31,826 nucleotides of DNA, from NCBI GenBank assembly GCA_021962125.1, contig JAGDYQ010000025.1, positions 5,913,217 through 5,945,042 on the forward strand, written 5' to 3'. The notes beneath the pieces are model-generated. The model did not search any database. It had not been told where the DNA came from and saw nothing but the letters and a program-made list of their open reading frames with translations. This document shows positions 1-31,826 of this stretch, in pieces. The position numbers and the translations under genes were made by a program. Positions within the stretch are counted from its first letter, which is position 1, and every line of letters starts with the position of its first letter. This DNA is from Bulinus truncatus. Taxonomy: Eukaryota.

Positions 1-345
1 CTTAGACTTGATCGGTAGGCTAGGTTATTTTTTTCGTTTCGGGCAAATCCGATTTTTTCATGATTGTATCAACTGGTATACTGTTGTATTAATTCTTTAC
101 TTTCGATTTAACGCAGAACCTAAATCGCTATTATATTATTAGATTAAAACATATACTGCAAGTTAAATAGTATAGCGCTATAGAGAGAACAACCATCACT
201 TAAATGTGGGTTGTTGTTTTTGTTCGTTCACTATCGACTATATACTACACAATAACAAATAAGACTGTCACGCAACAAAGAATAGATCTAAACTCTACAT
301 CTAACATTTTAATGAATTACAAACTTGACGCCATCCCATCTCCAG

Positions 346-479
346 ACATTACGTAGCACCAGAAACATCTTCATCCTGAACCTGTCCGTCTGTGACGTCA
401 TTATGTGTTCTGTCTGTATGCCATTCTCTCTGGTGAAGTTGACCCTCAAGAAGTGGACCATGGGACTGGTCATGTGTAG
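346..479 (+). CDS. GPCR exon (TM2 to start of TM3) of an NPY/NPF-type class-A receptor. Phase 0 start, ends with 2 extra bases before GTAAGT.
   Basis: Translation TLRSTRNIFILNLSVCDVIMCSVCMPFSLVKLTLKKWTMGLVMC(R). It matches the NPY-receptor TM2 pattern N-I-x-I-x-NL-S-x-x-D, the LPF motif and the conserved Cys at the start of TM3. A pyrimidine-rich acceptor ccatcccatctccag lies at 331-345 and a donor gtaagt at 480-485. The frame is closed upstream by TGA at 313-315. Confidence 0.7.
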
Positions 480-610
480 GTAAGTGACACTGATCTTATG
501 TACAGATAGATGACACTCCTGTAGCGGTCAAGTAGTGAACTAGGTGGCCTCGTGCTACATTGACCCCATCTACCTTTGTCCTACGTGGTGTCCTAACCAC
601 TGTACCTTGA

Positions 611-700
611 AATAGATTTGATGGGGCGTGTATTAAGTACAAATAGATTTGACAGGACGTGTATAAGTACAAATAGATTTGATAGGACGTAAATCAAATA
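611..700. repeat. Tandem repeat of about 29 bp with 3 copies (acaaatagatttgayaggacgtgtataagt).
   Basis: Direct repeat. Confidence 0.85.
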
Positions 701-1807
701 AAAATAGATTGGTTAAAAGTGCAAATTTTAAAAATGTTTAGTGCTCTGCGTCCTTATCATGTTATCTATGACGTATGTACTATAGGGCGGAGTGAAAAAA
801 ATTTTTGTTAATTTTTTATTCTAATAGCTCACAATGGTTGCCAAATAGTCAAAGTAGTTATGGCCTAAAATATCTTTTATGTAGTGTAACGTTTACCGGT
901 GCCCCAAAGACCTTCAAATTTTAAAGGATACAAACTGTAAAGCATTATAACAATTTTGAATGAAATCAACATCTCAATAGTGATATTCGTAATGTTAATG
1001 TGTAAATATGAACTGCTGAACTAAATTATGTTTATGAATTATCAATTTAACAATTTACAATATAAGTCAGGATCGTCGATTTTTTTTAAGGCAGGAGACA
1101 AATAACGTGTTAGGAAGATGGTCTTCCTCAAGTGCCTGTCACCATCTTTGCACTACGGTTTTGTTTTAATGTCAAACCAAACATGGCCATAAACCCTCAC
1201 AATATAAGTTGAAAGTTCTTGTAGCTCAATTAACTGAGACATCGTTGCAATATACAAACGGAGTATTCTGTTCGCCTTTGTCAACCAGCGTGCATGAGGC
1301 AATTTGCCAGAATTTTTTACAGAACTGCTCTGAGACAATCCAGAAATGACACCAATACTAATTATGCATAAAATAGTTGCCAACTAAAATGCTGACGGTG
1401 CATGGAACAACAAAGAACAAAATTACAGTTAAAATACTAAATGCGGGTATGACATACGATTTACTGGGCGTGTGGAGGGTGACCTTTTTTAACAGTTGAA
1501 GGTTGTTATTGTTATTTTTTGTTTAGATATGATAAATTACCACTTGTGGAATAAAAATAATGAAAAACAATTTTTAGTCATATACCTAATGTACAATTAT
1601 GTATATAGTTACATTACTTACTACTGAAAGTGATTTAACAGGTAGACAGTTTGAGGTTAGGGGTTAGAGACTCCTGTCCCCTTAGTTACATAAGGTATAC
1701 ACGCCCCTCCTCCCATAACCATGGCTGCTTTGTAATGGTGGGTGATGTAAAAAGACTAGTACATGTACTTTTAATAACCGTCTAAAAGTGAAGACAGTAT
1801 CAGTGTA

Positions 1808-2140
1808 ATGCCAACTGAAAGAAGAAATATCCCATCCTTACAGGGACCTCACAGCACAAAAACAATTGAAAGAAGAAATATCCCATCCTTTCAGGGACCT
1901 CACAGCGCAAAAACAATTGAAAGAAGAAATATCCCATCCTTACAGGGACCTCACAGCACAAAAACAATTGAAAGAAGAAATATCCCATCCTTACAGGGAC
2001 CTCACAGCACAAAAACAATTGAAAGAAGAAATATCCCATCCTTACAGGGACCTCACAGCACAAAAACAATTGAAAGAAGAAATATCCCATCCTTACAGGG
2101 ACCTCACAGCACAAAAACAATTGAAAGAAAAACTTCATGA
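1808..2140. repeat. 57-bp minisatellite with about 6 copies (unit gaaagaagaaatatcccatccttacagggacctcacagcacaaaaacaatt...).
   Basis: Perfect or near-perfect periodicity. The ORFs on both strands are repeat artefacts. Confidence 0.95.
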
Positions 2141-3424
2141 TAAATATGCAATAACGTTGATCGCGTTATTGTTTTTAGCAATTTTCATTCACTGTTGTCC
2201 TTTTACTTGAGGGTTGTCAATAATTTTGTAATTTAATAGCTTTATTTATTTTTGACTTGGAAAGTGTAACCAAAATACCGTGATTTTCGGGTAATAAATA
2301 CTCTTTTGAAGTTAAATGCCTGCCAGCTACAAAAATTAATTTTCATTTGATTGGGCCAACCAGAGTTTTCTTTTTACTTCTTTTTTACGAACAAGGAAGT
2401 TCGATGGAAATAGGAAATGAATAATAGATAGTTTATTTTTGGTTTTATTTCTAACAATATTATTTCAGTGTAAATTTTCTATCTATAATAAAAAAAATTC
2501 CATATTTTACAACAGAAATTCTTTATAAAATCACAAGTCAGAGAAACAATCTGCGTCTGTCCAGTAACGTGGGTTATCATACAAGAACATTGTTAGGTTA
2601 TCAGCAGCTGATGCAGTGGCGGATATAACGCAAGGGCGCACCTGCTGCACGCCCGGGGCTGGTGTGTGCACAAGGCTCCGCAGAAACCAGCATTACATTT
2701 GTTTCTCTACTCCCCATCATACTATTTAGTTTAAGGGGGCCCAATATCTTCTTCTGCGCCGGGAACCCCAAAAGAACCTTAATCCGAATATGAGTTTGAG
2801 TGTTTAGACTTTCCTTCATTATTGGCACATTTATTGTGAAGTGTCATTATTAAATACAACTATATCTTTACCCTGATTTCAACTGTAACTATCAAGATGA
2901 TGCTTCCAATAAATGAATTATTCTTTTTCAAATGACTTCATGGGTTGAAAGAATTCGCCAAATGTCTCTACAGTAAATCTAGCTATCAATACTACTGGGA
3001 TTCTAGTAGCAAAGCAAAGCCTTGTCTGCATCCAACTGTAGCTGATGTTTATAAGCAACATAAACACTATGGAAGACATATATAAATGTTGTCACCATTG
3101 CTCGAACTAATAGCCTACACATATATCTTTAGACATTAATATTATTATTCTATATTTTTTGTCAAATGTAACCAATCCAGTGGAACCACGCACATTGAAC
3201 GCAATTTGCTGCGGCTGTTCGTTTGTTCTGTCGATTAGCTGGATGTTCGTTTTAAGAAACACAATTTCCAACAAACTTTTATAGGAAATTACGTCTTCTT
3301 TTCTGGATAGCTCCATAATATATATAAAGGAAACATGACAGCACTGTCAAAGGGCAAAGCAAAATAGTAAAATATTTACCAAAACAGTGAAAACTATTAG
3401 CTGATGATCAGATGAGATGGAAAT

Positions 3425-3600
3425 ATAATGAGGAAAGCACACAGACACACACAGAGACACAGATAGACACGCACAGAGACATAGACAGACACACAAAGAC
3501 ACATACCAACACACACGGAGACACAGACAGACACACAAACACAGAGACACACACAGACACACACAAAAAGACACAGACAGACACTCCCAGAGACACAAAC
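3425..3600. repeat. Imperfect (CA)n/(CAGA)n purine-pyrimidine microsatellite.
   Basis: cacacagagacacagacagacacac... The ORFs on both strands here are artefacts. Confidence 0.9.
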
Positions 3601-4033
3601 ATTAAGAACAAGTGAAATGTTTCAATCCGGTTTTATTTTTTAAAGTCAGAGCTGGAATTTGTACCTTTCCAGTTAAAGCAGAAAGTGCTGACCAGATGGA
3701 ACGGACATCCCACTGACAACCCTTTTCTTGGGATCCATTTTAATTGGGTTTCACATTTCACACAGACAACTGGAATAACAATTGCAACAAGAAGACAGTA
3801 CCTTTTATTTTGTTTAACTTGAATATTCAATATTGATATGTCTTCATCTGATCAGATCTTGCCAAATTCAGTTGTTGTTTTTTTGAAGGCGATGTTTCAA
3901 TATGTGGTGCGTTTGTCATGTGGAGCGTTCGTTATGTGGAGCGTTCGTTGTGCAAGTTGTTCGTTAAGTGAGGTACACTGTTTGGTCATAAATGATCACT
4001 TATGGCAGTCCAAATATTAATTCATCATTTTAG

Positions 4034-4235
4034 GATCATCACTGCCCTGGCTACTATTGATGTTTTGGTCTCAACGCTGACCATCATTGTTATTGCCGTA
4101 GACCGCTACTCCACCATTGTCCATACGTCCACGGTAACAACACGTCATGTCGTTTCAGCACTGGTCATTATCTGGACCCTGGCCATTGTATTGTCTACGC
4201 CACTGTTTTGTTTTCATAAGATTGATACTCAGGAG
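4034..4235 (+). CDS. GPCR exon (TM3 with the DRY motif through TM4). The first base completes the split codon AG|G.
   Basis: Translation (R)IITALATIDVLVSTLTIIVIAVDRYSTIVHTSTVTTRHVVSALVIIWTLAIVLSTPLFCFHKIDTQE. AVDRY corresponds to the E/DRY motif and the Trp in TM4 is present. Acceptor ttttag at 4028-4033 and donor gtaaat at 4236. The phase matches the upstream exon. Confidence 0.8.
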
Positions 4236-4377
4236 GTAAATAAATCTACAGATGCTGCAATGTTAGTTTTATGTGGAAAAGATGAATAATTTCTTAAACA
4301 TATTCTTTTTCTTAAAACAAAAGGCAGCAAGAACTTTTCCGTGTAACATTTGTATTATCTAAATTGATTTAAGTGTT

Positions 4378-4680
4378 GTTAGTTATAATCAAAATTCATT
4401 TGAGTGATGGTTTTTATTATCTTAATTCACTTGAGTGATTGTTTTATTATCTAAATTAACTTTGGTGATAGTATTCAATGTTTCTATATTAAAATCCAAC
4501 AAGATCATCTCTATCTTGTATTACCATGGTTCTATAGCAAGTGTAAATTATACTATATAAATCAAAATAATGCTTTAGTGTCCATCTTTATACTTCGACC
4601 TGTGGTCATTATCCTCATGATTTACTATACTTAGACCTGTGGTCATTATTCTCATGACTTACTATACTTAGATCTGGGTT
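4378..4680. repeat. Two short tandem arrays (roughly a 33-bp unit with 3 copies at 4378-4470 and a 43-bp unit with 2.5 copies at 4584-4680).
   Basis: ttattatctaaattcacttgagtgatggtt... and atacttagacctgtggtcattattctcatgacttact... Confidence 0.8.
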
Positions 4681-4950
4681 TTTATTTATTAACTTTTAAA
4701 AAAAAAATAGGAATAACGAAAACATTAAATATAGAACAATGCGTGACAAGAAGACAGAACAGGGTCAATCGACATCAGTAGAGACAGGACGAAGACAATC
4801 GATAAATGTATTTTTTATTTAGAATAAAACTTACAAATGTTTTAAAACTTAATACTTATATAAAACATTTTATTAAAAGTCGCTCATTTTTTTACGTATT
4901 TCGAAACGGAAATATTAAACTCAAAAAAAAATTAGATGTTTAGCATGCTT

Positions 4951-5075
4951 AAAGCTATCCTCAAATCAAAGCGAAGCGTTCCGCTGTGCTATTTCTCACG
5001 TGAGATTTTTCAAAGTGCGAAAAACCCTCGCTACACCTAAGCGAAGCGAACGTAGGCGTCAGCCGACCGGGTATA
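4951..5075. mobile_element. Solo left arm (about 125 bp) of the same MITE family, roughly 90% identical to 6329-6450.
   Basis: Direct comparison of aagctatcctcaaatcaaagcgaagcgttccgctgtgctatttctcacgtgag... with the 6329 copy. Confidence 0.6.
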
Positions 5076-5299
5076 GGGGAAGTTGGGGTAATAGCGGCCA
5101 CATTTTTATTGTCTAGTTTATTATTGTGACTGAAAGCATTATCAATGACAAACTGTGTTATACAAATAGCCCTATGGAACTATTACTATATACCAATAAC
5201 AGTTGGTTATGACTAGTCTACAACTGATGAAAAAAAATTTTTTTTGAAAAAAAATTTTGGCCTAATTTACCCCTATGCTCGGGGTAATTTCGTCATAGG

Positions 5300-5382
5300 T
5301 GGCCAGAATTTCTCCAATCTGAAAACACACATATGTAACATGGCCAGAATTTCTCCAATCTGAAAACACACATATGTAACAC
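5300..5382. repeat. 41-bp direct tandem duplication (ggccagaatttctccaatctgaaaacacacatatgtaaca, 2 copies).
   Basis: Direct repeat read from the sequence. Confidence 0.9.
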
Positions 5383-6315
5383 AAACAAATATCAGTAGGA
5401 AGTTTTACTTTTTCATTTTATTTGTCATGTTCTAAAATTTTATGAATCAGAATACTAAAAAATCTAATGGCAGTATACAGTTTGTCAAGGGCCCCTTTCG
5501 GGGTCCATGCGGTCGTTGTCTAAGAGCATGATCACCTACCGAGTTCTGGCCAGTATTTGTATTTGTCCCAGCCACGTGGTTCCACAGGACGCACACAACA
5601 CAACGAGAAAAGAGTACTCGACAAATGTAAATACAATACAACAGCAAATATTTATTTACATCAAAACAAGAATGAACATCAGCATGTCCTAAAAAGGGCA
5701 GTAGCTTTATCGGCTACTACACATAAATAGAAAAGTAAGCATTAAGACAGAATGGCCTTTACATGGGGCGGGTAGTTCTAAAAAGAACTCAGAACTGAGG
5801 TGGTCGAACATCTAAGTCCTGCCACGCTAACAGCCTGTTTCCCACGCCCCGGCAAAGAAACAGGGGAGTGCCTAGATTTCATTAAAACCAACTCAAAGAA
5901 TGTGACACAGTTGTATTATAAAAAAAATTGTTTCAGTCACAAAGTGAAGTTTTTTTGTTTTCTGTCTTTACCAGCACAGTTTGTGTGAGCCCACTACTGG
6001 CATACCTCGCATTTAATCCAGGGCTCTGAAGAAACTGACCATAATTCAGTTGGCCGAATTTACCCCTTAAACTCTGGCTTTTATTACCCCGTAACAAGGA
6101 GAGTGACATTTAGCGATTATTACGAAATAACTGGACAATATTGCCAATGAGCGATAACACAGACCTCATATGTATAAGATTTAATTTTTAATGCTACTTT
6201 ACCAACTCAAAATCTCGCGCCGTATAAAATAAAACTCTTCATTTTATGAAACAATAAAAAATACTCACTTTGCCCAAATTAGGATTTTGCTTTGTAAACA
6301 AGAAAAACTTTAATT

Positions 6316-7175
6316 TAATCTGATATAAAGCTTTCCTCTAACCAAAGCGAAGCGTACCGCTGTGCTATTTCTCACGTGAGATTTTTCAAAGCGCGAAAAT
6401 CCCTCGCTACACCTAAGCGAAGCGAACGTAGGCGTCAGCCGACCGGATATAATGATTTTTTTAATTTTCTTTTTGTTTATTTGAAGACGTCGGCAGACAT
6501 TTTCTTCTTATGATATATTTTCTACAGTTATGGTATTTTATAAGTAAAAAGTGAAAAAAAACACTTACTGTTTGGTATAATCTGATATAATTCAAGTTGC
6601 TATATATAAATGTAAGTCTTATTTGTTAATTTTAAGACATTTATATCAATTTTAACCTTGATTTTCATTTGAGTCGATGTTTCTAGGCAGCCATTTTGGA
6701 TTGTTTACACTCGCGAAACGCGAAAAAACTCTGAAAGAAGCGATGCCGCGAAATTTCTCTGCACCGCCGCGGAAATTCTACGCGGTTTGAGCATCTCCAT
6801 ATAAATACATTGCCGAGAAATAGGGGCGAATTTCGCGAGCTACCTAGATACGCGAAATTCGCTTTGGTTAGAGGAAAGCTTAATTCAAGTTGCTATATAT
6901 AAATGTAAGTCTTATTTGTTAATTTTAAGACATCTATATCAATTTTAACCTTGATTTTCATTTGAGTCGATGTTTCTAGGCAGCCATTTTGGATTGTTTA
7001 CACTCGCGAAACGCGAAAATACTCTGAAAGAAGCGATGCCGCGAAATTTCTCTGCACCGCCGCGGAAATTCTACGCGGTTTGAGCATCTCCATATAAATA
7101 CATTGCCGAGAAATAGGGGCGAATTTCGCGAGCTACCTAGATACGCGAAATTCGCTTTGGTTAGAGGAGAGCTTA
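6316..7175. mobile_element. MITE-like element with 22-bp TIRs (aagctttcctctaaccaaagcg). The ~293 bp right-hand unit is tandemly duplicated (6583-6882 and 6883-7175).
   Basis: The left end at 6329-6350 is the reverse complement of cgctttggttagaggaaagctt at 6861-6882 and again at 7154-7175 (this copy reads ...gagagctt). The element lies inside the first long GPCR intron. Confidence 0.6.
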
Positions 7176-7290
7176 ATTAAAACGCTTCCATTAATCAAAT
7201 TAAGTTGTTTTTTGTTTTTTTTGTTGTTTCTTTGTTCTTTGTTTTGCTTGTTTTTAAATACTGCTAGAACAAAATGGATTGTCTGTGCAG

Positions 7291-7439
7291 TATACTCATT
7301 ACTTGTTGCTTTTTTCGTTCACATGCCAGTTGTTCCAACACACCTTTGTTCAACAATGTATTGACCATTGGCCAGACGAGTTATTCCGAGAGATTTACAC
7401 AACAGCGGTAATGCTGATACAGTATTTAGCACCAACATT
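7291..7439 (+). CDS. GPCR exon (ECL2 with the conserved Cys, plus the N-terminal half of TM5). The 5' boundary is uncertain: an in-frame alternative acceptor exists at ...catgccag|ttg around 7326.
   Basis: Translation YTHYLLLFSFTCQLFQHTFVQQCIDHWPDELFREIYTTAVMLIQYLAPT. The stretch QQCIDHWPDE..YTTAVMLIQYLAP aligns with vertebrate NPY1R YVCFDQFPSD..YTTLLLVLQYFGP. Acceptor ctgtgcag at 7283-7290 and donor gtaagt at 7440. Confidence 0.75.
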
Positions 7440-7859
7440 GTAAGTTGATGATACACAGATTGAGAATGAAAGGTTTATCATACCAGTAATATCACATAAT
7501 AAAACCATTCTTAAGCTGTAAAGATGAAAATGTTATGCGTATTATTTTATCAGCTTACTACTTCTTATCTAAAATTAAAAGATTATCATCCTGTACGTAG
7601 TATTTAACATGTGTTAAATATCGTAAAATGTCATTTGTGCCATTGATTAATGGTGTTGTCAAAACCTTATAAATTTAAACGTAAGCACATTCGATTATCT
7701 AAAAAGTTTATAATGACGTCATTTTTATAAACAAACTCTAAACGCCAGCAGTGTCAGATGTCTCTATTATATACAATGGATAGTCGTCGTTTCAAATTTT
7801 ATAGATACATGTAACGGATTTTACCAGTCGAATGATATCAAGCAAAGAGACAAAACATG

Positions 7860-8045
7860 GCTAGCCTTAGGCCGATTTGACCGATTGCTCCAAATGGGGC
7901 ACATCGCCTGGCAGGGGCCCCGCTAATGATATTTAGCATATCACTATCAATCATGTTGTTGTAAACAACAATTAGCAGAGGGGGGGCCTCGCAAGCATCC
8001 GTTAAATTGGGCCCCCGCAATTAGAAAGGCCGGCCCTGCCTTTAG
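7860..8045. repeat. GC-rich nested imperfect palindrome (ggcaggggccccgctaat ... attagcagagggggggcc ... gggcccccgcaattagaaaggccggccctgcc).
   Basis: Inverted complementarity is visible in the sequence. It could be a hairpin or a degenerate MITE. Confidence 0.4.
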
Positions 8046-8622
8046 CACACATACTGAATTTTAATTAAGTAGAAGGCTTTAAACTTACAAAACCTATTGA
8101 GTAAAGATTGAAAAGAGATACTTATATCTTATTTACAAGTCATGTCACACTACCGTGTAGATAGATATAAAACACATTCACAGAGCACGTAATGCCATGC
8201 TACCAAGTAGAGAGACATTATTTATATTTACACTCAATAACGGAATGAATTATATCCCATTATTAAACACAACGTCGACTTACAATTATCAAAACTGAAT
8301 ATATGATAACAGTGAATCATCTGTTTAAGAAAGAACATTTAGAGATATAAAATAAATGGTAAAGTACTTTTAATGTAATTTAATAGACAATACAAGCTCA
8401 ACACTGATCTATTACTAATAAATATTTTAAAATGAACAATTAAAAGTACATGAATATAAATCATAACAATTATTAGATACACAGAAACACACGCTTTTTC
8501 CGTGGATATATAATACATTTTCTAAAGACACTAGACACCGGACTTAACGATCATTTTTTCTCCCTTTTTTTTAAATGCCAAACCGGCTTCAAGACAATTT
8601 ATCTATTTTTTTCATCTGCTAG

Positions 8623-8836
8623 TTTTATCTCGTTTCTTCACGCGAGAATCTGCAAGTTCTTACAATATCGTCTGGAAGAACGGCCAGGAAATGATACACA
8701 GATCCAGACAAAGGCAAAGGAAGACCTAAAGAGACACAGACGTAACATGGTCTTACTGACCGCCATGGCGCTAGTGTTCTCTGTCACCTGGCTTCCGCTT
8801 ACACTATTAAATATTACAGCAGATTTAGGGCATGAG
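8623..8836 (+). CDS. GPCR exon (end of TM5, ICL3 and TM6).
   Basis: Translation (F)FISFLHARICKFLQYRLEERPGNDTQIQTKAKEDLKRHRRNMVLLTAMALVFSVTWLPLTLLNITADLGHE. The motif F-x-x-x-WLP-x-x-x-x-N is the class-A TM6 CWxP equivalent and closely resembles NPY1R [32 protein letters not shown]. Acceptor tctgctag at 8615-8622 and donor gtgagt at 8837. Confidence 0.85.
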
Positions 8837-8869
8837 GTGAGTATAAACTCTATATAAAAGCTGATCTAA

Positions 8870-9200
8870 ACGTCCGATAATAGTTCTAAAAATAGATGAT
8901 TTACGATACAAGGTAATAGTTCTATAAAACATGATTTAAGATACCAGCTAATAGTTCTATAAAATATATGATATGATACCAGGTAACAGTTCTATATAAT
9001 AGATGATCTAAGATACCAGCTAATAGTTCTATAAAATATATGATAAGATACCAGGTAACAGTTCTATATAATAGATGATCTAAGATACCAGGTAACAGTT
9101 CTATATAATAGATGATCTAAGATACCAGGTAACAGTTCTATATAATAGATGATCTAAGATACCAGGTAACAGTTCTATATTATAGATGATCTAAGACACG
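8870..9200. repeat. 37-bp minisatellite (...ataccaggtaacagttctatataatagatgatctaag...) with about 8 copies, starting about 35 bp after the donor of GPCR exon 4.
   Basis: Tandem periodicity. Confidence 0.9.
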
Positions 9201-10098
9201 ATGAAATTTGATCTATGACTGGTTCTCAAACTTTTCAATTCTAGACCCACTAAGAAATCGTTTTTCAGTTTTGGCGGCCCGCCCGTGAAGAAAGAATAAA
9301 GAAATGTCCAGTACAGAAATTGTACACATTTTTCGCTGCCCACCTCAAATTAACTTGCGAGCCACCAGCGAATCGCGATCCACAATTACAAAACCACTGT
9401 ACCTATGATTTTAAAAAAGTGAATGTTAGCTCTATATAATAGTTCACCTTTGACATGGGGTGATGTCAAATAATATATGCCTTGTCATCTCATTTTCATC
9501 AGATTAAAGACTTGGGATAAATCATTATTGATTTGTTTATTACTAAGGCTGTTTATTTAGTGCCACTAACGTGAGATTAATACAACTATTTTAAGTTTGG
9601 TTCTTTTCTAGAAGAGTTTTAATAATAGGTGTTACTATAAATAGATCTGATCAAGTTAATAATTATTACCACACATCAGAACCACGAAGGAGGACTATGA
9701 CATGAACTGTCAACACATTCTAGAGTCCAGTCACTGATGTCAAACTACATGAAGACAGAGTCCCAGTCTTGGCTAAGTTAGCAATAAAATATGTAGCATC
9801 TCCTGGAACAAAGGTTTCTAGTCAACCTGTCAATGTCTGGGTTTGTCAATATTAAAAGAACATCACCTTAACAGACACATCAGAATAATTTAGTTTTTTT
9901 CAACTTCTGAATATATATTATTTAATAGATATGGTCAATGATAAACCAGTATCGACGATGAGGTTATAAGATGCCATTTTGTGTGTATTAGAGCTGTATC
10001 GATGATCCAGTTTAAAAAATGTTATATTATTTTTTTTATAAAACTGTACTAATGATCAAATTTTAGTTTCATTGGTCAGCTGTTCATATATAAACTGT

Positions 10099-10102
<4 letters not shown>

Positions 10103-10172
<70 letters not shown>
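10103..10172. repeat. (TA)n microsatellite, about 34 units.
   Basis: Perfect dinucleotide run. Confidence 0.98.
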
Positions 10173-10175
<3 letters not shown>

Positions 10176-10996
10176 TTGTATATCTTTAAACAAATATTAA
10201 TAATAGATTTGTGTAAGTCTATTTTAAACAATAATGAAACTACTAGATGATGTAGGTATCTACTAGAACAAGTTGTTTGAGGGTGTATATTCGTACAAAA
10301 TTGGTTTTAATTTTTAAAACAATAAAAAAAAAATTGAAAGCTTCAACGAATTAAATTTTAAAAGCTAGCGAATAATGATAAAGAAAAACTGACTTTCAGA
10401 AATATCGTGATCTTAAGTCACGGTTTGAATTACATTCAAATAATGTTCTCATTTAGAGACACCATGTTGAAATAGAATTATATTAGCCGCGTCATTAGAT
10501 TGTGTTAAACTTGTTTTAATAACCTTAAAACAACAGCCAAATGGACGCTCAAAATAAACAAGAGTTCTTGACGACAAAATCTGTGCCAATGGGCGAGCAC
10601 GTTTCATTAGTTCAATACAGAACAGCCGTAGAAAATTTCACAATAACAGAAAACTTCAATTAATCTAAAAATGGGATAGGATAGAAAATATTAGCCTACA
10701 ATGGCTGCATTAACAAGAATCTTCACTGAAAACTAACAACTCCTACTCATGGGAAAACGATTTTTTTTTCCTTTCTAACGTCGACTCCATTAATCACCTT
10801 TCTTTCTCCCACACACTTAATTCCTTAGGGATTTTTTTTACCTCTTTTTTTTTTAACATGCCATATGCTCAATTTACATCTATAGAATTAACAATAGGAG
10901 TTTTAATTGCGATTGGTAAAATAAAACCTTTAAAATAAGCCTCTTATCTATTATATTAATCTTATGTAATGTGTGAATTAAAAGAATTACGTGCAA

Positions 10997-11110
10997 AGTA
11001 ATATTCTCGTTGTGTGTACAGTACACTTACGCTATTCTCTGTAATGTTCTCGTTGTGTGTACACATACGCTATACTCTGTAATGTTCTCGTTGTGTGTAC
11101 ACATACGTCA
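10997..11110. repeat. Tandem repeat of about 39 bp with 3 copies (gtaatgttctcgttgtgtgtacacatacgctatactct).
   Basis: Direct repeat. Confidence 0.85.
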
Positions 11111-11448
11111 TTTTATGTAATTCTACAGAGCCTTTCAAAGTTCGCATTTTTCTGGACTTTAAAAATAAATAGCACAGTCCTTTCTACTTTCAGAATTCTT
11201 CTATTTTCTTAATTCAACTTATTTAATATTGTTTTAGCTCAAATGTTTCTACGCTCAATTTATAACCTTTGCATCCTGAGGAAAATCAAGTGGTTTCAAT
11301 TGGTTAGAGAATCTAGTGTCTTTATCTCAGAATGGTCCCAATTAAAGGATACAAAAGTGCAATTAATTTGTTCCAAAAAAAAATAACACAACAGTCATGG
11401 AACATGGTTCAATATTTCATTGTGGATGCTGCAAAAATTAGTTGAAAA

Positions 11449-12553
11449 TAAAAGAGTAACAATTGTTGCTGTAATATTGATCTGTGTAACAATTGTTGCT
11501 GTAATATTGAACTATGTAACACTTGTTGCTGTAATATTGAACTGTGAAACAATTGTTGCTGTAATGTTTAACTTTGTAACAATTGTTGCTGTAATACTGA
11601 GCTATTTAACAATTTTTGCTGTAATATTGAACTATACTGTAATATTAAACTATGTAACAATTGTTGCTGTAATATTGAACTGTGTAACCATTGTTGCTGT
11701 AATATTGAGCTGTGTAATAATTGTTGCTGTAATATTGAACTATGTAACAATTGTTGCTGTAATATTGAACTATGTAACAATTGTTGCTGTAATATTGAAC
11801 TATGTAACAATTGTTGCTGTAATATTGAACTGTGTAACAATGGTTGCTGTAATATTGAACTGCCTGACAATTGTTGCTGTAATATTGAACTATTTAACAA
11901 TTGTTGCTGTAATATTGAACTATGTAACAATTGTTGCTGTAATATTGAACTATGTAACAATTGTTGCTGTAATATTGAACTATGTAACAATTGTTGCTGT
12001 AATATTGAACTATGTAACAATTGTTGCTGTAATATTGAACTATGTAACAATTGTTGCTGTAATATTGAACTATGTAACAATTGTTGCTGTAATATTGAAC
12101 TATGTAACAATTGTTGCTGTAATATTGAACTATGTAACAATTGTTGCTGTAATATTGAACTATGTAACAATTGTTGCTGTAATATTGAACTATGTAACAA
12201 TTGTTGCTGTAATATTGAACTATGTAACAATTGTTGCTGTAATATTGAACTATGTAACAATTGTTGCTGTAATATTGAACTATGTAACAATTGTTGCTGT
12301 AATATTGAACTATGTAACAATTGTTGCTGTAATATTGAACTATGTAACAATTGTTGCTGTAATATTGAACTATGTAACAATTGTTGCTGTAATATTGAAC
12401 TATGTAACAATTGTTGCTGTAATATTGAACTATGTAACAATTGTTGCTGTAATATTGAACTATGTAACAATTGTTGCTGTAATATTGAACTATGTAACAA
12501 TTGTTGCTGTAATATTGAACTATGTAACAATTGTTGCTGTAATATTGAACTAT
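11449..12553. repeat. 30-bp satellite (ctatgtaacaattgttgctgtaatattgaa) of about 1.1 kb with roughly 37 copies, inside a GPCR intron.
   Basis: Highly homogeneous central copies with diverged edges. It is open in six frames, which yields the spurious 382-, 320- and 244-aa ORFs. Confidence 0.95.
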
Positions 12554-13136
12554 TGTTGTGGTTTTTAATCTACTCAGGTTAATAAATTGTTTCAATCTAT
12601 TTTTTAAATCTTCATACAATAGGAACAAACACTGTATTAATTAACGGCCTACGTTCATGTCGTATGAGATCTCTGGTTATTTCTACTCAGTTAATGTGCT
12701 GACAGCATATAGGGGCTACGTCACAGATCATTTTCTGATAACATGAAATAAATTAATTTAAAAAAAAAATATCTTGATAGAAAAGTAAATAATATTTACA
12801 GAAAAAACAAAATTATGAAAATAAAAAAAATCATAGATAGCATGCTGATATTATAAACAGTTGGCAGTGGCCATGACAGATATGTCTCATGTGCGGTCTT
12901 CGAAGTACGCGGGGTCTAGGACGAGTGATTCGAGAGCTAAGTCAGGGACGGTCGCCCCAGATGCCACACCCTAAGGCAAGTACTGGACTCATGAGAGAGC
13001 TAAAGATTAGTAGAGGTAGTATGTGTCTCTGAGGTCCACGCCCGCCCCATCCATATATCCACTGGTACACCAAACATTTCCCATTCTTGTTATTGTCACT
13101 AATTGTCAAGTTTATTTCTTTTCGCCCGCCATTAAT

Positions 13137-13335
13137 GTACACATCTCACCATACTTTGACCTACTTTATGTACACATCTCACCTTATTTTGACCTACTTT
13201 ATGTACACATCTCACCTTATTTTGACCTACTTTATGTACACATCTCACCGTATTTTGACCTACGTTATGTACACATCTCACCGTATTTTGACCTACTTTA
13301 TGTACACATCTCACCTTATTTTGACCTACTTTAGT
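13137..13335. repeat. 33-bp minisatellite (tacacatctcaccttattttgacctactttatg) with about 6 copies, ending about 80 bp upstream of the acceptor of the final GPCR exon.
   Basis: Tandem periodicity. The 103-aa and 84-aa ORFs here are artefacts. Confidence 0.9.
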
Positions 13336-13416
13336 AAATGATCTTTACTGTATTTAAGTGTTAGAATTATAACGTTCTTCATCTTGATTAATAGATATAT
13401 TTTTTTTATATCACAG

Positions 13417-14142
13417 GTTTTCCAAGAAAGTCAGTACAATTTGCTCCATGCTGTAAGCCTGCTGTTAGCTATGTCATCATCTGTAGCCAACCCTGTCATG
13501 TATGGTTGGTTCAATACCAACTTTAGGAAAGCATTTTGTGAGTTGCTCGGTTTCCAGGAGGTTGTTAGCGGAAACTTAAAATTTTCTAGCAACGACAGAC
13601 ATCATAAAAAATATTCAAGCTTAAGGAACCACCAGGAATACAATCAACTGTCCAGACCGCCAGTCAATTTTGACACCCAACTACCGCGGTTCCATTCCTC
13701 CCCAGTTTTAAGAATGCGCACTGGCAGGCATAGTTTGAATGACTTGTCAATGACTGACCGGAAACAGTTTTCTTTAGATAAATGTATGAAATGTTCACAC
13801 AGTCTTCATGACTTAAAACATTACAGATATAAAGAAGAAACATCATTACTGGAATACCAGCAAAATGCACTAGCTAAAGAAATCAGGTTGAAAATGACAG
13901 AGAGAAACCCTCTAGTGGTACACGGCCATGATGGTGTGTCTATAGGCCATCCTTATGGAGTGGAGTCCCTGCACAGACGAGATTGTTATATGGCTCATCA
14001 TGAATCTAGTTTAGCGATTTGTTCCCCGGATGACAAGACCGTCAGTCTTCATCTGCTCAATGTGGTGGTGGAAGTGTCCCCGGAGACCCGCTCCACCCAC
14101 CGGGCGCACAGCTCCAGCGATTTAGATACGGACTTGAAATAA
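13417..14142 (+). CDS. GPCR terminal exon: TM7 with NPxxY, helix 8 and a long C-terminal tail, ending at TAA 14140-14142.
   Basis: Translation VFQESQYNLLHAVSLLLAMSSSVANPVMYGWFNTNFRKAFCELL... NPVMYGWFNTNFRKAF aligns with NPY1R NPIFYGFLNKNFQRDL. Acceptor tatcacag at 13409-13416. The phase is continuous with the exon ending at 8836. This is a continuous 242-codon ORF. Confidence 0.85.
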   Translation, partial: VFQESQYNLLHAVSLLLAMSSSVANPVMYGWFNTNFRKAFCELLGFQEVVSGNLKFSSNDRHHKKYSSLRNHQEYNQLSRPPVNFDTQLPRFHSSPVLRMRTGRHSLNDLSMTDRKQFSLDKCMKCSHSLHDLKHYRYKEETSLLEYQQNALAKEIRLKMTERNPLVVHGHDGVSIGHPYGVESLHRRDCYMAHHESSLAICSPDDKTVSLHLLNVVVEVSPETRSTHRAHSSSDLDTDLK

Positions 14143-14149
14143 ATTCTCA

Positions 14150-14290
14150 CAGGAGGGTGGAATCGAATACAAAGTGTTTTGTCTGTGTAAGTAAGGAAAA
14201 CAGTGTGTGATAAGGGCAGAATCGAATACTTGATTTTTTTTTCTGTGTAAGGAGGGTGAAATCGAATACTTGACGCTTTGTCTGTATAAA
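14150..14290. repeat. Three copies of a roughly 45-bp motif (ggagggtgaaatcgaatac...gtctgtgtaag), located in the presumed GPCR 3'UTR immediately after the stop codon.
   Basis: Direct repeats beginning 10 bp after TAA at 14140-14142. Confidence 0.8.
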
Positions 14291-16667
14291 ACGTGTTTTC
14301 TACAAAATTATGCCATAAGCTAAAAAAGAAAATAGGTGAACGTCCAAAAACAGAGTTGCACTAAAACCTTTATGTTTTGATTTATAAATAGTTTTCCTTT
14401 ACTTACAGTATCGGTAATCGTTTTTAATAGAAGATAACACTGTAACAAAATACAAACATCGACTTCAAGTTGTTCTTACTGGCCTTTTTAAGTTATACAA
14501 ATAATAAGACTGTTAAACCTCACGACATATATTTTAGTTGCTCGGTGTTTGACGAGATAGATCGTGGACAGATTTCTCTTTATTGCTTTAATACGCACAT
14601 TGTGTGTGATTCAACGTGAATGTTTGAATTCGCCTTTTTTGTTGTACAAAGTAAATGTTAAACTCACAATGTTGTTTATTTATCACCTCGTCAACATGTT
14701 CATTAAACACAATTATCTACACCATTTTGTTTTGTTTATAATTTCAGTGTATATTTCTATTTAATATGTTATTCTTACTTGTGTTTTGAGAACATAACAC
14801 CTAAAGCCGCTCTTAAGGATTGCTAATATACGGAGCCACAGCTTAAGTGATCGAGGGGAGGGGGGGGGGAAGGACCATATTTGTGACTTTTATACTGTTA
14901 CCAAACATGACTAGCATGACTTTAAAAAAGTTCAGAAAGCGCCCTCTGTTGTAAAAGAAAAATTTATTCGGGCCAAAAATTTACAAGTGGCATCACAGAC
15001 AGCGGTTTGTTTGTCAAGGATCTTAAATGTTACTTTGTACCAGTCACACCCCCACCCCCTTCCCCAAGTGTAACTTTGCCGAGGGCTCCCAGATGTTACG
15101 CTCCCGGGCCTCCATGATGTGAGATCGATCCTGTAAGCATGTAAACTATCATCTACCCACGCATCATACCATAAAAGAAATATTGTATCTTCTTATCAGA
15201 CATATTCAAGTAACTTATGTAAACTTTACCTTTACACTTACGTTGTCCCTATAGATTAGACAATTTATTTTACTTGTACAAAAGGTGAAGTCTTGTGATA
15301 ATGCAAGCCATAGCCCACTGACAACAAAACGTTCTTTGTTTAATGGGATTTTATAAAAATAAAAAAAATAATCTTTATAACCTCTTTTGATGTGATGTCA
15401 TCATTATTTAAATCTGTCAACACTGTTTATTGGAGTATTATTAAAAAAAATGTAGTTCAAGTAGAATTAAGATACCCACCTCTTGGATATTGGAAACACT
15501 TTGTGACCTTTTGTAATTTAATGTAGTCTAGTGTTTATTTCTACTCTAATTGTGTCTGTGTCAATAATGTGTGTGTGTCTGTGTTTGTGAGCATTTGTAT
15601 GTAAAGGTCACCTAAGCAGCATGCGTCCAGTCTATAGCCAGAAAACGTAATATTAGGCCATAAACCAGGAGTAACCAAATGCAGTTCATAGAATTCTTCG
15701 ATGACTTTTGTGCGCCTCCCAATATGGCGGTTATTTTAACCTACTTTTAATGACTGTTGCTGGGTAAATTTTGATAAAAATGCTAGAGTCGAGCTCTTTA
15801 AAGTATTTCTAACTACATAAACCCGGGTCGGCTCTCAACATCCAATCCTGCTATGTACCGTAAAATAAAGGGGCCGCTATGTAAACTTTTAATCGCAAAT
15901 TCCCTTGGGTATATTGGCATAAATCATTTCAATTTTTCTAATCTTTTGATTACTTCTAGTAAATATTTTAACATAAAGCATTTGATAAAATGAAACATAA
16001 GAAATCAATGTATAAATCAAGGGATCGAAAAGTAGATTTCTTTCAAGTTAACTCTAAGTGTCATGACCTAACCTCTCAACTTGACTATTATCTGGCCACA
16101 CCCTTTCATACAATAAATGGAATGCACATGTCTTTGTTTCTGCATCAGCCAATATTTACAACTCGTTATAAAACCCAGCTGCCATCTGTGTGTGTGGAAA
16201 CAAATGGCGATTGTGACATCAACTCTTTCACTACCTATAAAGTTAGATCCAGACCGAGGCTTATCTCTGGGCAGACGATGATTTAGGGCTCTACGGAGGT
16301 CGACTTTATTTTTTTTTATAACATTGTACCCAACGATGTAGGCAACTAGACCTAGTCACGCGATCCGTGGGTGTAGTCTGTTGATGTCAAAATGTTTTGG
16401 TTTTTTTTTTATTATTATTAACAACTTGTGATGTCAATATCAAACCGAGTGTGTGAATCCAACAACACAAACTGTACCACTGTACTGCAAGGTTCTCTGA
16501 ACTGAACGACTTTCTATATTCTTTTTTAACTTGATTGACCTTATTTTTTTAAAAGATTTCTTGTCAATCTAGTTATTACTTTAGTTAAAGTACACAGTGA
16601 AACCAGGCACATTAGCGAGGCTAGGGTACAAAACTAGCTGCAAATATCGATTATTCGCGAATATGGA

Positions 16668-17425
16668 GTGAGACTCACTACAATACGTAGTTCTAGACAT
16701 GGTGTGGCGCCAGACTCACTACAATACGTAGTTCTAGAAATGGTGTGGCGTCAGACTCACTACAATACGTAGTTCTAGACATGGTGTGGCGCCAGACTCA
16801 CTACAATACGTAGTTCTAGAAATGGTGTGGCGTCAGACTCACTACAATACGTAGTTCTAGACATGGTGTGGCGCCAGACTCACTACAATACGTAGTTCTA
16901 GACATGGTGTGGCGCCAGACTCACTACAATACGTAGTTCTAGACATGGTGTGGCGCCAGACTCACTACAATACGTAGTTCTCGACATGGTGTGGCGCCAG
17001 ACTCACTACAATACGTAGTTCTCGACATGGTGTGACGCCAGACTCACTATAATACGTAGTTCTAGAAATGGTGTGGCGCCAGACTCACTACAATACGTAG
17101 TTCTAGAAATGGTGTGGCGCCAGGCTCACTACAATACGTAGTTCTAGAAATGAAGTGGCGCCAGACTCACTACAGTACGTAGTTCTAGAAATGAAGTGGC
17201 GCCAGACTCACTACAATAGAAATGGTGTGGCGCCAGACTCACTACAATACGTAGTTCTAGAAATGAAGTGGCGCCAGACTCACTACAATACGTAGTTCTA
17301 GAAATTGTGTGGCGCCAGACTCACTACAATACGTAGTTCTAGAAATGAAGTGGCGCCAGACTCACTACAGTACGTAGTTCTAGAAATGAAGTGGCGCCAG
17401 ACTCACTACAGTACGTAGTTCTAGA
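16668..17425. repeat. 41-bp satellite (agactcactacaatacgtagttctagacatggtgtggcgcc) with about 18 copies.
   Basis: Direct tandem periodicity with the variants agacatgg and agaaatgaag. Confidence 0.95.
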
Positions 17426-17961
17426 CAAGTTCCTTTAAAAAAAAACGGTTCATAAAACAGGAATATGGTTTGTTTTTACGTTAATGATACGGACATGCTC
17501 AAAAAAAATACAACAACACGCAAATACTTTATCCCCTTAGTGTTTTATTTTTAGTTACTTTTGTCCCGCCGTGTTTACATCCACTGACAATAAATTTTAT
17601 GATACTTTAATTTAGCAGTATTTGAATGACTTACGAACATTGAGCTATGGTAGCATTGCCTACTTAGTGTATTTATGATGCTATACCAAGAATGATGTCA
17701 GGAATGGTGGGGCTTTTGTTGATGCGGGTCAAGGGAGATAAACAAGTAAGCCAAAAATGCAGAAAAATCTTTTCTTCACATGTCATCGAAGATATGAAGG
17801 CCAGGAGCGGATAAAAAGAGGGATCACGAGCTCAGCAGTACATATTAAATCTCTATAAATTACAATTACGGTTTGGCGCTCAGAAGTCAGGGCCGTTAAA
17901 TTCGCCTCTGATTAAAGCTGCTGTAAAATATTTACTTAATATATTACTGATATTTATAAAC

Positions 17962-18400
17962 TGAAATGTATTCTAATATATTGTAATGTATTAAAATGTA
18001 ATATTATGTATTATTATGTATTATTTTGTATTATTATATATTCTAATGTATTTTAATATAATGTGAAATATAATGTAATATAATGTAATATAATGTATTC
18101 TAATGTAATATAATGTAAAATATAATGTATTCTAATATAATATATTGTATTATAATGTAAAATATAATGTATTATAATGTAATATAATGTAAAATATATT
18201 GTATTATTATGTAATACAATGTATTATAATGTATTTTAATGTAATATAATGTATTCTAATGTAATATATTGTATTTTTATGTAATATATTGTATTTTAAT
18301 GTAATATATTGTATTATAATGTAATATAATGTATTATAATGTAATATAATGTATTATAATGTAATATATTGTATTATAATGTATTCTAATGCTACTTGTC
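17962..18400. repeat. AT-rich 10-bp-period simple repeat (tgtaatataa / tgtattataa)n.
   Basis: Visible periodicity. Confidence 0.85.
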
Positions 18401-18478
18401 ATGTTATATGTCCATCAGTGCTGCTGCCAGATAATATTTGGGACATTGATTATCTCCATGAACTGGTGAACTTTGATC

Positions 18479-19970
18479 TTAGGGGCTGTTCATTAATTAT
18501 GTCAACAATTTTTTGGCGATTTTTACATTCCCCCGTTCCCCTTGTCAACAACTTGTCAAACTTACAGAGACCCCCCCCCACCCCATATAAACGTATCAAC
18601 ATTCGACAATAAAATGGGGAAAAAAATACTTTAAATAGACTAGTTTACAACTACAACAAAAAAGTGAATAAATGTAAAATGTTTGAAAAAAAAGTTAAAT
18701 AAACTTTTAACTTATGAATATATTTCTAATTTATAACTATAAAGGCCTACCCTAAACAGAAAAAGAGATTATAGGGTTTAAAAAATTGTATACACATTAC
18801 ACCTTTAAATTATGAACATATTTCAAATTAAATATCACTTTAAAGACTATTTAAATGTTTACAAAGACTTGTTCTAACTTCAAGCAGAAACGAGATTAAA
18901 AAGTTAAACTATAAATACACTTTTAAGTTATTAACATAATATTTTACAAACAAATACAAATCTTATATCCTAGCCTCTATATCTTCCCATGGAAATGTCA
19001 AATGTTCCTCAATTGTTATTATTGGCATAGGTTCTGGCTGAATAATTTCTTGTGGAACCGCAACAACAGATGAGTATATATTTTCTTCATCTAGCCATTC
19101 TGCGCGCATTTCCCCATGAGCAATAATTGTCATGAGCTCTCTGTCTTTTGGCAACCACTCGCATTGGACGAATTCTTTGCATGTAGTATTTGACTGGGGG
19201 CAGGCATACATTGTTTGTGCTGTTGAACGTGCTTCTTTAACATGGCTTGCGATGCAACATAAAGGTGACAGATTTTACAGATTAGTTCAAACTATAGCAG
19301 CTGAATAGATGGACAACATATATCACGCAGAAGAATTTTGAATGCTTTTTGTAGTATGTTTTCAACTTTCACAGACTGATTGAAAAAAATAGATGGAAAT
19401 CTATGTGAGTTTTTATCAGATACATCTGGTGCTTTAAGGCCCTCATTAGTTTGGCAGACTGGAATTGGTGGGGGTATAAATCTATCAGCCATAATATCAA
19501 AGCACGAGCTTCTAAGCGGTTGGCAACATTTGACAACTTGTAGAAAGTACTGACTTGTTCTTACAAGTACTTGATCTTTAATTATTAAATTTTCAACTTC
19601 AAGCTCAGACTTTTCAGGCACAATGTACACTGCCACTGATGGAAAATTGTCTATGCTTACTTGCTTCCATATTTCTGTCAATGTTTCGCCAGCATATTTC
19701 AGGTTTATTTTTCTCAACTTTTCATCAATTGTTCGACCTTGTGTCAATGTGGCTTCCAAAATGTTTATGTGGCAAAATTAGTAGGAATATAGTTAGTTTA
19801 ATTAAAATACTGAAGGTTGGGTGAGTGTATAACACAGAAATACAAAGGCAGTTTAATTATCCGTTGTTAAGTAATTAAATGAATTTAAAGAAAATAACAT
19901 TGTTGACGTCAACTTTTCTTGACCTCACCCTCCCCCTATTTTGTTGACATAATTAACGGACAACCCCTTA
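18479..19970. mobile_element. DNA-transposon-like element of about 1.49 kb bounded by imperfect 30-bp terminal inverted repeats and containing the unidentified ORF pair.
   Basis: The left end ttaggggctgttcattaattatgtcaacaa (18479-18508) matches the reverse complement of 19941-19970, taaggggttgtccgttaattatgtcaacaa, at 26 of 30 positions. Both ends carry subterminal gtcaacaa / ttgtcaaca repeats and C-rich tracts. The right end abuts a (CA)n run. Confidence 0.55.
18963..19759 (-). pseudogene. Unidentified coding region on the minus strand. It consists of a 155-aa ORF (19759-19292) and an 82-aa ORF (19211-18963) that are offset by one frame. It could be a frameshifted gene, a gene with a short intron, or the ORF of a transposable element. 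No homolog was recognised.
   Basis: Two long stop-free stretches sit in a ~33% GC background where random ORFs this long are rare. The second frame stays open back to within about 15 nt of the first ORF's stop codon. The pair lies inside a 30-bp TIR-bounded unit (18479-19970). Confidence 0.35.
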
Positions 19971-20026
19971 CACACACACACACACACCGATCGCTAAGCA
20001 ATTAATATCGTAGACTAATGTAACTC

Positions 20027-20405
20027 ACGACTCATTTATCAGTAGTGAAACACTCAAGACTTATTTATCAGTAGTGAAACACTCAAGACTCATTTATCAG
20101 TAGTGAAACACTCAAGACTTATTTATCAGTAGTGAAACACTCAAGACTTATTTATCAGTAGTGAAACACTCAAGACTTATTTATCTGTAGTGAAACACTC
20201 AAGACTTATTTATCAGTAGTGAAACACTCAAGACTTATTTATCTGTAGTGAAACACTCAAGACTTATTTATCAGTAGTGAAACACTCAAGACTTATTTAT
20301 CAGTAGTGAAACACTCAAGACTTATTTATCAGTAGTGAAACACTCAATACTCATTTATCAGTAGTGAAACACTCAAGACTTATTTATCAGTAGTGAAACA
20401 CTCAT
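20027..20405. repeat. 29-bp minisatellite (actcaagacttatttatcagtagtgaaac) with about 13 copies.
   Basis: Tandem periodicity. It lies immediately downstream of the TIR element and its (CA)n run. Confidence 0.95.
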
Positions 20406-21379
20406 GATCAAAACTAGACTTAGAAAGTGTGGAATTTGATAGGGAACGAATAATTTATCACCCAGGCTGCATACATGATTCTTTAATGTCCATAATTTTG
20501 AATACCCGGCAGCTCATTAGTCAAAAGTTAAGTTCATTGGTGCCGACTCCGCTTCTGAAAAGGGGGTGGGGGCAATAGAGAGCAACTGTTTTAGTTTACT
20601 TACCAGGATGTTAAGACATTGATTTAACTAGGTACTGCAACAAATGATAAATATTGCAATGTAACATTGATAGCCCATTAACATAGCATTGAAATATTTT
20701 CATAGCAAGAACAGAAAAGAAAGGGTTTTATAACTTTAAGAAAAAGTCATTGAATTGAATTCACAGACAAGTACTTTTGTTATCAAAAGCAACAACAACT
20801 ATATTTCAATAATATCCATCCATTAGTATAGAACCAAAGTTCTATTTCAGCCATAATCATGAATGACTATCAAATCTTAATGAAAAGCTAAATAATAATC
20901 TAGCTAATCCCTCGCTAATCCGATCACAAACTTTTACATTCATCCGAAACAGATAAAGAGTTTTAAAATGTAAAGATCAGTGAAGAAACGTGTTTTCGAA
21001 ACTTACGCTGTATGATTATTTACTTAGTGATAAACGTTCAAACACCAGTTGACTGTATCAGTAAGTAGATACTGTAATATGTCATTTATCTTCATTATTC
21101 CCAGCGATCCACTCAAGTATGAGATTATAAGTAGACTCTCGGGACCCAGAGAAAATCATGTTTATATTTAGACAGAGAGATAATACTAAGTCAAAGTTGT
21201 CTTTAAGCAAAGAAACAAGTTGCACACAACGGGGGATCATAGACTCATAGGGAAATGTGTCTTTTTCTTTACATTCATGTAACAGCTGAGTGTCAGTAGT
21301 GTGGAAAAAACTAATAGTCACTATGAGTATTGTAAACTATAAAAAAATTTTCTTAACCTCTCATTTTTCTGATATCCTT

Positions 21380-21960
21380 TAACAGTATATTTTTGGCGCC
21401 ACCACTGCTAGCATGACAGAGTGTTGTGTGCCATCCGCAAGAGCTTCATTGGCGCCGCATGATGCGTGTCTGCCATGCCTACAGAGCGGCGGTGTGAATG
21501 TGTCTACTACATCTGCCAGGGGACGGATGATCATGTGGTAAAGCACTCGACAGTCGACCTGAAAGTCCCTGGTGTGATCTCCGGTGAGGACCAATGGATA
21601 TTTGTCATGGCTTAAGTCCCCGCTATATCTCCCGTGGTGCCTCCATGGCCATTGCACTATCGGCTATGATAGGGATGAAAAAAGGAAACCATCCCATTAG
21701 TGGTTTATGGGATCTAAGAGATTTCATCTCATCCTTACAGGGACTGCACACACTACATCTACCAGCATGGCAGAAAAAGGGCGGCTGAAAAAAGCAGGCT
21801 GCGAGAATACCTGAGTGGGACAGAGTGGAATGGTGTTGTGCTGACACCATCCGTCACAAACCCCCAGCTGTGAATACCATGTTCACTGCTTTACCTCATT
21901 GGCTGTGGTATTACCACTGGCGCAAAAAGGTTTTTTTTTCTAATCTGGCCAGAAGACACC
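21380..21960. mobile_element. GC-rich interspersed repeat, SINE-like, containing A-box-like ...cagtggt... motifs.
   Basis: There is an abrupt rise in GC content relative to the flanks. The segment 21610-21760 recurs in diverged form at 30160-30300, and its tail is related to the 57-bp satellite at 1808-2140. The ORFs called here on both strands are not credible proteins. Confidence 0.45.
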
Positions 21961-23356
21961 AGACAGATCATGGTAAATATCTGCCGAATCAGGAATGCAT
22001 GCCAAACAACACAAATACAGTATAATTTAGAAAAGCATTTGTAAATATTTGCAGCTATTTTGGTGAAAAAACAAAAGCTTTAGAAAATTATATTTTTATT
22101 ATGCATATCTTTTTTTGAAAAAATGTACAAAGAATTTCAAAACTAAAAATTAAGTAGATAATTTGACAGATACTGATTTTTTTTAAAATAATGATACATT
22201 TTTAAAACCAAACACCCATATAAAAATAAAATAAAATATATGTTTAAACATTTTTAAAAATATATATATAATTTGTACAATAAACTAAAAGTCCCAAAAA
22301 TTAAAACAATGTATTTATCATACATATGCTGTGAAATTCATTTTACTAACTTTAATCAAATGATCAAGGAATGTAAAATATAAAAACATATAACATATAA
22401 AATACTTAGATATTTACTAAATCGTCACAAATATGAGAATAATGCAGCTTAATAAAATAAAGGAAAGATAACATCTTTTTCTACAAACTATAGAAATATA
22501 AAAACAAAAAACATTGTATGACAGCATTATCAAAAAGAAGGTTTGTATGAATCATGTATCACAGATCTATTTTATCTTGAAATTGAGCACATATTAAATA
22601 AAACAACTGCACATCCAGTGTCTTGTACAAATCAGAATTTCAATCTGCTCATAAAGTGCAAATTTCAAATTGATACATTTTCCTAATTAACTTGTGTAAA
22701 TGGACAAATACATTTCTATGTCTTACAAAAAAGTATATTTATTTGACTTGAACAATATTTACTCTTTGACAAGAGGCAAAAAGTAGATTATACCAGCTGC
22801 TAAGAATATATCAGTTGCCAGTTCATTATTATATTAGAACGACATAAGAAGGAAGAAAACCTTTGAAATGAATTTCAAAAGTTGGAATAATCAAACAAGA
22901 TGTTTTACAACAGCTTATACTAAGAACCAAGCTTATAATGGAGAAAAATACTCAAAAACAAATGTTTGAATTACAAGGTGAAATTGGATTACAAGTTGTT
23001 GTTTTTTTATGATTAAATATAATTGAGGATTTGAGAAATCTGGTTTCTATGGTATGGAGGTACAGCTATTTTAATGGCATGATATACATTTCAATCAAAA
23101 GCTGAGGCACAAAACTGCAAGTAAAAATGTTACAGTTTCATACAAAAAAATAGTAAAAAAAGTATTAATATTTGATAAATGTATATAAAAAAATTTCTGT
23201 AAAGGAAAGAGCACACTTCAAGTGATCAGTGTTCAATATCACATTTTTAAGATCAAAACAAAACTTATGTAACAAATATTAATTACATAAAATAGGTACA
23301 TTTTATCAAGTACAAAAATTCAAACACACTTTGTTATGTCAACATGTAACAGTAGC

Positions 23357-23476
23357 TTAGTTGTTGCATCCAGACTTTAGTTCAACCAGTCCAGCAGCAG
23401 TGGTACACAAGTTGATAGGAGATTCGCCATCCGTAAACAAAACACTTTCCAGACCCAAACTTTCCAGCAATTTGAC
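23357..23476 (-). CDS. MVP: MVP terminal coding exon. The stop codon TAA is the reverse complement of 23357-23359.
   Basis: [39 protein letters not shown], compared with human [32 protein letters not shown]. Acceptor caattag. Confidence 0.9.
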
Positions 23477-24716
23477 CTAATTGAGCATGGAGGGGGGAAA
23501 ATGTCACATTAATGAAAAATTAAATCACAAATTTGTTATTTGGTTAAAAGTTTCTAGTAGCAAAGCTATCACTTTTTATACAATGAAGTAGAGATTTTCA
23601 GCCTGATTCATAAAAAGGTCAATGTAAGGGTGAGACATCTCATGATTCTATATCAATTTTGTATCAACCACAGAGATAGTTCTGTGGGGTCTTTTTCAAA
23701 TCCCAGCCAGAGCTGAAGCTGAGCTGGAAGCACTACAGAGTTCATAGGGAAATGGTGTCATAAAGATTTGAACCCGTAATCTACACCTTATGATCAGGCT
23801 GACATGTCACTACAAATACTGTAGTGAGGAAAGTTGAGTTCTCTGCTATCTTGTAACACACATTAGATTTTGTTCAGGTTTACATTGAATAAACTATAAA
23901 TCTTCTTATCTCTTGTAGTTTCATCTGCAACACCTTCGGCTTAAAAGCATTTAATTAAAGGTGATGTTTAGATCACTAGATATTACACCTGGTATACTGA
24001 TCAGTATGACATACTTTTGATAATCATCAATTTTAAGCACTCTAAAGATGCATTCTGTGATTCTAAAAATGCTGCAGGTACTTTCTGTAGAGCTCTAACG
24101 CAAACCATAGCCAAGGATGTAATGAAGGCACTAAGATGACAACTTTTACCACAGTCTTCCACAAGAGTTGAAAATAAAGTACTTGGGATTCCATCCCATG
24201 ACCTACTTCTTGTTGCTAAGACTAACAATCACATCTCCATTAAGCCACAGTAAACAAACACTTTACTATTTTGAATCAACTTTAAATTTCCCACATCCTC
24301 TTATAGAAACAAATATTCTATTGAAAAGAAGTGATGCAGATATTAACTTTTATCTATAATATACATGTATATATAAAAAGAACTAAGAATGTGATATTTT
24401 AGAATGTGTGAACTCAATTTAAATGTCTGCTTGACTTTCAACACTCTGAAGTAACATTAAATTCTGTATATCTATTGCAGTGCTGGATATAAGTTCATGG
24501 CAAACTAAACAAGCAGAAGCTTTATTGTTATATTTTTTTTTTTACTAAAACCTCTCCATTTATGGAAAAAAAATGCATTTGATATTTTAAAGTTTCATTG
24601 TATTAAATACTACAAAAAATTACTTGATGTGAAGTATTTATTGATCGTATGTCTCACAGTAGAGCATGAGAATAAACAAATTTAAAAAAAAAAAAGTTAT
24701 CCCTCTTAATCATCAC

Positions 24717-24797
24717 CTGATTACTTGCTCCTGCTGTTGCTATGGCAACCAATGTTTCAGGCCCAATAGTAGTCACCATTTCTTTGAACTTTCGCAC
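24717..24797 (-). CDS. MVP: MVP exon
   Basis: VRKFKEMVTTIGPETLVAIATAGASNQ, compared with human [27 protein letters not shown]. Acceptor cacctag, donor gtgatg. Confidence 0.8.
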
Positions 24798-25211
24798 CTA
24801 GATCAGCATAATAAAATGAACTCTATTTATTTCATTTTTGTACTTTTAAAAAGACTAATATGTAAATTGTCTGATTTTAAAGCTATTAAAAAAGCCTAAG
24901 ATGAAATATTTTGAAATGTCACTGTTTGTGTTTAAAAACTTATACAAAATATGTGCAGCTTTAAAACTTTCTATGGGTATTTTTATAATAAGCCATAAGG
25001 AAAGATATTGAATGGAAAAAAAATATCCTCTCCAGAAACACAATTAAAAAAACTTTACTTAGAAAAATTACTTCCATTATTTGACATATAGCAATCAATA
25101 TTTAAAAATACTTCAAACGTTATTTAATAAATTGGCTATCATTGTTTTATAATTTAAATGCTTATGAGACAACATATTGTGCTGTCACTACATAATCTTT
25201 CATGAACTCAC

Positions 25212-25292
25212 CTCAAGATTTGCAAATGACTTTTCTTTAAACAAAGATATACTGTCCTGTTTTCTACGGTAACTGATTTCATTTTCACGAAT
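25212..25292 (-). CDS. MVP: MVP exon
   Basis: IRENEISYRRKQDSISLFKEKSFANLE, compared with human [27 protein letters not shown] (matches at R-E, E, Y, R, Q). Acceptor ttcctag, donor gtgagt. Confidence 0.7.
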
Positions 25293-25808
25293 CTAGGAAA
25301 CATTTGTGATCTGTTAGCAATGCACTAAATGAGTTTAGATATACTGTACTTTTAAAAACCATTTTCATGCACAACTTTTAGATCACATATGAGTAAACAA
25401 AACTGGAAGTGAATTATGCAAGCCTTGCCACTATTTTAAATAACTTATTGCATTCTTTACATCTTGGAAGATGCTGATTGATAGTTTTTAACAATAATAT
25501 TTTCCTGCAGATAACAAATCTTATGGATGTATATAAAAATCGTGTAAGTATTAGAATATGAATAAATTGTCATCATATATTTTTAAGAAATCGGCATAAT
25601 ATTGTGTAAAATTGACAATAAAATTTAGCCATGACAGAGATATAGGCTTCATAAGACAAACTGATCTCACTAAAAAAAAGTTTCCGATTATACTGTTCCA
25701 AAAAACTAATCATATAAAAATATTATAGGACCTTAAAACATTTAAAGAGTTGTATGTTTTAAAAGTAAGAAAACATTCATTTAATTATTCTTACTCTAGA
25801 ATATTTAC

Positions 25809-25873
25809 CATTTTCTGAGACAGCAGTGACGCTTCATGTTCAATATTTGCAGCTTCAGCTTTCAAACTGGCAA
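25809..25873 (-). CDS. MVP: MVP exon
   Basis: (I)ASLKAEAANIEHEASLLSQKM, compared with human VLQAKLKAQALAIETEAELQRVQKV. Acceptor ctttctag, donor gtaaat. Confidence 0.7.
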
Positions 25874-26370
25874 CTAGAAAGATAAAAGTCACAAAGTTCA
25901 ATTAAACATTTTTCTAAATCTGTGTGTTCATCTACAGTGAACATTTTACTAAACTAGTTTCTGAAACAGATTAAAAAATGTCTTTCAGCTGGATAGTGGC
26001 TTAAGCAGGCAGTAAGGAAATTCTCTAATTAACATATGCTGATAAAAAAAAAAAAGCAAAAAGTGTATTTTAAAACTAAAAATTGTTTTTAAAAAAAGTA
26101 GCTACATCTTTGATGTTTACATACTAATAGTATGATGTAAAAATCTCTGTAAATTTCAATACATTTGTATTAATTATACATCTTTCTGACATTATTTCTT
26201 AACATAAGCACTCAATATTTTATTTTGGTAATAGTATTGCAATAAAAGTATTTAGTGAAAAATGTAAAATTTTATTATTTGATTTGATTTTTATTTCATG
26301 TTTATATTGTTGAATAACTCATTACATAAATATCATAAAAATGCTTTTTGTCATGTGAATATAATCTTAC

Positions 26371-26597
26371 TTTCTATTTGACTCTGGCATTCGATGAGAA
26401 GTTTCTCAGAATGAGCTTGAGCTATTGCTTTGGCTTGACCAGCAGACTCCACAGCTGCAGCCAAAGCTCGCAGCTCAAATAGTTTAGCTCTTTCTTTTTC
26501 AGACTCTTTTTCTATTTTCAATTTTTGTCGTTCTAGTAACCCCCTGGCCAACTGCTCCTCTCGGTCAGCTTCATGAGTAGCAGCTGCTTCAATGGAT
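26371..26597 (-). CDS. MVP: MVP exon (start of the cap-helix coiled coil)
   Basis: (K)[75 protein letters not shown], compared with human [62 protein letters not shown]... Acceptor ctattag, donor gtaaga. Confidence 0.9.
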
Positions 26598-26695
26598 CTA
26601 ATAGAAGATTACAAATAATGAAAACTGACCCAAAAAAATGTTAACTTCCTCTATTAAATGTAAATGTTGCCAGGCTTAGCTCAGACTTAACTTAC

Positions 26696-26796
26696 TTTGT
26701 GGATATTTCAATGGCAAGTTGCACTGATTTACTTAAACTATCCCTCATCTTCACATCTACAGGTTCTATATTTTGGATGTCAATGCTGCTAATTAC
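26696..26796 (-). CDS. MVP: MVP exon
   Basis: [33 protein letters not shown], compared with human [33 protein letters not shown]. Acceptor tgtcag, donor gtaagt. Confidence 0.9.
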
Positions 26797-26932
26797 CTGA
26801 CATTAGAAAATTTTCAAAAGCATGACAAAATCTACCGATTTTTCAGGGAAATGTGTACATTTATATTAATTAACTAAGACAATGCAGTCAACATTGCAGA
26901 GTATTAGATTGTTATAGTTTTCATCAACTTAC

Positions 26933-27075
26933 CAAGTTATTCACATCAAATTTAAGGAATTCTTTATTATCTCCATGAGAGTCTCTGCCAAAGACTGCTG
27001 CATGTATAATTTTTGCAGAATAGCGATGAAAAGAGTCAAATGATGTAAGGGCCACACTTGCACGAATTCTGCTTC
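26933..27075 (-). CDS. MVP: MVP exon
   Basis: (G)SRIRASVALTSFDSFHRYSAKIIHAAVFGRDSHGDNKEFLKFDVNNL, compared with human [32 protein letters not shown]... Acceptor caacaaaag, donor gtaagt. Confidence 0.85.
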
Positions 27076-27179
27076 CTTTTGTTGATATATATATGATAAA
27101 TTATGTTACTATATATTACGTCAGAATATATTATGTCAATAAATCTTTATAAGTCTTAGGTTAATATAAATTAAGTCAT

Positions 27180-27460
27180 TTTTATATTCTTCTTCTTCCT
27201 TTGGCTCTGCAGCCCATTTAAGGCCCTGGCCTACCATACTACTCTTCTCCACTTTTCCCGATTCATGGTCTTCTTCCTCCACTCTCTCACTCCTATGGTT
27301 TAAAGGTAATCATGTCCATGATCGTGCGAAGGTCGGTTTTCATTTAAATAAGTTTGATTTTTTAATTGTTGTTTTGGCTTTCGTAACCTGCATTTTTTTA
27401 AATGACTGGGTAGTTAGCCCTGTGCACATCCACTAGGTTGTTGCCCCTCACAGCCTTGTG
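27180..27460. mobile_element. Possible SINE insertion in the minus orientation within an MVP intron.
   Basis: This is a GC-richer island (...ccactaggttgttgcccctcacagccttgtgg...). Its reverse complement contains the A-box-like sequence cctagtggat. The boundaries are approximate. Confidence 0.3.
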
Positions 27461-27602
27461 GATACATTCTTATATATAAATTTTATATATTTTAAGTTAT
27501 TATAATACATGTACATTTATTAAGTTATTGTACATTATTAAAATGTATTACAAAAAACTTGAAAACATTTTATACTTAAAAAGAAAGAGTAAACTAACTG
27601 AC

Positions 27603-27681
27603 CAATCTGGCGGCAGGCGAAGCCAATAAAATCAGGTACTGAAAAAATTTTCTTGGCACTTAGTTCATCTTTTTTGTCCAC
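27603..27681 (-). CDS. MVP: MVP exon
   Basis: VDKKDELSAKKIFSVPDFIGFACRQI, compared with human [27 protein letters not shown]. Acceptor ttaacaaag, donor gtcagt. Confidence 0.85.
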
Positions 27682-27814
27682 CTTTGTTAAATAGCGAAAT
27701 TCAAAAGAAATATAGCATAAAAACTTTAAGTAACATAAAACTTAAAAATAAATTGTAATAATAATAAAAAAAAAAAAGTTATGAGTAAAGAATGATTTGA
27801 ATGACCAACTGAAC

Positions 27815-27874
27815 CTGGAAATGATTATTGAAAGACAGCTGTAAACGTAACCTAGCATGGTCTGATGTCTCCAC
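27815..27874 (-). CDS. MVP: MVP exon
   Basis: VETSDHARLRLQLSFNNHFQ, compared with human TADHARLQLQLAYNWHFE. Acceptor tttttactag, donor gttcag. Confidence 0.8.
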
Positions 27875-28273
27875 CTAGTAAAAAAAAAAACAAAGAAAAG
27901 GGATAATTATTTTATCATTCAAAATTTAAAGTAATATTATATACATAACTAAAGAATTTTATTTCAAGCTTTTGTATTACATTAATAAAGAGCAGACCAT
28001 GAATGTCATCGGCAATTTTCTGTGACATTATCATGAACTCTCCCCCCCCCCCCATCAGACTTAAGGGCAGCCTTGAATATATACAAGGATAATCTAATAA
28101 AGGAAAGAATGTTAATTAATTTTAAAACAAATTCAGGGTAGTTTGAGAATACTGATTGTTTGTTGTTATTTTTTTTCAGAAAACATTTTACCAAAATAAT
28201 TTTAATAGTTAAAGTTGCTTTAAACAAAAATATGTTGCTCAATTCTCAGATGGCTACAAAACTGAGTGCATAC

Positions 28274-28353
28274 CTCAATAATATCTGATATGAAGTCAGG
28301 TCCCAGCATTAAACATAAAGACTTGAGTGCACCTTCTTTTTTAGGTTTACCAG
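28274..28353 (-). CDS. MVP: MVP exon
   Basis: (A)GKPKKEGALKSLCLMLGPDFISDIIE, compared with human [28 protein letters not shown]. Acceptor ctgtaatcag, donor gtatgc. Confidence 0.9.
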
Positions 28354-28720
28354 CTGATTACAGAAATAAAAGATTATTAGTCGGGTCAAAGTTTAGCTCA
28401 ATAAGAAATAGTACTAGTTTTTGGATGTATGTTATTCCTACATTTTTAATGTTGATATCTATTAAAAAGTATTCTTAAATTTGTTCTCAAATCCGGATTA
28501 AATAGGCAGCTGCAAATAAAGCAGGCACTTTGTGGTAATAGATTTTACAACAAAACATTTTTTTTTAAACAAATCAAATTATCGACTTTGAAAATAAAAC
28601 ATGTAAATCTGTTATATGCGATTATTGGAGCACATCACTGAGTATAAAGAATTCACATATTCTTAAAACAACCATAAAAAAATTAAATTTAAAAAAAAGC
28701 CATAAAGCAATGTTTCTAAC

Positions 28721-28874
28721 CACTTAGCCTCAATACATTAAAGCTTTCATGTGGACCCAACACAACCAAGTCAGGTCCGAATATGACACGAGCAGTCTTT
28801 TTCATATAGTCATATATTTGGACAGCAGTATTACTGGGACAGCGATAAGTAACCACTCTTGTTTTATCACGGCC
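28721..28874 (-). CDS. MVP: MVP exon (shoulder domain)
   Basis: [51 protein letters not shown], compared with human [52 protein letters not shown]. Acceptor ctctcag, donor gttaga. Confidence 0.9.
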
Positions 28875-29050
28875 CTGAGAGATTGCAGGAAAAAAAAAAC
28901 TCAAATGTAAAAAAATTTAACTATTATTAAATTTTTTTCTTCTTTTTAATCATATAGACAGACTAATTATTAGGAATAATATTTCTAGCATAAGTTTAAA
29001 AAAAAAAATCCTATAATGGATAATTATTTACTAAGCTAGTTTTGAAGCAC

Positions 29051-29129
29051 CTTTAAAATTGAAGGATCAATGGACTGCTCATAGTATGCCAGTTTTCTTA
29101 TATCCCCACTGCCAAGTCCTCCACCATGG
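29051..29129 (-). CDS. MVP: MVP exon (variable linker before the shoulder domain)
   Basis: (S)HGGGLGSGDIRKLAYYEQSIDPSILK. It occupies the position of human GQDPLADRGEKDTAKSLQPLAP, a region that is poorly conserved. The call rests on phase continuity (it receives 2 bases and ends in phase 0), an acceptor ttatcaatag and a donor gtgctt. Confidence 0.6.
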
Positions 29130-29352
29130 CTATTGATAAAAGAAATGTAAACTACTAAACCTGTTAATTCAGTGTACATACATACTAAGAGGAAAAACTA
29201 ATAAACAACTTGAAGAGTAACTAATAAACAGCTTTATAGCTTAAATAATAAAAGCTTTAAAGCGTAAGTAATAAACATTGCAAATTATTATCAATGTAGG
29301 CTAATAATTATTTCAACAAAGAAATAATTTTTATGTATGTTAAACCAATTAC

Positions 29353-29447
29353 CTCATTAACTGCTCTACTTCCTCACTTAATTCTTTTTCCCACAATTCT
29401 TCAGTGGCAGTTAACATATAGGAACAAGGTCCCATAACTAGGCGAAC
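29353..29447 (-). CDS. MVP: MVP exon
   Basis: VRLVMGPCSYMLTATEELWEKELSEEVEQLM, compared with human [32 protein letters not shown]. Acceptor tttctcag, donor gtaatt. Confidence 0.9.
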
Positions 29448-29695
29448 CTGAGAAATGTACATAATACAAGTTACTTGTGTACGATACCTGAGTAATGTAC
29501 GTAATATGAGTAACTTGTGTATGATACCTGAGTAATGTAGTAATACGAATTACTTGTGTATGATTGAACCTGAGTAATGTACATAATACAAGTTACTTGT
29601 GTATGATACCTGAGTAATGTACATAATACGAGTAACTTGTGTATGATAGAACCTGAGTAATGTACGTAACATGAGTAACTTGTTTATGTTAGTTA
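29446..29695. repeat. Minisatellite of about 40 bp (acctgagtaatgtacataatacaagttacttgtgtatgat) with about 6 copies, abutting the acceptor of MVP exon 29353-29447.
   Basis: Tandem periodicity. Each unit contains cctgag, which in minus sense reads ctcag|gt and mimics the true acceptor. Confidence 0.9.
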
Positions 29696-30159
29696 ATCAA
29701 TGAATTGCAGTTTTCCTTGGTTAAATTTACCAAATGTACAGCTAACTAAAAATTTCCACTGGTAAACAGTTACTCTAATGTGGTTTTGCTTTAAATAGTA
29801 AAAAAATTGGTTTAACTATACACCCCTTCCCTACAAATTAACTAATTGTTAATAATCTCAGAAACTAGAACCAATCCAAAAACATATTCTTAATCAGCAT
29901 CCTTTAACTTATATAAAAATGCTGGGATAATATCTGCACCTGAAACAAAGTTTCATTTTGTATTGCTGTTTATTCATTAAATATTCTAAAATCCTGCTTG
30001 TGGGATGAAGTGGAGGGGCGGGACAGATATTGTGCCGTAAAGAGCATGTTACTAATTAATTGTCAACCTAAATTTCCTCGATTTGTAACCCTTTGATTCT
30101 ACATTATTTGGCCTTGGTGAAAGTTCACAGATCTACCCAGCGTAAAAATAATGCACCAG

Positions 30160-30300
30160 ACTTAAGTTGTCCTAGTCACTAACCTATCTCCATGTCTCCA
30201 CAGCCATTGCATTCTCTGCAATAGCAGGAACTACAAAAATCATCCCAATAGTGGTTTATTGAATATAACAGAGAATTATCTCATCCTTACAGTGACTTAC
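30160..30300. mobile_element. Partial second copy of the interspersed repeat at 21610-21760, in the same orientation. It lies inside an MVP intron.
   Basis: ...cttaagttgtcctagtcactaacctatctccatgtctccacagccattgcattc...catcccaatagtggtttattg...atctcatccttacagtgac aligns with ...cttaagtccccgctatatctcccgtggtgcctccatggccattgcact...catcccattagtggtttatgg...atctcatccttacagggac. Confidence 0.55.
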
Positions 30301-30394
30301 ATTACAAAATGTACAAACATTTTTTTAAAAAAAGTAGCCTATTACAGCAGAGAAAAATAATTTAAATTTTAAATATACTTTTAAAAATTCTTAC

Positions 30395-30455
30395 TTTTCC
30401 CACATGTGTATCTTGTATGTAAACTCCTTCATTTTTACTCAGGGGGATTGTTTTC
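30395..30455 (-). CDS. MVP: MVP exon
   Basis: (R)KTIPLSKNEGVYIQDTHVGK, compared with human AIPLDENEGIYVQDVKTGK. Acceptor ttttag, donor gtaaga. The phase continues from 31158. Confidence 0.85.
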
Positions 30456-31157
30456 CTAAAATTAAAAATTAATAATAATTATACAGCTATTAATTATAGG
30501 CTATTTATAGATTTTTAAAAAAAAAAACTTTTTATATAAAATTAATCTGAAAAAACTTAAATATATATTTAATTTCTTTCCATGATTAAATTGGTGGACA
30601 ACATACGCTTAGTGAAATTCCCATCATAAACAATTTTATAAAATAAATTTTATGTATGAGTTTATTCTTTTCTTGTTAACTTGTTTTTCTTTCCTTTTTT
30701 TACATCTAGAAACTAGATAAAAGAGTAATTTGTAATTAGTAGTAACTAGCAATAATTTTTTTTTAAAAGTCAAACCAAATTTCATATTGAATTACAAACT
30801 GAAATAAGATAAAATATTAAGATTTAAAGCTGTCTAGTGATGCTGCTCGAAGAACAAATTATTTAAATGTGAACTTTCAACTATTTCGTCCAAAAAAAGT
30901 CCTTTTAATAATCTGTTTATTTGTATCCAACTTTCCATGTTTATCAATTATTTTGACATGAGCCATTGAAACACAGGTCAGATTAGAATTAGCATATTTG
31001 CTACATACCATACACTTAATTTTTATATAGTAATTTTAGAACTAACTAAAACGTTAACTGAAAAAAAATTGTGCATCATAAATTATTTGTTAATAGAAGA
31101 CATTAATGATAGTTTTGTTGGTTAAAAAAAATGAACAATGATTAAAAAAGCCTATAC

Positions 31158-31248
31158 CTTTGTTTAATAATTTTGACATTAACAGATGGAATAAAACTCA
31201 GAGGTCCTTTAATTAGCCAAACATCTCCAGTTTTATGATTTATTGTCT
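31158..31248 (-). CDS. MVP: Major vault protein (MVP) exon. It is the most 5' MVP exon resolved in this window.
   Basis: Minus-strand translation (x)TINHKTGDVWLIKGPLSFIPSVNVKIIKQ(R), compared with human MVP ...[29 protein letters not shown]. Minus-sense acceptor ctaacag and donor gtatag. Confidence 0.8.
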
Positions 31249-31826
31249 CTGTTAGAAAATGGAAAATAAATAATCAACAAAACATGGACCAAAGTACCAA
31301 TTTATAAAAATGCAATTTGATCATATTTGGATTTAGACAGTTGTTATTGTTGTTGTTTTTTTCAGAACAACCAAACACATTATGTTGTCCGAAAAATATA
31401 TATAAATTAAATATATATATTTAGATCATAAAGTGCCAAAGCAATTATTCTTTAATGCTAAAAAAGCAATCCTTGTTTGGCCTGCCATTGTTTTAAGGGA
31501 TGGAATTTTTTTTGCTTGTATGATCTATTTGAAAGAATTTATTTAAGAAACTTTAAGCCAGCAATAAATGGTTTAGTAGTTTTTGTTTAGTCCTTATAGC
31601 AAAATGAACGATTACCTTTCTTGTACTTTATCACAAATACTTATTAAGTTTGGTGAGAATTTTAAATATTTTAATAAAAGTCAAGGCAGCCATTGTATTG
31701 CTTTACATGTTTAATTATAAAAGTCTTTTTAATAGTTTATGTGAATGATTTAAAAAATAGCATATTATGGCTGAAATCGTCAAGACTAAAAATGTGAAAC
31801 TGAAGATTTTTTAACCTATGGCCAGT

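What the first reader, a model, noticed from the sequence alone, without database searches (positions are those of the whole stretch)
346..14142. Five-exon NPY/NPF-type neuropeptide receptor gene, truncated at its 5' end by the window
TM2 to TM7 can be stitched across five exons with fully consistent splice phases (2→1, 0→0, 2→1, 0→0). The diagnostic class-A motifs (NLS..D, DRY, the ECL2 Cys, YTT..QY..P in TM5, WLP in TM6, NPxxY in TM7) align well with vertebrate NPY1R. The TM1 exon is missing and must lie upstream of position 1. Vertebrate Y receptors are largely intronless in the coding region, so a receptor of this type with introns exceeding 3-4 kb is informative about lophotrochozoan gene structure and about which ligand (NPF, sNPF, luqin or RYamide type) it serves.
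Basis: partly seen in the sequence, partly recalled or inferred. Interest (0 to 1): 0.55.

Follow-up and report, generated by a model that had tools for sequence, protein, structure and literature searches.

The report
Snail NPY/NPF-family receptor gene, 5' truncated
The window holds the last five coding exons of an intact, strongly conserved snail gene for a peptide receptor of the neuropeptide Y/F family; the gene itself is ordinary and already predicted in related snails, but its introns seem to be a gastropod novelty and its ligand is unknown.

Summary
Five + strand exons (346-479, 4034-4235, 7330-7439, 8623-8836, 13417-14142) have canonical AG/GT sites. Their phases are 2, 0, 2, 0, and they join into one open frame.

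It matches Pfam 7tm_1 (E 1.5e-41, profile 15-260 of 260, so TM1 is missing). Its best solved-structure matches are human NPY2R and NPY1R.

It is the ortholog of Biomphalaria glabrata XP_013087079.2 (91% identity in the core) and Aplysia XP_005089627.1. Both have the same five intron positions, plus a separate TM1 exon that lies upstream of this window. Window-to-Biomphalaria DNA similarity is confined to the exons, and dN/dS is about 0.02.

A published tree places the Aplysia ortholog among NPY/NPF-type receptors, and my tree places the window gene there. Neither puts it with sNPF/PrRP types, and the published tree also excludes luqin types. No member of this mollusc subclade has a known ligand.

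Two extras:
- Bivalve, abalone, limpet, octopus and nemertean relatives are single-exon genes, so the introns look like gastropod gains.
- The receptor keeps D6.59 and N6.55 but lacks Q3.32 and H7.39, two residues that bind the peptide's C-terminal amide in NPY receptors.

It is a new member of a known kind, of modest interest.

The parts
1..345 (+). 3' end of the upstream intron. The TM1 exon is not in the window.
   Evidence: The acceptor cag| lies at 343-345. tblastn with the Biomphalaria N-terminus (aa 1-65) finds nothing here.
346..479 (+). Coding exon: end of ICL1, TM2 (NLSVCD, D2.50), ECL1 and C3.25. It ends 2 nt into the Arg codon.
   Evidence: It is 86% nt identical to the Biomphalaria exon. 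Biomphalaria and Aplysia have the same boundary, KK|T/E in phase 0.
480..4033 (+). Intron of 3554 bp (gtaagt...ttttag), holding 51-bp and CA-rich tandem arrays.
   Evidence: It has no similarity to the Biomphalaria intron.
4034..4235 (+). Coding exon: TM3 (A3.32, DRY), ICL2, TM4 and the start of ECL2. It ends in phase 0.
4236..7329 (+). Intron of 3094 bp. Its position (ECL2, phase 0) is shared with the caenogastropod Babylonia.
7330..7439 (+). Coding exon: ECL2 Cys (QQCIDHWP) and the first half of TM5 (Q5.46, Y5.47, P5.50). It ends 2 nt into a codon.
7440..8622 (+). Intron of 1183 bp that interrupts TM5.
8623..8836 (+). Coding exon: end of TM5, ICL3, TM6 (TWLP, N6.55, D6.59) and ECL3. It ends in phase 0.
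8837..13416 (+). Intron of 4580 bp. It holds a 1.1-kb array of 30-bp repeats (11456-12553), 37/72-bp repeats (8849-9196) and 33-bp repeats (13135-13333).
13417..14142 (+). Last coding exon: TM7 (NPVMY), helix 8, a C-terminal tail of about 195 aa, and the stop TAA at 14140-14142.
14014..14087 (+). Conserved motif near the C-terminus (ICSPDDKTVSLHLLNVVVEVSPET). It is the only part of the tail that aligns with Biomphalaria at the DNA level.
   Evidence: 81% nt identity over 74 nt.

Best explanation
Window 346-14142 (+ strand) carries coding exons 2-6 of a functional gene for a class A (rhodopsin-like) peptide receptor. The source is a heterobranch, probably hygrophilan, snail.

The gene is the ortholog of Biomphalaria glabrata XP_013087079.2 and Aplysia californica XP_005089627.1 ('A.cal_NPYR2'). 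It belongs to a mollusc subclade of the protostome NPY/NPF-receptor supergroup.

How it works:
- Transcription runs left to right.
- Four introns inside the window (3.6, 3.1, 1.2 and 4.6 kb) and at least one upstream intron are spliced out at canonical GT-AG sites.
- The window-encoded part (461 aa) supplies TM2 to TM7, helix 8 and a long tail.
- The TM1 exon lies beyond the 5' edge.

Inferred mechanism: the receptor binds a neuropeptide with a C-terminal Arg-Phe/Tyr-amide. It does so through the conserved acidic and polar pair D6.59/N6.55 and the Q5.46/W6.48 pocket. It signals through a heterotrimeric G protein via DRY and NPxxY.

The most likely ligand is an NPF-family peptide (NPF or its lophotrochozoan paralog NKY). 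This is not shown. The receptor lacks two of the three residues that hold the peptide's C-terminal amide in vertebrate Y receptors (A3.32 and L7.39 in place of Q and H).

The introns are most simply explained as gains in the gastropod lineage from a single-exon ancestor.
For: Gene model and function:
- The frame is open across five exons with canonical splice sites.
- 7tm_1 scores E 1.5e-41 over profile positions 15-260.
- Identity to Biomphalaria is 91% in the core and 68% overall at 100% coverage, including a conserved C-terminal motif.
- Biomphalaria and Aplysia have identical intron positions and phases.
- DNA conservation is restricted to the exons.
- pN is 0.049 against pS 0.71, giving dN/dS of about 0.02.

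Family:
- NPY2R (1.5e-42) and NPY1R (5e-38) rank above PrRPR (1e-34) and NPFFR2 (2e-33).
- A neighbour-joining bootstrap tree gives the NPF-receptor supergroup 91-93% support. It includes the Rhodnius long-NPF receptor, Platynereis GPCR62 and Capitella ELT88377, and excludes the NPY1R-, NPY2/7R- and PrRPR-like groups.
- Published trees file the Aplysia ortholog as NPY/NPF-R.

Binding pocket:
- D2.50, C3.25, DRY, Q5.46, W6.48, N6.55, D6.59 and NPxxY are all present.
- D6.59 and N/Q6.55 contact R33/R35 of NPY in the Y1, Y2 and Y4 receptor structures (Tang et al. 2022, PMC9067930).

Introns:
- The coding sequence is one uninterrupted exon in Mytilus, Dreissena, Haliotis rubra, Lottia (partial model), Octopus and Lineus relatives.
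- Kim et al. 2021 report that all four abalone NPFR and NPFR-like genes are intronless.
- Babylonia has introns at mostly different sites.
Against: - No RNA evidence from the source species was available.
- TM1 and the start codon are not in the window, so intactness of the whole gene is inferred from the orthologs.
- No member of this subclade has been deorphanised in the literature I could search.
- The amide-binding triad T2.61/Q3.32/H7.39, described as highly conserved in NPY receptors, reads S/A/L here. This argues against a canonical NPY/NPF binding mode.
- In abalone only Hdh-NPFR, of four NPFR-related receptors, responded to NPF. I could not show that any of those four belongs to this subclade.
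- Support is weak for monophyly of the mollusc subclade with the intronless bivalve genes (59%) and for its pairing with insect NPFR (49%). The trees are distance-based, not maximum-likelihood.
Confidence: 0.8

Rival explanations
1. It is this snail's cognate NPF receptor in the strict sense: it is activated by the 36-40 aa NPF peptide, like Lymnaea GPR105, abalone Hdh-NPFR or insect NPFR.
For: - It sits in the NPF-receptor supergroup, grouped weakly (49%) with the clade that holds the Rhodnius long-NPF receptor.
- D6.59, N6.55 and Q5.46 are conserved.
- NCBI names bivalve orthologs 'neuropeptide F receptor-like'.
Against: - Each mollusc also has a separate GPCR62-group 'NPF receptor-like' gene.
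- The deorphanised GPR105/Hdh-NPFR type is listed apart from A.cal_NPYR2 in Kim et al.'s Table S2.
- GPR105 never appeared among the hits to the window protein, although Lymnaea's own ortholog P0004 did.
- Q3.32 and H7.39 are lost. Q3.32A and H7.39A mutations impaired Y-receptor signalling 6- to 404-fold, with the single exception of H306A in Y1R.
Confidence: 0.3
2. It is an sNPF/PrRP-type or a luqin/RYamide-type receptor rather than an NPY/NPF-type one.
For: - PrRPR and NPFF receptors are also strong matches, at 1e-34 and 2e-33.
- NCBI names one paralog in the sister clade 'prolactin-releasing peptide receptor-like' (Babylonia P0158).
Against: - NPY2R and NPY1R score better.
- The PrRPR-type and PrRPR/sNPFR-like representatives fall outside the 91-93% supergroup that holds the window gene.
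- Published trees with explicit sNPF, PrRP and luqin references file the Aplysia ortholog under NPY/NPF-R.
Confidence: 0.05
3. The exons are a decaying pseudogene or a chance assembly of ORF fragments.
For: The 5' exon and start codon are not visible in the window, and there are no expression data.
Against: - There is no stop or frameshift in 1386 nt.
- All eight splice sites are canonical.
- dN/dS is about 0.02 with synonymous sites near saturation.
- Conservation is limited to the exons.
Confidence: 0.03
4. On gene structure: the introns are ancestral, and the single-exon relatives arose by repeated retroposition or intron loss.
For: - Retrogene replacement is common among class A GPCRs (general knowledge).
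- One intron (ECL2, phase 0) is shared by Babylonia and the heterobranchs, so it is at least as old as Apogastropoda.
- Arthropod NPFR genes have introns whose positions I could not check.
Against: - This needs independent complete loss in bivalves, abalone, limpet, octopus and nemertean lineages, and in all four abalone genes.
- It also needs an ancestor carrying the union of about nine positions, because the caenogastropod and heterobranch sets are largely different.
Confidence: 0.25

Closest known systems
Biomphalaria glabrata XP_013087079.2, 'neuropeptide Y receptor type 2-like' (P0001; locus L001)
   Same: - It is the ortholog: 91% identity over TM2 to helix 8 and 68% over all 461 aa.
- It has the same five intron positions and phases.
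- It has the same C-terminal motif, HLLNVVVEVSPET.
   Different: - It comes from a different species: exon DNA is only 75-86% identical, synonymous sites are near saturation, and the introns cannot be aligned.
- The Biomphalaria gene spans 38.7 kb and its TM1 exon is visible. Here TM1 lies outside the window.
Aplysia californica XP_005089627.1 ('A.cal_NPYR2' in Kim et al. 2021; 'NPY/NPF-R' in Yanez-Guerra et al. 2020)
   Same: - It is the ortholog, 75% identical in the core.
- It shares the intron positions that could be resolved: ICL1 and TM3 with exact phase, and ECL2, TM5 and ECL3 by HSP boundaries.
- It has A3.32, L7.39, N6.55 and D6.59.
   Different: Its C-terminal tail is unrelated in sequence and Ser-rich, and it lacks the HLLNVVVEV motif. 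It has never been deorphanised, as far as my searches show.
Human NPY2R and NPY1R (solved structures 7YON, 7X9B, 7VGX and others)
   Same: - They are the best solved-structure matches, at E 1.5e-42 and 5e-38.
- They share C3.25, DRY, Q5.46, W6.48, N/Q6.55, D6.59 and NPxxY.
   Different: - Identity is only about 30%.
- The human receptors have T2.61/Q3.32/H7.39, which bind the C-terminal amide; the window protein has S/A/L.
- Human Y2 and Y5 coding regions are intronless and Y1 has one intron in the TM5 region. This gene has at least five.
Lymnaea stagnalis GPR105 (CAA57620.1) and Haliotis Hdh-NPFR, the deorphanised mollusc NPF receptors
   Same: They belong to the same broad NPY/NPF receptor superfamily in published trees.
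   Different: - They are a different gene lineage. Lymnaea has its own ortholog of the window gene (P0004, CAL1528023.1, 84% core identity), and GPR105 was not among the hits to the window protein.
- Kim et al. list GPR105 apart from A.cal_NPYR2.
- Hdh-NPFR is intronless.
- I could not obtain these sequences, so this paralogy is inferred and not shown in a tree of my own.
Lophotrochozoan GPCR62 group (Platynereis GPCR62; Aplysia 'NPF receptor-like' P0370; Haliotis NPFR-like-1)
   Same: It is in the same protostome NPF-receptor supergroup (91%). Some members also have A3.32.
   Different: - It is a separate paralog present alongside the window-type gene in the same species (Aplysia, Physella, Lymnaea, Babylonia, Dreissena, Patella).
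- It groups at 97% with chelicerate and termite 'NPF receptors', not with the window clade.
- It has a DRF motif and keeps H7.39.

Membership tests
Class A (rhodopsin-like) GPCR, Pfam PF00001 7tm_1 | Match to the 7tm_1 profile above the gathering score | tested here: met
   E 1.5e-41, 143 bits against a cut-off of 30.5, covering residues 2-249 and profile positions 15-260 of 260.
Class A (rhodopsin-like) GPCR, Pfam PF00001 7tm_1 | Microswitch motifs: D2.50, D/ERY at 3.49-3.51, W6.48-x-P6.50 and NPxxY in TM7; Cys3.25 and the ECL2 Cys for the disulfide | tested here: met
   NLSVCD, DRY, TWLP, NPVMY, C44 and the Cys of QQCIDHWP, read from the sequence and the alignment.
Class A (rhodopsin-like) GPCR, Pfam PF00001 7tm_1 | Seven transmembrane helices in one polypeptide | tested here: inconclusive
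   Only TM2 to TM7 are encoded in the window. TM1 is on a separate exon in the Biomphalaria and Aplysia orthologs and is absent from window 1-345.
NPY/NPF-type receptor family | Phylogenetic placement with NPY/NPF receptors, not with sNPF/PrRP, luqin/RYamide or tachykinin receptors | tested here: met
   The gene falls in a supergroup with 91-93% neighbour-joining bootstrap support that holds the Rhodnius long-NPFR, Platynereis GPCR62 and Capitella ELT88377 and excludes PrRPR-like and PrRPR/sNPFR-like representatives. The Aplysia ortholog is filed as NPY/NPF-R in published maximum-likelihood trees. Luqin and tachykinin references were not in my own tree.
NPY/NPF-type receptor family | D6.59 and N/Q6.55, which contact the Arg residues of the RxRF/Y-amide C-terminus | tested here: met
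   TM6 reads WLPLTLLNITAD, giving N6.55 and D6.59. Their role is described in Tang et al. 2022.
NPY/NPF-type receptor family | The polar triad T2.61 / Q3.32 / H7.39 that binds the peptide's C-terminal amide | tested here: not met
   The window has S2.61, A3.32 and L7.39. A3.32 occurs in the heterobranchs and most caenogastropods of this clade (Batillaria has S). L7.39 occurs throughout the mollusc clade. Q and H are kept in the Rhodnius-type arthropod NPFR representatives, NPY2/7R and the annelid relatives.
NPY/NPF-type receptor family | Activation by an NPY/NPF peptide | not testable with these tools
   This needs heterologous expression. I found no published deorphanisation of this subclade.
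Ortholog group of Aplysia XP_005089627.1 / Biomphalaria XP_013087079.2 | Highest similarity, and nesting inside the heterobranch clade | tested here: met
   Window plus Biomphalaria has 100% bootstrap support, the heterobranch clade 100% and Apogastropoda 100%. Core identity is 91%.
Ortholog group of Aplysia XP_005089627.1 / Biomphalaria XP_013087079.2 | Shared intron positions and phases | tested here: met
   The positions are ICL1 KK| (phase 0), TM3 C-R (phase 2), ECL2 E|L (phase 0), TM5 PT|x (phase 2) and ECL3 HE|V (phase 0), in all three species where they could be resolved.
sNPF/PrRP-type receptor | Clustering with PrRPR/sNPFR sequences | tested here: not met
   Representatives whose best PDB match is PrRPR (P0246, P0207) lie outside the supergroup that holds the window gene.

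The most novel reading that the evidence does not exclude
This apogastropod receptor lineage may have changed ligand and gene structure together. After losing the amide-binding Q3.32 and H7.39, it may serve as the still-unidentified endogenous receptor for a lophotrochozoan-specific long RF/RY-amide peptide such as NKY. Thiel et al. 2021 raise, conditionally, the question of NKY's true receptor. Its five coding-region introns, and the different set in caenogastropods, would then be a rare documented burst of lineage-specific intron gain in an otherwise single-exon metazoan GPCR family.
Probability: 0.15. Interest if true: 0.6.

Novelty: new member of a known kind. Interest (0 to 1): 0.3.

Why it matters
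The locus is an unremarkable ortholog of a receptor already predicted in Biomphalaria, Aplysia and Physella and already used in published NPY/NPF receptor trees.

Its value is comparative, in three ways:
- It gives a well-supported exon model for a mollusc NPFR-like subfamily with no known ligand.
- This subfamily is intron-bearing only in caenogastropods and heterobranchs, while all sampled outgroups are single-exon genes. That makes it a tractable case for dating intron gain or loss in molluscs.
- Two ligand-contact residues conserved from insects to humans are replaced here. That is a concrete, testable lead on why some mollusc NPFR-like receptors might not respond to NPF.

Tried and rejected
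- **Second homolog search wasted.** I included a galanin receptor in the query alignment, and vertebrate GALR1 sequences flooded the output.
- The representative search turned it away, so I used the Biomphalaria ortholog instead.
- **GPR105 and Hdh-NPFR not placed.** The GPCR62-group search did not return either by name. Primer-derived termini from Kim et al. identified only Hdh-NPFR-like-1 (it matches Haliotis asinina P0373). They did not match Haliotis rubra P0031. I therefore dropped the idea that abalone members of the window's clade had been tested with NPF.
- **Proto-splice-site signatures.** I looked for them at the homologous positions of the intronless orthologs and found no consistent pattern.
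- **A second GPCR gene, alternative exons or dispersed repeats in the window.** None were found.
- **Downstream ORFs.** Pfam scans of ORFs between 15990 and 24228 gave no hits.
- **tRNA and Rfam scans.** Both found nothing.
- **Patella and Littorina loci.** These were not on record.
- **Structure prediction.** I did not run it. The window's own stitched product cannot be submitted, and a generic 7TM model would not discriminate between subfamilies.

Full report
**What is in the sequence**

The window is AT-rich (about 27-43% GC) and full of minisatellites, as expected of a eukaryotic genome. On the + strand, five ORF fragments carry GPCR motifs.

Reading the boundaries base by base gives these exons: 346-479, 4034-4235, 7330-7439, 8623-8836 and 13417-14142. 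Each is preceded by a pyrimidine-rich tract and AG, and each of the first four is followed by GTAAGT, GTAAAT, GTAAGT or GTGAGT. The phases are 2, 0, 2, 0.

The joined sequence is 1386 nt with a single stop at its end, so the product is 461 aa. That is a miscount and the only factual error in the observation. The four introns are 3554, 3094, 1183 and 4580 bp.

**Is it real?**

Four lines of evidence say yes.

- *Family match.* The product matches Pfam 7tm_1 at E 1.5e-41, over profile positions 15-260 of 260. That is everything except TM1.
- *Homologs.* The top hit is Biomphalaria glabrata XP_013087079.2, 'neuropeptide Y receptor type 2-like' (E 2e-183, 68% identity over 100% of the query). Physella, Aplysia, Lymnaea, Elysia and Plakobranchus follow. 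Over TM2 to helix 8, identity to Biomphalaria is 91%.
- *Gene structure.* I fetched the Biomphalaria and Aplysia loci and mapped their proteins back. Both split at the same residues and phases as the window. Both also have one more exon upstream (aa 1-65 and 1-76: N-terminus plus TM1) that ends KK| in phase 0. Nothing in window 1-345 encodes that exon.
- *Conservation pattern.* blastn of the window against the 45-kb Biomphalaria locus aligns only the five exons (75-86% identity). The alignment ends fall within a few bases of my splice sites. One further 74-nt block, in the tail, also aligns. Over 266 core codons, pN is 0.049 and pS is 0.71, so dN/dS is about 0.02.

Together these stand in for the RNA-seq test that I could not run. 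They exclude a pseudogene or a chance assembly.

**Which receptor family?**

Against solved structures, the ranking is:

| Receptor | E-value |
|---|---|
| NPY2R | 1.5e-42 |
| NPY1R | 5e-38 |
| PrRPR | 1e-34 |
| NPFFR2 | 2e-33 |

Galanin, orexin and QRFP receptors come next.

I searched 1.84 billion cluster representatives with the Biomphalaria ortholog. I then built bootstrapped neighbour-joining trees on about 260 aligned core positions.

Anchors came from two sources:
- Source names: Rhodnius long-NPF receptor, Platynereis GPCR62, Capitella ELT88377, lamprey NPY2/7R, and Octopus, chiton, Lineus and Owenia sequences.
- PDB matches: P0252 is NPY1R-type, P0246 is PrRPR-type, and P0207 is PrRPR/sNPFR-like.

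The window gene falls inside a protostome NPF-receptor supergroup (91-93% support) that excludes all of those outgroups.

Inside the supergroup there are two lineages:
- *Lineage I* (97% support): chelicerate and termite 'NPF receptors' plus a lophotrochozoan GPCR62 group. In this group every sampled mollusc has a separate 'NPF receptor-like' gene.
- *Lineage II* (only 49% support): the Rhodnius-type NPFR clade plus a lophotrochozoan 'NPFR-like' assemblage. The assemblage includes the window's mollusc clade, a sister mollusc clade (Haliotis, Lottia, Gigantopelta, pectinids and a second Babylonia gene), Octopus, chiton, nemertean and annelid genes.

The literature agrees. The Aplysia ortholog XP_005089627.1 is 'NPY/NPF-R' in Yanez-Guerra et al. 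2020, which has separate sNPF/PrRP-R and luqin-R categories. It is 'A.cal_NPYR2' in Kim et al. 2021. So 'NPY/NPF-type' is supported, and sNPF or luqin/RYamide type is not.

**Which ligand?**

This is not settled.

The deorphanised mollusc NPF receptors are Lymnaea GPR105 and abalone Hdh-NPFR. They appear to be a different lineage, for three reasons:
- Lymnaea has its own ortholog of the window gene (P0004).
- GPR105 never appeared among the hits to the window protein.
- Kim et al. list GPR105 apart from A.cal_NPYR2.

I could not obtain those sequences to show this in my own tree.

In abalone, only Hdh-NPFR of four related receptors responded to NPF. From the cloning primers, Hdh-NPFR-like-1 is the GPCR62-group gene. 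I could not match NPFR-like-2 or -3 to the window's clade. No claim can therefore be made that this clade was tested.

The binding-pocket residues give a mixed picture. D6.59 and N6.55 contact R33/R35 of NPY in the Y1, Y2 and Y4 receptor structures. They are conserved here, as are Q5.46 and W6.48. The triad that holds the C-terminal amide is T2.61/Q3.32/H7.39. Tang et al. 2022 describe it as highly conserved throughout NPY receptor evolution, and alanine mutants of these residues are generally markedly impaired. In the window protein it reads S/A/L.

A3.32 is confined to the heterobranch and caenogastropod members of this clade (Batillaria has S), with a convergent case in part of the GPCR62 group. 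L7.39 is found throughout the mollusc clade. The Rhodnius-type arthropod NPFR representatives, NPY2/7R and the annelid relatives keep Q and H.

My best inference is a receptor for an RF/RY-amide peptide of the NPF family. Its mode of C-terminus recognition is altered, and the ligand is possibly not NPF itself.

**Gene structure**

The relatives below encode the whole protein in one uninterrupted exon:

| Species | Protein | Length |
|---|---|---|
| Mytilus | P0016 | 365 aa |
| Dreissena | P0023 | 457 aa |
| Haliotis rubra | P0031 | 403 aa |
| Lottia | P0028 | 292 aa (partial) |
| Octopus | P0165 | 344 aa |
| Lineus | P0156 | 434 aa |

Kim et al. report the same for all four abalone NPFR and NPFR-like genes.

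The heterobranch genes (window, Biomphalaria, Aplysia) share five introns, in ICL1, the start of TM3, ECL2, TM5 and ECL3.

The caenogastropod Babylonia gene spans 92 kb. Its introns are in the N-terminus, ICL2, ECL2, ICL3 and the tail. Only the ECL2 intron (phase 0, same alignment column) is shared with the heterobranchs. Nucella shares the ICL2 and ICL3 introns with Babylonia.

The simplest reading has three steps:
- The ancestor was a single-exon gene.
- One intron was gained before the caenogastropod-heterobranch split.
- Further gains followed separately in each lineage.

The alternative is an intron-rich ancestor with repeated complete loss. It needs many more events but is not excluded. 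Support for joining the bivalve genes to the gastropod clade is also only 59%.

**Rest of the window**

Beyond the stop codon (14143-31826) I found none of the following:
- a second GPCR;
- a Pfam domain in any of the seven longest of the 11 ORFs of at least 70 aa;
- a tRNA or Rfam match.

**Verdict**

The locus is a new species' copy of a known, annotated but orphan receptor gene. Interest is modest. The points worth passing on are the intron distribution and the replaced amide-contact residues.

Noticed in passing
window 4055-4057 (A3.32) and 13453-13455 (L7.39): Two of the three residues that bind the peptide's C-terminal amide in NPY receptors (Q3.32, H7.39) are replaced by Ala and Leu. 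The third, T2.61, is Ser. Ala3.32 is seen only in heterobranch and most caenogastropod orthologs, and convergently in part of the Platynereis GPCR62 group.
   Followed up: partly
window 14014-14087: A short motif near the C-terminus (ICSPDDKTVSLHLLNVVVEVSPET) is conserved with Biomphalaria at DNA and protein level, inside an otherwise divergent tail of about 195 aa. A weaker version (MRVVVEISP) is in Physella, and Aplysia has none. Its function is unknown.
   Followed up: partly
L003, L004, L006, L007, L008, L009 versus window, L001, L002, L005, L010: Relatives in bivalves, abalone, limpet, octopus and a nemertean are single-exon genes. Heterobranch and caenogastropod orthologs have five introns each, at largely different positions, and span up to 92 kb. 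This suggests lineage-specific intron gain.
   Followed up: partly
window 11456-12553: A 1.1-kb minisatellite of about 36 copies of a 30-bp unit (93-97% matches) sits in the last intron. It creates long spurious ORFs on both strands (382, 320 and 244 aa).
   Followed up: no
window 1812-2129, 6588-7178, 8849-9196, 13135-13333, 16671-17425, 17965-18391, 20023-20404, 29446-29688: There are many further tandem arrays, with units of 10-293 bp, in the introns and downstream of the gene. One (33 bp x 6) ends only about 80 bp before the last exon's acceptor.
   Followed up: no
window 18963-19759, minus strand: Two adjacent ORFs (155 aa and 82 aa), separated by a short gap, have no Pfam match. They could be a decayed mobile-element ORF or exons of a neighbouring gene.
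   Followed up: partly
window 21001-22000: This is the most GC-rich kilobase of the window (43% against about 30% nearby). It has overlapping minus-strand ORFs (92 and 75 aa) without Pfam matches.
   Followed up: no
L001 10869-12884: The Biomphalaria ortholog carries a called gene with a Mutator-type transposase domain (621 aa) inside its large TM2-TM3 intron. No counterpart is seen in the window's equivalent intron.
   Followed up: no

Follow-up and report, generated by a model that had tools for sequence, protein, structure and literature searches.

How did a short tandem array come to lie within a gene of Bulinus truncatus, and why does each of its units carry a string that is also found at dispersed positions nearby? 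The window, that is, the whole stretch of 31,826 nucleotides analysed here, is eukaryotic and AT-rich (G+C about 0.33). Bulinus truncatus is a planorbid snail. Tandem repeats are dense in the window, with 33 TRF rows that correspond to about 17 distinct arrays in 32 kb. A rhodopsin-type GPCR gene is encoded on the plus strand (exons in Table 1), and its last exon is identical to the Bulinus truncatus 'hypothetical protein Btru_034659' at 234 of 241 amino acids (97%). The array is bracketed by two further exons of this gene (325-483 and 4002-4289) and is therefore intronic; its orientation is sense relative to the host gene. Btru_034659 is itself a 'partial' gene model, apparently without the upstream exons that are present in the window (325-483, 4002-4289). 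Elsewhere in the window, a 155-aa ORF lies outside the tandem repeats on the minus strand (19292-19759); it matched nothing in Pfam, and no identical record was present in the collections.

Table 1 Positions of the array, the dispersed element copies and the exons of the host gene within the window
Feature	Position	Strand	Basis
Tandem array, period 51 bp, 6.2 copies, 318 bp	1812-2129	+	TRF (98% matches), repeat-family search, unit alignment
Leftmost 12-mer CAACTGAAAGAA, proposed 5' copy of the target-site duplication (TSD); the same 12-mer opens every unit	1812-1823	+	Unit alignment, direct-repeat search
First 39-bp segment GAAATATCCCATCCTTACAGGGACCTCACAGCACAAAAA, homologous to the element 3' end, plus a run of 5 A	1824-1862	+	Alignment, nhmmer
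Terminal 12-mer CAATTGAAAGAA, closes the array, proposed 3' TSD copy	2118-2129	+	Unit alignment, direct-repeat search
Copy B, 232 bp, starts GGGACGGATGATCATGTGG, ends ATCTCATCCTTACAGGGACTGCACAC	21520-21751	+	Flanking 14-bp direct repeat; homology to copy C
Candidate TSD of copy B, 5' copy ACTACATCTGCCAG	21506-21519	+	Direct-repeat search
Candidate TSD of copy B, 3' copy ACTACATCTACCAG	21752-21765	+	Direct-repeat search
Copy C, 5' limit uncertain; only the 3' ~130 bp align to copy B	30177-30309	+	nhmmer (E 9e-40), blastn
Copy D, more distant relative of the 3' module, ends GTCTCACCCTTACATTGACC	23730-23617	-	nhmmer profile of B+C
GPCR TM2-like exon in ORF, NIFILNLSVCD	325-483	+	ORF translation; TM2 reading by eye
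GPCR exon with TM3, DRY motif and TM4	4002-4289	+	Pfam 7tm_1, E 2.5e-10
Last GPCR exon, NPVMY motif and long C-terminal tail	13384-14142	+	Protein match to Btru_034659

The first-pass annotation had described this array as a satellite with a 57-bp unit at 1808-2140. TRF, a repeat-family search and unit alignment all gave a period of 51 bp instead, and 1808-2140 turned out to be the coordinates of an open reading frame that runs through the array rather than those of the array, which occupies 1812-2129. Its length of 318 bp is exactly 6x51+12, and its consensus unit is CAATTGAAAGAAGAAATATCCCATCCTTACAGGGACCTCACAGCACAAAAA. Each unit is composed of the 12-mer CAAYTGAAAGAA and a 39-bp segment; the latter (GAAATATCCCATCCTTACAGGGACCTCACAGCACAAAAA) repeats each 51 bp as far as 2117, where the terminal 12-mer follows. 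Units 3-6 are identical. The variants are the first two units, at the left end, with one change in unit 1 and two in unit 2. The string ATCCCATCCTTACAGGGACCTCACAGCAC occurs in the array five times exactly and once with two mismatches. Satellite DNA proper forms arrays of kilobases to megabases at high copy number, which a 318-bp array does not; 'minisatellite' is the fitting term for an intronic array of 6.2 units, and 'satellite' was an overstatement. No second array of the 51-bp unit was found in the window.

Three ORFs of 110-114 aa pass through the array (1800-2210, both strands), the period being equal to 17 codons. These ORFs, the one at 1808-2140 and two others, are repeat artefacts and not genes. 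No homologues were found in the protein database for the array ORFs or for the concatenated reading frames of the array. Every unit also contains a string that looks like a 3' splice acceptor, tcccatccttacag/G, on the same strand as the host gene.

The array and the dispersed loci do share a core, as had been claimed. In copy B the core reads ATCTCATCCTTACAGGGACTGCACACAC (21726-21753) and in copy C ATCTCATCCTTACAGTGAC (30278-30296). The match between the array unit and copy B, previously given as 24 of 28 identical, comes to 24 identical positions in a 29-column alignment with one gap (1829-1857 against 21726-21753), and the match to copy C is longer than had been proposed, extending over 39 columns at 82% identity (1823-1861 against 30272-30309). 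Short as it is (25-39 bp), the similarity is above chance. The degenerate 19-mer ATCYCATCCTTACAGKGAC matched only the array and the dispersed loci, with no match in 100 dinucleotide shuffles; similarly, a 25-mer of copy C, with three mismatches allowed, found the same loci only and nothing in 100 dinucleotide shuffles. When two array units were searched against the window by blastn, copy C was recovered at E = 4.9e-5, copy B at 0.003 and copy D at 0.05. An nhmmer profile of B and C matched every unit of the array at profile positions 102-131 (E about 1.6e-3 to 2e-3). Alignment of the three loci that had been linked before thus revealed real homology, and a fourth locus, copy D (23730-23617, minus strand), had been missed.

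As a control, the 17 arrays of the window were put through the same blastn comparison as the 51-bp array. The 51-bp array was the only one of the 17 with all its off-array matches on one site of a dispersed family; off-array matches were also seen for a few other arrays, including a 293-bp dimer, a low-complexity 20-bp array and a 30-bp array. A metagenome scan with the core pattern returned 32 loci, none of which was similar beyond the pattern, and these are therefore chance matches. The published literature was also searched for the sequence strings, which yielded nothing relevant and no paper printing these sequences.

The dispersed loci show what the core belongs to. Copies B and C are homologous to each other (72% over 134 bp, blastn E = 8.8e-16; alignment z = 26.8), and copy D was matched by the B+C profile (E = 2.8e-4, profile positions 21-127). 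The core is therefore part of a module of at least 110-130 bp and is present once per dispersed locus. The core site is the best-conserved stretch of the dispersed copies, and B, C and D are all matched at this same homologous site. Copy C is an older, AT-decayed copy. The 14-bp direct repeat around copy B has one mismatch, and a 14-mer with no more than one mismatch was obtained in 1 of 2000 shuffles. Because this direct repeat ends the element right after the core, the core is placed at the 3' end of the element. It makes up the last 26 bases of copy B, with the 3' end lying 7 bases past GGGAC, and the terminus of the element reads ...ATCYCATCCTTACAGKGAC(N)CACAC. A TSD search around C and D found only AT-rich or weak 9-mers, nothing convincing.

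Copy B lies in a GC-richer block, with a G+C of 0.43 against about 0.30 in the flanks. By eye, direct repeats can be seen inside this block (21380-21940), one of them being GACAGAGTG...CCATCCG at about 21416-21445 and again at about 21820-21862, and CTGCTAGCATGACAGA at 21405-21420 resembles the reconstructed insertion site of copy B. The block may be an older repeat that received the B insertion. A paralogous 'empty site' for B within the block was considered and rejected, the match over the junction being weak (14/16, z about 2).

The parent of these copies is best explained as a small non-autonomous retroelement of about 230 bp, with at least three old dispersed copies in the window (B, C and D). 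The earlier label 'SINE-like' is plausible. The copies are short and dispersed, as SINEs are (non-coding and below about 600 bp), with 232 bp for copy B and three copies in 32 kb. Copy B contains no long ORF, an overlapping 92-aa ORF being without a Pfam match, and a protein-database search with the concatenated reading frames of element B gave no matches. A flanking TSD is present for copy B (14 bp, one mismatch), with weak 9-mers only for C and D. The label did not hold for the head of the element, where a tRNA, 5S or 7SL sequence with an internal pol III promoter is expected of a SINE. Rfam gave no match to B, C or D at E up to 10 and none of relevance in the whole window at E up to 1, and ARAGORN returned nothing with its threshold at 100% or 90%, and what it returned at 80% was noise; these searches used old, single copies, for which a consensus might still reveal a head. 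With no tRNA-like head detected, the element is therefore only a putative SINE.

Three smaller observations concern the same element. A homology between the heads of B and C, proposed by eye, was not significant, the observed score being reached by 141 of 500 shuffles. A conserved RNA structure of the tail was equally rejected (fold of B z = -0.53; a 6-bp hairpin without covariation). Upstream of copy D, at about 23772-23762 (region 23760-23830, minus strand), lies GGGTTCAAATC, which resembles a tRNA T-arm or B box. Together with the sequence preceding it, it may be a decayed tRNA-derived head; Rfam and ARAGORN were negative.

The dispersed copies could instead be 5'-truncated LINE 3' ends, with the array made from a LINE tail, although we find this doubtful. 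Such a parentage would only rename the parent element, and it is compatible both with the origin of the array that we prefer and with its main rival, each set out below. It agrees with the lack of a detectable tRNA-like head (Rfam, ARAGORN) and with a B-C homology limited to the last 130-150 bp or so, beyond which the heads are not significantly alike, a pattern that is expected under variable 5' truncation. It agrees less well with copy B, which measures just 232 bp between its direct repeats, starts with GGGACGG and has strings that resemble pol III box A and box B by eye only (GTGGTAAAGCAC; GGTGTGATCTCC). The string GGGTTCAAATC upstream of the module in copy D also speaks against it, as does the absence of a reverse-transcriptase ORF near the copies; no LINE was found in the window. 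If a LINE 3' UTR ended in ATCTCATCCTTACAGGGAC..., that LINE would be the partner of the element.

With a small non-autonomous retroelement as parent, the origin of the array can be considered. We regard it as likely that tandem duplication, by whatever route, made the array out of the 3' end of the dispersed element. That it is a TE-derived minisatellite in a Bulinus GPCR intron which arose through a TSD-mediated route in particular is an even call. By this route, a severely 5'-truncated copy, 39 bp in total and consisting of the last ~34 bases of the element plus 5 A, would have inserted into the intron and duplicated the 12-bp target CAAYTGAAAGAA. The two 12-bp direct repeats, 51 bp apart, would then have mispaired through unequal recombination or replication slippage. 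A target-site triplication would have been produced first, followed by a TSD-(insert-TSD)n array, which has six units today.

The anatomy of the array is consistent with this course of events. In a TSD-(TE fragment-TSD)n array the unit is a fragment plus a TSD and the array is bracketed by the TSD; here the array starts with CAACTGAAAGAA and ends with CAATTGAAAGAA, and it is because of this architecture that the 12-mer is called a TSD. Only the fragment should be homologous to the element. The alignment to copy C covers 1823-1861 where 1824-1862 was predicted, an offset of one base, and a gapped alignment hints at more homology (p = 0.016). The array alignment ends where the direct repeat of B sets the terminus of the element, and the run of 5 A comes next in the array. 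Counted by hand, position for position, the 12-mer agrees with the sequence preceding the tail at 2 of 12 bases in copy B and 5 of 12 in copy C. Against this reading, chance alone would make a 12-bp overhang coincide with the alignment limits in about 3 of 51 phases. Similarity among the array units is 98%, compared with 72% for the dispersed copies, so the array is younger than the element family or has been homogenised relative to it. The idea of a mobile-element tail as the source of the array is therefore upheld as the best reading in view of the core at the element 3' terminus, while the direction from element to array is one that we infer and favour. No function of the array is implied, and neutral repeat turnover is most likely.

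The main rival, which we judge rather unlikely, is an internal duplication of 51 bp near the 3' end, by slippage or unequal exchange, in a longer, decayed or 5'-truncated copy of the element. At least about 90 bp of the element would then once have been present at the array locus, and the 12-mer would be element sequence. Traces of such sequence may be present. The 45 bases to the left (1778-1822) align to B/C better than 98.4% of random window segments (p about 0.016), the local alignment of the array locus with copy B reaches about 55 columns upstream of the core, and C and D have ATTGA about 22 bases before TCTCA, resembling AATTGAAAG of the unit. However, the left flank gave p = 0.38 in a semi-global test and p = 0.06 in a local test, and with 12.6 bits in the nhmmer search the first unit does not outscore the internal ones. 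An internal duplication also requires a deletion of 5-6 bases in the unit, and under it the exact end of the ungapped homology at the 12-mer is left unexplained. The stronger proposal, in which the array locus would be a complete third copy whose tail was amplified, is unsupported by the same left-flank tests (p = 0.06 and p = 0.38).

The reverse direction, in which an older 51-bp tandem family gave a monomer to the 3' tail of the element, is highly improbable. Homology alone gives no direction, and molluscs do provide cases in which a non-autonomous element has captured tandem repeats, such as the oyster Helentron arrays (PMC7492417). Nevertheless, B, C and D each have a single core, embedded in a module that they share upstream of it and that measures at least 110 bp; they carry neither the 12-mer nor a second monomer, and at 72% they have diverged much further than the array units (98%). 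These points speak against the reverse direction. Finally, it is barely credible that the resemblance is due to chance or low complexity, or to convergence on the splice-acceptor-like string tcccatccttacag/G: the match is short, the window is AT-rich with a few exact 15-mers expected in 32 kb all-against-all by our own estimate, and the core does look like a 3' splice site, but none of the 100 shuffles matched, the E values were 5e-5 and 3e-3 (blastn) and about 2e-3 per unit (profile), all three dispersed copies were matched at one homologous, best-conserved site, and the core is not low-complexity.

The making of tandem repeats from retroelement tails is already well known, and the TSD-mediated type has already been described in molluscs. 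Arrays of the form TSD1-(SINE-TSD1)n are described in bivalve genomes, including introns (Mob DNA 2024, PMC11481361), where they arise by unequal recombination between target-site duplications (PMC11481361); in human, target-site triplication of Alu was shown by Lee et al. 2015, as cited in PMC11481361. The Bulinus array is like the bivalve arrays in that its unit is an identically truncated retroelement fragment plus one TSD copy, and in being bracketed by the TSD, in its intronic location, which is frequent there, and in its mollusc host. It differs in that the fragment is 39 bp long and taken from the extreme 3' end, whereas the bivalve survey counted only those of at least 150 bp. Its host, moreover, is a gastropod; the parent is a putative SINE, and the TSD is one that we infer.

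In squamate SINE-derived satellites (sSats), a longer terminal unit typically runs into the SINE (Vassetzky et al., Mob DNA 2023, PMC10702118), which is the arrangement that the internal-duplication rival would share. These are similar to the present case as tandem repeats from a portion of a SINE, with short loci of few units beside the parent dispersed copies, whereas they occupy many loci with up to ~1000 units and here one six-unit locus lies in the window. When the terminal units of the Bulinus array were considered in this way, the 3' unit was found to reach the element terminus, in line with the direct-repeat boundary of copy B; on the 5' side the results are contradictory (12.6 bits and p = 0.38 against p = 0.016). 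About 23% of human tandem arrays are TE-derived (review, Cells 2022, PMC9659126). The Alu-associated human minisatellites are also alike, with a short piece of a non-autonomous retroelement, often the 3' region, seeding a local array (PMC9659126); the differences are host and element, and conceptually there are none.

Two further systems can be compared. The oyster Helentron/pearl arrays (Sci Rep 2020, PMC7492417) are similar in belonging to a mollusc genome with many short dispersed arrays linked to mobile elements. They lie inside the element between conserved left and right flanks, whereas the dispersed copies in the window carry a single monomer-equivalent. Recurring element arms were not found around the Bulinus array, the flank at 1560-1811 being without a significant match elsewhere in the window. 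The TE double insertion model (McGurk and Barbash, Genome Res 2018, PMC5932611) likewise has tandem TE dimers as the seed of an array. The model is reported to involve two insertions at one site, whereas a single insertion plus TSD exchange would suffice here.

The locus leaves knowledge of repeat biology unchanged. It offers a clean small example, from a schistosome-vector snail, of a retroelement insertion that appears to have turned minisatellite, and its 12+39 architecture keeps the apparent founding insertion together with its target-site duplication. For annotation, the array belongs in one masked repeat family together with copies B, C and D. A bolder proposal is that the tail core has seeded tandem arrays repeatedly throughout the Bulinus genome and that exonisation could add the array to the GPCR transcript, as 17-codon repeats in frame; we consider this very unlikely. 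Exonisation is suggested by six acceptor-like sites in tandem (tcccatccttacag/G) together with two open reading frames. If the seed were recurrent, Bulinus would have a gastropod counterpart of the squamate sSats, a satellite family derived from a SINE/LINE tail.

Other repeats of the window were recorded along with the array. A 293-bp tandem dimer at 6588-7178 (98%) shares segments with dispersed repeats nearby, at 4911-5075, 6296-6451 and 8418-8463. These relatives include the pair 4950-5075 and 6326-6451, at 94%; blastn matches of the dimer had E values of 2e-5 to 7e-3. The dimer forms a second tandem-dispersed link in the window. The density of minisatellites is unusually high. They are found at 11456-12553 (30-bp unit, about 36 copies), 16671-17425 (41-bp, 18.7 copies), 20023-20404 (29-bp, 13 copies), 8849-9196 (37-bp, 9.6 copies), 13135-13333 (33-bp, 6 copies), 17965-18391 (AT-rich 10/20-bp unit) and 29446-29688 (40-bp, 5.9 copies). 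The 30-bp array contains an artefactual ORF of 382 aa; outside its own limits it is matched once, at 20633-20666 (E = 0.003).

Follow-up and report, generated by a model that had tools for sequence, protein, structure and literature searches.

An internally deleted, decayed DNA transposon, probably of the Zator superfamily, in the genome of the snail Bulinus truncatus

Introduction

Zator is a eukaryotic transposon superfamily that is paired with the prokaryotic ISAzo13 group, formerly TP36 (PMC10045372, PMC5718144, PMC7386202, PMC4455052), and both produce target-site duplications of 3 bp (PMC10045372, PMC5718144). It is placed close to the IS630-Tc1-mariner group (PMC7386202) and, according to one report, resembles no Pfam domain (PMC5751038). 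Zator-1 of amphioxus has 33-bp terminal inverted repeats (TIRs) and TAA/TTA target-site duplications (PMC12905397). According to the Repbase rule, eukaryotic transposases that converge on one bacterial group are grouped together (PMC4455052). In a survey of mollusc transposable elements, Zator was found only in bivalves among the molluscs (PMC10294476).

Here we analysed a 31,826-nucleotide stretch of a Bulinus truncatus contig (the window; all positions refer to it), in which the segment 18482-19967 very probably belongs to the Zator superfamily of cut-and-paste transposons. It is a non-autonomous copy with an internal deletion and a pseudogenised coding region, and its assignment follows the published definition of Zator.

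Results

An inverted-repeat search identified two arms of 28 nt at 18481-18508 and 19941-19968, which are 89% complementary and spaced 1432 nt apart. A direct repeat TTA/TTA abuts both TIRs (gatcTTA-GGGGCTG on the left and CAACCCC-TTAcacac on the right, with the hyphen marking the boundary). This repeat is a 3-bp target-site duplication, separate from the TIR; the ends are asymmetric if a TA duplication is assumed and symmetric with a duplication of 3 bp. The TIR proper spans 18482-18508 and 19941-19967, with 24 of the 27 positions matching. An initial annotation of this DNA had proposed a TIR-bounded DNA transposon with subterminal repeats, in agreement with the inverted arms and the end-located repeats found here. 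Its count of 26 identical positions out of 30 is correct when 18479-18508 is compared with 19941-19970 in reverse complement, but the outer three nucleotides of that span are the TTA duplication, and the TIR is 27 nt long.

Across the 31.8-kb window, a search with the left 27-mer that allowed up to three mismatches returned just two sites, one at each element end and oppositely oriented, compared to 0 expected from 100 dinucleotide-preserving shuffles, and no second copy or fragment of the element was detected elsewhere in the window. Uniqueness of the TIRs had been put forward as an argument against a transposon; the window does hold only this copy, but near-identical TIRs are present in two unrelated metagenome contigs (L002 and L003, see below). 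The motif GTCAACAA occurs four times in the window, always within the element ends (18501 and 18544 on the plus strand, 19900 and 19941 on the minus strand), with two copies per end in mirror symmetry. While the number of copies is ordinary (4 observed, 1.8 expected), their placement is unusual, and the TIRs together with the GTCAACAA repeats are putative transposase binding sites. The ends and the non-coding parts are composed as follows, where L002, L003, L004 and L008 are related elements described below:

18479-18481, no strand: left target-site duplication TTA, a direct repeat; matching 3-bp flanks are also found at L004, L002 and L008
18482-18508, plus strand: gene-distal (3') TIR, GGGGCTGTTCATTAATTATGTCAACAA, the inner part of which contains GTCAACAA; the tip GGGGCYGTTCA is common to the L004 TIRs
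18509-18600, plus strand: 3' subterminal region with presumed transposase-binding sites, with the box order seen in L004, L002 and L008, namely a T-rich/GGCGA box, a C-rich box, GTCAACAA (18544-18551), its degenerate copy TTGTCAAAC and a second C-rich box
18601-18962, minus strand: AT-rich non-coding 3' region with neither an ORF nor a protein match
19782-19899, minus strand: non-coding remnant leading from the 5' subterminal region to the truncated coding region, which lacks about 508 codons here, among them the DDE core
19900-19940, minus strand: 5' subterminal region with the palindrome-like motif GTTGACGTCAACAA and the G-rich box GGGGGAGGGTGAGG (gene strand)
19941-19967, minus strand: gene-proximal (5') TIR, reading GGGGTTGTCCGTTAATTATGTCAACAA on the minus strand, with one mismatch to the TIRs of L002 and L003
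19968-19970, no strand: right target-site duplication TTA, forming a direct repeat with the left TTA

Two minus-strand ORFs, of 155 aa (19292-19759) and 82 aa (18963-19211), are present between the ends, as first annotated. The 155-aa ORF matches P0001 (E 4e-58, 68% identity), which derives from unannotated metagenome or genome proteins and reaches upstream into DGGPDENPRY...NAPGRSAFNRVERRMAPLS. In tblastn comparisons with the full-length relatives P0065/P0087, the remnant aligned only with residues ~509-765, split over four reading-frame segments and interrupted by a stop codon, while residues 1-508 of the full-length relatives had no match anywhere in the window. The four segments are, in gene order:

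19745-19781, minus strand: pseudogene segment 1, frame -1, ILPHKHFGSHID; tblastn matches to P0001 (59-85) and P0065/P0087 (509-522)
19214-19744, minus strand: pseudogene segment 2, frame -2, post-catalytic domain; tblastn matches to P0001 and to P0065/P0087 (~520-700)
19138-19200, minus strand: pseudogene segment 3, frame -3, basic patch MQRIRPMRVVAKRQR; tblastn match to P0007 (153-173, 62% identity)
18963-19148, minus strand: pseudogene segment 4, frame -1, C-terminal tail KDRELMTII...PIITIEEHLTFPWEDIEARI with the stop codon; comprises most of the 82-aa ORF

Segment 1 contains the first retained residues, which in the intact relatives directly follow the catalytic E helix, and the deletion breakpoint lies immediately upstream of it. 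Segment 2, which holds the 155-aa ORF, matches P0001 with 68% identity (tblastn, E 1e-77), lacks the conserved W..NH, C.D.. and PRS stretches, and is interrupted by an in-frame TAG (19292-19294) just ahead of a C2H2 zinc finger, CKICHLYVASQAMLKKHVQQH (19217-19279), the finger being supported by weak C2H2 Pfam matches in homologues. Segment 4 matches the C-termini of P0007, P0010 and P0011 (tblastn, 19148-18981), and its PW..E tail is conserved in the family alignment. Altogether, the remnant has accumulated three frame changes, one in-frame TAG and three short in-frame deletions, and these deletions fall in invariant columns of the family alignment (W..NH, PRS and part of the C.D..CC stretch), removing W581, H585 and one Cys of C598/C603 in the numbering of P0065.

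The alignments thus indicate that the ORF pair is the frameshifted and decayed C-terminal third of one transposase gene. Splicing of the two ORFs was considered and rejected; no plausible GT...AG intron lies between them, the sole candidate being of ~35 nt, and the intact relatives carry a single uninterrupted ORF, so that splicing does not explain the pair. Neither is there a single frame offset between the ORFs, as had been suggested, since a third-frame stretch (19138-19200) intervenes and a further frame change is located upstream at ~19745. Three origins had been offered for the ORFs, and the decaying autonomous element is the one that agrees with our data, whereas a novel small protein or a captured host fragment does not fit the C-terminal third of a transposase whose relatives are encoded by one ORF. 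A Pfam scan assigned no family to either ORF, and a DDE domain was unrecognisable in them because the whole catalytic core has been deleted. Scanning the window for Rfam families and tRNAs gave no hits.

The family behind the remnant was explored by a profile search of 1.84 billion representative proteins, which identified 1186 relatives (representative clusters) at E<=1e-3, some of them 740-950 aa long. Full-length members have ~765-800 aa, and the matched lineages comprise molluscs, leeches, arthropods and rotifers, with hosts including the gastropods Bradybaena, Arion and Gigantopelta, the leech Helobdella, many insects, a spider and bdelloid rotifers. The aligned proteins share a coiled-coil N-terminus, a helix-turn-helix-like stretch, three acidic motifs (SQDDKxxVPxG, VDGGPDENPRY and NAPGxSAFNxVERRMAPLS) and C-terminal invariant W, H and Cys residues, followed by the C2H2 finger, the basic patch and an acidic tail ending in PW.E. 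Among 105 homologues of at least 600 aa, SQDDK was retained in 96, DGGPDEN in 95 and PGxSAFNxVE in 99.

No Pfam family covers the protein, which is named only "hypothetical protein", "uncharacterized" or "C2H2-type domain-containing protein" in the databases. For ten long homologues, the only Pfam matches at E<=0.01 were weak ones to C2H2 or HLH domains, and comparison of the family profile with PDB sequences returned only zinc-finger and coiled-coil noise. In contrast, the NCBIfam model of the ISAzo13 transposase, NF033519, matched 6 of 14 full-length members (best E 1.7e-11; none for the other 8), and the matches on different members were collinear, covering profile positions 35-215 and 263-378 of 387. 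Two members also matched PF07592, the Pfam model of the Rhodopirellula transposase DDE domain (DDE_Tnp_ISAZ013), with E 8e-6 and 5e-4. All of these matches scored below the curated cut-offs (43.8 bits against 200 for NF033519 and 25.5 against 26.9 for PF07592), and they therefore indicate remote homology rather than membership of the bacterial family. A tblastn search of plasmids with P0136 for annotated bacterial ISAzo13 genes gave no match. The predicted fold of full-length members is nearest to the catalytic domain of the mariner transposase Mos1, and an RNase H-like catalytic fold with a DDE triad is predicted for the family.

Copies that appear intact and have perfect TIRs were found in genomes from snail, leech, insect and rotifer hosts as well as in metagenomes. 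The 800-aa protein P0161 is encoded on several metagenome scaffolds including L004, where positions 3045-6043 form a 2999-bp unit that contains a single 800-aa ORF, is bordered by perfect 28-bp TIRs, AGGGGCCGTTCACATATTACGTAACGCG (AGGGGCCGTTCAC...), and lies between TAA/TAA flanks. The TIR tip of L004, GGGGCCGTTCA, matches that of the window element, GGGGCTGTTCA. At the gene-proximal end of both elements the TIR is followed by a G-rich box, which is also found after the 5' TIR of L002, L003 and L008, and at the gene-distal end both have, after the TIR, an A/T-CGC box and then a C-rich box, beyond which a short motif occurs as two direct copies ahead of a further C-rich box. A protein identical to the product of the L004 ORF is listed in 59 blocks of the sequence-collection index, which suggests a recently active, multi-copy family. 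On a Bradybaena similaris chromosome (AP039603.1, ~1985-8161), the element L008 shows a matching end architecture and AAA/AAA flanks; its TIRs are 6.2 kb apart, probably owing to an insertion downstream of the gene.

Scanning metagenome contigs with an exact pattern of the TIR consensus of the window element revealed two further elements. L002 (JGI Ga0070694_100059977, 467-1308) is a MITE-like copy of ~840 bp with both ends and CAA/CAA flanks, while L003 (JGI Ga0081606_1030275, ~1229-1608) matched at one end only, followed by TTA, and is possibly ~380 bp long. Their TIRs differ from the snail copy at only 1-2 of 27 bases, which could be due to horizontal spread or to sampled DNA of related invertebrates. 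In two other metagenome copies the 3-bp flanks do not match (TGA/TAA in L005 and TTG/CAA in L006); this mismatch may be an assembly artefact, as a multi-copy repeat is present on these scaffolds, which may be chimeric. The short subterminal motif differs between subfamilies, being GTCAACAA in the window element and L002, GTTAC/GTAACG in L004 and L009 of Helobdella, and GTGACG in L008, whereas the TIR tip GGGGYYRTYCA and the G-rich boxes are constant across L004, L008, L009 and the window ends. A constant tip combined with a varying short repeat is suggestive of a conserved cleavage site with diverging transposase-binding sites, and subfamily-specific motifs are what would be expected if the putative binding sites co-evolve with the transposase.

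The element lies in short unique DNA between two tandem arrays. To the left, a 10/20-bp AT-rich minisatellite of ~42 copies (17965-18391) is ~90 bp away, and to the right a 29-bp satellite of 13 copies with 96% matches (20023-20404) is ~50 bp away, with a (CA)n run (19971-19987) directly adjoining the right TTA. The window as a whole is unusually satellite-rich, with arrays at 11456-12553, 16671-17425, 1812-2129, 6588-7178, 8849-9196 and 13135-13333; the satellites have units of 30 bp (~36 copies), 41 bp (~18 copies) and 51 bp (6 copies, 98% matches), and the further repeats are a 293-bp tandem duplication, a 37/72-bp repeat of ~10 copies and a 33-bp repeat of 6 copies. The long "ORFs" at 11420-12628 and 1800-2210 are mere translations of satellites. 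On the plus strand, 13384-14139 appears to be the last exon of a G-protein-coupled receptor with an NPVMY motif, and its product is 97% identical over 96% of the length to Btru_034659 of Bulinus truncatus ("hypothetical protein, partial").

Discussion

The initial annotation regarded the element as an uncharacterised kind of transposon, a view that changes with its relatives, which encode an ISAzo13/TP36-like DDE transposase and are flanked by 3-bp duplications, as described for Zator. An ISAzo13/TP36-related DDE enzyme was found in the full-length relatives and is missing from the window copy, in which the core is deleted. The window copy is therefore classified by descent from its relatives, as judged by sequence comparison, its own catalytic domain being absent. 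Duplications of 3 bp flank the window element (TTA/TTA), L004 (TAA/TAA), L002 (CAA/CAA) and L008 (AAA/AAA), while L005 and L006 are mismatched. The TIRs measure tens of bp, with 27 nt (24/27) in the window element and 28 nt, perfectly matching, in L004. Regarding autonomy, an intact transposase ORF with a catalytic core is lacking and only residues ~509-765 are retained.

Zator and the window element thus have in common the TIR organisation, a 3-bp duplication (TTA here, TAA/TTA in Zator-1), TIRs of ~30 bp and, for the family transposase, a remote relationship to ISAzo13/TP36 and structural closeness to Tc1/mariner, whereas the window copy differs in being pseudogenised and without the whole catalytic domain. 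The C-terminal Cys-rich region and C2H2 finger of the family, as well as its presence in gastropods, are unmentioned in the Zator literature surveyed. Compared to bacterial ISAzo13, the full-length relatives are collinear over the DNA-binding and DDE regions (profile 35-378 of 387), and 3-bp duplications are described for both groups in the literature, but the eukaryotic proteins have roughly twice the length, with a coiled coil at the N-terminus and, at the C-terminus, an extension of ~250 aa, which is the sole part of the transposase left in the window. Members of the IS630-Tc1-mariner group such as Mos1 and Sleeping Beauty differ as well: they duplicate TA rather than 3 bp and have another end architecture, and the present family has no Pfam match to the DDE families of Tc1/mariner and carries a C-terminal zinc-finger extension.

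It is possible, although unlikely, that the family represents a distinct ISAzo13-like lineage without a name so far, be it a new subgroup within Zator or a sister group to it, marked by the Cys-rich and C2H2 module and the tip GGGGCYGTTCA. A strict form of this idea, by which a distinct eukaryotic ISAzo13-like lineage stands beside rather than within the Repbase Zator families and is recognised by the C-terminal Cys-rich region with the C2H2 finger, GGGGCYGTTCA termini and G-rich subterminal boxes, appears improbable to us. In line with a separate lineage, the protein is without a Pfam family and bears only "hypothetical" or "C2H2-type domain-containing protein" as database names, and a survey using a Zator DDE profile found Zator in bivalves only among molluscs (PMC10294476), yet the present family occurs in several gastropods. 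However, that survey included few gastropods, and its result could also mean that the Zator profile used does not recognise the present family. Moreover, the Repbase rule merges eukaryotic transposases that converge on one bacterial group (PMC4455052), no eukaryotic superfamily other than Zator, which likewise has a 3-bp duplication, is paired with ISAzo13 in the literature, and amphioxus Zator-1 is similar in TIR length and in its TAA/TTA targets (PMC12905397). Membership of Zator as published hence remains our preferred reading.

A non-autonomous PIF/Harbinger (Tourist-like) element with a 3-bp TWA duplication, a TIR starting GGGGCTGTTC and an unrelated captured interior is very improbable. 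The TTA/TTA duplication and the G-rich TIR tip do resemble those of PIF/Harbinger and Tourist-like MITEs, as is familiar for these families. The interior is, however, collinear with the C-terminus of a protein encoded by intact elements that share the TIR tip and the end architecture, and this protein matches the ISAzo13 models and is of another transposase superfamily. Neither the window ORFs nor 14 relatives gave a Pfam match to a Harbinger-type DDE domain (DDE_Tnp_4 or Plant_tran) or to Myb/SANT, the relatives being searched at E up to 10, and the intact elements have a single ORF with no second, Myb-like one. Furthermore, a TWA target fits the TTA of the window and the TAA of L004 but not the CAA of L002 and the AAA of L008. 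We therefore dropped PIF/Harbinger, despite the TTA duplication and the GGGG tip, on the transposase evidence and the CAA and AAA duplications of the relatives.

Hardly credible at all is a functional small protein made from the ORF pair by splicing or frameshifting, be it a truncated DNA-binding repressor or a domesticated or captured host gene: truncated transposases serve as repressors in other systems and the retained C2H2 finger and basic patch could, from their sequence, bind DNA, but the three frame changes, the in-frame TAG just before the finger and the deleted invariant columns, the missing start codon context and promoter-bearing 5' part, the intron-less intact relatives and the single copy in the window with satellites on both sides all speak against it.

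For the preferred Zator-type origin, the following history can be proposed, the transposition steps of which are modelled on what is established for cut-and-paste DDE transposons. The ancestor would have been an element of ~3 kb with TIRs of ~27-28 bp starting GGGGCYGTTCA, subterminal repeats and one intron-less gene for a transposase of ~765-800 aa, comprising an N-terminal coiled-coil and helix-turn-helix, an RNase H-like DDE core, a cysteine-rich stretch, the C2H2 finger, the basic patch and the acidic tail. Bound at the TIR and the subterminal repeats, this transposase would have catalysed excision and integration with staggered target cuts 3 bp apart, and insertion at a TTA would have duplicated this triplet. 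A deletion then took away codons 1 to ~508 and with them the whole catalytic core, after which the copy could presumably have moved only with transposase supplied in trans by an intact relative. The remaining ~255 codons later decayed through small deletions, three frame changes and one stop codon, which gives the apparent pair of 155-aa and 82-aa ORFs. Given 3 differences between the 27-nt TIRs and a ruined coding region, the copy in the window is most likely an inert and immobile fossil.

In conclusion, the locus is a fossil transposon without a plausible present function, which should be masked as a repeat and in which no genes should be annotated. At the same time, it ties a large set of animal proteins named "hypothetical" or "C2H2-type domain-containing" to an ISAzo13-like (Zator-type) transposase, and supplies an end architecture for such elements, consisting of the TIR tip, G-rich boxes and subfamily-specific subterminal repeats. 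With full-length members in Bradybaena, Arion and Gigantopelta and the remnant in Bulinus, the family is present in gastropods, in contrast to the Zator survey in which only bivalves were positive (PMC10294476). The ISAzo13-like family may still be active and spreading horizontally among invertebrates, and apparently intact copies of ~3 kb, such as L004, are candidates for activity.

What the first reader, a model, noticed from the sequence alone, without database searches (positions are those of the whole stretch)
29446..29695. Tandem array that duplicates the 3' splice site of an MVP exon, giving six serial pseudo-acceptors
The repeat unit begins at the exon-intron boundary itself. In minus sense every unit reads ...tgtacattactcag|gtatcat..., while the genuine site is ...tgtacatttctcag|GTTCGC. 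The array therefore appears to have arisen by duplication of the acceptor plus the first two exonic bases. It offers six evenly spaced cryptic AG acceptors spanning roughly 200 nt immediately upstream of the real one. This could support alternative or aberrant splicing, or it could be under selection to remain non-functional.
Basis: seen in the sequence. Interest (0 to 1): 0.6.

Follow-up and report, generated by a model that had tools for sequence, protein, structure and literature searches.

The report
Minisatellite copying an MVP splice acceptor
A 40-base tandem repeat inside an intron of an invertebrate major vault protein gene has copied the intron's 3' splice signal five extra times; it is a real but probably harmless by-product of a repeat-rich genome, and a mirror image of a known human case (F7 intron 7).

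Summary
A 40-43-nt minisatellite (minus strand, about 29691-29444) ends exactly at the acceptor of a 95-nt MVP exon (29447-29353). There are six CTCAG|GT sites in all: five pseudo-acceptors plus the genuine one, not six plus one.

The genuine site differs from every pseudo-site by one base, T instead of A at -6 (29453). Two units share four exon bases (GTTC), not two.

The intron position (phase 0, ...GK|VR...) is the same in a spider, a fish and a related metagenomic contig. All three have a single acceptor and no array. The acceptor is therefore ancestral and the array a later, lineage-specific duplication across it.

Use of any pseudo-acceptor would give a premature stop codon. The gene is otherwise intact, so the exon-proximal site must be the productive one.

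The window is very minisatellite-rich (16.5% of bases), so an array touching a splice site is not surprising.

Whether the pseudo-sites are silent, leaky or regulatory cannot be decided without RNA data. The closest precedent is the human F7 intron-7 minisatellite, which does the same at a donor site. Interest is modest.

The parts
30395..30455 (-). Upstream MVP exon (Eb, 61 nt), ending ...GGAAAA, followed by the donor GTAAGA
   Evidence: Sequence; tblastn to P0001/P0003/P0010/P0020; GT-AG check and an open frame over 11 exons
29448..30394 (-). Phase-0 intron of 947 nt between ...HVGK and VRLVMGP...; the position is conserved in spider, fish and contig L007
29688..29692 (-). CTAAC, a perfect branch-point consensus at the head of the first unit, 37 nt upstream of the first pseudo-acceptor. 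The homologous position in internal units reads CTATC/CAATC/GTATC, so the branch A is absent there
   Evidence: Only 2 of 13 other introns of this gene have a CTRAY motif 12-60 nt from the acceptor
29444..29691 (-). The minisatellite: six units of 43(+), 43, 40, 42, 40 and 40 nt. The last unit contains the genuine branch-site region, pyrimidine tract and AG. Similarity runs 2 nt (all units) to 4 nt (two units) into the exon
   Evidence: TRF 29446-29688; unit dissection and alignment
29653..29654 (-). Pseudo-acceptor AG ps1 (ttactcag|GTTCTA); use adds 205 nt, frame +1, stop after 19 codons
29610..29611 (-). Pseudo-acceptor AG ps2 (ttactcag|GTATCA); use adds 162 nt, in frame, but TAA after 19 codons
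29570..29571 (-). Pseudo-acceptor AG ps3 (ttactcag|GTTCAA); use adds 122 nt, stop after 32 codons. Its unit (u3) differs from the real unit at only 2 of 40 positions
29528..29529 (-). Pseudo-acceptor AG ps4 (ttactcag|GTATCA); use adds 80 nt, stop after 18 codons
29488..29489 (-). Pseudo-acceptor AG ps5 (ttactcag|GTATCG); use adds 40 nt, frameshift, stop inside the exon after 28 codons
29448..29449 (-). Genuine acceptor AG (tttctcag|GTTCGC)
   Evidence: Homology across the junction with no gap; same intron position in three other animals
29453..29453 (-). Position -6 of the genuine acceptor: T here, A in all five pseudo-sites. This is the only difference within 8 nt of the AG, and it lengthens the pyrimidine run from 3 to 6
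29353..29447 (-). MVP exon Ec, 95 nt (VRLVMGPCSYMLTATEELWEKELSEEVEQLM + 2 nt), donor GAG|GTAATT
29466..29518 (-). Predicted hairpin between complementary unit cores ACAAGTTACT (29518-29509, u5) and AGTAACTTGT (29475-29466, u6), enclosing ps5. A twin hairpin lies at 29640-29631 : 29597-29588, enclosing ps2
   Evidence: Centroid fold. Weak support: z = -2.4, and 2 of 100 shuffles fold as well

Best explanation
This is a lineage-specific intronic minisatellite. It arose by tandem duplication of the last ~39 nt of an ancient phase-0 MVP intron plus the first 4 nt of the exon, followed by further unit duplication and a 3-nt deletion that produced the 40-nt units.

A duplication that spans an acceptor always leaves an intact copy next to the exon, so the gene was not broken. 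The exon-proximal unit (u6) supplies the working 3' splice signal: a GTAAC branch-like motif at -24, TTTCTC, then CAG.

The five upstream copies are decoys. Each is weakened by one base (A at -6 interrupts the pyrimidine run) and each lacks an adjacent exon. I infer that they are silent or used only at a low level. Any transcript that does use one carries a premature stop codon many exon junctions upstream of the 3' end, and so should be removed by nonsense-mediated decay. The net effect is at most a small loss of productive MVP mRNA.

Shown: the array, its register, the ancestral intron position, the absence of the array in relatives, the reading-frame consequences, and the intact gene.

Inferred: the order of duplication events, the silence or leakiness of the pseudo-sites, and decay by NMD.
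For: - The array and its register at the acceptor.
- The long units of 43/42 nt equal 39 intronic nt plus GTTC from the exon. The head of u1 aligns with the internal units.
- The same intron position and phase occurs in Araneus L001, Goodea L004 and the related genomic contig L007, where the acceptor is single and TRF finds no array.
- No copy of the unit, degenerate copies included, lies elsewhere in the intron, the next intron or the window.
- Eleven exons with GT-AG borders assemble into an open 390-residue MVP frame, so the productive acceptor must be used.
- All five pseudo-acceptors lead to stop codons.
- The real site has T at -6 and a pyrimidine run of 6. All pseudo-sites have A at -6 and a run of 3.
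- A minisatellite-rich background makes such an accident likely.
- Precedent: in the F7 intron-7 minisatellite the pseudo-sites are functional but silent and the exon-proximal site wins (PMC1557585).
Against: - The genuine acceptor is among the weakest of the gene's 14 acceptors. Its leave-one-out PWM score is -2.85 bits, and three pseudo-sites score higher. The model was trained on only 13 sites and is noisy.
- The best branch-point consensus (CTAAC) sits next to the first pseudo-acceptor, not the real one.
- Predicted RNA accessibility does not favour the real site (0.52 against 0.54-0.71).
- Classic duplicated-acceptor experiments disagree on which copy wins (Lang & Spritz 1983 against Kuhne et al. 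1983, as cited in PMC1557585).
- No transcript data were available, so silence of the pseudo-sites is not shown.
Confidence: 0.65

Rival explanations
1. Leaky or regulated decoy. The pseudo-acceptors are used at an appreciable rate and divert part of the pre-mRNA into stop-containing transcripts that are degraded. The array then lowers or tunes MVP output, possibly in proportion to copy number or to splicing-factor levels.
For: - Each unit is a near-complete 3' module: a branch-like motif 20-24 nt upstream in four of five pseudo-units, then ttactcag.
- The real site is weak and differs by one base.
- CTAAC lies 37 nt upstream of ps1, a typical branch-point distance (the 19-37 nt range is quoted in PMC10078293).
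- All products carry premature stops.
- Intronic VNTRs are known to alter splicing, for example ABCA7, TERT VNTR6-1 and NARS2.
Against: - No transcript evidence.
- No conservation: the array is absent from L007, spider and fish.
- Arrays of this kind are everywhere in this window, which favours accident over design.
- In the F7 case the pseudo-sites are silent.
Confidence: 0.2
2. Dispersed repeat origin. The 40-nt array belongs to a repeat family, for example the internal satellite of a mobile element, that inserted next to the exon and from which the present acceptor was recruited. In that case the array would not be a copy of the acceptor.
For: The genome is rich in minisatellites. The unit has internal 20-nt substructure (10 of 20 positions identical between its halves; TRF periods 18 and 20 at 64% matches), which suggests an older repeat history.
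Against: - The intron position and phase are ancient, so an acceptor existed here before the array.
- Units carry 2-4 bases identical to the exon start.
- No other copy lies in 31.8 kb.
- No terminal repeats or element-like features flank the array.
Confidence: 0.05
3. Recursive (ratchet) splicing. Each CAG|GT junction is a juxtaposed acceptor and donor. Splicing to a pseudo-acceptor would regenerate a donor (AAA|GTATCA or AAA|GTTCTA) that is then re-spliced to the real acceptor, which would make use of the pseudo-sites harmless.
For: - AG|GT is present in every unit.
- Regenerated donors match GTAAGT at 2-3 of 6 positions, which overlaps the bottom of the real donor range in this gene (2-6; for example Eg GTTCAG, Ea GTATAG).
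- The second-step introns from ps1-ps3 would be 205, 162 and 122 nt, within or close to the gene's range (the shortest real intron measured is 133 nt).
Against: - The regenerated donors lack G at +5 and are weak.
- The GT is simply inherited from the exon start.
- To my knowledge, recursive splicing is described for very long introns, not for a 947-nt one.
- ps4 and ps5 would leave 80- and 40-nt introns, shorter than any measured in this gene.
Confidence: 0.04
4. Assembly artefact or individual-specific allele. The copy number, or the array itself, may be mis-assembled or may be a rare variant.
For: Tandem arrays are prone to assembly error. Only one sequence is available.
Against: The units differ from one another at 2-13 positions and in length, which is not what collapsed or stuttered identical repeats look like. 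The flanks are colinear with the gene.
Confidence: 0.03

Closest known systems
Human F7 (coagulation factor VII) intron-7 37-bp VNTR minisatellite (Borensztajn et al. 2006, PMC1557585)
   Same: A minisatellite of about 40 nt whose terminal unit contains the exon-intron junction, so the authentic splice site is accompanied by a row of five or more unit-spaced pseudo-sites inside the intron. The authentic site is the exon-proximal one. Most pseudo-sites would break the reading frame.
   Different: F7 duplicates the donor (5') site, and its pseudo-sites are identical to the real one. Here the acceptor (3') site is duplicated together with branch-like and pyrimidine elements, and the real site differs by one base. 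F7 is experimentally characterised and known to be polymorphic. Nothing is known here about usage or polymorphism.
Engineered tandem duplications of acceptor sites in globin genes (Lang & Spritz 1983; Kuhne et al. 1983; cited in PMC1557585)
   Same: Two or more equivalent 3' splice sites in tandem compete for one donor.
   Different: Those constructs were artificial, had two copies, were in vertebrate cells, and gave conflicting outcomes. Here there are six natural copies in an invertebrate gene.
Intronic VNTRs that modulate splicing (ABCA7 VNTR, PMC5954066; TERT VNTR6-1, PMC11830802; NARS2 repeat between branch site and 3' splice site, PMC10078293)
   Same: An intronic tandem repeat near splicing signals, with the potential to change splice-site use in a length-dependent way.
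   Different: As far as the abstracts and passages I read show (I did not read the ABCA7 or TERT papers in full), those repeats do not contain the splice site itself. They act through distance, bound factors or structure.
NAGNAG / short-distance tandem acceptors
   Same: Alternative acceptors created by local duplication of the AG.
   Different: Their spacing is 3 nt and the products are in frame. Here the spacing is 40-43 nt and every product has a premature stop.

Membership tests
Minisatellite / VNTR | Head-to-tail tandem copies of a unit of about 10-100 nt | tested here: met
   TRF: period 40, 5.9 copies, 85% matches; units of 43/40/42/40/40 nt
Minisatellite / VNTR | Copy number varies among individuals | not testable with these tools
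   Only one sequence of this species is available; no same-species hits
Boundary-spanning splice-site minisatellite (F7 IVS7 type) | The terminal unit contains the exon-intron junction, so the splice site is repeated in every unit | tested here: met
   The last unit ends in the genuine CAG and similarity continues 2-4 nt into the exon. The site is the 3' one, not the 5' one as in F7
Boundary-spanning splice-site minisatellite (F7 IVS7 type) | [quoted passage not shown] | tested here: not met
   All five pseudo-sites read TTACTCAG and the real one reads TTTCTCAG. The branch-like motifs also vary among units
Boundary-spanning splice-site minisatellite (F7 IVS7 type) | Only the exon-proximal site is used in vivo; the pseudo-sites are silent but competent | not testable with these tools
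   No transcripts of this species were found. That the exon-proximal site is the productive one follows from homology and the reading frame
Major vault protein gene | Vault repeat domains and MVP shoulder; intact reading frame | tested here: met
   Pfam Vault_3 6e-36, Vault_4 1.6e-10, Vault. A 390-residue open frame over 11 GT-AG exons. 50-64% identity over about 385 residues to the intron-free metagenomic MVP loci
Recursive splice site (ratchet point) | An acceptor immediately followed by a strong donor consensus (AG|GTAAGT) within a very long intron | tested here: not met
   AG|GT is present, but the regenerated donors match GTAAGT at only 2-3 of 6 positions and lack +5 G. The intron is 947 nt
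NAGNAG tandem acceptor | Two AGs 3 nt apart giving in-frame isoforms | tested here: not met
   Spacing is 40-43 nt and every product has a premature stop
Known structured RNA (Rfam) | Match to a curated covariance model | tested here: not met
   No match at E <= 1 in 29000-30500 on either strand

The most novel reading that the evidence does not exclude
The array is a working, copy-number-dependent splicing decoy. The strong CTAAC branch site at its head and the five near-consensus acceptors capture a meaningful fraction of spliceosomes and route MVP pre-mRNA into nonsense-mediated decay, or through a recursive second step. Array length then sets MVP expression. The single T at -6 of the last unit would be the selected change that keeps the productive site ahead.
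Probability: 0.1. Interest if true: 0.55.

Novelty: new member of a known kind. Interest (0 to 1): 0.3.

Why it matters
If the pseudo-acceptors are silent, this locus is a natural six-copy competition experiment for 3' splice-site choice. The copies differ from the winner by one pyrimidine-tract base and by their branch-like motifs. It is the acceptor-side counterpart of the F7 donor-side model that was used to argue for directional scanning.

It could show whether exon proximity, the -6 base or the branch motif decides the choice, a question on which the old duplicated-acceptor experiments disagreed.

If the pseudo-sites are used, the locus would be an example of a VNTR throttling an abundant housekeeping-type protein through unproductive splicing.

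Either way, the locus shows that in minisatellite-rich invertebrate genomes arrays can engulf splice signals without destroying the gene. This matters for gene prediction, since six equally plausible acceptors can mislead annotators. As it stands the finding is a curiosity at one locus of an unidentified species.

Tried and rejected
1. Same-species transcripts or alleles. The protein search found nothing above 60-71% identity; the closest named hit is a Crassostrea gigas MVP fragment. Junction usage and polymorphism therefore could not be examined.
2. Closest long genomic contig, L005 (ENA, 518 kb). It has no intron at this position, so it cannot serve as a comparator. Nematostella also lacks the intron.
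3. A 13-site acceptor PWM. It was clearly overfitted. The leave-one-out version shows only that the real and pseudo sites are all weak and cannot be ranked. I do not rely on it.
4. RNA structure as the discriminator. The fold is only mildly better than shuffles (z = -2.4), and accessibility of the real site is no better than that of the pseudo-sites.
5. An older, longer array or a dispersed family. Local alignment of a unit dimer against the rest of the intron, the next intron and the whole window gave shuffle-level scores.
6. Known RNA families in the intron: none.
7. Literature on a natural acceptor-side minisatellite. Four searches found none in the held library. I recall a HEXB intron-13/exon-14 junction duplication that creates an alternative acceptor, but I could not verify it here, so I do not use it as evidence.
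8. I first placed the real-versus-pseudo difference at -5. Recounting puts it at -6.

Full report
**What is there.**
On the minus strand the window carries the 3' two-thirds of a major vault protein (MVP) gene.
- A peptide assembled from the exons hits Pfam Vault_3 (6e-36), Vault_4 (1.6e-10) and Vault.
- tblastn with five homologues maps at least eleven exons.
- With GT-AG borders these exons join into an uninterrupted 390-residue frame, so the gene looks functional.
- The exon in question is 29447-29353 (95 nt). The upstream exon ends at 30395 (...GGAAAA|gtaaga).
- The intron between them is 947 nt and phase 0, giving ...HVGK|VRLVMGPCSYML....
- Homologous proteins read through this junction without a gap.

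**The array.**
Tandem Repeats Finder reports 29446-29688, period 40, 5.9 copies, 85% matches, score 320. In minus sense the units, each ending in ...ACATTACTCAG, are:

| Unit | Length (nt) |
|---|---|
| u1 (head) | about 43 |
| u2 | 43 |
| u3 | 40 |
| u4 | 42 |
| u5 | 40 |
| u6 | 40 |

- The last unit ends in the genuine acceptor.
- There are six CAG|GT sites in total, five pseudo plus the real one.
- The eight bases before each junction are TTACTCAG in all five pseudo-sites and TTTCTCAG in the real one. This is a single difference at -6 (29453), and it lengthens the pyrimidine run from 3 to 6.
- After the junction, three units read GTATC and two read GTTC(T/A)ATC. The exon starts GTTCGCC, so similarity extends 2 nt in all units and 4 nt in two.
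- The 43-nt units fit 39 intronic nt plus GTTC. The head of the first unit (TAACATAAACAAG) aligns with the internal TATCATACACAAG. The 40-nt units look like 3-nt deletion derivatives.
- The real unit u6 differs from internal unit u3 at only 2 of 40 positions, so the acceptor-bearing unit has taken part in the array's recent turnover.

**Is it chance?**
- The repeat itself is not. A 28-nt unit probe matches three times within the array and nowhere else, against 0.00 expected.
- Its contact with a splice site is unremarkable in this genome. Nineteen arrays of period >=9 cover 16.5% of the window (21% outside the MVP part, 4.3% inside it).
- Random placement predicts 1.2-4.5 of the gene's 27 splice sites inside arrays. 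The chance that one of the six array ends in the gene part lies within +-4 nt of a junction is about 16%.

**Which came first.**
The intron position and phase are identical in three other animals.

| Source | Junction |
|---|---|
| Spider Araneus ventricosus (L001) | ...SGH\|IRLISG... |
| Fish Goodea atripinnis (L004) | ...TGK\|VRAVIG... |
| Related genomic metagenome contig L007 (GC 34%, same exon layout) | ...SGK\|VRAVMGP... |

- All three have one ordinary acceptor. TRF finds no array in L007's intron.
- Nematostella (L003) and an unnamed eukaryote (L005) lack the intron.
- The acceptor position is therefore ancestral among bilaterians, and the array is a later, lineage-specific duplication across it.
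- No degenerate copies lie elsewhere in the intron, the next intron or the window, which argues for a local origin rather than an inserted dispersed repeat.
- A tandem duplication that spans an acceptor always leaves an intact copy next to the exon, which explains why it was tolerated (inference).

**Consequences of using the pseudo-sites.**

| Pseudo-site | Extension (nt) | Stop after (codons) |
|---|---|---|
| ps5 | 40 | 28 |
| ps4 | 80 | 18 |
| ps3 | 122 | 32 |
| ps2 | 162 | 19 |
| ps1 | 205 | 19 |

- Only the 162-nt extension is in frame, and it contains TAA after 19 codons.
- With at least ten introns downstream, these stops meet the usual exon-junction rule for nonsense-mediated decay. 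That rule is established knowledge, and I assume it applies in this organism.
- None of the pseudo-sites can yield a useful protein isoform.

**How well can the machinery tell them apart?**
- The real acceptor is among the weakest of the gene's 14: pyrimidine fraction 0.65 at -20..-4 and run of 6, against 0.59-0.65 and run of 3 for the pseudo-sites.
- A leave-one-out PWM from 13 sites is too noisy to rank them.
- Each unit has an AG about 26 nt upstream, followed by a branch-like motif:

| Unit | Branch-like motif |
|---|---|
| u3 and real unit u6 | GTAAC at -24 |
| u4 | GTAAT |
| u1 and u5 | CTCAT at -20 |
| u2 | none |

- The only perfect consensus, CTAAC (29692-29688), sits at the head of the array, 37 nt before the first pseudo-acceptor. 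The homologous position in internal units has lost the branch A.
- Unit cores are mutually complementary (ACAAGTTACT against AGTAACTTGT), and the centroid fold pairs u2:u3 and u5:u6. The fold is only mildly better than shuffles (z = -2.4), and accessibility does not favour the real site.
- Sequence alone therefore does not explain exclusive use of the real site. Its advantages are the T at -6, which lies inside the [N]4AG hexamer that one preprint proposes as the main determinant among competing acceptors (10.1101/2024.03.21.586179), the GTAAC motif, and its position next to a real exon.

**Comparison with what is known.**
- The closest case is the human F7 intron-7 37-bp minisatellite. Its first unit spans the exon-intron boundary and creates five to nine identical pseudo-donors. 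These are competent but silent, and the exon-proximal site is used exclusively (PMC1557585).
- The present locus is its acceptor-side mirror image, with near-identical rather than identical sites.
- That paper also records that engineered duplicated acceptors gave contradictory results (Lang & Spritz 1983; Kuhne et al. 1983).
- Intronic VNTRs that influence splicing without containing the site are known: ABCA7, TERT and NARS2.
- I found no natural acceptor-side minisatellite in four literature searches. That is absence from this library, not proof of novelty.

**Verdict.**
The origin by duplication across the acceptor is well supported.
- The functional reading is open. I favour silent or slightly leaky decoys produced by neutral minisatellite turnover (0.65).
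- Appreciable unproductive splicing comes second (0.2).
- Dispersed-repeat origin, recursive splicing and assembly artefact are minor rivals.
- The locus is a new member of a known kind and of modest interest.

Noticed in passing
window 1-23300 (e.g. 11456-12553, 16671-17425, 20023-20404, 1812-2129, 8849-9196, 13135-13333, 17965-18391, 6588-7178): Exceptional density of minisatellites. Examples: 30 nt x about 36 copies, 41 nt x 18.7, 29 nt x 13, 51 nt x 6.2, 37/72 nt, 33 nt x 6, 10/20 nt x 21-42, and a 293-nt unit x 2. Arrays of period >=9 cover 21% of this part of the window, against 4.3% in the MVP part.
   Followed up: partly
window 4002-4289 (+) and 13384-14142 (+): Fragments of a rhodopsin-type GPCR on the plus strand. 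The first ORF hits Pfam 7tm_1 (2.5e-10) and has a DRY motif. The second has an NPxxY-like NPVMYGW motif but no Pfam hit. They are probably one gene split by an intron of about 9 kb packed with minisatellites.
   Followed up: partly
window 19292-19759 (-) and 18966-19274 (-): Two adjacent open frames of 155 and 103 residues with no Pfam match. Their nature is unknown.
   Followed up: partly
window 21001-22000: A local GC-rich patch (43% against a 33% average) containing a 92-residue ORF at 21379-21657 (-) with no Pfam match.
   Followed up: partly
window 29196-29277: A second small array (period 23, 3.5 copies, 80% matches) in the next MVP intron, about 67 nt upstream of the following acceptor. 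It does not touch a splice site.
   Followed up: no
window 27075-27100 and 27681-27710 (-): Two other MVP acceptors have very poor pyrimidine tracts (caacaaaag|GAAGC and tttaacaaag|GTGGAC). Several donors are far from consensus (GTTCAG, GTATAG, GTGCTT). Splice signals in this gene are generally degenerate.
   Followed up: partly
L005 10143-10195: In the unnamed relative (ENA contig ctg50610), a short intron inside the Vault_3 exon region is a CA-rich microsatellite. The gene caller read it through as coding sequence (HMHMHVHVHTCSHTHTHT).
   Followed up: no
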